Shown here piece by piece: positions 1 through 25,573 of a stretch of 25,573 bases of DNA (positions are counted from its first letter, which is position 1; the number at the start of each line of letters is the position of its first letter). The stretch is taken from assembly GCA_964423715.1 (NCBI GenBank), contig CAYRGB010000002.1, forward strand, positions 1-25,573, in the 5' to 3' direction. The notes beneath the pieces were generated by a model, which was not told the DNA's origin, did not search any database, and was given only the letters and a program-made list of their open reading frames with translations. Made by a program: the position numbers and the translations under genes. The stretch comes from an uncultured Methanosarcinales archaeon. Lineage in GTDB: Archaea > Halobacteriota > Methanosarcinia > Methanosarcinales > Methanosarcinaceae.

Positions 1-1615
1 GGGGGATGGTCGCTGCGAATTCCACGATCGTGTGGTCAATGATGGGGACCCTGGCCTCTATGGAACTGGACATGGTGAGCTTGTCGGTCTCAAGCAGGAC
101 GTGGTCCACGAGGTATGATCTTGTGTCCGCATACATCATCTTTGCCAGGAAGTCGACATCGTCTGAGGATTTGGTCAGGGCATCTCCTCCACCCTCAGAC
201 CGAGTACTTTCACCACAGTATCCATTGTTTCGGAACAATATGTCGGTGGCCTTCTCAAAGGAATCGTGTCCGATCTGCTGTTTGAGTTCCTCCGTGTACA
301 GCTCTGCCTTGTTTTCCTCACTGAATACCGATTTTGCGAACAGGAATCCGTGTTCTTTAACCTCCTGTGTAGCACTTTGCAGTCCTACATAGAACTTGCT
401 TGGAAGATGGGGCGATAGACTGTTCACCAGTGGTCGGACCACGCCACGCCGCAGGGGACCGGGTACCCATCTGTGATATTGCTCATTCCCAAGTCCCACC
501 TTGTAACTGATATATCCTCCAAATATCTCATCGCCGCCCGCTCCGTTGAGCACTACAGTGACATGCTGGCTTGCCATTTTGGATAGCAGGAATATGGCAA
601 GGGCCGAGGGGTCGGCGATCGGTTCATCGTTATGCCATATGATATCTTTCAGATGTTGCTTGAAGGCACCCTGCTCCACCACGATCTCATGATGGTTGGT
701 CCCGAAATGCTCGGCGGCCACCTGCGCCTGACTCAATTCACCGATCTCCCCATGATCCCCGAATCCTACGGAGAATGTTTCGATGGGGTCATCCACCATC
801 TGACTCATAAGTCCTGTAATGATACCTGAATCAATTCCGCCTGAGAGGTACACGCCCAACGGTACATCGCTCATCAGGCGCATCCTGACCGAATCCTCCA
901 TTAGATGACGGAGTTGCTTCACATAGTACTCTTCAGATCTGGTTCCGGCACACTCCAGGGGTACATCCCAGTACTGTTTAATGGAGACCTGTCCCTGATG
1001 GTAGTTCATCACATGCCCCGGCAGTAGCTTCTTAATGCCTGCGAACATCGTTTCATCCGAGAGGGTGTGCCTGAACGTCAGATAATCGTGCAGTGCACTG
1101 GTATTCACAGCACGTTCCACTCCCTCGTACTGGAGCAGGGATTTGATCTCTGAAGCGAACAGGAGCTTTCCATCAATGACCGTATAATAGAGTGGCTTTA
1201 TACCAAGCCGATCCCGTGCCAATAGCAGTGTCCGTCTGTTTGAATCCCACAATGCGAAAGTGAACATCCCACGCAGGTGGTGTACCAGTTCAGCACCATA
1301 TTCCTCATAGAGGTGGGTCAGTACTTCCGTATCCGTGGATGTATAAAATCGATGTCCTCTTGTCTCCAGGTCACTGCGCAGGTTCCCATAGTTGTACACT
1401 TCCCCATTATATACTACCTGAATAGTCTCATCTTCATTGTGGATCGGCTGATGACCACCGTTCAGGTCGATGATACTTAATCTACGATGCCCAAGTCCGA
1501 TCCCATCATCAATGAATGTACCACTGTCATCGGGTCCCCGGTGTTCCATCACAGAGCACATGGTGTCCAGTAATGCCTGGTCCTCAAATCCGGCAGTTCC
1601 GCATATCCCGCACAA
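1..1615 (-). CDS. asnB: Asparagine synthase (glutamine-hydrolysing)-type class II amidotransferase, 3'-truncated by window edge
   Basis: Manual translation from TTG at 1615 (GGGGTGA RBS upstream): MCGICG...HRGPDD...LGHRRLSIIDL...QP...YNGEVYN...DTEV...ARDRLGIKPLYY...LSGGIDS...GAGGDE. Absent from the ORF track because no stop lies inside the window. Confidence 0.93.
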   Translation of the reverse strand, partial: MCGICGTAGFEDQALLDTMCSVMEHRGPDDSGTFIDDGIGLGHRRLSIIDLNGGHQPIHNEDETIQVVYNGEVYNYGNLRSDLETRGHRFYTSTDTEVLTHLYEEYGAELVHHLRGMFTFALWDSNRRTLLLARDRLGIKPLYYTVIDGKLLFASEIKSLLQYEGVERAVNTSALHDYLTFRHTLSDETMFAGIKKLLPGHVMNYHQGQVSIKQYWDVPLECAGTRSEEYYVKQLRHLMEDSVRMRLMSDVPLGVYLSGGIDSGIITGLMSQMVDDPIETFSVGFGDHGEIGELSQAQVAAEHFGTNHHEIVVEQGAFKQHLKDIIWHNDEPIADPSALAIFLLSKMASQHVTVVLNGAGGDEIFGGYISYKVGLGNEQYHRWVPGPLRRGVVRPLVNSLSPHLPSKFYVGLQSATQEVKEHGFLFAKSVFSEENKAELYTEELKQQIGHDSFEKATDILFRNNGYCGESTRSEGGGDALTKSSDDVDFLAKMMYADTRSYLVDHVLLETDKLTMSSSIEARVPIIDHTIVEFAATIP

Positions 1616-1746
1616 CTAGTCATTCACCCCATTATAACAACGATCATATTTTTATATGTACTGTTATTGACCTCTGAATCTCACAATACTTATATCATAT
1701 AATAATATAACTGAGTTCCATATTATTCTTATAACGATCTATCTGA
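1616..1746. promoter_or_regulatory. AT-rich divergent promoter region between asnB-like gene and aglB
   Basis: 131-bp AT-rich gap between divergent genes with TATA-like words (ttttatat, cttatat); exact boxes not resolved. Confidence 0.45.
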
Positions 1747-4239
1747 GTGGAGCACATGGTTGAAGAAGATAGTAATATTAACAATCTACGAGGAAGCATT
1801 CCGTATTTCGCAGGGGTCATGATCTCCTTTATGGCAGCCTTTTACATAAGGACCATCCCCAAAGCAGGAGTGTTCATCTCCGAGAACTTCGTGCGTTTTG
1901 GAGGAAACGATCCCTGGTACCATTTGCGTAATGTGGAATCGATCCTGCACAATTTTCCACACATGTTGTGGTTCGATGCACATACCCTGTACCCTTTTGG
2001 TAATGATCAGGTATTTGCCCCATTATTTGACATGTTCCTTGCTACCCTTATCTGGATCATCGGTCTTGGGAACCCCAGCCCAGAACTGACTCATACCATA
2101 TGTGCCTATTATCCTTGTTTTTTGGGTGCACTGGTGGTCATTCCAACATATTTCGCTGCCAAGTGGGTATTCGATGATCGCAGGGTGGGATTACTTGCAG
2201 CGATCCTTATTGCACTCGCTCCGGGACAGTTCCTGTCCCGTTCGCTCATAGGTTTCAATGACCATCACATTGCAGAGACTCTTCTCAGTACTGTCACAGC
2301 GATGTTCCTGATTATGGCGGTAAGGACCGCACGTGATCATGAGATCACATTTGAGAACTTACGCAATGGCAGATTCGATACGTTGAGACCGTCACTGTCC
2401 TACTTTATCCTTACAGGGGTCGCACTGGGGGCTTATACTCTGGCGTGGAAGGGTGCCCTGTTCTTCAGTTTGATCATTGGTATCTATATCACGGTCCAGC
2501 ATATCATCGATCACATGCATGGGCGCCCCACTGATTATCTGGCAGTTGGGGGTATGATCATCTTTGCCGTTGCATTGTTAATGGTATTAATGACACCACA
2601 TCTCGGGGGCACCAAAGCCATTAACATGGAGGGGTTGTTCGCTGGTATACTGGCATTCCCATTACTAACGGCCATCTCGATCCTGATGAGGCAAAAGGGT
2701 CTTAACAGGTATTACTATCCTGGCCTGACCGTCTTCCTGTCTATCGCAACGATCATCTTCGTAAAGCTCGTTTCCCCATCCGCATATGCTCTGATCACCA
2801 GTGTGTTCAGCTACTTTATGCGCACAGGCGGCGGTCTGACAATCGCCGAGGCCGCCCCACTGTTATCTATGGGGGGAGTCTTCTCCCTGCAGCCTATCTG
2901 GTATAATTTTGCTGCCGCTGGATATGTGTCCGTCGTCGCACTTATTATCCTTGCCTATACAGCAATTACAACAAAGAACACACCGGAAAAAACGTTCATG
3001 CTGGTCTGGTCGGTCATGATCATCTGGGCCATGATACAGCAGAACCGTTTCGCATATTATTACTCTGTTAACGCGGCCATTCTCAGTGCCTATCTGGGGA
3101 TCAGGGTCATGGACCTGGCAGGCTGGAGTGAACTGAGAGACAAATTATGGGGCATTACCGGAGTCTCTGAAGATCGACAGAAGGGTTTGAAGGACATCAA
3201 TGTATGGCATGTGGTGAGTGTCCTTGCCGTAATCCTGGTGCTGATATATCCTGCCTATGATCTCTCTACGAAACAGTTGCAGGGCGTGAGCGGCCCCAAT
3301 GGATATTGGTTGGATGCGACCCAGTGGCTGCGTTACAATACCCCTGATCCCGGATTGGACTATTACGAAAGCTACTCCATCCCGGCCACCGGGGAATACT
3401 ATCAATATCCTGATACTGCATACGGCGTGATGTCCTGGTGGGACTACGGTCACTGGATCGAAGTGATCGGCCACCGCATCCCCAATGCTAATCCGTTCCA
3501 GTCCGGTATTGGCGGCCGCAGAAATTCCATCGATGAACCAAATCAACCTGGAGCATCCACATTCTTCACCGCCCCTTCCGAGGCAGAGGCCACAGCTGTC
3601 CTGGAAGCCATTCACCCGGACCCTGACAAGACTGGTGCTCGCTATATAGTCTCCGACGTAGAGATGGCTACCGGCAAATTCTATGCCATGGCTGCCTGGA
3701 CCTTGGACACCAATGGTTACTATATACAGGTACAGACCGATCAGGGCATCCAGAATGTACCCGGGCAGCGGTATTACAATACAATGGAAGCAAGGCTCCA
3801 CATATTTGATGGCAATGGTCTTGAGCAGTACCGTCTGGTGCATGAGACACTGGCTGCAAACACAGCAGAAGCCGGTTACAAACAAGTGTACAATGTTCTC
3901 TTTGGGGGCAATATTGATATTGTGAACACCGGATATGTGAAGATATTTGAATACGTGGACGGTGCCACGATCACTGGTGAAGCACCCGCAGGTGATACCG
4001 TCACTATTACCAGCACCATACGCACGACTACCGGCCGTACCTTCGAGTATTTGCAGTCAACAATATCGGATGGAACCTTTGAGTTCATAGTCCCATACTC
4101 CACAGAAGGTCCGGTCGCAGATGAGACACAGTTCGATACCGCTCCGGTGGGCCCCTATACCCTCACCTATGGTGATGTGAGCAAAGAGGTGCAGGTATCC
4201 GAGCAGGACGTACTGGATGGCGGCGTGATCGAGGTTTGA
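1747..4239 (+). CDS. aglB: Archaeal oligosaccharyltransferase (STT3/AglB)
   Basis: 830 aa, multi-TM N-terminal half; GNDPWYH, DHH, IAE, QNRF, WWDYGHW and EMATGK motifs. Start GTG 1747, or ATG a few codons later. Confidence 0.96.
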   Translation: MEHMVEEDSNINNLRGSIPYFAGVMISFMAAFYIRTIPKAGVFISENFVRFGGNDPWYHLRNVESILHNFPHMLWFDAHTLYPFGNDQVFAPLFDMFLATLIWIIGLGNPSPELTHTICAYYPCFLGALVVIPTYFAAKWVFDDRRVGLLAAILIALAPGQFLSRSLIGFNDHHIAETLLSTVTAMFLIMAVRTARDHEITFENLRNGRFDTLRPSLSYFILTGVALGAYTLAWKGALFFSLIIGIYITVQHIIDHMHGRPTDYLAVGGMIIFAVALLMVLMTPHLGGTKAINMEGLFAGILAFPLLTAISILMRQKGLNRYYYPGLTVFLSIATIIFVKLVSPSAYALITSVFSYFMRTGGGLTIAEAAPLLSMGGVFSLQPIWYNFAAAGYVSVVALIILAYTAITTKNTPEKTFMLVWSVMIIWAMIQQNRFAYYYSVNAAILSAYLGIRVMDLAGWSELRDKLWGITGVSEDRQKGLKDINVWHVVSVLAVILVLIYPAYDLSTKQLQGVSGPNGYWLDATQWLRYNTPDPGLDYYESYSIPATGEYYQYPDTAYGVMSWWDYGHWIEVIGHRIPNANPFQSGIGGRRNSIDEPNQPGASTFFTAPSEAEATAVLEAIHPDPDKTGARYIVSDVEMATGKFYAMAAWTLDTNGYYIQVQTDQGIQNVPGQRYYNTMEARLHIFDGNGLEQYRLVHETLAANTAEAGYKQVYNVLFGGNIDIVNTGYVKIFEYVDGATITGEAPAGDTVTITSTIRTTTGRTFEYLQSTISDGTFEFIVPYSTEGPVADETQFDTAPVGPYTLTYGDVSKEVQVSEQDVLDGGVIEV

Positions 4240-4439
4240 TCGCCCATCACCATCATATTTCACTTCTGGAGTTCGTACAGGTTTCACATCTCGCCGTCAC
4301 TCGCTCACCACGGGCACTCTTAGTTGCTTTCTTTATTCTGCTAGAGCACGACTCTGGTTATAAGTCAGAATCTCCCATAACTCTTCGATTTTACGTGATA
4401 GCGAGACTGACGCGGGTTCATGAGGAGCAATTCTGGAGG

Positions 4440-4859
4440 TCATGCTGTAAGGTCTTTCAATATATGCAGAGCCACTGGCTGATAGTCCAGGTATCTTGCC
4501 CAAGTCCCCTCAACAAATGCCAGCCTCGCTGGCTCGTCGCGGCTGAACAGTACGTCTCCGCGTGTGACCTCATAGCAGAACCCTATGGGCGCACGGTTTA
4601 ACAGTTTTACATCGATCGGATATCGTACATCACGTTCCAGTTGGGATGATAGTCCCATCTCATATGCAAGGGGGTCCTCTGGCCAGAGTGCTTCAGTCAC
4701 ATAAACTCCCACATCAATGTCATGGAATCCTTGCTGATCCACAAAGCTCCCAAAAAGGTATGCAAATAGGATCTCTTCTCTTGATCGCACAAGTTCTTCC
4801 AGGGATGCGGCGACCTCCTGTCTTTTCACAGCATCAGCTTCAAATGTTCTCTCACGCAT
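4440..4859 (-). CDS. mntA: Minimal nucleotidyltransferase (MNT) antitoxin, MntA-like
   Basis: 139 aa, YLFGS...DIDVGV, DVKLLN motifs; start overlaps the hepT stop (ATGCGTGA). Confidence 0.88.
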   Translation of the reverse strand: MRERTFEADAVKRQEVAASLEELVRSREEILFAYLFGSFVDQQGFHDIDVGVYVTEALWPEDPLAYEMGLSSQLERDVRYPIDVKLLNRAPIGFCYEVTRGDVLFSRDEPARLAFVEGTWARYLDYQPVALHILKDLTA

Positions 4860-5280
4860 GCGTATCCAGGTACTCTGTGATCTCAGTTATATACTCTTCA
4901 AGGTCTTCAATGTCATGGCTGAGAATGTCATACACTTTCTCATCGTCAATTTCCCAGTAGATATGCACAAGCATGTTACGAAATCGTGCCATGTTCATTA
5001 GCCTCTCAGCAAGTTCGCCTGATATCACACCTGCATCATGCAGGAGCACGAAACAATCAGAATAACTCTCTGGGGCACGTCTTAGATGGCGTGCATTGAT
5101 GTGGTTACAAATGGAGATGGCTGCCTCGATCGCGGTGACCAGCCGATATCTGGCCGAATCGATGAGATTTGGATCGGCTAGGAACTCATTCCGTGAGCGC
5201 GAAACGTCCCTCTATCTCATCAGTGCCTGGTGGATCTCATCGATCTTTGTTCCGATCATAACCGGGTTGATGTGTGCCAT
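4852..5280 (-). pseudogene. hepT: HEPN (DUF86/HepT) RNase toxin, 142 codons, in-frame TAG at codon 23 (5212-5214); nonsense allele or pyrrolysine read-through
   Basis: Manual translation from ATG 5280 (GGAGG RBS): MAHINPVMIGTKIDEIHQALMR*RDVSRSRNEFLADPNLIDSARYRLVTAIEAAISICNHI...RFRNMLVHIY (RX4HXY)... One frame throughout; the ORF track shows only the last 65 aa. Confidence 0.85.
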
Positions 5281-5541
5281 GATTCTAGCCTCCACTTATA
5301 ATATCCAATGATTATAGAATTTCCTTACATAAGTAATACACTATTGGCCCTGTGGATGGGATGATGTAGGTATTCATGATCACGCTTCTGGAGCGCGTAA
5401 CGAGGTATCTTCCTCCGGTCGGTGTTCCTTCGAGAAAATACCTCATATCCTTCCCTTATGACATATGCGCCCATATAGATGAACGTAGTGTATGGTCACG
5501 ATTGGGTTTTCCGTTACTGTATGAGTTTAGTTGACAATGCC

Positions 5542-5557
5542 AAAAAGTGTTATATAG
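5542..5557 (+). promoter_or_regulatory. Putative BRE/TATA promoter of the cas operon
   Basis: aaaaagtg-ttatatag, about 30 nt upstream of the cas6 ATG at 5584. Confidence 0.55.
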
Positions 5558-5583
5558 TATCGAATTTTTATATTGTTACTGAA

Positions 5584-6372
5584 ATGATATCTACGGTTGT
5601 AAAGATCGAGATCTCTACGCAGGGGATGCTTGGAGATCGATTTATAGGAGGTATTTTTCGTGGCTGGTTGGGCTACGTGTTGAAATGCGATAGGAAACGT
5701 TCGTGTGCTGCATGTGATGAGAGTTCTAACTGTCCTTATTTTATGGTATTTAAAGAAAAGACCGGTGTACGCCCATATTCTACGTTGGCCTTTGTAGATA
5801 GGGACAGAGTATCTGGTTTCATACGTCTGTATGGGGATAAGAGGAGATTTGCACCGAAGATCCTGTCTGCTATAAAGATGAAGGAGAAAAAGACCCATTT
5901 TGGAGGTCTCAGATATACGATCGATTCCATCGAAGCGAAGAACCAGGATATTAAAACCGTTGAACTGGGCAGCAAGTTGAAAATTGTAACAACATCGCTG
6001 ATGCATCTCACGCGCAACAAGATATTTGAGGTTATTCCCACGTTCAATACGATATTGCGTTCATCCGTCCGGTCGTATAACAGGATCGCTAAGTATCATG
6101 ATGAGAAGAACTATCCATATCATGTGGACAATGAGATCATGAATGTCGATGCGGAGATTTTGGATTTTGACGTACATACAATTGACCATGTACACACAAC
6201 CATGAATCATAAAAGACTGATCCTTTCCGGCATTGACGGTTGGATCACATATGATACCAGTGATATGCCTGAAGAGGTCGGTAAGATCCTGGGAATGGGA
6301 GAGGCATTACAGATAGGTAAGCATACCGCCTATGGGTTTGGTGGATTTATTGCATTAAGTCAGGAGGAGTAA
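5584..6372 (+). CDS. cas6: CRISPR pre-crRNA processing endoribonuclease Cas6
   Basis: C-terminal G-rich loop GEALQIGKHTAYGFG; N-terminal Cys cluster CDRKRSCAACDESSNC. Start placed at ATG 5584 because the ORF-track extension runs through the promoter. Confidence 0.92.
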   Translation: MISTVVKIEISTQGMLGDRFIGGIFRGWLGYVLKCDRKRSCAACDESSNCPYFMVFKEKTGVRPYSTLAFVDRDRVSGFIRLYGDKRRFAPKILSAIKMKEKKTHFGGLRYTIDSIEAKNQDIKTVELGSKLKIVTTSLMHLTRNKIFEVIPTFNTILRSSVRSYNRIAKYHDEKNYPYHVDNEIMNVDAEILDFDVHTIDHVHTTMNHKRLILSGIDGWITYDTSDMPEEVGKILGMGEALQIGKHTAYGFGGFIALSQEE

Positions 6373-6374
6373 GA

Positions 6375-8636
6375 TTGAGTGGAAATATAGGGGTGGTAGA
6401 TTGGTTTACGAAGAGTATCAGGGATGAAGTCATATATCCTGACCAGAGTGATCGTCAGCTCAAAGTGCTTATAGAGGATATAATTCGTGTTTTTGACAGT
6501 TCATCAACGAGATTGAGCAAGATCGCCAACGAGTTATATGACACACTGGAGCATAACGAGTTGCTGAACAGTATTGCTTCAGATTCAAGGTTTCCCATTT
6601 GTTCCCTTTTCCATCATCTGAAGAATACATCCGGAATAGCGGTATGCCTGCTGATCCAGAAAATTGATATTGATCCGGGATATGGTAGTAAAAACCTGGG
6701 AAAGTATGGGATATCCTTAAAATATGAGGAAAAGGATCTGGTATCGTTGATCAGGATCGCTGCCTTATTGCATGATATCGGGAAACCCCGTTCATTTACC
6801 CAGACTAAGAAATACCAACCATATCACTATCATACAACACAGAGCAGGGAGATAATTGAGCATATATTGTCCAACACAACGTCTCCTCTCGTGGAAAAGT
6901 TTGAACTGGATAAGATATTGCCACTCCTTGCATCCAGGCATCACTCACGAGATGCGACCACACCCCTTGAAAACCTGTTGAGTCAGGCAGATACGGTGGC
7001 ATCTGCTGCAGATAGGGTGAACGAGATCAACAGTTTTCTGGATAACAATACACTCACCGTCAAGTGCAATGACCGAATATTCCCTCATGAGATCAACTTT
7101 GATGCCGGGGACATGAAATGCCAGGAAACACCACATACTGTGATACTCGGAAATGGAATTACAGAGATCAGGAATGTGGTACCGAAGGATGCCAATGCAA
7201 AATATGCTAGATTGTTCATTGACCATACATCACACGGAGGTCCTGTACATTATCTCGGAAACCCTGGGAAACTTCCCGGTAGTATCGGTATTCTGTCCAT
7301 GGACATGATGGGCATACAGGGATTCATTGGTGAAGCCGACAAACTTAAGATGCTGCGTGGTGGCAGTGCTATTGTGGATGATGCATTAAAATGTGCAAAG
7401 GACATCATATCCAGAGAGGTTTGCAGTGAAGCTGTCCTGTTCTGTGGAGGTGGAAATCTCCTTTCATTCATACCGAACACGGATCATTACAGATCAATAA
7501 TGAAAGAAATGATCAAGAAGAAGGTCCGCGAAGTGTCCAAGAACGGATTGCATGGAGCAGTTATAACATTCGAAGAAATGCTATCCGATGTCGCAGGTAA
7601 ATTCGATAGAACACTGGAACATTCTCAGGATAAACTTGATATTGAGAAGAACATTACTCGAGAGCGGCCAACGATACCGAATACAAAGGATGTGTGTGGG
7701 TATTGTTTCAAGAGACCGAAACCGTACAGCTCTGATATGTGTTCTGCATGTAAAGTAAAAAATGATCGGGGAGAACGTGGTAAGTCCAATATATTTATCC
7801 AAGATACTCATGGTGCCCAGCGGCCGAGTGAACTGGCACATCTGGGTGATTCCATTGCTGCTCTGGTCATTGATGGAAATATGATGGGAAGGATGTTCCA
7901 GCAGACAACTACCCCTGCTGAGTATACCTACAAAAGCCAGATATTTGAATCAAGGTTCAATGGCATTCTCAAAAGAACGATCGATGATTTCTGTAATGAA
8001 CCATCTAGCTTAGATCTGATACTACATCATCACAATGGTCAGGAATTCCTTGGGATCGATGTCCTCTATTCCGGTGGTGATGATGTCCTGATACTGATGA
8101 ATGCCAAAGGGGCGCTCCAGTTCACAGAGCAATTGGTGAACAATGTCGCAGAGGAATTTACCTTTAAGAGTAAGTTCCATGATGGTACAGTGTTTAAGAA
8201 CCCCGTCATCACAATCTCTGCAGGTATCGCAATTGCAAATAACAGGTTCCCTATATATTTCCTGCTCAATGCAGCACGTGAGATGGAATCAGATGCTAAG
8301 AAAGCCTTCAGGAATGATACAAAAACTGATGATTTTGATTTTATTAAATTACCAGAAGGAGCGATGTCGGTAACTGCTATAAGTTCTGCAATGCCGGGAA
8401 AGGACCATGTATCCTTTGTGATCAAACGTGATGCAGAGAGTAAACACGATCTCAAACAACTTAAGAAAATGATCAGCATTGCACTGGACAAAGAGAAGTC
8501 ACGTGCGCTGGTGTCCGATCTGATCACCTGTCCACCATCCGAACGTGAACGACTGGATCTCATAAAATATATGTATTCATCAATACAGCGCAAGAGCAGC
8601 GATATCGGTCTTGATGAATGTGAATGGATGGCATAA
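6375..8636 (+). CDS. cas10: Type III large subunit Cas10 (HD nuclease + Zn finger + Palm cyclase); probably shortened by 28 codons by a premature TAA (full length 6375..8720)
   Basis: SLFHH, LLHDIGK, RHH, ADTVAS HD motifs; Palm1 GGGN; CGYC..CSAC; DGNMMG; intact GGDD (8073-8084). The frame stays open after TAA 8634-8636 to TGA 8718-8720, which overlaps the next ATG. Confidence 0.93.
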   Translation: MSGNIGVVDWFTKSIRDEVIYPDQSDRQLKVLIEDIIRVFDSSSTRLSKIANELYDTLEHNELLNSIASDSRFPICSLFHHLKNTSGIAVCLLIQKIDIDPGYGSKNLGKYGISLKYEEKDLVSLIRIAALLHDIGKPRSFTQTKKYQPYHYHTTQSREIIEHILSNTTSPLVEKFELDKILPLLASRHHSRDATTPLENLLSQADTVASAADRVNEINSFLDNNTLTVKCNDRIFPHEINFDAGDMKCQETPHTVILGNGITEIRNVVPKDANAKYARLFIDHTSHGGPVHYLGNPGKLPGSIGILSMDMMGIQGFIGEADKLKMLRGGSAIVDDALKCAKDIISREVCSEAVLFCGGGNLLSFIPNTDHYRSIMKEMIKKKVREVSKNGLHGAVITFEEMLSDVAGKFDRTLEHSQDKLDIEKNITRERPTIPNTKDVCGYCFKRPKPYSSDMCSACKVKNDRGERGKSNIFIQDTHGAQRPSELAHLGDSIAALVIDGNMMGRMFQQTTTPAEYTYKSQIFESRFNGILKRTIDDFCNEPSSLDLILHHHNGQEFLGIDVLYSGGDDVLILMNAKGALQFTEQLVNNVAEEFTFKSKFHDGTVFKNPVITISAGIAIANNRFPIYFLLNAAREMESDAKKAFRNDTKTDDFDFIKLPEGAMSVTAISSAMPGKDHVSFVIKRDAESKHDLKQLKKMISIALDKEKSRALVSDLITCPPSERERLDLIKYMYSSIQRKSSDIGLDECEWMA

Positions 8637-8716
8637 GTCCTGCTGAATAAGAAACTGCTGACCGCATCTCGCATGATCATACCGCACCTATGGCATAATA
8701 GTGAGGAGGGGATGGT

Positions 8717-9370
8717 ATGAACATCTGGAGAATTACCCTTGTAGCAACCAGCGATTTCCACACGGCAGGTGACTCAAAGGGTTCGACTGTGGACTATCTG
8801 AGGGATGCCGGTGATGTACCGTATATTCCAGGAACCCATGTTAAGGGTGTGATGCGCAGTGAAGCGGAACGTATCCTGCGCAGTGTGGAGGATGTTAAAT
8901 GCTGGGTTACGGGTGATCCTGATCAGGAGAATGTGTCTGAAACGAACAAACGGAAGATCCTGACCTGTGAACAGATATCAGGTACCCGATGTGATGTATA
9001 CAGTATATTTGGGTCCATCAATGACGGGGATGGATATATCGAGGGCAAGATCCGGGTGACCGATTTTAATGCAGTCAGAAAAGTAGTATCTGCGTCCAGG
9101 ATGCACGTATCCATTGACAGGGATTACATGTCGAACAGGAGTGGAGGATTGTATCGTACACGAGTTGTGCCCCGTAACACCAGTTTCATGGGACATATTA
9201 TCACACGTGATCTGACAGAGAATGAAGAAAAACTGCTATGGGCCAGTCTTCATTCGATGTGCCACTATGGACTCGGTGGAGAGAGATCACGTGGTCTTGG
9301 AAGTTTTGATATTGGATCAATGGAACGGATTGATCATGGTGAGTTCCTGCAAGGAGGTATAGGACAATGA
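8717..9370 (+). CDS. csm3: Cas7-group RAMP (Csm3-like)
   Basis: PYIPGTHVKG, IFGS, SIDR, GLGGERSRGLG; Asp retained at the predicted catalytic position (STVDY). Confidence 0.85.
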   Translation: MNIWRITLVATSDFHTAGDSKGSTVDYLRDAGDVPYIPGTHVKGVMRSEAERILRSVEDVKCWVTGDPDQENVSETNKRKILTCEQISGTRCDVYSIFGSINDGDGYIEGKIRVTDFNAVRKVVSASRMHVSIDRDYMSNRSGGLYRTRVVPRNTSFMGHIITRDLTENEEKLLWASLHSMCHYGLGGERSRGLGSFDIGSMERIDHGEFLQGGIGQ

Positions 9371-10464
9371 TCGAACTTACAGGCACACTCACAGCGGTGT
9401 CTCCCCTGCATATTGGTATGGGTAAAAAGAGCGGAACGTTTGTAAAGACCCTTGAGCACATACCTGGCAGAACGATACGTGGAATGGTCGGGTATTACCT
9501 GTACACGAACAAGCGCGAACTGTTTGATAAACTCAGGATCAATGAAGATATGGATATGAGTGATACTGGGGTATACTTCAAAGATGCTCTTCCAAGGTTT
9601 GATGACCATAATACGATTGCGTCTCCCATATCATTGAGATGGTGTAAGAAATGCGAGTATCTGATGGAATATAATGCAAAAGAATGTCATAATATGACTG
9701 ATGGCAAAAAATGCTTGCATGAAGGAAAGAAGGTCACAGGTTTCATTACATTAAAATCAGTAAGTTCAGGCAAACTTGAAAAGGCGCGGGTAAATATGCA
9801 GATATCCACAAAATGCCCGATAACACGTGATGGTCATACGAGTCCGGGTTTAGATTATGAGAGTTCTCCCTATCATATAGAGGGTATCGTTCCAGGTACA
9901 AAATTCGGATTCAAATGCCTGGTTGAGGATGAATATGTGGATGATCTTAAAGAAGCACTGACCGAGGCAGGTGTGTTTGCGGGCCTTGGCGGTTATCGAT
10001 CACGCGGATATGGTACTGTGGCATTTACGGATATGACGGAAACACCCGTGGACGATGTGATCCAGAAGAGAAGCAGTGAGATATCTGATATCCGGAATGT
10101 GATGATGGTCGCGAATTCTCCCATGATACTCAAGAATGATACCCTATCGGTCATTGGATTTGGGGATCGGTTCGAGGAATATGCAGCAAAGGTATCTACA
10201 TCAGGAAACTTGAGTGTAACCTGCATAATTGAACAGGGGGAGAAGGAGGATCAGGTGAAACAGCGGCTTACAGAAGGAATTGCAAGAGGGTGGTCCATAA
10301 AGGACAGGAATAAAGTGTCTGAGATCATTCCATGTATTGGTCATGGGAGTTGTGTGATGATCAAGGGCGATCCAGAGGTCCTTGCAACCCTTGAGATGTA
10401 CGGTGTCGGGGAGATGACCAACAGTGGATATGGTGATGTGTATTTCATGGAGGGTCAAATATGA
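9367..10464 (+). CDS. csx10: Cas5-group double RAMP, Csx10-like
   Basis: SPLHIG, TLEHIPGRTIRG, two G-loops (GLGGYRSRGYG, GVGEMTNSGYG), CKKC Zn motif; position after cas10-cas7 as in III-D. Confidence 0.75.
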   Translation: MIELTGTLTAVSPLHIGMGKKSGTFVKTLEHIPGRTIRGMVGYYLYTNKRELFDKLRINEDMDMSDTGVYFKDALPRFDDHNTIASPISLRWCKKCEYLMEYNAKECHNMTDGKKCLHEGKKVTGFITLKSVSSGKLEKARVNMQISTKCPITRDGHTSPGLDYESSPYHIEGIVPGTKFGFKCLVEDEYVDDLKEALTEAGVFAGLGGYRSRGYGTVAFTDMTETPVDDVIQKRSSEISDIRNVMMVANSPMILKNDTLSVIGFGDRFEEYAAKVSTSGNLSVTCIIEQGEKEDQVKQRLTEGIARGWSIKDRNKVSEIIPCIGHGSCVMIKGDPEVLATLEMYGVGEMTNSGYGDVYFMEGQI

Positions 10465-10943
10465 ATGATCTGATGCGAATGAATCAGTATTCATGGGAAT
10501 TGGCAACCCTTGCAATATTGAAAAAAGGTAGGGATGTAGAGGCATATTCTACAGATCAGATCAGGAGGGTCATGTCAGCTGGGTCCTCTGATGATCTGAC
10601 AGATATCCGCAAGATCATTAATAACTATTCGCCCGCATCACCACAGGGTAAAAAGAAATGGCAGGCACAGAAAGAGATCGGTGCTAAACACGAGGCGAAC
10701 AAGGCATTTGGTGACAGATTACTTGAGATCATAGCAGGGTCTGATGTTGTGGATGTAAGTCGGTTTCTCCAATATACGTTATGGAATATTAAGATCATTG
10801 AAAAAAACAATGTTGATGTATTGTCACGAGAGCTTGACTGTGAAGGTGTAACTGATAAAGAAGTTCTGAATCAGCTAAAGCAGATATTGGAAGCTGACAA
10901 GGGTCCAAGGAAAAATTATGAAAGGGATAACAGGAGGAAATGA
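10461..10943 (+). CDS. Helical CRISPR-associated protein, probable small subunit (Cas11/Csm2-like)
   Basis: 160 aa, charged and helical-looking, DQIRRV resembles the Csm2/Cmr5 SQLR motif; ATGA-coupled within the effector operon. Confidence 0.55.
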   Translation: MNDLMRMNQYSWELATLAILKKGRDVEAYSTDQIRRVMSAGSSDDLTDIRKIINNYSPASPQGKKKWQAQKEIGAKHEANKAFGDRLLEIIAGSDVVDVSRFLQYTLWNIKIIEKNNVDVLSRELDCEGVTDKEVLNQLKQILEADKGPRKNYERDNRRK

Positions 10944-11464
10944 TTATGGCTGTTGAGTTTGATAAAGACGAGTTGGGTAAGATCGTATTGGATTCCTATG
11001 ATCTGATGTTGAGTATACCCTATCCAAATAAAAAAGGCGATAAGTATGAGATCCAGTCCAGAAGCAAGTTGAAGAACCTGCCTGAAGCATTGCGCGAATT
11101 TGAGGATCCTCGATCAGCAGTAGTACATTTCGTGAAGAGTGCCTCCTATTTCCTACCGCGTTCGGGCAATGATCTGAATGATTTTCTAAGTATGCTACTC
11201 ACAAAAGTCCGGAAGATACAGGACGAAGAATCAGATCTGGAGAAGGTACGAGAAAAAATACGGTACCTTATTGGATACAGTAACTGGGGTATGGATGCGG
11301 TTTGCAATATCTTCAGTAAGGCTGGCAGAGATGATAAGATACGTGATAGATTACAGAACATGGTACGTGCAGAACTTCTGATCGTTGGTGAAGATGGGTC
11401 TGTCGATAGGATCGTCAGTGATATTATGCACTGGAAAGCAAAGGCTGACAGCAGGAGGTATTGA
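10940..11464 (+). CDS. Second helical CRISPR-associated protein, possible additional Cas11-like subunit
   Basis: 174 aa, amphipathic helical pattern, no RAMP or Csx19-like signature that I can see; ATGA-coupled. Confidence 0.45.
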   Translation: MIMAVEFDKDELGKIVLDSYDLMLSIPYPNKKGDKYEIQSRSKLKNLPEALREFEDPRSAVVHFVKSASYFLPRSGNDLNDFLSMLLTKVRKIQDEESDLEKVREKIRYLIGYSNWGMDAVCNIFSKAGRDDKIRDRLQNMVRAELLIVGEDGSVDRIVSDIMHWKAKADSRRY

Positions 11465-12198
11465 ACATGTTCAGGGAACTTGAAAACCGGGCAATACTAC
11501 ATTACAGGATCGTTACTCGGTCAGACCTGCATATCGGTGGGCATACTACGATCGAACCTGCTGAGGTGGACAATTCGGTCATAAAGGATACAGACGGTTA
11601 TCCCATCATTCCGGGAAGCAGCCTGAAAGGCGTGCTCAGGATCGAAATGGAGCGACTCCTCAGGAGCTTGGGTCTGAAGATATGTGATGTTAATGCAGGT
11701 GCATGCAATGAATGTGCGGTCTGCTATCTGTTTGGTGGAAAGGACCTTGCATCCTCCATACGTATCAGGGATGCAGTTGCTAATCACAAACGTACACTGA
11801 TCAGGGATGGCGTGGCCATCGATCGTAAGGCTCGAAAAGCGCGAGACGGTGGAAAATATGACACAGAGGTTGTGCCAAAGGGTACGGAATTCACGGGTGT
11901 TGCGACGATAGAGAACACCACACTAAAAGAGGTATATGAGCAGGCTAAACTTGGCGGTCTCCTGAGTTTGATAGATTTCTTCAATGCCTGTTGTGGAACC
12001 ATAGGCCACGCTTCTTCCCGTGGATTTGGAGAGGTTGACATTGAGATCGAGCGTATCCAGTTGATCACGGCACAGGATTATCTGGATGGCAGGTACGAGG
12101 GAGAGGAGTATCTGAAAGGTGGGGATGAGTATGACGAACTGAAAAGCAATGCTATTGCAGATTGGTCAGGGTTCATAAAGAGTGATGGACATGCTTGA
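11461..12198 (+). CDS. csm3: Cas7-group RAMP (Csm3/Csx7-like backbone RNase)
   Basis: LHIGG, EVDN (catalytic Asp position), PIIPGSSLKG, C-x-x-C Zn site, LFGG, RDGVAIDR, GHASSRGFG. Confidence 0.88.
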   Translation: MNMFRELENRAILHYRIVTRSDLHIGGHTTIEPAEVDNSVIKDTDGYPIIPGSSLKGVLRIEMERLLRSLGLKICDVNAGACNECAVCYLFGGKDLASSIRIRDAVANHKRTLIRDGVAIDRKARKARDGGKYDTEVVPKGTEFTGVATIENTTLKEVYEQAKLGGLLSLIDFFNACCGTIGHASSRGFGEVDIEIERIQLITAQDYLDGRYEGEEYLKGGDEYDELKSNAIADWSGFIKSDGHA

Positions 12199-13543
12199 TT
12201 TTGATACTTTTGAGAATCGATGGGAGATCACGGCAAAGCTGACAATGGTCACTCCCCTTCGTATTGGGGGCGGGCAGAATGCAGGTGCTTATTCCATGTC
12301 ACAGAGTCCGGTGCTACTGTCTTACGATGCCCAGACACAGACCGCTGAACCGTATATTCCCGGCAGCAGCCTTAAAGGTGTGTTGCGAAGTACGGTGGAG
12401 CGTATCGTGAGAACGATCGACGAGAATGAGTCATGTATTGCTGTGGGGAAGCGTGACAAGGTGCTATGTGGAGATTGTGTGTCCTGTTCCATCTTTGGTT
12501 CACAGAAAAAGGGTGCCAGTATCAGGGTTCAGGATGCTCATCTATCAACAGAGATAGGGTCCGGAGGAGTATTGGATGAACGGCCACATTGTGCAACGAT
12601 CTATGACAAGAAGGGAGATGAATATGTCATGCGGATGCGAACACAGGGTAGGGGTGGCAGATCGTTTGAGGTTCCTAAGACTATCCTGCGTATGGAAGAG
12701 GTCGTGGCTGCCAATACATCATTTGATCTTAACATTAATCTCGACAATGCGGATGAACATGAAGTAGGACTTGTGTTACTTGCCCTGAACGAGTTCAATC
12801 ATAAACGTTCCTGTCTGGGAGGCGGTACTTCCCGCGGGAATGGATTTGCGGATATGAACCATGTTCGAGTAACCAGAAAAAGGGTTGTTCCGGATGAAGA
12901 TAGGTTGTTCAAAGTGGAATCGGAACAGATGGATCCTTATATGTTCTGTGATTCGGCGAGAGATTATCTAAGGGATATGGACAATGGACAGGATGTTACC
13001 CGGCGGGATTTCGATGTATATTACCGGGCATATTCATCAGAGCGTCAGGAAGGTCATCTTGTGATACAGTATGAGGTCGAGACCCTTAATGATTTCCAGA
13101 TGCCCGGGGCGGATGGGGCTACTGTCACCAATTATGGTGTGCCAGTGATCCCTGGATCTACGATCAAGGGATTTCTGCGCCATAGCCTGATCGAGGCTGG
13201 CAGGGAAGCGAAGTTCATCGATGAAATGTTCGGATCGGTGAACGGTCAGGCTCAACACCGATCCCGCCTGCTGATATCAGATGCTTTTTCTGATACGGGA
13301 TTTTCAGGGCATGACATGATCCCGGCGGGCACGATATTGACTATGTGGGCGGTGTTTGACAATGTTGATAAGGATGAGCTGGGAGCGATCAATGAGATAC
13401 TGAAAAAACCATCCTGCAGGATTACGGGGAAGAAAACCGCAAATACGGACAAGAGAGGTCAGTCCTCCCGCAACACGGTTAGTTTCCGGGCGAAAGATCT
13501 GAGCAAGTTCGAAGTGTCCAAATACCTCAATGACCAAATATGA
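12191..13543 (+). CDS. Cas7-Cas7 fusion RAMP (Csm5-like distal subunit)
   Basis: Two RAMP starts: PLRIGG..PYIPGSSLKG..IFGS..LGGGTSRGNG, then PVIPGSTIKG..MFGS..RLLISDA. First domain lacks the catalytic Asp and second lacks a G-loop. Start could be 12182, 12185 or 12191. Confidence 0.75.
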   Translation: MLDFDTFENRWEITAKLTMVTPLRIGGGQNAGAYSMSQSPVLLSYDAQTQTAEPYIPGSSLKGVLRSTVERIVRTIDENESCIAVGKRDKVLCGDCVSCSIFGSQKKGASIRVQDAHLSTEIGSGGVLDERPHCATIYDKKGDEYVMRMRTQGRGGRSFEVPKTILRMEEVVAANTSFDLNINLDNADEHEVGLVLLALNEFNHKRSCLGGGTSRGNGFADMNHVRVTRKRVVPDEDRLFKVESEQMDPYMFCDSARDYLRDMDNGQDVTRRDFDVYYRAYSSERQEGHLVIQYEVETLNDFQMPGADGATVTNYGVPVIPGSTIKGFLRHSLIEAGREAKFIDEMFGSVNGQAQHRSRLLISDAFSDTGFSGHDMIPAGTILTMWAVFDNVDKDELGAINEILKKPSCRITGKKTANTDKRGQSSRNTVSFRAKDLSKFEVSKYLNDQI

Positions 13544-14046
13544 GGTATTGGATAGCATTTATTGGATCAAGTCCATTTGCAGTGATCAATACTATTTGGG
13601 CAGCGTGCAGGGAAGCTGGGTATGTTCCTGACCACGCTGTGTTCATGATCAATAGGGAACTTAACGAAGAATGGATAGATATTGTAAGACATTGGGTTCC
13701 CCGGATACTCGAAGAGTATGGGGTCGAAGATCCATTACTCTCAACACATATGGTCGAGGAAACCGGATTCCAGATGATCTGTGAGGAGTATCGGGCACAT
13801 TTGTTTGATCTTAAGGCGAATGATGAAGTTGCAGTGGACATCACACCCGGTAGAAAGTATATGTCTGCTATTGCTATGGAAATGGGATTGTCCATGAATG
13901 CGGATCACGTGTATTACCTACATCTGACGGATAATCGATACCATAATATTCCATATCCTATTGTCCCATTGCATCGACACGAATTGATCGATATGAAGAA
14001 GGAGTTCTGTAAAGTAGGAACGAATAGGGCGGTGCTGGATGAATGA
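13540..14046 (+). CDS. Stand-alone CARF-domain protein (cOA sensor or ring nuclease)
   Basis: 168 aa; N-terminal strand-GSS (IAFIGSSPFAVINT) and VDITPGRK CARF motif II; no fused effector domain. Confidence 0.75.
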   Translation: MRYWIAFIGSSPFAVINTIWAACREAGYVPDHAVFMINRELNEEWIDIVRHWVPRILEEYGVEDPLLSTHMVEETGFQMICEEYRAHLFDLKANDEVAVDITPGRKYMSAIAMEMGLSMNADHVYYLHLTDNRYHNIPYPIVPLHRHELIDMKKEFCKVGTNRAVLDE

Positions 14047-15083
14047 TCGTACCAAAGGACTATTTTGTGGCGTTGCTCAATGAACTGTCCCGGAATTCGG
14101 ATCAGGTTGTTGTGAAGTATCCTCCAATAGGCACGATCTTTACCATTAAGATGGATGAAACGTGTGCCTTGTATCCTATGCCAAAAGAGGAGTTCAAGCA
14201 CCTGAGAAAGAACCTGCTTGATCCTTGGCATAATGATAAGTTCATTTCAGATGAGATCCCTACGGATATGGATCTGGTGACCTGTCTTTATGCATCTTCG
14301 ATACTGCGGTCTGAAGAAGAATCATCTCTTAAGGATAAGTTGCAGGAAGGATGCCAGCGTAATTTGTTGAAAGGGGACAAGCCACTTTTCGTTGGTTATG
14401 ATACCAATTCTCTACGGCATAGAAGTAATCGTGTAGTTGCGAACATTCTGTCAGAACTACCACGGGATTCTGCAGCGAACATGGGATTTTGCCTGAACGA
14501 GAGCGTTAAGACTGAATTGAGGTACAGGTGGAATCATAAATATAAAATGCCGGATGTAAACACACTCGGCAAGGTTCACCGGCAAGCCCGTACATTTTTA
14601 AATCAGCATCCGAAGGATGCACGTATGGCTCGTCTGGGTGCTGTGGAGTATAAGCATATCATGACACAACCAAATTGTGTGGAGATCAACGGCAGGGGAT
14701 ATGGTGATAACAAGATCGTCCGATCATTTGAGTCATTTCGGGATAAACGCAATGTGGACATCCTTTTGATCAGTGGGGACAATGATTTTACTGCAATGGC
14801 CCATGAGGAGAAAATGAATGCGTTGTATATGAAGCAGCCAACAAATTATAGTACGGAACTTGAGGCTTCATGGGAGCAGGTCGTTGAGTTGCTTTATTGT
14901 GTTGCAGTGGTTTTTGGTCATGTGTTTATTAATGACATCGATGTGTTTGGGATATGGACCGGCAAAGTGGAAGATGACTGGGATGGATACAGGGTATCCA
15001 TTGATCCTTCTAACAGGGATCTGAAAGGAGATATGTTCAGGGATATCAGGATACTTGAGAAGGGTGTACATGATACGGTGTGA
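14043..15083 (+). CDS. PIN-domain nuclease with N- and C-terminal extra regions
   Basis: 346 aa; PIN acidic tetrad pattern VGYDTNSL, NESVKTEL, GDNKIV, LISGDNDF; ATGA overlap with the CARF gene. Confidence 0.72.
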   Translation: MIVPKDYFVALLNELSRNSDQVVVKYPPIGTIFTIKMDETCALYPMPKEEFKHLRKNLLDPWHNDKFISDEIPTDMDLVTCLYASSILRSEEESSLKDKLQEGCQRNLLKGDKPLFVGYDTNSLRHRSNRVVANILSELPRDSAANMGFCLNESVKTELRYRWNHKYKMPDVNTLGKVHRQARTFLNQHPKDARMARLGAVEYKHIMTQPNCVEINGRGYGDNKIVRSFESFRDKRNVDILLISGDNDFTAMAHEEKMNALYMKQPTNYSTELEASWEQVVELLYCVAVVFGHVFINDIDVFGIWTGKVEDDWDGYRVSIDPSNRDLKGDMFRDIRILEKGVHDTV

Positions 15084-15140
15084 TCAATGGGTTGGAGGGT
15101 CATGGATATTACAATTTCTTCTTTAGATGGGTGATCGTGA

Positions 15141-16610
15141 ATGGTAAATGTTCTAAAAGAGATCAAAACGAGAGTGGATGCATCGGATCGTCAGTTCGTA
15201 CTGGAGGCAGTGGAGCGGTTCGAAAAAACATCTGACAGGGATGAACTTCTAACTATATCCTCAGAGATGTTCTCCTATGAAAAAAAATATGTTTCTACTT
15301 ATCAGGGTAATTGTGATGTTCTGATCAGTACGGTAGGGATGCGTGAAGCTCCGATCATCCTATCTCATCTTGCGATCAGGCCCAAAAGGAGTATATTGTT
15401 GCATACGGTTGGTTCAGAGGGTATTGCTGAGAAGGTCATGGAGGATTCGGATATAAAGGATATTGGGATCGAGTTCACGCCGGTGCAGATCGATGAAGTG
15501 GATGCTGCTTACAATTATAACTGACTTAAGGAAGAGGTGCTGCCAAGAATCGGTAATCGCCAGAATGTACGGACGGATCCGACGGGGGGCAGGAAGATCA
15601 TGGGTACAGCTGTGGGTTCCTTTGCATTCCTTTTCAGGATACCAATGGTCTATCTGCATGCAGAGGAGAAAATGGGGATCAGCGTTCCATTTAGCGGGAA
15701 GATCAGAGATATTGAAAATCCATATGAGTATTATGGCGATATGGATATGCAGATATTGAAGAAGAACTTTGACAGTGGATTTTTCGATCCTGCACATGAC
15801 GTCTGTGAACAATTGCAGAAGAATGTCAGGGATCTTGCACTGGGCAAGAAACTAGATATGCTTCAGGACCTGATAAAGATATATTGTGATTGGGATGGCT
15901 TTTTGCATAGCAGTTTTGCTCAGAATGCAAAGGGACGAAAAGAGGAGTCATATCTCGCACAGAGGCTTGAGGCGGTATATGAAGAATGTACCAGATATGG
16001 TATTATTCTTGTAAAGGAAGAAGAACTAAAACAGAATATTGAGTTCCTTAAAGAAATTGATAAGCACTGGAAATCGGGCTCCAATATTGTGGACCGATTT
16101 CGTCTAGTGGACCTTTTCCTAAACGCAGAACGTCGGGCAATCCAGGGTAAATATGATGATGCAACTGCTCGGTTATATCGTTGTATTGAGATGTGTGCTG
16201 TTCTTTTGATGGAAAAGGAAGGTATTTTCGATATTAAAAATCCTGATTATGAAGATTTTGCAGCAAAGCATAATATGGATAAAGATGACTTGTTTTCCAA
16301 GTTCAAAGATCTGTCTACTTTTGACAGTCCGAGAACTCCACCAGGTTTGAATGATATAATGTTAATGCTGCAGGTTGTTAATATTCCAGCTGCACATATG
16401 TATGCTCGAATGAACAGGACAGATGAGGAGGAGGAAAGTCTGCGGGATAAAAGGAATCGTTCCCTGCTTGCTCATGGTACAAGTCCGATTACAGCAGATG
16501 ATTACAAAGTTCTTCTTTCAGGGACGAAGAAAATTATTGGTAGTACTCTGGGTAAAAAAGAATTCAAACAGCTTGCCAATCAGGCCAGTTTCCCCACTTT
16601 AATGATCTGA
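15141..16610 (+). pseudogene. CARF-HEPN cOA-activated RNase (TIGR02710/Csm6-Csx1-like), 489 codons, broken by in-frame TGA at codon 128 (15522-15524)
   Basis: ORFs 15141..15524 and 15537..16610 share one frame: ...STVGMREAP...DAAYNYN*LKEEVLPRIGNRQNVRTDPTGGRKIM...RNRSLLAHG (HEPN R..H). Confidence 0.85.
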
Positions 16611-16611
16611 T

Positions 16612-17622
16612 ATGAGGTCTGCAACCCCGCAAACTCTCCATATCAGTGGTTATGGAAAGAAATTGAAAAAACGCAATAATCTACTGGTTGTGGAGTGGAA
16701 TGTTGATGGTGAGAAGAAGTCGTTATCCTTCACACCGTCCACTCTTGAGCATGTGATCATTTCGGGCGAGCATTCGGTCAGTACCGGTGCTATGAGGCTT
16801 TTTTTCGAGGAAAACGTAAGTTTTTCATGTCTGGATAAGTCTGGTTATCCATTAGGTTTTCTTTTTCCCCACCGCAGATGCATGCATGTGGATGTGTGGG
16901 AAAAACAGCTTATGATGAATGAAGTGGATGCTCTGCGTATTGCAAAGACGATATGTATAGCTGCTGCAAAGAACAAGATGTCGTTGTTGAGGTCGCTGCA
17001 AAGGAGTAGGGATATCGATCTTGAAGTATTTATCAAGAATGTGAACGATGTAATAAAAAACATGCATGATGCTGATGATACATCCAGTTTAATGGGCTAT
17101 GAAGGTAATTCGTCAAGGATATATTTCGATGCTTATCGGAAAATGATACCTGCGGAGTTTGGTTTCGAAAATCGGGTCAGACATCCTTCTCCAGACCCTG
17201 TGAACGTGATGCTCAACTATGGTTATGGTATCCTGTATTCAAAGGTCCGTATGGGTCTAATACAGGTGAATCTGAACCCCTATCGTGGAGTTCTGCATGC
17301 ATCATACAGGGATCAGGAAGCTCTCGTCTATGATCTCATCGAGGAGTTCAGGCAGCCAGTTGTGGACAAGACCGTCCTGACGTTGATCGGCAGGAAACAG
17401 GTTTCTCCAGGATCATTTTCAATTGAAGGTGAGATGTGTATGATGGATGATCATTTTAAGAAGGAATTTGCAGATCATATACTCACACGTCTGGAGAGCA
17501 AGACGAAATATGATGATAGCACTGAATCGTTTCAGGTTATCATTGATCTTCAGGCAAGAAGACTCAGGGATGCTATCATGAATTGTGAGGATTATGCACC
17601 TTTTGTCTATAGAGGACGGTGA
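16612..17622 (+). CDS. cas1: CRISPR integrase Cas1
   Basis: GYEGNSSRIYF, DPVNVMLNYGYGILY, GVLH, LVYDLIEEFR; no RT or Cas4 fusion. Confidence 0.96.
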   Translation: MRSATPQTLHISGYGKKLKKRNNLLVVEWNVDGEKKSLSFTPSTLEHVIISGEHSVSTGAMRLFFEENVSFSCLDKSGYPLGFLFPHRRCMHVDVWEKQLMMNEVDALRIAKTICIAAAKNKMSLLRSLQRSRDIDLEVFIKNVNDVIKNMHDADDTSSLMGYEGNSSRIYFDAYRKMIPAEFGFENRVRHPSPDPVNVMLNYGYGILYSKVRMGLIQVNLNPYRGVLHASYRDQEALVYDLIEEFRQPVVDKTVLTLIGRKQVSPGSFSIEGEMCMMDDHFKKEFADHILTRLESKTKYDDSTESFQVIIDLQARRLRDAIMNCEDYAPFVYRGR

Positions 17623-17909
17623 GCATTACCACATCGAAATACCTGATAGTTGCTTATGATATAGAGAAGAACCGAACAAGAACAAAGATCTCAGAACTTC
17701 TCCTGTATTATGGCCTGATACGAATACAATATAGTGTATTTGCCGGTGAGGTACAATCATCCAAGATGGACAAACTCTCATCTGCCTTATTTAGTATCTC
17801 AATTGCCGATGACGACAAAATAATCATGTTCCCAATCTGTGAGAACTGCCGTAACAATATCAATACGACAGATGAGTTACCCAAAAAGCTAAAGCACCTA
17901 TCCATATAA
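17619..17909 (+). CDS. cas2: CRISPR-associated Cas2
   Basis: IVAYDI, RIQYSVFAG, ICENC; GTGA overlap with cas1. Confidence 0.95.
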   Translation: MSITTSKYLIVAYDIEKNRTRTKISELLLYYGLIRIQYSVFAGEVQSSKMDKLSSALFSISIADDDKIIMFPICENCRNNINTTDELPKKLKHLSI

Positions 17910-18229
17910 TCCTTCCACAACTTCCTAAATTACCATACCTTTTTAAGGGGTATTGCTAAAGGGGGGTCTGTCACTTATTTGTAGCACATAAACAATCTAT
18001 TATACACAGGCATGTACAATTCACTCATACAAACATTCACTAATATATATCAATGATGGCGCAGTATGATGGTTCACAAATTGCATTAATCTTCAAATCA
18101 CTCCGTCTTTTGATGGCGGTTTACCAGATCTTTATAATGGGTTTTAGCAAAAATAGGTCTGCACAAACACCCCTAAAATCGGAGCATTCTCAAACGCTCA
18201 AAACTGATTTAAAGGATAAAATATATAGT
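17910..18229 (+). promoter_or_regulatory. CRISPR leader
   Basis: 320-bp AT-rich non-coding stretch between cas2 and the first repeat; fixes array orientation as +. Confidence 0.75.
17929..17951 (-). repeat. Degenerate partial CRISPR repeat in antisense orientation
   Basis: Minus strand ACCCCTTAAAAAGGTATGGTAAT vs repeat 3' part ACCCGCGAAAATAGGGTATGGTAAC; 10-nt exact GGTATGGTAA plus ACCC and AAAA. Confidence 0.55.
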
Positions 18230-18629
18230 GTTGAATGTAGAACCCGCGAAAATAGGGTATGGTAACAGTTTTGTTCTGGCTTCCTCCACAAATCCAGATT
18301 CGTTGAATGTAGAACCCGCGAAAATAGGGTATGGTAACTGTGTGTTTTCACGCGATCCAGTAACCCATCTGGCAGTTGAATGTAGAACCCGCGAAAATAG
18401 GGTATGGTAACAGCTTGAATAAATATAAACCATAGAAAAACATTAGTTGAATGTAGAACCCGCGAAAATAGGGTATGGTAACGCTCCTGCGAACACCTGA
18501 GACGCATGGGGGGTTAGTTGAATGTAGAACCCGCGAAAATAGGGTATGGTAACCCATTATTCCACCCGCCTGAATTTGTCGCCAATTTTTGTTGAATGTA
18601 GAACCCGCGAAAATAGGGTATGGTAACCT

Positions 18630-18761
18630 GAGTTCCACGCAAAAGTAGATGCAGGAAAAATGTCAGCAAACTATGCTACATTGAACGATCATCATGAGGC
18701 ATGGAGTCGGGTCGTAAAGGATATACCATATCTGCGATATATTAGAACTGAGGTGAAGTGA
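18630..18761 (+). pseudogene. 3' fragment (43 codons) of a foreign gene cut off at repeat 6
   Basis: EFHAKVDAGKMSANYATLNDHHEAWSRVVKDIPYLRYIRTEVK*. The frame is closed upstream by TAA inside the repeat, and its end carries the GAGGTGA RBS of the next gene. Confidence 0.55.
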
Positions 18762-18762
18762 T

Positions 18763-19020
18763 ATGGGTGCAATCGCCAAAAAATTAACCGGTGATGAAAA
18801 GGAATATGTGCTTGATGGGGAAGAATGGCTCCGTTCAACGATGTATAACCTTACGTGTATGAGATGCAAGCATTATCATCCATATACGGATCCTGAAACC
18901 GTCAATACCTGCAACGCATACCCAGACGGGATACCCCTCGAAATTTTAGAAGATAAAGTGGATCACCACAAACCATACAAAGGAGATCACGGCATCCAGT
19001 TCGAACCTCGCGATGTTTGA
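18763..19020 (+). CDS. 85-aa Cys/His protein of probable viral origin embedded in the CRISPR array
   Basis: ATG with GAGGTGA RBS (18750-18756); CMRCKH...CNAYPDGIPLEI...DHHKPYKGDHGIQFEP. From memory this resembles small prophage proteins next to head-morphogenesis (MuF) genes; unverified. Confidence 0.8.
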   Translation: MGAIAKKLTGDEKEYVLDGEEWLRSTMYNLTCMRCKHYHPYTDPETVNTCNAYPDGIPLEILEDKVDHHKPYKGDHGIQFEPRDV

Positions 19021-19061
19021 ACCTAAGGACGAGTGATTTCTTTTCTTATTATATTGTGGCT

Positions 19062-19113
19062 TTGTGTATTAAGTATGACTTGTGTAAAAAGTCGTAATTT
19101 TGTGTAGAAAGTC
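19062..19113 (+). repeat. Three imperfect 14-bp direct repeats, consensus TTGTGTANNAAGTM
   Basis: TTGTGTATTAAGTA (19062), TTGTGTAAAAAGTC (19080), TTGTGTAGAAAGTC (19100). Confidence 0.6.
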
Positions 19114-19202
19114 AAAGCAAAAAAACCAATACGTTGAATGTAGAACCCGCGAAAATAGGGTATGGCAACTTTGAAAAAGAGATTAAAGATCTCTAAAAGT
19201 CC

Positions 19203-19238
19203 GTCTGTCTTAGATAGTACAAGAAGTATGTATAGAAC
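19203..19238 (+). repeat. Possible highly degenerate terminal CRISPR repeat
   Basis: 33 bp after repeat 7; aligns at 19/37 positions with one gap (GT...TAGA...GTAT.G-AAC). Confidence 0.25.
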
Positions 19239-19335
19239 AAAAAAGGACAGCGGCCGCAAATTTAAGGACCACTCATAATCAAAATAATAGAAGTAATGAA
19301 TACGTTGTATATTTTTTTGCACGAGGCATATTCCA

Positions 19336-19447
19336 GTCCGCTTGAGCGCTAGCGAGACGGACCGCGCCCTCCCGAGGCGCGACTCGGGGGCCTGGGACTC
19401 GGGCACTTTGGCGCTACATACAAATACCATTGGATAGAACCTATTCA
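19336..19447 (+). other. GC-rich structured element, probable 5' UTR of the aksE/leuD operon
   Basis: Stems GTCCG/CGGAC, CGCGCC/GGCGCG, CCCGAG/CTCGGG and TGGATAG/CTATTCA; TATA-like ttgtatat at 19305-19312. Confidence 0.4.
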
Positions 19448-19461
19448 TCAGGTGAGAAGCA

Positions 19462-19953
19462 TTGGATAGCACGATCAAAGGACGAGTGTGGATCTTTGGT
19501 GACGACGTTGACACGGATGTGATCATACCCGGAAAATATCTGAGGACAACGGACATGCAGGTCTTTGCCGATCATGCCATGGAAGGTATCGATCCGGATT
19601 TTTCTACAAATGTGCAAAAGGGTGACATCATCGTTGCAGGCAACAACTTCGGCTGTGGTTCCTCCCGCGAGCAGGCGCCCTTGGCGCTTAAATATGCAGG
19701 TGTAGCCTGTGTGGTGGCAAGGACCTTTGCACGCATATTCTTCCGCAATGCCATCAATGTGGGTCTGCCCCTGATGGAGGCAGATGTGTTGTGCAAGGAA
19801 GGGGACATGATCGACGTGGACCTTGCTAACGGGAAGGTCGAGGTGAATGGTTCCACTGTTGAAGGAAATCGGCTACCCGATTTCTTGCTGGAGATCCTCA
19901 CAGATGGGGGGCTTGTTGAGCACCGCAAGGTCCAGCAGAAGCAAAAGAGATAA
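19462..19953 (+). CDS. aksE: Homoaconitase/isopropylmalate dehydratase small subunit, probably AksE (HacB) type
   Basis: [39 protein letters not shown]; the YLRT loop matches the methanogen homoaconitase small subunit. TTG start with GGTGA RBS. Confidence 0.8.
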
Positions 19954-19976
19954 CAATAACTGATACTGCCACGAAT

Positions 19977-20846
19977 ATGCTATTCCCTGATAAATACAAA
20001 TATGTCGGTGTCACCGACATACATCCCGACGATGCCGAAGATGACGCCATCTACTTCCTGAGTGAATATATGGTCGTTGAACGGTCTCTGGACGAAGGCA
20101 TCGAATATTCGATTTTCCATGTCGAGAAAGAGGGCACAGGTTTCCTGCAACGGGTACGTTCCCTGCAGTGCACCGCATCCGGCCCAGAGGTGGTCAAATA
20201 CGGCGAACAGCTGAACATCACGGATCGTGCCCTGCTGATCGAGACTGCGAGCAGATTGTGCAAGGACGGTGTGAATACAGTAATTTTCACAGGGGTCGAC
20301 CACCATGTGACCTTTGTCCACAACCCCGACCCATCCAGTATCCTTGAGATCGAGATAGTTGACGTTGCCCCCCCACATCCATCCTGGTTAGTACATGTGG
20401 TCAGGCAGCTTGAGACAAGTGGTATCTTTGGTGAGTTCGGCGTGCGCTTCAGGGAAAATGTAACAGACCTCTCCCAATTCGAAGGAGATAGGACAGTGTT
20501 CCCATGTTCCTGTTCCGGGTTGAAAGGAAAATGTCTGGACAGCGATGTTATCACAGAGCATGGCTCGCTGGTGGTCGGATGTGAGATATCAAAGGCACTG
20601 TTCGAATCTCGGTTCCCGGAGCTTGAGTACGAACTGGTCAATATCTGCCCTCTGCATTCCGATATAATCAGACCCACAGCCTCCTTCATCACCCGATGCT
20701 GCCGCGCGGAACGCTCTGGTCCGATCACCCTTAATGGGATCGAAGGTGCTGTGGTACACTGGGGAGCATCGGAGTTCGATGTCGCAGAGGCGATCCGCGA
20801 CCTTATTTTTAGGATCCGAAAGAAGGACTCAGGTGGGAGATCATGA
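19977..20846 (+). CDS. Conserved-looking hypothetical protein with Cys-rich C-terminus
   Basis: 289 aa; FPCSCS, GCEIS, ICP, TRCC; stop overlaps the next ATG. Confidence 0.8.
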   Translation: MLFPDKYKYVGVTDIHPDDAEDDAIYFLSEYMVVERSLDEGIEYSIFHVEKEGTGFLQRVRSLQCTASGPEVVKYGEQLNITDRALLIETASRLCKDGVNTVIFTGVDHHVTFVHNPDPSSILEIEIVDVAPPHPSWLVHVVRQLETSGIFGEFGVRFRENVTDLSQFEGDRTVFPCSCSGLKGKCLDSDVITEHGSLVVGCEISKALFESRFPELEYELVNICPLHSDIIRPTASFITRCCRAERSGPITLNGIEGAVVHWGASEFDVAEAIRDLIFRIRKKDSGGRS

Positions 20847-21838
20847 AACTGGCAATTGTTGAAGGCGACGGTATAGGCAAAGAAGTGATCCCTGTAGCAG
20901 TGGACGTGCTGGATGCCCTGTCCCTGTCCATAGAGAAGGTCCCCCTTGAACTCGGATACGGAAAGTGGGAGCGAACGGGGAGTGCGATCACAGATGAGGA
21001 TCTCAGTATATTGAAAGAATGCGATTGCATCCTTTTTGGAGCAATCACCACGCCTCCTGATCCGAATTACAAAAGTGTCCTGCTCACCATCCGCAAGGAG
21101 CTCGATCTGTATGCGAACATACGTCCGGTACGGCCTATCCCAGGCATAACCGGCGTGACCGGCCGTAGTGACTTCGATATCATGATCGTCAGGGAAAATA
21201 CCGAAGGAATGTATTCGGGGATCGAAGAGGTTCACCACGATGTTGCATACACCCGGCGTGTCATCACCCGCAAAGGTTCTGAGCGCATCGCGCGAGCCGC
21301 ATGCGAGCTTGCAGAGACGCGTAACAGACACCTGACAATAGTGCACAAGTCCAACGTATTAAAGTCCGATACGCTATTCCTGGACGCATGCAGGGATGTG
21401 GCTGCCTCCTATGACATAACCTATAATGACATGCTGGTGGATGCCATGGCATACAGCCTCATTTCCTCTCCACAGCAATATGATGTGGTGGTCACGACGA
21501 ACCTGTTTGGGGATATCCTCAGTGACATGGCTGCAGCACTGGTGGGTGGTCTGGGAATTGTGCCCAGTGCCAACATCGGTGATAACAGGGCCTTCTTCGA
21601 GCCAGTACATGGCAGTGCTCCGGACATTGCAGGACAGGGCATCGCAAACCCCCTCGCTACTATCCTGAGCGTGAAGATGATGCTGGAATGGTTGGGGGAT
21701 CATCAGGATGCGGCTCTTATAGAGGAAAGCATGTGCTACGCAATCTCCCAGAACATCATAACACCTGATCTCGGGGGTTTGGCAAATACCCGACAGGTGG
21801 GGGATGCATTAGTGGATTGCATCATGCACACGAACTGA
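20843..21838 (+). CDS. Isopropylmalate/homoisocitrate dehydrogenase family (AksF or LeuB)
   Basis: [57 protein letters not shown]. Confidence 0.92.
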
Positions 21839-21884
21839 TCATCTCAGTTTTCATCCGCAAATCCCTTTCCAATATCAGTACATG

Positions 21885-23540
21885 TCAACCGATGCCAAGT
21901 AGGGATGAGACACCTACCTTCGTAACCACGGCACTGATCCCGCCGATCCACGCCATGACCACAAAATCAGTAGCCGCACCGAACATATGTCCGCCGTCCA
22001 CAACACGGATCAGCATTGCGGATAGCAGTGAGTGTGCGATCATTATGAATACGACCATTAGTCCCATCGTTTCAGTGCTTCCGATATCTACATAGACCAC
22101 CATGCCTATGGACATCCCGGACGACATATCCATCGTTGAGAACATACTCTGCATAAGTTCAACAACTCCTACAGAGATGTAAAGGGTAAATGCTATGCCT
22201 CCTGTGAGACCATACAACACTCCGACCATACTCGATGCAGATTGGTATCTCTTCTTGCGTAGAGCTGTGATACGGTAAAAGTTATTTGCAATGATGTCCC
22301 CGATGATCTCAGGTTTACCTCCAAGGTTCGTTGATTCCACGAACATCACACTGAATCGCTGTATCAGGTTGCTTCCAGTATTTGCAGCAAAGTGGTTCCA
22401 TGACTTGAATTTGTCTATACGAGTGTTCAGTTGTTTGTAAAGATTGTTCACATCATTCGTGAGTGGTCCAAAATCATGTGCTCTCAGTGCTTTCAAGGCC
22501 TCATCGATCACGCCTCCCCGAGCACCGGCTGAACTGCCAAGGGACCTTATGAATGCTGGATAATTTTCATCACGTCGGCGAATCCCCTTCTCTATCGTTT
22601 TGGCCACATGACCTGTGTATGCAAGAGGGGTGAGAGCGATCGCTATTGCAATGGGTGGCGTGATAGCTCCATAAAGGTACACGATGATGCCAAGTATGGC
22701 ACACCCTGCCAGGGATATTGGCACAGAGCGGTACAGTTTGACCTTTGCCGGAGTGATTATGTTTGTCTGCTGCCATATGGGGTCCTTCGGAGCTTTCCCC
22801 TTTGCCAGAACAAGGATCATAATATCCACAACTACAAAGACCACGATCACAATGGCCATGAGGAGTATGGCATCCATGCCGGTGATCACAGGCATTATGA
22901 CGGCGAACGATGCCATGAAGATCAGGGACATGATCAGGGAAGTAAACAGTTCTTTGATCATCTCAATACCATACAGGGCACTATTGTACATGGACTCGTA
23001 CTCGTTCATAACAACGTTCTGTTCCGCTTTCAGAAAATCCTTAATCTCTTCTCCCGATTGCAGCGCATGAGCAAATCGATCAAGAAAGTCCTCAAATATT
23101 ATTGAAGGGGTCCGTTTGGAAATGAATCTACTGGCTTCTGCAAGGCTCATGTTCCATACCATGACAAGATCGTAGATCTTGCGCGTATCTTCAGCAAGAT
23201 TGAGGTAATCCTTGTTCTCTGATACGATGCGGATGATATCCAGACGCGGTGTATCTGCTGTGGATATTGCACCCATCTGGGTGATGTAATAGTGCATGTT
23301 GTTGTCGATATTCGCCGCCTTGCTTGCAAGAATGGTCAAAGGATAGTAGGCTGCAAAAACAATGCAGATTATGGGTACCAGTGCGGGTATTAATCTTGTT
23401 CTATCCACAAAAAGTGTGGGTAGCAGTGTATAAAGGACCACCGCGAAAATGAAACCAAAAGCAATGATCGGTATGGCGAACTTCCTGGCATAGTCCCGAG
23501 GCTCCATCCCAATACTTTTGAAGGCCATCTGGTAGCTCAT
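21885..23540 (-). CDS. arlJ: Archaellum assembly membrane platform ArlJ (FlaJ)
   Basis: 551 aa, multi-TM, two type II secretion F-like repeats; directly downstream of arlI. Confidence 0.92.
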   Translation of the reverse strand: MSYQMAFKSIGMEPRDYARKFAIPIIAFGFIFAVVLYTLLPTLFVDRTRLIPALVPIICIVFAAYYPLTILASKAANIDNNMHYYITQMGAISTADTPRLDIIRIVSENKDYLNLAEDTRKIYDLVMVWNMSLAEASRFISKRTPSIIFEDFLDRFAHALQSGEEIKDFLKAEQNVVMNEYESMYNSALYGIEMIKELFTSLIMSLIFMASFAVIMPVITGMDAILLMAIVIVVFVVVDIMILVLAKGKAPKDPIWQQTNIITPAKVKLYRSVPISLAGCAILGIIVYLYGAITPPIAIAIALTPLAYTGHVAKTIEKGIRRRDENYPAFIRSLGSSAGARGGVIDEALKALRAHDFGPLTNDVNNLYKQLNTRIDKFKSWNHFAANTGSNLIQRFSVMFVESTNLGGKPEIIGDIIANNFYRITALRKKRYQSASSMVGVLYGLTGGIAFTLYISVGVVELMQSMFSTMDMSSGMSIGMVVYVDIGSTETMGLMVVFIMIAHSLLSAMLIRVVDGGHMFGAATDFVVMAWIGGISAVVTKVGVSSLLGIG

Positions 23541-23550
23541 TTCTCACTCC

Positions 23551-25203
23551 TCATACTGCGAAGGGCAGTCCTTCTACGCCATACTTGTAGAAGTTGGTGA
23601 TCACTTCCAGCACATCATAATAATCTTTAATATCACGATCGATCATTTCCTGCAGGATCCTTGCACGCAGGAACAGGTCCTCATATATTTTACGCTTGTT
23701 TTCGTACCCGAGTTTGGTAGCAATCCTATCCTCAAGGATGAAACTGTTATTCAGACCTCTGAATTTGTGTGTATCGGTTTCCGGATCCCATTGGAATACG
23801 GCTCGTGTGACCACTCCCCCTGCTTCTTCGTAATATCCTTCGATCTCGTCGATGGAAAGGCACCGTCTCAGGAACGCTCCTTTCCGATAGACAGCTGACA
23901 GGATCATCGCTATGTTGAGGTTATCAATAAATGTCACCGGCACGTTGATGGGGTCACCTGTTAGTCGCTGGATCATCTTTGTAACTGCAGACGCGTGGAA
24001 GGTAGCCATGACTGGATGACCTGTTTGCATACCTTGGAAAGCTACTGATCCCTCTGCCCCCCGGATCTCACCAACGATGATATAGTTTGGTCTGGAACGC
24101 AGAGCTGCCTTTAGCAATGCAAAGGTATCGACCCTGGATTCGACGGGCCCATCCTCACGCGTGATCAATTGTTGCCATACGGGCTGGGACGGTTGCACTT
24201 CTGCGGTATCCTCTGCAGTATATATCTTTGATTTAGGATTTACAAAGGGCAGGCAGGCATTCAGCATGGTCGTCTTACCGCTGGCAGTCTCTCCACTGAA
24301 GAACACACTCATACCGTTCTCAAGACATATCCACATGTATGCCGCCATCTCAGGACTGAGTGCCCCCCAGTTGATCAGCTCGATGATGCTGACAGGCACC
24401 TCACTGAACTTACGCATTGTGAAACTACTTCCACGTTTACTCACGTCAAGACTGTAGATGATATTGATACGTGATCCATCCGGAAGTGCTCCATCAGCAA
24501 TGGGTTTAGCATCGCTCACCGGTCTACCTATCCTCTCGCTCATGCTCCGGAGCCATTGGTCCAGGCCGGCTTCATCCCCAAAAGTCAGGTCCGTCTGTGT
24601 CATACCCAGTTTTTTGTGAACGATGTACACGTTATTCACGCCAATACTGTGTATATCTTCAAGATAGGGGTCACGGACGATGGGCTCTATTGGTCCGGAA
24701 CCTATGACATTCCTCTCAATATGGTACTGGATGTTGTTGTATTCTTGTTGGGTTACAGGGATGCTTCTTTGTTTTGGGATCAGTTTTTCGATAATACTGG
24801 TCTTTTCACCTTCGTCTGGGATGTCTCCTCCGGCACCGATATCCACTACCTCATTAAGGAGCTTCGATATTAATTCCTTGAGCTCAGCTTCGGAATTTGG
24901 AACCTCTTCATTCGCAGACCTCTCAAGAATGTTGTTCATTATGGCAGTATATTTTCTCTGTTCAGGGGGGGATAGTGGTGGTTCGATGGTATAATATTTT
25001 GCCTCTCCCATCTCATGGGTCCCATATAGATGTACAAATACAGGATCGCCCACAGCCAGGATCAGATTCACGTTCTCTCCATCGAGATCTTTCGGCAGGT
25101 TGATCACAAACTCAGGTTCGTCCCCCGTCTTCTGAACGAATTCATTAACATACACTCCCAGATGAGGGTTTCTTTGTATTGCTTGTTGAAATTGAGGATC
25201 CAT
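23551..25203 (-). CDS. arlI: Archaellum motor ATPase ArlI (FlaI)
   Basis: GETASGKTT Walker A, AEDT, LRSRPNYIIVGEIRG, GH..MATFHA His box. Confidence 0.95.
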   Translation of the reverse strand: MDPQFQQAIQRNPHLGVYVNEFVQKTGDEPEFVINLPKDLDGENVNLILAVGDPVFVHLYGTHEMGEAKYYTIEPPLSPPEQRKYTAIMNNILERSANEEVPNSEAELKELISKLLNEVVDIGAGGDIPDEGEKTSIIEKLIPKQRSIPVTQQEYNNIQYHIERNVIGSGPIEPIVRDPYLEDIHSIGVNNVYIVHKKLGMTQTDLTFGDEAGLDQWLRSMSERIGRPVSDAKPIADGALPDGSRINIIYSLDVSKRGSSFTMRKFSEVPVSIIELINWGALSPEMAAYMWICLENGMSVFFSGETASGKTTMLNACLPFVNPKSKIYTAEDTAEVQPSQPVWQQLITREDGPVESRVDTFALLKAALRSRPNYIIVGEIRGAEGSVAFQGMQTGHPVMATFHASAVTKMIQRLTGDPINVPVTFIDNLNIAMILSAVYRKGAFLRRCLSIDEIEGYYEEAGGVVTRAVFQWDPETDTHKFRGLNNSFILEDRIATKLGYENKRKIYEDLFLRARILQEMIDRDIKDYYDVLEVITNFYKYGVEGLPFAV

Positions 25204-25224
25204 TCATATACCCTCCGTTTGATC

Positions 25225-25573
25225 TTATCCAACTGATGCGATCTCAACGACCAGCCCGACCTTAGGCTCGATCCGAAATCCGATCATCTGTCCTACAGGC
25301 CCCTTTGCTCCTGTGAACTTGTTCACTATTATCGTCCGTTTGACCTCTGCCCCCAGTGGTTTTGCTTTAAGTGTCATAAATATGTCGCACGATGATCGAA
25401 ACATGGACGCAAGGTCCTCATTGAGCTGATCTGTTTCAATGGTAAGTATAATGACCTTCCCCATGCCATTGAGCTTCTTGAAGAAAGATATAAGATCAAG
25501 GCTTTTCTCTGTATTGGCACTGTATTTTATAAGCGAGGATATTGTGTCGATAATAATAACATCCTTTTCAAAT
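25225..25573 (-). CDS. arlH: Archaellum RecA/KaiC-like ATPase ArlH (FlaH), 5'-truncated by window edge
   Basis: Frame open to the window end: FEKDVIIIDTISSL...GKVIILT...FRIEPKVGLVVEIASVG; upstream of arlI. Confidence 0.92.
   Translation of the reverse strand, partial: FEKDVIIIDTISSLIKYSANTEKSLDLISFFKKLNGMGKVIILTIETDQLNEDLASMFRSSCDIFMTLKAKPLGAEVKRTIIVNKFTGAKGPVGQMIGFRIEPKVGLVVEIASVG

What the first reader, a model, noticed from the sequence alone, without database searches (positions are those of the whole stretch)
13540..15083. Translationally coupled stand-alone CARF + PIN nuclease: candidate two-component cOA effector
Seen: an effector-less CARF protein overlaps (ATGA) a 346-aa PIN protein with an intact-looking acidic tetrad and two unexplained flanking regions, inside an operon whose Cas10 has GGDD. 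Established: CARF domains bind or degrade cOA, and PIN domains are VapC-like RNases. Inference: a split sensor/toxin pair in which cOA binding releases or activates PIN. I know of no characterised split CARF/PIN effector, but cannot exclude one. It is the only intact ancillary module in the locus.
Basis: partly seen in the sequence, partly recalled or inferred. Interest (0 to 1): 0.72.

Follow-up and report, generated by a model that had tools for sequence, protein, structure and literature searches.

The report
Split CARF sensor plus PIN RNase
Two overlapping genes inside an archaeal type III CRISPR operon encode a small signal-sensing protein (CARF) and a separate PIN-type RNA-cutting enzyme that together are a two-piece version of an already catalogued, one-piece CRISPR helper protein; it is a real and probably working module, but of a known kind.

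Summary
Genes 13540-14046 (168 aa) and 14043-15083 (346 aa) overlap by ATGA. The first folds as a CARF domain. The second is a PIN domain whose four acidic residues are invariant in 55 relatives.

Both halves tile onto one solved fused protein, SiRe_0806 of Sulfolobus islandicus (PDB 9jxw, and 9jxx with cA4):
- CARF model on chain residues 1-138, Z 16.1.
- PIN protein on chain residues 155-418, Z 17.6.

They also tile onto one PADLOC profile, CARF_m1--CARF_PIN. That family is named Crf6 in the 2025 CRISPR classification.

- **Linkage:** the CARF gene lies directly upstream of the PIN gene in about 50 archaeal loci.
- **Fusions:** natural fusions of the same two modules exist.
- **Binding:** a complex prediction passed, ipSAE 0.77 against a best control of 0.00.

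The window's clade is always embedded in a type III operon. Most other carriers lack Cas10.

Most likely this is a two-subunit, cA4-sensing PIN RNase, possibly self-limiting through Crn1-type ring-nuclease motifs. No biochemistry exists for the pair.

It is a new member of a catalogued kind, not a new kind. This scan had already found the same split pair on other DNA at least eight times.

In this genome, Cas10 and the Csm6-like gene each carry one nonsense codon.

The parts
13540..14046 (+). Stand-alone CARF protein (168 aa), CARF_m1/Crf6 type. Motif I is G9-S10-S11. Motif II is D100-I-T-P-G104-R105-K106. The conserved loop P138-Y-P-I-V-P143 is predicted to contact the PIN protein.
   Evidence: Searches give the ORF and the ATGA overlaps. 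One search gives the AF2 model (pLDDT 92). Z 16.1 to SiRe_0806 residues 1-138. PADLOC CARF_m1--CARF, E 4e-45; motif II is kept in 53 of 53 relatives.
14043..15083 (+). PIN nuclease subunit (346 aa). It has an N-terminal alpha/beta region (1-110), a PIN core (about 111-272) with D120/E158/D222/D246, and a C-terminal region (273-346).
   Evidence: One search gives the ORF. One search gives the AF2 model (pLDDT 89). Z 17.6 to SiRe_0806 residues 155-418, with PIN domains at Z 8-11.5; the acidic tetrad, R194 and K308 are invariant in 55 of 55 relatives; matches positions 221-455 of 465 of CARF_m1--CARF_PIN, E 1e-33.
14043..14046 (+). ATGA overlap: the start codon of the PIN gene overlaps the stop codon of the CARF gene. 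This suggests translational coupling.
   Evidence: sequence read directly. Relatives have a 1-nt overlap, direct abutment or gaps of 1-14 nt.
6375..8636 (+). cas10 (HD plus GGDD palm), the presumed maker of the cyclic oligoadenylate signal. A single TAA at 8634-8636 ends it 28 codons early. The homologous reading frame continues in-frame to about 8719.
   Evidence: Pfam HD and Cas10 palm2; 60% identity to the 786-aa Cas10 of L003 up to the stop; the sequence after the stop still aligns.
8717..13543 (+). Type III effector-complex genes (four RAMP genes and two small-subunit-like genes). The last one overlaps the CARF gene start by ATGA.
15141..16610 (+). Csm6-like CARF-HEPN gene (TIGR02710 / CARF1 type), interrupted by one in-frame TGA at 15522-15524. 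Relatives have it intact at 488-500 aa.
   Evidence: Intact versions are seen.
16612..17909 (+). cas1 and cas2.
18230..19169 (+). CRISPR array: seven 37-nt repeats.

Best explanation
The two genes encode the two subunits of a split member of the CARF_m1 (Crf6) 'CARF+PIN' family. In this Methanosarcinales clade the pair is built into a type III CRISPR-Cas operon.

Proposed mechanism:
1. Cas10 of the same operon makes cyclic oligoadenylate, most likely cA4, when the complex meets target RNA.
2. A CARF dimer binds the signal through the G-S-S and D-I-T-P-G-R-K motifs.
3. The CARF is permanently docked on the N- and C-terminal helices of the PIN protein. This reproduces the domain arrangement of fused relatives such as SiRe_0806.
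4. Ligand binding is passed on to switch on the four-acidic-residue PIN active site.
5. The PIN then degrades RNA and slows the infected cell.
6. The CARF carries the same motif I and motif II as the Crn1 ring nuclease, so it may also slowly cleave cA4 and reset the switch.

Shown here: the folds, the homology, the split/fused relation, the gene linkage and a passed binding prediction.

Inferred: the ligand, the activation, the RNA substrate and the ring-nuclease activity.
For: **Tiling onto one fused protein and one fused profile**
- The CARF model (residues 1-156) aligns to SiRe_0806 residues 1-138: Z 16.1, rmsd 2.2, 25% identity.
- The PIN-protein model (residues 1-344) aligns to SiRe_0806 residues 155-418: Z 17.6, rmsd 3.0, 245 residues aligned. 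This stands far above plain PIN domains, Z 11.5 or less.
- PDB 9jxx is that protein with cA4 bound.
- The motif DITPGRKYM is identical in SiRe_0806.
- In the PADLOC CARF_m1--CARF_PIN profile, P0001 covers positions 1-152 and P0002 covers 221-455 of 465.

**Natural fusions**
- At least 11 of the top 150 family representatives are natural fusions of the same CARF and PIN modules. One example is P0155 (517 aa), with CARF at 4-156 and PIN at 175-513.

**Gene linkage**
- The CARF lies upstream on the same strand in 28 of 30 genome loci: directly adjacent in 25, about 700 bp away in 3. One of the other two is cut by a contig end right at the PIN start; the other has only about 540 bp of upstream sequence.
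- The pair is also present in Thermoplasmata, Asgard and other archaea at only 24-25% PIN identity.
- Eight close relatives all have the order cas6-cas10-RAMPs-CARF-PIN. Seven then continue into the Csm6-like gene; L060 has an extra 406-aa gene first. cas1-cas2 follow wherever the contig extends that far.
- The type III-embedded sequences form one clade, support 100/98.

**Predicted binding**
- Complex prediction: ipSAE 0.77, against a best of 3 controls of 0.00.
- In the tool's calibration this mark was reached by 58 of 80 solved complexes and 2 of 110 mismatched pairs.
- The three runs share at least 91% of contacts, and partner pLDDT is at least 83.
- The contacts use PIN-protein residues 6-17 and 333-344 and the CARF loop 138-146.

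**Catalytic and sensing residues**
- Catalytic residues are invariant.
- CARF motif II is invariant.
- Motifs I and II equal those of Crn1/Sso2081 (G9-T10-S11 and G104-R105-K106; PMC10018336).
Against: - No experiment exists for this pair.
- I found no paper describing what SiRe_0806 does.
- An older test of a fused CARF-PIN (ST0035) saw only weak cA4 crosslinking and no induced RNase (PMC6546367).
- The complex pass may partly reflect the model's memory of the fused structure (caveat).
- Predicted interface residues are no more conserved than the rest of the proteins.
- 45 of 61 genomes with the pair have no Cas10 hit. The family therefore does not depend on type III CRISPR as a rule.
- In this window Cas10 lacks its last 28 residues. 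Signalling may be impaired here.
Confidence: 0.62

Rival explanations
1. Toxin-antitoxin-like release model, the first reader's 'releases' option. The CARF holds the PIN inactive as an antitoxin would, and cOA binding makes the CARF let go, freeing an active PIN toxin.
For: - The layout is two small overlapping genes with the PIN second, as in VapBC operons.
- Binding is predicted.
- The split form is the majority in the family: 109 of the top 150 representatives are 320-400 aa.
Against: - Fused relatives, which cannot dissociate, exist within the same family and in the solved SiRe_0806.
- The predicted contact is with the N- and C-terminal helices of the PIN protein. None of the listed contact residues is at or next to the four acidic active-site residues.
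- The upstream protein has no DNA-binding or active-site-plugging tail of the VapB kind.
Confidence: 0.15
2. The CARF is mainly a stand-alone ring nuclease of the Crn1 kind. It switches off cA4 signalling for the neighbouring Csm6-like RNase, and the PIN protein works independently of it.
For: - Motif I (G-S-S) and motif II (G-R-K) are the same as in Crn1/Sso2081 and at the same residue numbers.
- Solved ring nucleases Sis0811, Sis0455 and Sso2081 are among the best structural matches, Z 14-15.5.
- The 2025 classification marks Crf6 as sensor, effector and ring nuclease.
Against: - The NCBIfam Crn1 equivalog scores 13.6 bits against a cut-off of 125.
- The CARF is tied to the PIN gene, not to Csm6 or Cas10. 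The pair persists in 45 genomes without a Cas10 hit.
- It is fused to PIN in several lineages.
- Binding to the PIN protein is predicted with clean controls.

Ring-nuclease activity and PIN control are not mutually exclusive.
Confidence: 0.1
3. The pair answers to a signal other than the Cas10 product, or has an RNA-housekeeping or stress role. Its place in the type III operon would then be secondary.
For: - Most carriers lack Cas10: only 16 of 61 have a hit.
- Every sampled genome of two families carries the pair (f5 14 of 14, f26 6 of 6), while only one genome in each of those families has a Cas10 hit.
- A distant clade has a fixed CARF-PIN-HAD hydrolase trio, sometimes beside a beta-CASP RNase gene.
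Against: - For the window's own clade the pair is always inside the type III operon, between the last RAMP gene and csm6. That clade is monophyletic.
- The cA4-contacting motif II is invariant.
- The solved fused relative binds cA4 (PDB 9jxx title).
Confidence: 0.1

Closest known systems
CARF_m1 family (renamed Crf6) 'CARF+PIN' of the CARF superfamily census (Makarova et al. 2020; renamed in Makarova et al. 2025, PMC12669027 Supplementary Table 2; profiles distributed in PADLOC-DB as PDLC01971-01973)
   Same: Both window proteins match the family profiles strongly and without overlap: the CARF at E 4e-45, the PIN part at E 1e-33. The census already holds stand-alone 'CARF_m1--CARF' profiles. 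The functions predicted for the family are sensor, effector and ring nuclease.
   Different: - The window has the two-gene form, not the fused form.
[quoted passage not shown]
SiRe_0806 of Sulfolobus islandicus (PDB 9jxw apo, 9jxx with cA4; deposited as 'PIN domain-containing protein', released 2025)
   Same: It is the best structural match of both halves. CARF aligns to residues 1-138 (Z 16.1) and the whole PIN protein, including both flanking regions, aligns to residues 155-418 (Z 17.6). It shares the DITPGRKYM motif.
   Different: - It is one polypeptide of about 420 aa, against two proteins of 168 and 346 aa here.
- Identity is only 16-25%.
- I found no paper on its activity.
Crn1 ring nucleases (Sso2081, Sis0455, Sis0811; CARF7/Crf7)
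   Same: They are stand-alone CARF proteins of similar size. Motif I (G-T/S-S) and motif II (G-R-K) fall at the same positions. Structural Z is 14-15.5.
   Different: - The window CARF fails the NCBIfam Crn1 model, 13.6 bits against a cut-off of 125.
- Its best profile is CARF_m1, not CARF7 (E 4e-45 against 3e-4).
- It is always paired with a PIN gene.
Csm6/Csx1 CARF-HEPN and Cami1 CARF-RelE effectors
   Same: They follow the same logic: a CARF dimer senses cA4 or cA6 and switches on an attached RNase.
   Different: The RNase is of a different fold (PIN), and sensor and RNase are separate polypeptides here.
VapBC toxin-antitoxin modules
   Same: Both are two-gene operons with overlapping genes and a PIN nuclease second.
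   Different: - The first gene is a CARF-fold sensor, not a DNA-binding antitoxin.
- The PIN protein is 346 aa with two extra regions, against about 130 aa for VapC.

Membership tests
CARF_m1 / Crf6 (CARF+PIN) | CARF domain that matches the CARF_m1 profiles | tested here: met
   P0001 matches PDLC01972 CARF_m1--CARF at E 4e-45 (positions 2-144 of 145) and PDLC01973 at E 3e-36 (positions 1-152 of 465).
CARF_m1 / Crf6 (CARF+PIN) | PIN module that matches the C-terminal part of the fused family profile | tested here: met
   P0002 matches PDLC01973 CARF_m1--CARF_PIN at E 1e-33, positions 221-455 of 465. The next best is CARF_PIN PDLC01068 at E 7e-24. CARF_m3 reaches only E 1e-6.
CARF_m1 / Crf6 (CARF+PIN) | Sensor and effector on one polypeptide (the fused architecture named in the classification) | tested here: not met
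   There are two ORFs with an ATGA overlap. The split form is the majority among relatives, and the census has stand-alone CARF_m1 profiles. Fusion is therefore not a strict requirement of the family.
CARF_m1 / Crf6 (CARF+PIN) | Binds a cyclic oligoadenylate and regulates the PIN RNase | not testable with these tools
   Only indirect evidence exists: motif II is invariant and the solved fused relative was crystallised with cA4.
PIN-domain nucleases | PIN fold with four conserved acidic residues | tested here: met
   Z 8-11.5 to solved PIN domains over residues 100-274. D120, E158, D222 and D246 are invariant in 55 of 55 relatives. Pfam PIN models do not reach their threshold for P0002.
Crn1 ring nuclease (CARF7 / Crf7) | Matches the curated Crn1 equivalog model | tested here: not met
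   NF040581 cas_Crn1 scores 13.6 bits against a cut-off of 125. PADLOC CARF7--CARF reaches only E 3e-4.
Crn1 ring nuclease (CARF7 / Crf7) | Motif I G-[TS]-S and motif II G-R-K | tested here: met
   P0001 has G9-S10-S11 and G104-R105-K106. Sso2081 has G9-T10-S11 and G104-R105-K106 (PMC10018336).
Crn1 ring nuclease (CARF7 / Crf7) | Cleaves cA4 | not testable with these tools
   This needs an enzyme assay.
VapBC type II toxin-antitoxin | Upstream antitoxin with a DNA-binding domain and a tail that blocks the PIN site | tested here: not met
   The upstream protein is a complete CARF fold with no DNA-binding domain. None of the predicted contact residues is at or next to the four acidic active-site residues.
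Type III CRISPR-Cas ancillary (cOA pathway) gene | Encoded within a type III locus whose Cas10 has a cyclase GGDD motif | tested here: met
   The window operon runs cas6-cas10(GGDD)-RAMPs-CARF-PIN-csm6-like-cas1-cas2. Eight relatives have the same layout. Across the wider family this does not hold: only 16 of 61 genomes have Cas10.

The most novel reading that the evidence does not exclude
The CARF-PIN pair may be at root an archaeal RNA-decay switch that answers to a nucleotide signal made without Cas10. Supporting signs are that the pair is universal in some families that lack type III systems, and that one clade has it fixed next to a HAD hydrolase and sometimes a beta-CASP RNase. The Methanosarcinales type III operon would then have captured an existing two-subunit switch. 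If so, the split form would allow the sensor and the nuclease to be dosed or exchanged separately. The cA4-binding, Crn1-like CARF would act as a timer for the RNase.
Probability: 0.15. Interest if true: 0.65.

Novelty: new member of a known kind. Interest (0 to 1): 0.36.

Why it matters
CARF+PIN effectors are catalogued as Crf6, Crf10 and Crf11, but the classification still lists the PIN only as a predicted RNase. I found no published activity for any of them.

Most Crf6 genes lie away from CRISPR loci, so the source of their signal is unknown. The clade found here is the useful exception. The pair is hard-wired into a type III operon with a GGDD Cas10 and a Csm6-like partner, which points to a cA4-type messenger made by that Cas10.

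This makes it a good starting point for the first biochemical test of the family. It would also test how a sensor on a separate polypeptide controls a nuclease.

The result would not change the general picture of cOA signalling.

Tried and rejected
- **Pfam and NCBIfam on the PIN protein:** no usable hit.
- **Sequence profile of the PIN family against PDB sequences:** nothing significant. The link to SiRe_0806 came from structure only.
- **TAL-effector hits:** the CARF profile and the single sequence gave top 'hits' to TAL effector repeats. No single stretch passes; these are summed weak repeat matches and were rejected as artefact.
- **Literature on SiRe_0806:** several searches found no paper on it or on any characterised CARF-PIN activity. 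One search was swamped by HIV 'CRF' papers.
- **Makarova 2020 CARF census:** the paper is not held.
- **The search for related loci with the broad PIN alignment:** I therefore have no organism names for the G genomes.
- **Bacterial promoter/terminator scan:** found no more than shuffles did, and it is not suited to archaea.
- **Interface conservation:** predicted contact residues are not more conserved than other residues, 2.25 against 2.23 bits for the CARF and 2.06 against 1.97 bits for the PIN protein.
- **Sequencing runs:** no RNA holder is listed. Two marine metagenome runs hold only short, low-depth contig pieces, and neither covers the two nonsense codons.
Full report
**1. The observation**

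- The + strand carries a 168-aa ORF (13540-14046) and a 346-aa ORF (14043-15083). They share ATGA at 14043-14046.
- The 168-aa ORF in turn overlaps the end of the preceding RAMP gene by ATGA at 13540-13543.
- The operon reads cas6 (5479-6372), cas10 with HD and GGDD (6375-8636), four RAMP genes and two small genes (8717-13543), the pair, a Csm6-like CARF-HEPN gene (15141-16610), cas1 and cas2 (16612-17909). A seven-repeat CRISPR array follows at 18230-19169.
- An AglB gene, and relatives named as Methanohalophilus, Methanolobus and Methanomethylovorans, place the window in Methanosarcinales.
- The genome is a 1.41-Mb, 78%-complete assembly with one copy of the pair.

**2. What the two proteins are**

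*The 168-aa protein (P0001)*
- Pfam gives only sub-threshold CARF hits.
- Its AF2 model (pLDDT 92) is a full CARF domain. It scores Z 12-16 to many solved CARF domains.

*The 346-aa protein (P0002)*
- It has no Pfam hit.
- Its AF2 model (pLDDT 89) has a PIN core, Z 8-11.5 to solved PIN domains over residues 100-274.
- D120, E158, D222 and D246, plus R194 and K308, are invariant in all 55 relatives collected.

*The decisive result: both proteins map onto one solved fused protein*
- That protein is SiRe_0806 of Sulfolobus islandicus (PDB 9jxw, and 9jxx with cA4).
- CARF residues 1-156 align to chain residues 1-138: Z 16.1, rmsd 2.2, 25% identity.
- PIN-protein residues 1-344 align to chain residues 155-418: Z 17.6, rmsd 3.0, 245 residues.
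- The two 'unexplained flanking regions' of the PIN protein are therefore shared parts of this architecture.
- By sequence, the best genuine PDB match of the CARF family profile is the same protein, E 3e-6. The motif DITPGRKYM is identical in both.

*Family assignment*
- P0001 matches PADLOC CARF_m1--CARF (E 4e-45) and positions 1-152 of CARF_m1--CARF_PIN.
- P0002 matches positions 221-455 of 465 of that same fused profile, E 1e-33.
- CARF_m1 is called Crf6 in the 2025 classification. [quoted passage not shown]

**3. Linkage and fusion**

- An exhaustive profile search found 415 clusters at 50% identity.
- Among the best 150, 109 are 320-400 aa, which is the PIN module alone. At least 11 are 517-735-aa fusions carrying the same CARF at the N-terminus. 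For example, P0155 has CARF at 4-156 and PIN at 175-513.
- In 401 genomes of the phylum, 61 have the PIN module.
- In 28 of the 30 loci fetched, the CARF gene lies upstream on the same strand: directly adjacent in 25 and about 700 bp away in 3. One of the remaining two is cut by a contig end at the PIN start; the other has only about 540 bp of upstream sequence.
- The pair also occurs in Thermoplasmata, an Asgard archaeon and another archaeal contig, at only 24-25% PIN identity.

**4. Relation to type III CRISPR**

- Six close relatives from public assemblies, plus genomes G238 and G398, all have the same order as the window up to the PIN gene. The pair sits after the last RAMP gene and before the Csm6-like gene. 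L060 has one extra 406-aa gene between the PIN and Csm6-like genes.
- In a tree, these type III-embedded sequences form one clade, support 100/98.
- Elsewhere the picture differs. Only 16 of the 61 carriers have a Cas10 hit (PF22335). Only five of them, the window included, have it within about 7 kb.
- Two families carry the pair in every sampled genome (14 of 14 and 6 of 6), yet only one genome in each has a Cas10 hit.
- A distant clade has a HAD-family hydrolase gene fixed directly downstream. It sometimes also has a beta-CASP RNase gene upstream.
- The CARF motif D-[IV]-T-x-G-R-[KR] is kept in all 53 CARFs, including those without Cas10.

**5. Do the two proteins bind?**

- A 1:1 complex prediction gave ipSAE 0.77 (runs 0.79, 0.77, 0.77), against a best of three controls of 0.00.
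- In the tool's calibration, this mark was reached by 58 of 80 solved complexes and 2 of 110 mismatched pairs.
- The runs share at least 91% of contacts, and partner pLDDT is at least 83.
- The contacts join the first helix (6-17) and last helix (333-344) of the PIN protein to CARF residues 20, 24, 51-60 and the loop 138-146.
- Two cautions apply. The solved fused relative may be in the model's memory. The contact residues are no more conserved than average.

**6. Mechanism**

- The best reading is a two-subunit, cOA-sensing PIN RNase: Cas10 signal, then CARF dimer, then docked PIN, then RNA cleavage.
- cA4 is the likely ligand. The fused relative was crystallised with cA4. The CARF has the R105/K106 pair that binds cA4 in Sso2081 (PMC10018336).
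- The same motifs, G9-S10-S11 and G104-R105-K106, are the ring-nuclease motifs of Crn1. Self-limiting cleavage of the signal is therefore plausible.
- Fused relatives argue for activation within a stable complex rather than release of a free toxin.
- None of this has been measured. An older test of a fused CARF-PIN (ST0035) saw weak cA4 crosslinking and no induced RNase (PMC6546367).

**7. State of this locus**

- Cas10 is cut short by a single TAA at 8634-8636. The following 27 in-frame codons still align to the tail of intact relatives.
- The Csm6-like gene has one TGA at 15522-15524.
- The CARF and PIN genes are intact, with all conserved residues.
- I could not check whether the nonsense codons are real or assembly errors. 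Public runs hold only low-depth fragments that miss both sites.

**8. Novelty**

- The kind is known and catalogued, and a fused relative has a solved structure.
- This scan had already reported the same split pair on other DNA at least eight times.
- What is specific here is a monophyletic clade in which the pair is a fixed part of a type III operon. That gives the family an obvious signal source and a convenient test system.

Noticed in passing
window 8634-8719: cas10 ends at a single TAA, 28 codons before the end seen in intact relatives. The in-frame sequence after the stop (VLLNKKLLTASRMIIP...) still aligns to their C-terminus. This looks like a recent nonsense change or a sequencing error.
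   Followed up: partly
window 15522-15524: The Csm6-like CARF-HEPN gene (about 489 codons) has one in-frame TGA at codon 128. Relatives have it intact at 488-500 aa.
   Followed up: partly
L040, L042, L043, L053-L057, L059 (genomes G219, G002, G088, G056, G379, G245, G065, G210, G344): In a distant clade of the family the pair is followed directly by a HAD-family hydrolase gene of about 230 aa. In four of the 20 fetched loci (three of them also carrying the HAD gene) a beta-CASP/metallo-beta-lactamase RNase gene of about 515 aa lies upstream on the same strand, directly adjacent in two and several genes away in two. Two whole families carry the pair in every sampled genome, while only one genome in each has a Cas10 hit.
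   Followed up: partly
L028, L034, L038 (also L056): In these loci about 700 bp separate the CARF and PIN genes. L056 shows a 156-aa ORF of unknown nature between them.
   Followed up: no
L060:10054-11274: One Methanolobus-like relative has an extra 406-aa gene with no Pfam hit between the PIN gene and the Csm6-like gene.
   Followed up: no
L045, L047, L048: In the branch without nearby cas genes, three loci have a UvrD-helicase/PD-(D/E)XK nuclease gene of about 1000-1200 aa within a few genes of the pair. Several loci also have IS605 TnpB genes nearby.
   Followed up: no
window 13597-13728 (P0001 residues 20-63): This stretch of the CARF (helix-strand-helix, ...CREAGYVPDHAVFMINRELNEEWIDIVRHWVPRILEEYGV) gives summed weak matches to TAL effector repeats. 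No single repeat match is significant, so I treated it as a repeat artefact.
   Followed up: partly
L009:7244-15029: In an Asgard contig the pair sits between a Csa3-like CARF-HTH gene and a helicase, a 376-aa gene and a PLD nuclease gene. Earlier notes of this scan describe the same company.
   Followed up: no

Follow-up and report, generated by a model that had tools for sequence, protein, structure and literature searches.

The window analysed here, a 25,573-nt stretch of DNA from a metagenome-assembled genome (MAG), contains a CRISPR array in which five ordinary spacers are followed by 505 bp of foreign mobile DNA with a viral and a transposon origin. We propose, with a probability of about 0.6, that these 505 bp are a genuine and passive pseudo-spacer of mobile-element DNA in the oldest slot of a type III-associated array. 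Such inserts are rare, and the present one is best read as being of the same kind as SiL-E1, a "pseudo-spacer" in CRISPR_2 of the archaeon Sulfolobus islandicus LAL14/1 (Jaubert et al., 2013, Open Biol, PMC3718332), which is the one published precedent that we found.

Organization of the CRISPR array and its genomic surroundings

The array consists of seven near-identical 37-nt direct repeats, which start at positions 18230, 18302, 18375, 18446, 18517, 18591 and 19133, and of unique spacers of similar length (35, 36, 34, 34 and 37 nt for spacers 1 to 5), and is thereby recognized as a CRISPR array, for which at least three near-identical direct repeats of 23–50 nt with such spacers are expected (Table 1). 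The initial annotation had described five normal spacers followed by a gap of 505 bp without any repeat in it, and this anatomy is confirmed by repeat mapping. The best match to the repeat inside the insert covers 18 of 37 positions, which equals the 99.9th percentile of the remaining contig, so that no degenerate repeat is hidden there. The insert has the make-up of a pseudo-spacer, i.e., overlong foreign DNA flanked by two same-orientation repeats of one array. A search of positions 17800–19500 against Rfam gave no match, and RNA folding of the repeat, the tail and the start region of the insert gave nothing above shuffled controls.

The direction of the array follows from the cas genes, from a leader that is conserved in six related arrays and from a last repeat that is degenerate at its 3' end. 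The leader motifs, a TATA-like TTTATAA at 18131, AAAATAGGTCTGCACA at 18150 and ATTTAAAGGA at 18207, are common to the arrays of G090, G086, G011, G112, G128 and G091; the conserved leader is found upstream of repeat 1 only, and the terminal repeats of related arrays are 3'-degenerate, as is repeat 7. In this direction the 505-bp insert fills the leader-distal, i.e., oldest, spacer slot, and the genes in it are sense to array transcription, as had been noted initially.

We refer to the array as type III-associated in view of the cas1, cas2, cas6, cas10 and RAMP genes that adjoin it (in the order cas6, cas10, RAMP genes, cas1, cas2 ahead of the array) and of its conserved AT-rich leader. Translation of the cas10 frame reveals an in-frame stop 27 codons ahead of the frame end. 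An order-wide search with Cas1 found closest relatives of no more than 62% identity, a scan of genome contigs for the closest Cas1 gave no match, and the Cas10 query used gave none in G128 or G091. As judged by sequence comparison, the array and the cas genes sit on a 15-kb island, probably acquired horizontally, of a Methanosarcinaceae-like archaeon; the island comprises small toxin-antitoxin-like ORFs, the type III cas genes, the array and a 164-nt trailer. The aglB side (window positions 1–4242) and the leuD side (from 19335) of this island lie 45–68 bp apart in two genomes of the same genus (G001:C29 and G002:C127). Because the contig flanks are collinear with those of the two congeners, with the island between them, the large-scale assembly is considered sound.

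Arrays in related genomes, whose comparison the initial annotation had recommended, were examined for the six with the nearest Cas1 (54–62% identity). Their spacers, about 130 in number, are all 34–47 nt long and none is oversize, which makes the 505-bp insert a one-off among these arrays and argues that the integrase is not generally sloppy.

Table 1. Features of the CRISPR-Cas island and of the 505-bp insert (window positions)
Feature	Position	Strand	Evidence or remark
CRISPR-Cas island, 15.1 kb	4246–19333	+	Missing from two same-genus genomes
cas6	5479–6372	+	Pfam CRISPR_Cas6, E = 2.8e-10
cas10, HD and palm domains	6375–8636	+	Pfam Cas10-Cmr2_palm2 and HD
cas1	16612–17622	+	Pfam Cas_Cas1, E = 2.9e-71
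cas2	17619–17909	+	Pfam CRISPR_Cas2, E = 4.2e-18
Leader	17910–18229	+	Motifs conserved ahead of first repeat in six related arrays
Repeats 1–6 and five spacers	18230–18627	+	37-mers, all six identical
Last 44 codons of MuF-like (SPP1 gp7 / Mu F) head-morphogenesis gene	18627–18761	+	tblastn
505-bp pseudo-spacer, between repeats 6 and 7	18628–19132	+	Repeat spacing
Shine-Dalgarno-like GAGGTGA	18750–18756	+	7-nt match, 6 nt ahead of ATG
Intact 85-aa gene of a large tailed-phage family	18763–19020	+	IMG/VR, PHROG, structure neighbours
Non-coding tail, 70% AT	19021–19132	+	T-rich run at 19037–19047
End of DDE transposon/MITE family	19058–19112	+	Terminal GGCTTTGTGTA and three direct 12-mers (TGTGTAnAAAGT)
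Weak likeness to leader-repeat junction motif, directly 5' of repeat 7	19109–19132	+	PWM 7.95 bits
Repeat 7, terminal repeat	19133–19169	+	Single change T34C, 36/37 identical

Viral and transposon origin of the insert

The initial annotation also held that the insert begins in the middle of a gene at the repeat edge, and homology to the C-terminus of MuF-like proteins bears this out. The gene is cut at the edge of repeat 6, homology to the viral protein begins at codon 2 and the stop codon TGA lies at 18759–18761. By tblastn the fragment matches two IMG/VR loci (L025 and L027) and proviral genes in G102, G110 and G104, the latter with 55% identity over 40 aa, and all the matches stop just upstream of a homologue of the small, 85-aa gene, so that the gene order of the insert is syntenic with the pairs of MuF-like gene and small gene in viruses and proviruses. 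A full-length relative of 482 aa matches Pfam Phage_Mu_F and the minor head protein of PHROG. The proposed comparison of the insert with IMG/VR and archaeal proviruses thus yielded viral and proviral homologues at the protein level; blastn of the 505 bp against phage records gave no match.

The downstream gene had been described as complete, with a strong ribosome-binding site, and it proves to be so. All the invariant residues of its family, which is characterized by three invariant Cys, one His and a KPYKGDHGIQFE motif, are retained. The 7-nt Shine-Dalgarno (SD) match is found in only 1.8% of the long ORFs of the MAG, where the anti-SD sequence is assumed to be that of archaeal 16S rRNA in general, since no 3' end of the 16S gene is contained in the MAG. 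The family is represented by 71 IMG/VR loci and 7829 cluster representatives, and some members are fused to the C-terminus of MuF-like proteins, e.g., P0034 with Phage_Mu_F at residues 149–246 and the small domain at 550–604. The closest relative of the 85-aa protein shares 64% identity at most. The protein belongs to PHROG 33375, a family without assigned function, and has no match in Pfam. Its AlphaFold model (pLDDT 76.7) gave no match to the PDB by Foldseek or VIA-align, and its neighbours in the Atlas and BFVD are uncharacterised Uroviricota proteins only. MuF polymorphic toxins are known to be paired with immunity proteins (Jamet et al., 2017, PMC5576092). In those pairs the small downstream gene encodes a separate immunity protein that is never fused, whereas here the small protein is also found as a fused C-terminal domain of MuF-like proteins, whose C-terminal region has no recognisable toxin domain; a toxin and immunity pair was therefore rejected. 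A fully intact ORF with a strong SD would not be needed in a very old neutral relic, and this observation counts against the passive-relic reading.

The AT-rich tail that had been noticed behind the 85-aa gene is likewise real, and contains the end of a transposon. The three TGTGTAnAAAGT 12-mers start at 19063, 19081 and 19101, with spacings of 18 and 20 nt; the element lacks both its inverted right arm and a target duplication. Elements built in the same way are found in MAG contigs C15 (two copies) and C217, as well as in 18 of the 176 other genomes of the family, and a reversed control pattern gave zero matches. They also occur as pairs on either side of gene sets, accompanied by 9-bp duplications of the target and a DDE_Tnp_1+SWIM transposase. 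The insert has the left end only, with neither a flanking 9-bp duplication nor a transposase, and a plain transposon or IS insertion into the array was rejected. No known relative has such a transposon end behind the small gene. Homology to mobile elements extends up to the repeat edge on the left side of the insert. On the right side it can be followed to about 19112, where the likeness to the transposon end ceases, and the final 20 nt have no match beyond a weak likeness to a leader.

How the insert may have entered the array

We propose that the DNA came from a tailed virus or provirus with a DDE transposon/MITE inserted in its head module, and that either a contiguous piece of this DNA was captured or the insert is the deletion remnant of a larger piece. 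Both ends are arbitrary cuts, one through the MuF-like gene and the other through the transposon end. The capture may have occurred by homologous recombination between one or more pre-existing spacers and matching viral or proviral DNA: two crossovers, one at each of two spacers, would exchange a spacer-repeat-spacer unit for the intervening viral DNA, with both junctions flush with the repeats. A single crossover of a circular virus with later deletion was rejected as the sole route, given that the first and the last 35 nt of the insert differ. The initial annotation had named aberrant acquisition and recombination with a virus among the possible origins, in agreement with the proposals made for SiL-E1, i.e., that a prespacer was wrongly processed or that spacers already in the array took part in recombination (PMC3718332).

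A related arrangement is found in the congener G001, where a type I-E array is followed, immediately after its last repeat, by a fragment of the 85-aa gene family. The block of small gene, relE and relB to which this fragment belongs is inverted relative to that of G091, as would be expected from recombination of a spacer with an inverted target close by. Neither the MAG nor any of the retrieved loci gave a match to the five spacers or to either end of the insert, the cores of four spacers gave none in IMG/VR, and the spacers of G091 (two arrays), G001, G128, G090, G086, G011, G112 and G185 matched the insert or the viral loci only over 15–17 nt, as expected by chance. That spacers matching the insert or its gene family were found neither in its own array nor in seven related ones counts against the recombination model.

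The same structure could have arisen by a one-off error of Cas1-Cas2, in which an untrimmed 505-bp viral or proviral fragment went in at the leader-proximal repeat at a time when the array had only one; this repeat would have been duplicated, with five normal spacers added later. We regard this route as possible if somewhat doubtful. It would account for junctions that are both flush with complete repeats and for two arbitrary cuts, cas1 and cas2 are intact and 320 nt upstream, the oldest slot is where a first acquisition is expected, and "faulty protospacer processing" is among the scenarios offered for SiL-E1 (Jaubert et al., PMC3718332). The uniform 34–47 nt of the spacers in the six nearest-Cas1 arrays speaks against it. 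Long substrates are also disfavoured by the known Cas1-Cas2 ruler. The sequence itself holds nothing that separates misintegration from recombination, and our preference for spacer-target recombination over a one-off integration of an untrimmed fragment is only slight.

It is unlikely that two loci are joined here, with repeat 7 as the last remnant of a second leader-repeat module and the 505 bp as the trailer of the first locus plus an eroded, transposon-hit leader of the second. The 24 nt directly 5' of repeat 7 do reach a score that only 2.3e-4 of genome positions reach (five shifts were tried), the insert is a composite of a viral part, a transposon end and a leader-like piece, and the array trailers of congeners contain remnants of the same viral gene. 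True leaders, however, score 14–28 bits, and the 3'-end change of repeat 7 is typical of a terminal and not of a first repeat. This explanation would also leave unexplained why the viral coding sequence starts exactly at the edge of repeat 6. With a likeness that is weak and confined to 24 nt, and with the TATA-like box and AAAATAGGTCTGCACA absent before repeat 7, a second array with its own leader at that repeat was rejected. The likeness to a leader end before repeat 7 counts, as an observation, against the favoured pseudo-spacer reading.

An assembly chimera is also quite unlikely. Both junctions of the insert are known from a single contig of one assembly, the MAG is fragmented (262 contigs, 78% complete) and CRISPR repeats are classic assembly traps, so that a 505-bp segment from the array of another strain or organism might have been threaded through the collapsed 37-nt repeat, or a wrong join made. 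A path through the repeat, however, needs a repeat-bounded segment, and the unit "repeat-505 bp-repeat" would still have to exist somewhere; a repeat inside the MuF-like gene is incompatible with a functional virus; and both flanks of the contig are collinear with those of two congeners. Neither a further copy of the viral genes of the insert nor a further contig with this repeat is present in the MAG. The repeat had no exact match in metagenome or genome contigs, nor did a 28-mer of the insert in metagenome contigs; no sequencing runs were listed for stretches of 1501 nt or 691 nt, and look-ups of the exact Cas2 and LeuD proteins gave no match.

An unlikely role of the array as a gene cassette

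The initial annotation put the product of Cas6 cleavage at roughly 540 nt, and the arithmetic is correct: if the leader promoter reads through, Cas6 would release a predicted RNA of 8 + 505 + 29 = 542 nt from the insert. A type III complex would then keep only the 8-nt tag and about 35–45 nt, and a guide derived from the insert would be useless against viral mRNA because the two have the same sense. Could the 542-nt RNA instead be translated? A domesticated cassette, in which the array promoter and Cas6 provide a translatable RNA and the 85-aa protein helps the host, e.g., by blocking head assembly of related viruses, is very unlikely in our judgement. The ORF is intact with every family-invariant residue, its SD match is ideally spaced and rare in the MAG, and the gene is read in the direction of the array. 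Each of the three genomes of the genus has a copy of the small gene that is sense to a CRISPR repeat and either adjoins it or is no more than 33 nt away; the repeat is of type III in one genome and of type I-E in the other two. The copies of the congeners, however, are a frameshifted fragment of 30 codons and an ORF without the conserved C-terminal motif, and such truncation and decay beside CRISPR repeats argues against selection for expression. Further points against a cassette are that the homologues in viruses are accessory to MuF-like head proteins or a fused domain of them, that a T5 run closes spacer 5 ahead of repeat 6 and that type III maturation is expected to trim long intermediates from the 3' end.

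Least probable, and highly speculative, is the broader notion that array ends in this genus are recurrent capture-and-expression sites for one viral head-module gene, where array transcription and Cas6 would yield a translatable RNA whose protein would interfere with capsid assembly of related viruses. If true, the array would encode a second layer of immunity, one based on a protein.

Comparison with known systems

Like SiL-E1, the insert is gene-bearing mobile-element DNA, far over spacer length, between the repeats of an ordinary archaeal array. The two differ in several respects. SiL-E1 is about 2 kb with five ORFs and derives from a conjugative plasmid, whereas the present insert is 505 bp and combines a virus head module with a transposon end; SiL-E1 is located mid-array in the finished genome of a cultured strain, while the insert comes from a MAG, where it fills the final slot of a type III-associated array. 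Donors with 82% identity are known for SiL-E1 and no close donor was found here. Mobile-element homology reaches the repeat edge in SiL-E1; in the present case this is seen at the left edge, and no source was found for the 20 nt that precede repeat 7.

Recombination between spacers and protospacers is known for phages and CRISPR loci (Varble et al., 2019, Nat Microbiol, as described in the review PMC8616872). The insert resembles the staphylococcal case in that viral sequence runs flush from a repeat-spacer unit and is joined exactly at a spacer. In that review's account the staphylococcal recombination is a route to CRISPR-locus transduction and not a stable product of a double crossover, and in the present case no matching spacers were found. 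Viral DNA within an array and bounded by CRISPR repeats is also known from the prophage phiAP1.1 of Streptococcus pyogenes, which is integrated in a CRISPR repeat (bioRxiv 10.1101/2020.10.09.333658). It is a whole prophage with its own integrase and an att core inside the repeat, whereas the insert has no integrase and its left junction is inside the MuF-like head gene, a place where phage attachment ends are not located; with no other such viral genes in the MAG, prophage integration of this type was rejected. Insertions of IS elements and transposons into arrays are similar in that the tail carries a transposon end of a family active in the lineage, and dissimilar in that only one end is present, the rest is viral and the boundaries are repeat edges.

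Implications

On present evidence, this case does not demonstrate a new function for CRISPR arrays. Gene-sized inserts bounded by intact repeats are very rarely reported because the Cas1-Cas2 ruler is held to keep spacers within a narrow range of length, and the insert would be a second archaeal example, from a lineage that differs from that of SiL-E1 at the phylum level and from another type of CRISPR system. The make-up of its donor DNA can be recognized: the terminal part of a virus head gene, one complete gene and the end of a transposon. Its own Cas1-Cas2, its repeat, and 35-bp versus 505-bp DNA make a defined substrate for separating the two mechanisms of entry, and the case bears on how array-detection software handles "long spacers". 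It also bears on the exchange of DNA between CRISPR loci and viruses, and supports the view that arrays may occasionally take up long DNA, either via recombination with their targets or by an error of the integrase.

The CRISPR Array and Its Genomic Island

The source MAG of the window, which is all of contig C2 (25.6 kb), consists of 1.41 Mb in 262 contigs and is 78% complete. Repeat mapping and a sliding-repeat scan bear out the initial annotation, in which five normal spacers are followed by a gap of 505 bp (18628-19132) between repeats 6 and 7 with no repeat in between. Repeats 1 to 6 are identical, and repeat 7 differs from them by one change, T34C. No decayed repeats were found inside the insert: its best sliding match, 18 of 37 positions, lies at the 99.9th percentile of the remaining contig, and the long gap is therefore not made of decayed repeats. 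Spacer 5 closes with a run of five T (18586-18590) abutting repeat 6, which is archaeal terminator-like and could reduce transcription into the insert.

Located 5' of the array and all on the + strand are cas6, cas10 (with HD and palm domains), five RAMP genes, CARF- and HEPN-type genes, cas1 and cas2. The 320-nt interval between cas2 and repeat 1 contains a TATA-like box, AAAATAGGTCTGCACA and, immediately 5' of the repeat, ATTTAAAGGA; these motifs also precede the first repeat of six arrays in other genera of the family whose repeats or Cas1 are related. The 3' end of repeat 7 is degenerate, as in the terminal repeats of leader-sharing related arrays. Together, the leader motifs and the terminal repeat indicate that the array reads left to right, so the 505-bp segment occupies the oldest slot and, as originally described, is sense to array transcription.

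In both congeners, only 45-68 bp separate the aglB side (window 1-4242) from the leuD side (window 19335 onward). Window 4246-19333 is thus a 15.1-kb island that is found, within the genus, only in this MAG, and the collinearity of its flanks indicates that the contig is correctly assembled at large scale. Short GC-rich or structured sequences at or near the island borders (19335-19403, 4329-4436 and 5378-5421) have many copies in the two congeners (76-96% identity) and are possibly small repeated elements marking insertion hot spots. In cas10, an in-frame stop is found 27 codons short of the end of the frame, where the frame meets the next gene (window 8634-8717). This stop could be a late nonsense mutation and suggests that the CRISPR-Cas system of the island may be eroding.

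Features of the array, the insert and the transposon/MITE family
Feature	Position	Strand	Size	Remarks
CRISPR repeats (n = 7)	starts 18230, 18302, 18375, 18446, 18517, 18591, 19133	+	37 nt	
Spacers 1-5			35, 36, 34, 34, 37 nt	
Truncated head gene	repeat edge to TGA 18759-18761	+	44 codons	homology to C-terminus of large viral proteins
Small gene	18763-19020	+	85 aa	intact; family-invariant residues all present
Tail	3' end of insert, after small gene		112 nt	70% AT; non-viral
Transposon/MITE family loci	window 19058-19112; C15 of this MAG 6380-7700 (L002/L003); locus L018 3700-10360; locus L019 3820-11950			

Contents of the Insert

Three earlier observations on the insert, namely a start in mid-gene at the repeat edge, a complete 85-aa gene with a strong ribosome-binding site and an AT-rich tail behind it, all held on closer analysis. 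The head-gene fragment is alignable from codon 2 with the C-terminus of MuF-like proteins, and its matches are found in two IMG/VR contigs and in proviral genes of three other genomes (G102, G110 and G104; 55% identity over 40 residues), each match stopping just 5' of a small-gene homologue. A full-length relative of 482 aa matches Pfam Phage_Mu_F and the PHROG minor head and head morphogenesis families, and its gene is followed by scaffold-like and major-head genes.

The small protein keeps the three Cys, one His and KPYKGDHGIQFE-type motif that are invariant in its family, which numbers 71 IMG/VR loci and, in a large protein library, 7829 cluster representatives. In some cases it is the C-terminal domain of MuF-like proteins, and the domain that precedes it in the 482-aa protein sits directly 5' of the small gene in 15 of 75 viral loci. 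A Pfam search gave no match, PHROGs returned a family of unknown function, and the AlphaFold model has no counterpart among solved structures; the protein's neighbours are uncharacterised Uroviricota proteins. GAGGTGA is positioned 6 nt 5' of the ATG, and a comparable 7-nt match precedes only 1.8% of the long ORFs of the MAG, as scored with an assumed anti-SD sequence, the 16S 3' end being missing from the MAG.

The tail is unlike the sequence 3' of the small gene in related viruses and contains GGCTTTGTGTA and then three direct 12-mers (TGTGTAnAAAGT) spaced by 18 and 20 nt. Two other contigs of the MAG, C15 and C217, have this exact layout, as do 18 of the 176 other family genomes, while a reversed control pattern had no matches in the genome scan. 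Paired units enclose gene sets with 9-bp target duplications on C15 and in two other genomes, G006 and G028, where the enclosed genes include a DDE_Tnp_1+SWIM transposase. Given the recurrent layout, the duplications and the transposase, the tail contains an end of a transposon/MITE family that is native to the lineage. The second end and the target duplication are absent from the insert, so the right junction too cuts through an element.

The family often has an inverted fourth copy of the 12-mer, its 9-bp target duplications are CATCATAAC, CCAAAATCT and GCTGGTAAC, and it is most frequent in one genus, with 8 of 10 genomes. Its cargo includes an AAA ATPase and subtilase pair, and an ORF between two MITE-like units on C15 has an N-terminus that is Mrr-like by eye only. 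Among the pattern matches, G197:C26:40754-40865 contains six tandem 20-nt units, each made up of the family 12-mer and 8 nt of linker, an iteron-like arrangement from which the 12-mer may be a protein-binding site.

Origin and Fate of the Insert

We propose that the insert is a passive pseudo-spacer. Its favoured route of entry is homologous recombination of spacers already in the array with matching (pro)viral DNA; a single Cas1-Cas2 misintegration comes close behind, and no sequence feature separates the two. Among this array and the related arrays compared, no spacer matches the insert or its gene family. The Cas1 proteins most similar to that of the island (54-62% identity) are those of six arrays (in G090, G086, G011, G112, G128 and G185) with about 130 spacers, all of 34-47 nt, which argues that this integrase clade is not a writer of long inserts.

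The pairing of head module with transposon end points to a transposon-struck donor, which may have been a virus but was more probably a resident provirus. It is just as possible that the 505 bp remained after deletion within a larger insert, whose two ends supplied the viral part and the tail. The search against viruses and proviruses called for by the initial annotation gave protein homologues in IMG/VR and proviruses and no DNA match in phage records. No close donor was present in the collections searched, in which the closest protein relative is 64% identical, and the MAG has no other copies of the insert's viral genes. The public 598-nt metagenome contig with the closest small-protein homologue (L144) ends in an Illumina adapter (580-598) and is an untrimmed record.

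The case for a second leader-repeat module ahead of repeat 7 is a weak resemblance: the 24 nt 5' of the repeat score 7.95 bits against the leader-end motif, a score with a genome-wide frequency of 2.3e-4, whereas true leaders score 14-28 bits. The repeat, the insert and exact copies of the neighbouring proteins are absent from the other assemblies searched. That the insert is an assembly chimera is improbable, as a path through a collapsed repeat would still need a segment flanked on both sides by this repeat in real DNA, a working virus cannot have the repeat in the middle of a MuF-like gene, no other contig of the MAG bears the repeat and the window flanks are collinear with the congeners. 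The differing insert ends do not fit a single circular-virus crossover with later deletion. A transposon insertion is rejected for the single end without transposase or target duplication, a prophage integrated in a repeat for the left end inside the MuF-like head gene, and a toxin-immunity pair for the fusion of the small protein to MuF-like proteins.

For such a passive pseudo-spacer, a transcript from the leader promoter that reads through the T run of spacer 5 would extend into the insert, and Cas6 cleavage 8 nt short of each repeat end would yield an RNA of 8 + 505 + 29 = 542 nt, in agreement with the roughly 540 nt first estimated. Type III complexes normally retain the tag and about 35-45 nt, and the rest is lost. 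A guide from the insert would run in the same sense as the viral mRNA and could not base-pair with it. The ORF could conceivably be translated before trimming, an unsupported possibility.

Recurrence near CRISPR Arrays

The small gene is found in 27 of 176 other family genomes, and only one of the 33 other copies inspected with 2.5 kb on each side is near a CRISPR array. In both congeners, the copy found with this query adjoins a CRISPR repeat of another kind, 29 nt long and I-E-like. In G001 (L014, G001:C99, 984-1110), a frameshifted piece with the last 30 codons is flush with the last repeat of a 17-repeat array. In G002 (L108, G002:C104, 358-633, minus strand), the single I-E repeat found in the genome is degenerate and lies 33 nt upstream of a 67-codon copy without the conserved C-terminus. 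The decay of these copies is evidence against selection for expression. A multi-copy element of about 90 nt just 3' of the G002 small gene (L108, 182-274) is also found on four contigs of the MAG of the window.

G091 (L137, G091:C12, 1700-2700), of another genus, has the same I-E repeat as the congeners in a 43-repeat array, 720 nt beyond which are relB, relE and then, on the opposite strand and 1.5 kb from the array, a full-length small gene. The small gene-relE-relB block of G001 is as in G091 but inverted and cut at the repeat edge. It looks like an inversion with one breakpoint at that edge, which would be the expected product of a spacer recombining with a nearby inverted target. The associations of the small gene with CRISPR appear to be two independent ones, the I-E island and the type III array; they are suggestive rather than conclusive, and support array-virus recombination in this lineage.

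Comparison with Known Systems

In the literature, the nearest counterpart of the insert is SiL-E1 of Sulfolobus islandicus LAL14/1, where identical repeats flank a 2-kb stretch of conjugative plasmid with five ORFs. Its authors named it a pseudo-spacer, with no earlier example known to them, and proposed faulty prespacer processing or recombination with pre-existing spacers (PMC3718332). Our insert shares with SiL-E1 gene-bearing mobile DNA between repeats and the same two candidate mechanisms, but comes from a methanogen-type archaeon, lies in a type III-associated array and has a viral and transposon donor rather than a conjugative plasmid. Recombination between spacer and target has been shown in staphylococci (Varble et al., 2019, via the review PMC8616872), and prophage insertion into CRISPR repeats in S. 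pyogenes (10.1101/2020.10.09.333658). On present evidence, the insert does not amount to a new function of CRISPR arrays; it adds to a rare kind of pseudo-spacer that is worth recording and is biochemically testable.

Follow-up and report, generated by a model that had tools for sequence, protein, structure and literature searches.

A probable viral pseudo-spacer with the end of a MuF gene and an intact small Cys3-His gene in the last slot of a type III CRISPR array from a Methanosarcinaceae archaeon

The window analysed here (the whole 25,573-nt stretch of DNA) belongs to a metagenome-assembled genome of an uncultured member of the Methanosarcinaceae, which is 78% complete and consists of 262 contigs. 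Most of the window is taken up by a CRISPR-Cas island (Table 1), among whose genes a domain search recognised Cas domains. The island is missing from two genomes of the same genus (G001 and G002), in which aglB, corresponding to the window up to 4242, and the match that resumes at window position 19334 lie at most about 70 bp apart, and it is horizontally acquired.

Table 1. Positions of the features of the CRISPR-Cas island and of the insert in the window
Feature	Position	Strand	Basis or remark
CRISPR-Cas island, ~15.1 kb	4243..19333	+	HEPN/MNT-like genes, type III cas10/RAMP operon, cas6, cas1, cas2, array with insert
cas1	16612-17622	+	ORF list
cas2	17619-17909	+	ORF list
Putative AT-rich leader, 320 bp	17910-18229	+	downstream of cas2
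Regular array part: repeats 1 to 6 (37 nt, all perfect) and spacers 1 to 5 (34-37 nt)	18230..18627	+	repeat scan
Oversized 'spacer' (pseudo-spacer), 505 bp, sixth and last slot, between repeats 6 and 7	18628..19132	+	repeat positions and spacer lengths
MuF/SPP1-gp7-type minor head protein gene, truncated 3' end, 44 codons and stop	18627..18761	+	C-terminal alignment and profile
Shine-Dalgarno-like GAGGTGA (putative function)	18750..18756	+	6 nt upstream of ATG 18763
Intact 85-aa gene (product P0001)	18763..19020	+	unnamed MuF-adjacent viral family phrog_33375
Insert tail, 112 bp, AT-rich, non-coding	19021..19132	.	comparison with viral relatives
Dispersed 'three-box' element	19058..19118	+	GGCTTTG, three TTGTGTAnnAAGT boxes at 19062, 19080 and 19100, then CAAAGC
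Repeat 7, last recognisable repeat	19133..19169	+	single mismatch (T to C, repeat position 34)

The 37-nt repeat occurs seven times in the window, as perfect copies at 18230, 18302, 18375, 18446, 18517 and 18591 and with its single mismatch at 19133, against a chance expectation of none, and spacers 1 to 5 measure 35, 36, 34, 34 and 37 nt. The leader was assigned to the AT-rich stretch because cas2 adjoins it and the degenerate repeat sits at the far end of the array. An eighth, decayed repeat past repeat 7 was considered and rejected, the best ungapped match (16/37) having a score that is reached by approximately 1% of window positions. When the whole 1.41-Mb assembly was scanned the repeat was confined to the array locus, and an exact search of metagenome and genome contig collections returned no match to it. 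No exact match to the cores of spacers 1, 2, 4 and 5 was present in IMG/VR, comparison of all spacers with the fetched viral loci gave nothing significant, and an Rfam scan of the whole window returned no family.

The sixth slot is flanked by repeats, yet its length lies far outside the 34-37 nt range of this array, so that by length it is not a canonical spacer, and its GC content is 40% compared to 47% for the genome. The original prediction had placed a captured gene pair within a CRISPR array, and this observation is confirmed by the seven repeats, the oversized last slot, the truncated frame and the intact 85-aa gene. A search for sequencing runs matching 18400-19400 and 18628-19132 listed none. 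CRISPR repeats are classic points of assembly mis-joining and the genome is spread over many contigs, which would suit an artefact in which the contig had been wrongly joined via the 37-nt repeat and the fragment in truth lay elsewhere. We consider this highly improbable, as the fragment adjoins the same repeat on both sides and the repeat is unique to the array locus in the assembly, so even a mis-join would need a molecule in which the fragment is bracketed by the repeat; moreover, the flanks run into cas2 on one side and on the other into leuD, which is syntenic with relatives.

The truncated frame begins exactly at the repeat border, being open from 18627 with a stop inside repeat 6 as the preceding codon, and ends with the TGA at 18759-18761. 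A truncated ORF had been predicted with a length of 43 aa; the fragment itself is there, but its open frame is 44 codons long. Its product (ending ...HHEAWSRV...LRYIRTEVK) was proposed to be the tail of a viral MuF protein, and profile, phmmer and alignment all agree with this. Of the 739 six-frame pieces of the window, this frame alone was matched (E 4.5e-8) by a profile of the MuF C-terminal domain from whose construction the fragment was excluded; the match spans profile positions 215-256 of 258. The phmmer matches of the frame fall on the C-terminal ends of proteins from L007, L009, L012 and L040, and it aligns end to end with the final 44-45 residues of several MuF proteins, among them P0156 (L009) and P0162 (M. 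acetivorans provirus), in which a W and a Y are invariant. The full-length relatives carry the MuF core domain PF04233 (31.1 bits in L009, 48.8 in L012 and 72.1 in L040 against a cut-off of 29.6; also P0156-P0176), which the fragment lacks, and a PF04233 search of the whole assembly gave no match. In the provirus at about 4.696-4.713 Mb of the M. acetivorans C2A chromosome, AE010299.1, the module runs in the order terminase, 410-aa gene, 55-aa gene, MuF, small gene and HK97-type capsid, and the order of MuF then small gene is common to L007, L009, L089 and Flavobacterium phage lotta8-2. Judged by its sequence, the viral part of the insert, approximately 390 bp long, comes from the head-morphogenesis module of a tailed archaeal virus of the Methanosarcina type; its identity and synteny, together with the borders of the insert, are established by this analysis.

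The ATG of the intact gene lies 1 nt past the stop of the MuF frame, whereas the small gene of the relatives overlaps the MuF stop. Its product, P0001, matches phrog_33375 with an E-value of 1.3e-11 and is 48% identical to its counterpart in M. acetivorans, a 70-aa protein whose gene overlaps the stop codon of MuF there. P0001 consists of an acidic N-terminal tail (..LDGEEW..MY..) followed by a conserved Cys3-His domain (C32, C35, C50, H68; KPYKGDHGIQF), with the sequence CxxC..C..YPDGIP..DHHKPYKGDHGIQFEP, and it retains all of the residues that are invariant in the family (C32, C35, C50, P58, H68 and D75). The intact frame, the retained invariants and the perfect 7-nt Shine-Dalgarno-like sequence fit a recent capture and fit selection equally well. 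The family comprises 7,829 representatives at E<=1e-3, the nearest Atlas clusters to the small protein are mostly viral, and the Cys3-His core is strongly conserved across bacterial and archaeal viruses. The domain is often tandemly duplicated and is sometimes fused onto MuF itself, as in P0035 (MuF at 149-246, Cys3-His domain at 550-604). The small gene following MuF ranges from Flavobacterium phages to Methanosarcina proviruses.

Pfam and NCBIfam searches with P0001 returned no family, a PDB sequence-profile search with the small family gave nothing meaningful, and a wide structural search of the P0001 model with VIA-align found no chain at Z >= 2. The closest structural likeness is to high-potential iron-sulphur proteins (HiPIPs), which are the top Foldseek PDB matches of the small protein, albeit weak ones (E ~1). 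Like these, it is small and mostly coil, its C-x2-C-x14-C-x17-H spacing resembles the HiPIP Cys-ligand pattern, and one family member has a weak match to Pfam HIPIP. Unlike HiPIPs, the family has three invariant Cys and one His as putative ligands rather than four Cys, and the VIA-align result is likewise at odds with this likeness.

Relatives of the small protein were predicted to follow MuF or minor-head genes, and they do so, mostly with overlap, in IMG/VR loci, in Flavobacterium phage lotta8-2 and in the M. acetivorans provirus. Among 71 IMG/VR loci, nearly all have a large gene whose end abuts or overlaps the start of the small gene, and the non-redundant upstream proteins (n=57) include 29 with Phage_Mu_F, 12 with ADPrib_exo_Tox, four with ART, three with ATLF and one with a Zeta toxin domain. 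Some of the upstream MuF proteins end in ADPrib_exo_Tox or ADP-ribosyltransferase domains. In all, the small family accompanies at least 18 unrelated MuF C-terminal types (clusters), with some members having almost no N-tail, and therefore it is not a classic one-toxin/one-immunity family. An assignment of the small protein to such a single-toxin immunity family was rejected on this account.

The closest full-length MuF relatives end in a RadC/JAB-like metalloenzyme domain, as indicated by a structural model, Foldseek and a sequence motif. The model of this C-terminal domain has a pLDDT above 90 over residues 88-253, and its best Foldseek matches are RadC 2qlc (probability 0.98) and PfJAMM1 5lda (0.96), with modest E-values of 7e-3 to 1e-3; CSN5 and Rpn11 are also among the fold matches, and against Swiss-Prot the top 30 of 30 are RadC/UPF0758. 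The JAB motif E...HxH...S..D is present, with E334, H373, H375, S382 and D385 (nearly) invariant in the MuF relatives in an HNHP context. A PDB sequence-profile search with the domain gave nothing meaningful. Assignment of the domain to PBECR, the 'MuF-C' of phage Mu (PMC5512222), was rejected, as both model and motif indicate JAB/RadC instead. The captured fragment has no JAB metal motif and is positioned after the catalytic core, and from the alignment it corresponds to the post-catalytic C-terminal helices of the RadC/JAB-like domain, the catalytic core being absent. The neighbourhood and Foldseek analyses suggested with the original prediction found homologues that are mostly viral and MuF-linked, and a MuF C-terminus that folds like RadC. 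The proposal of a MuF toxin followed by its immunity gene holds in part: a small ORF under 150 aa is directly downstream and some relatives carry ADPrib_exo_Tox, but the C-terminus of the closest relatives is RadC/JAB-like, and this JAB domain is not a recognised toxin.

Complex prediction for the MuF and small protein pair of the L009 virus (not for P0001) gave an ipSAE of 0.80 compared to 0.00 for the best of three controls, a mark that 58 of 80 solved complexes attained, as did 2 of 110 mismatched pairs; since the L009 pair was run with its own alignments, this calibration is only rough. Between runs at least 93% of the contacts recur, and the partner has a pLDDT of at least 88. The interface involves MuF E334, H373, H375, S382-D385 and residues 434-459, and residues 2-19 of the partner, and is centred on an acidic side chain of the partner at the JAB Zn ligands; this contact is predicted only, from model confidence for the L009 pair. 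Acidic DDxE-type N-tails occur with the 13 JAB-type MuF proteins and other motifs with the ADP-ribosyltransferase types, and the N-tails are very short in the partners of the largest MuF C-terminal cluster, this co-variation of tail and domain being a raw association in which shared ancestry is included. P0001 bears a tail of the JAB type: an acidic residue stands 12 positions ahead of its first Cys, and its Y28 aligns with Y14 in the partner that was modelled. Since the tail is predicted to sit in the active site of the JAB domain and varies with the MuF C-terminal type, it is plausible that the MuF JAB domain and the small protein are a cognate effector-partner pair. In the virus, the small Cys3-His protein would then be the partner of the RadC/JAB-like domain of MuF, its acidic N-tail lying in the active site and against the final MuF helices; until MuF is packaged or ejected, it would serve either as a plug, in the manner of an inhibitor or immunity factor, or as a chaperone.

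The same groove could bind a substrate, and the small protein may instead be cleaved by the JAB domain, its N-tail being trimmed in maturation, or be a generic factor in head assembly or DNA packaging that acts via its metal-binding domain. Such a general role would suit a core that is conserved across viruses whose MuF C-termini fall into 18 unrelated clusters, the many family members with almost no N-tail, and the fused and tandem forms of the domain, and a peptide in the JAB groove is also how a substrate is bound. We nevertheless regard it as rather unlikely, as the N-tail motif shifts with the MuF C-terminal type, the predicted contact places an acidic side chain at the Zn ligands as in plug-type inhibitors, and characterised JAB enzymes act on C-terminal tails (PMC5512222), whereas here the tail is N-terminal.

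Among known systems, the arrangement is closest to the MuF polymorphic toxins of temperate phages, in which 89% of MuF toxin genes are directly followed by an ORF shorter than 150 aa (Jamet et al., 2017; PMC5576092). Both have a MuF gene with a variable C-terminal enzymatic domain and a small ORF directly 3', and some of the MuF relatives found here also end in ADP-ribosyltransferase domains. They differ in that a single conserved Cys3-His family accompanies many C-terminal types with only the N-tail varying, that the hosts here are archaea, and that the 'toxin' part in the window is down to 44 residues. MuF has also been described as an anchor in the virion to which enzymatic domains are fused, these being presumed to enter the host, and RadC-type JAB domains as components of mobile elements (Iyer et al., 2017; PMC5512222). 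A MuF anchor with a fused enzyme domain and a RadC-clade JAB in mobile elements are common to that account and ours, whereas the RadC/JAB-like domain here is on MuF in archaeal tailed viruses and the dedicated small partner is absent from that account. The proposed partner would be modular, with a conserved Cys3-His core and a variable N-tail predicted to reach into the active site of the MuF-fused enzyme. If true, this would account for the ability of phages to load MuF with toxic or enzymatic cargo without harm to their own assembly and would name the 'immunity' ORFs of Jamet et al. (2017). It is the first function that can be tested for this very large and unnamed viral family, and we judge it to be the more useful outcome of the analysis.

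The insert is collinear with its viral relatives over 18628-19020 and departs from them over 19021-19132, where the next viral gene (75 aa in L007 and L009) is missing, leaving the final ~110 bp without recognisable viral origin. This tail contains the three-box element, relatives of which are found at other sites in the genome and in other genera of the order. As viral homology ends at 19020 and the tail resembles a host-lineage element, the insert does not form a single viral stretch in collinear order, unless the element was already present in the donor virus. The reading that we favour, with moderate confidence, is that the insert is a pseudo-spacer in which the end of a viral MuF gene and the small gene, together with a dispersed host-lineage element, occupy the last slot of the type III array, and that the small protein is a plug or chaperone partner of MuF in the virus and an inert passenger in the host.

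Such a capture, which took in the last 44 codons of the MuF gene and the whole of the next gene, would probably have followed one of two routes. The first is faulty integration of an over-long spacer, against which the lack of collinearity counts because such integration would give one collinear viral piece; in the second, an older anti-MuF spacer would have recombined with an infecting virus. Spacer-protospacer recombination between phages and CRISPR loci is reportedly known from work by Varble and colleagues on staphylococcal type III-A systems and transduction (Nat Microbiol, 2019). It would account for a border at the repeat-spacer junction with viral DNA continuing from the former spacer, but the insert has no duplicate of the putative spacer at its other end, nor is there a sister strain carrying the ancestral spacer.

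A variant of recombination would bring repeat 7 and the 112-bp tail in from the virus itself, through a solitary repeat or mini-array next to an AT-rich region 3' of the small gene, with the second crossover at a MuF-matching spacer. Solitary repeats and mini-arrays are documented in viruses (PMC10651486, PMC6858448), and insert borders that fall exactly at repeats on both sides, the one-base difference in repeat 7 and a tail unlike the next gene of related viruses would all be expected from it. We find this variant unlikely, since the 71 viral loci and the M. acetivorans provirus contain no repeat-like sequence (<= 10 mismatches) and the three-box element sits in chromosomal contexts of several host genera.

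Gene-carrying pseudo-spacers as such are already known. SiL-E1, in CRISPR_2 of Sulfolobus islandicus LAL14/1, is a plasmid-derived pseudo-spacer of approximately 2 kb with five ORFs, whose collinearity with its donor reaches both repeats and after which the array continues with more spacer-repeat units; either faulty processing of a protospacer or recombination with a spacer already in the array was proposed for it (Jaubert et al., 2013; PMC3718332). The present insert shares with SiL-E1 the position of gene-carrying foreign DNA exactly between two repeats of an archaeal array, and the same two candidate mechanisms. It differs in being 505 bp long, viral and in the last slot, and in its final 112 bp, which are not collinear with known relatives. 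With exact repeat borders and an identified donor lineage, the insert is a clean archaeal type III addition to these rare pseudo-spacers, and it bears on the loading of over-long DNA by Cas1-Cas2 or by recombination.

The insert lies in the sense orientation, and therefore a crRNA derived from it could not pair with MuF mRNA. The original prediction held that the host kept the small gene as protein-level immunity, a claim that found no support: the gene is present as a single copy in one metagenome-assembled genome, and neither a MuF gene nor a second small-gene copy was found elsewhere in the assembly, nor was a second copy of the small gene present in 40 related genomes. Under a domesticated role, the pre-crRNA would double as mRNA and a 542-nt Cas6 product would be translated to the 85-aa protein, which would block the MuF-JAB effector of virions or upset head assembly. 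In favour of this role, domains fused to MuF are presumed to enter the host along with the DNA (PMC5512222), the ORF is intact with all invariants, a strong Shine-Dalgarno sequence and a JAB-type N-tail (including the acidic residue at -12 and Y28), and it lies on what is probably the transcribed strand downstream of the leader. We hold such a role to be quite unlikely given the one occurrence, with no homologous captured copy among the related genomes or in the rest of the assembly, and given that pseudo-spacers with arbitrary gene content are already known. Type III complexes, furthermore, trim crRNAs from the 3' end, by which a loaded message would be destroyed. Very unlikely, in our estimation, is the specific form in which the array serves as the expression site of a captured viral inhibitor, with the pre-crRNA cut by Cas6 at repeats 6 and 7 acting as mRNA and the protein plugging the RadC/JAB effector of MuF; if true, it would mean heritable protein-level immunity written into an adaptive-immunity locus. 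It is most likely that the small gene is an inert passenger, the enzyme core of MuF being absent here.

The three-box element was also considered as a second CRISPR leader and rejected, as the true leader has no boxes and the element is found far from arrays. Elsewhere, copies of the element flank an Mrr-like gene (C15), bound a 6.5-kb block with a transposase (G006) and, in one case, adjoin the S subunit of a type I restriction-modification system (G027).

The oversized sixth spacer slot of the array combines two known kinds of feature, a pseudo-spacer and a MuF effector/partner cassette. Besides AglB, the window codes for Cas6, Cas1, Cas2 and a type III effector module that has several RAMPs and a Cas10 in which HD and palm domains are present. 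A 320-bp AT-rich stretch 3' of cas2 leads into the CRISPR array that holds the insert. Within the host assembly, a metagenome-assembled archaeal genome (1.41 Mb, 78% complete), no further copy of the 37-nt repeat was found outside the array. In two same-genus genomes aglB directly abuts sequence matching window 19334 onward, so that window 4243-19333, the entire CRISPR-Cas locus between aglB and leuD, array included, is a ~15.1-kb island absent from both. HEPN/MNT-like genes lie at its left end, and a GC-rich element of ~70 bp (19334-19404), just upstream of leuD, marks its right edge; copies of this element recur at many sites of the host genome (C183, C209, C120), many related genomes have it too, at 80-96% identity, and no Rfam family was found for it. 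One same-genus genome has a solitary sequence with five mismatches to the CRISPR repeat (L088, G002:C64, 815-851), with no second copy in the 1.8 kb inspected.

Features of the CRISPR array and its 505-nt insert
Feature	Position	Strand	Detail
37-nt repeat, perfect copies	18230 to 18591		n=6
Spacers 1-5			34-37 nt each
Sixth spacer slot (insert)	18628-19132		505 nt
Truncated frame	opens at repeat 6 border; TGA 18759-18761	+	44 codons
GAGGTGA (SD)	18750-18756	+	5' of small gene ATG
Small gene	ATG 18763, end 19020	+	85-aa ORF
Dispersed element	19058-19118		GGCTTTG, three TTGTGTAnnAAGT boxes 18-20 bp apart, CAAAGC
37-nt repeat 7	19133		one mismatch

The original prediction described a truncated ORF tightly coupled to an intact small gene, and this observation is confirmed. 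The codon before the truncated frame is a stop within repeat 6. On viral contigs, the genes upstream of small-gene homologues encode proteins that carry a Phage_Mu_F domain above the Pfam cut-off, and phmmer aligns the 44-residue fragment with the very C-terminal ends of these proteins (for example residues 227-265 of 270 in L007 and residues 441-477 of 482 in L009). Searching with the L009 protein's C-terminal half retrieved 27 relatives, of which nearly all have PF04233; among them are proteins of Methanosarcina acetivorans and Methanosarcina sp. named 'phage head morphogenesis protein' and 'minor capsid protein', respectively. In a multiple alignment the fragment matches end to end the last 44-45 residues of the MuF relatives, with the invariant Trp and Tyr kept, and when a profile made without it was run against the window's 739 six-frame pieces, the truncated frame alone matched (E 4.5e-8).

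The gene order in viruses agrees with this assignment. Across 71 IMG/VR loci a large gene precedes the small gene and in nearly all ends at or overlaps its start; among 57 non-redundant upstream proteins, Phage_Mu_F was found in 29, ADPrib_exo_Tox in 12, ART in four, ATLF in three and Zeta toxin in one, the ADP-ribosyltransferase domain lying at the extreme C-terminus in those tested. Flavobacterium phage lotta8-2 has the order gp027 (annotated PF06074), MuF-type gp028, small-gene homologue gp029 and gp030 (annotated PF05069), and a provirus-like module of M. acetivorans runs from MCM through the large terminase, a 410-aa gene, a 55-aa gene and MuF (468 aa) to a 70-aa gene that overlaps the MuF stop and whose product is 48% identical to the window's small protein, with an HK97-type capsid gene further on. 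The original premise that such small proteins follow MuF/minor-head genes was thus correct, and a small ORF likewise follows 89% of the MuF toxin genes of Jamet et al. (PMC5576092). Two reverse-strand genes, one a DDE transposase, break the M. acetivorans head module just after the small gene (L089 9912-12602; strain C2A, AE010299.1), and this provirus is therefore probably defective. One 804-aa MuF protein (viral locus L041, 3518-5929) contains an intein (Intein_splicing and Hint_2 matches) between the MuF domain and an ADP-ribosyltransferase-like end.

The C-terminal 165 residues of the MuF relatives were modelled confidently (pLDDT above 90). The best Foldseek matches in the PDB were RadC (2qlc, probability 0.98), Pyrococcus JAMM1 (5lda, 0.96), CSN5 and Rpn11 homologues, and all 30 of the top 30 Swiss-Prot matches were RadC-type UPF0758 proteins, with modest E-values (7e-3 to 1e-3). 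The residues that make up the JAB metal-binding signature (Glu334, His373-x-His375 in HNHP, Ser382, Asp385) are conserved, and together with the fold matches they indicate that the domain is a RadC/JAB-like metalloenzyme, as modelled, of which the window retains only the helices after the catalytic core. It is neither a recognised toxin nor PBECR, the 'MuF-C' domain seen in phage Mu. Enzymatic domains fused to MuF have been seen as cargo delivered with the DNA, and RadC domains have been suggested to process nucleic acids (Iyer et al., PMC5512222).

The small protein had no family in Pfam or NCBIfam and belongs to phrog_33375 in PHROGs, where its function is given as unknown. An exhaustive profile search gave 7,829 cluster representatives with a threshold of E<=1e-3 and 2,109 with E<=1e-10, and across 104 members the invariant residues are three Cys plus a single His, Asp and Pro. 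The model is confident at residues 30-85 and mostly coil; structure searches found uncharacterised members of its own family only, HiPIP matches in the PDB were weak (E about 1), and nothing came from an independent aligner. The conserved part is a putative metal-binding domain. Tandem pairs of it are common, and occasionally it forms the end of a long protein, as in P0035, where MuF lies at 149-246 and the Cys3-His domain at 550-604. Architectures vary (P0008-P0020, P0035, L038 7494-8597, L026 6052-8463), with two to four tandem copies, fusion to the MuF C-terminus or an N-terminal position in proteins of 350-800 aa. The stretch coding for KPYKGDHGIQFE (window 18961-19007) is conserved at the nucleotide level across very different viruses (L060, L010, L031, L089 and others), with 31 of 32 bases the same as in L060 and exact 20-mers shared with L046 and L049, which may reflect codon constraint only.

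Whether the small gene is an immunity partner, as originally proposed, received evidence on both sides. Grouping the 57 upstream proteins by their C-terminal 150 residues gave 18 clusters unrelated to one another, so one conserved small family goes with many different domains, which argues against a classic cognate immunity protein. In favour of a partner, the part before the first Cys varies with the MuF C-terminal cluster, in a comparison that takes no account of shared ancestry: beside the 13 JAB-type MuF proteins it has 16-20 residues, among them an acidic motif (I/L-D-D-x-E...) and, four positions ahead of the Cys, an aromatic residue; beside ADP-ribosyltransferase types it has other motifs, and in the largest cluster it measures just 4-10 residues. 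The window's small protein carries the JAB-type tail. Predicted as a complex, the L009 pair (full-length MuF with its small protein, each with its own alignment) passed with an ipSAE of 0.80, against 0.00 in the best of three controls, a score of model confidence rather than a measurement. The mark was met by 58 of 80 solved complexes and 2 of 110 mismatched pairs, counts that hold only roughly because alignments made here were used. Three runs agree in at least 93% of contacts (partner pLDDT at least 88), placing small-protein residues 2-19 against the JAB metal ligands (334, 373, 375, 382-385) and helices 434-459, with Asp6 at the metal site and Ile13 and Tyr14 on the last MuF helices; 10 of the 32 listed MuF contact residues fall inside the stretch kept in the window. 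The best current reading of these models is that the small protein would be a cognate plug, chaperone or substrate of the MuF C-terminal domain, and the finding is valuable chiefly because a very large viral protein family that has no name gains a function that can be tested.

Both borders of the insert lie exactly at repeats. For the Sulfolobus SiL-E1 pseudo-spacer, misprocessing of an over-long protospacer or recombination between an invader and a pre-existing matching spacer was proposed (PMC3718332), and here likewise an over-long protospacer may have been integrated after faulty processing, or an infecting virus may have recombined with an older matching spacer. Recombination with a virus-borne repeat seems unlikely, having no support in the related viral loci, and we think it very improbable that mis-assembly misplaced the fragment, since a molecule with the fragment bracketed by this same repeat would still be needed. 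The viral genes and the array have the same sense, so crRNA from the insert's first bases would have mRNA polarity and would not pair with the MuF transcript; if the array is transcribed in the inferred direction, the insert probably has no use as a guide for type III.

The original interpretation, partly supported as to the cassette, has no support where it has the host keeping the gene as immunity: nothing here indicates that the host uses it, and neither a second copy nor a MuF gene was found elsewhere in the assembly, nor a related capture in 40 relatives. Recent capture and selection would account equally well for the intact ORF with its strong SD.

The 75-aa gene that comes next in related viruses (L007, L009) is absent from the insert, whose tail holds the only TTGTGTAnnAAGT boxes in the window. 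The host genome has related copies in its contigs C15 and C217, and three other genera have them too. An Mrr-like gene lies between two copies in C15, two copies bound a 6.5-kb block with a transposase in genome G006, and one adjoins a type I R-M specificity gene (S subunit) in G027; the insert tail thus resembles a dispersed, cassette-associated element, which may be a recombination site or operator and may have arrived together with the virus or at a later time. The intergenic element, conserved across the order's genera (C15 6380-6470 and 7610-7700; C217 about 90-158; L091, L092, L093, L094), consists of GGCTTTG and three or four TGTGTAWAAAGT boxes ~20 bp apart, sometimes with an inverted closing box.
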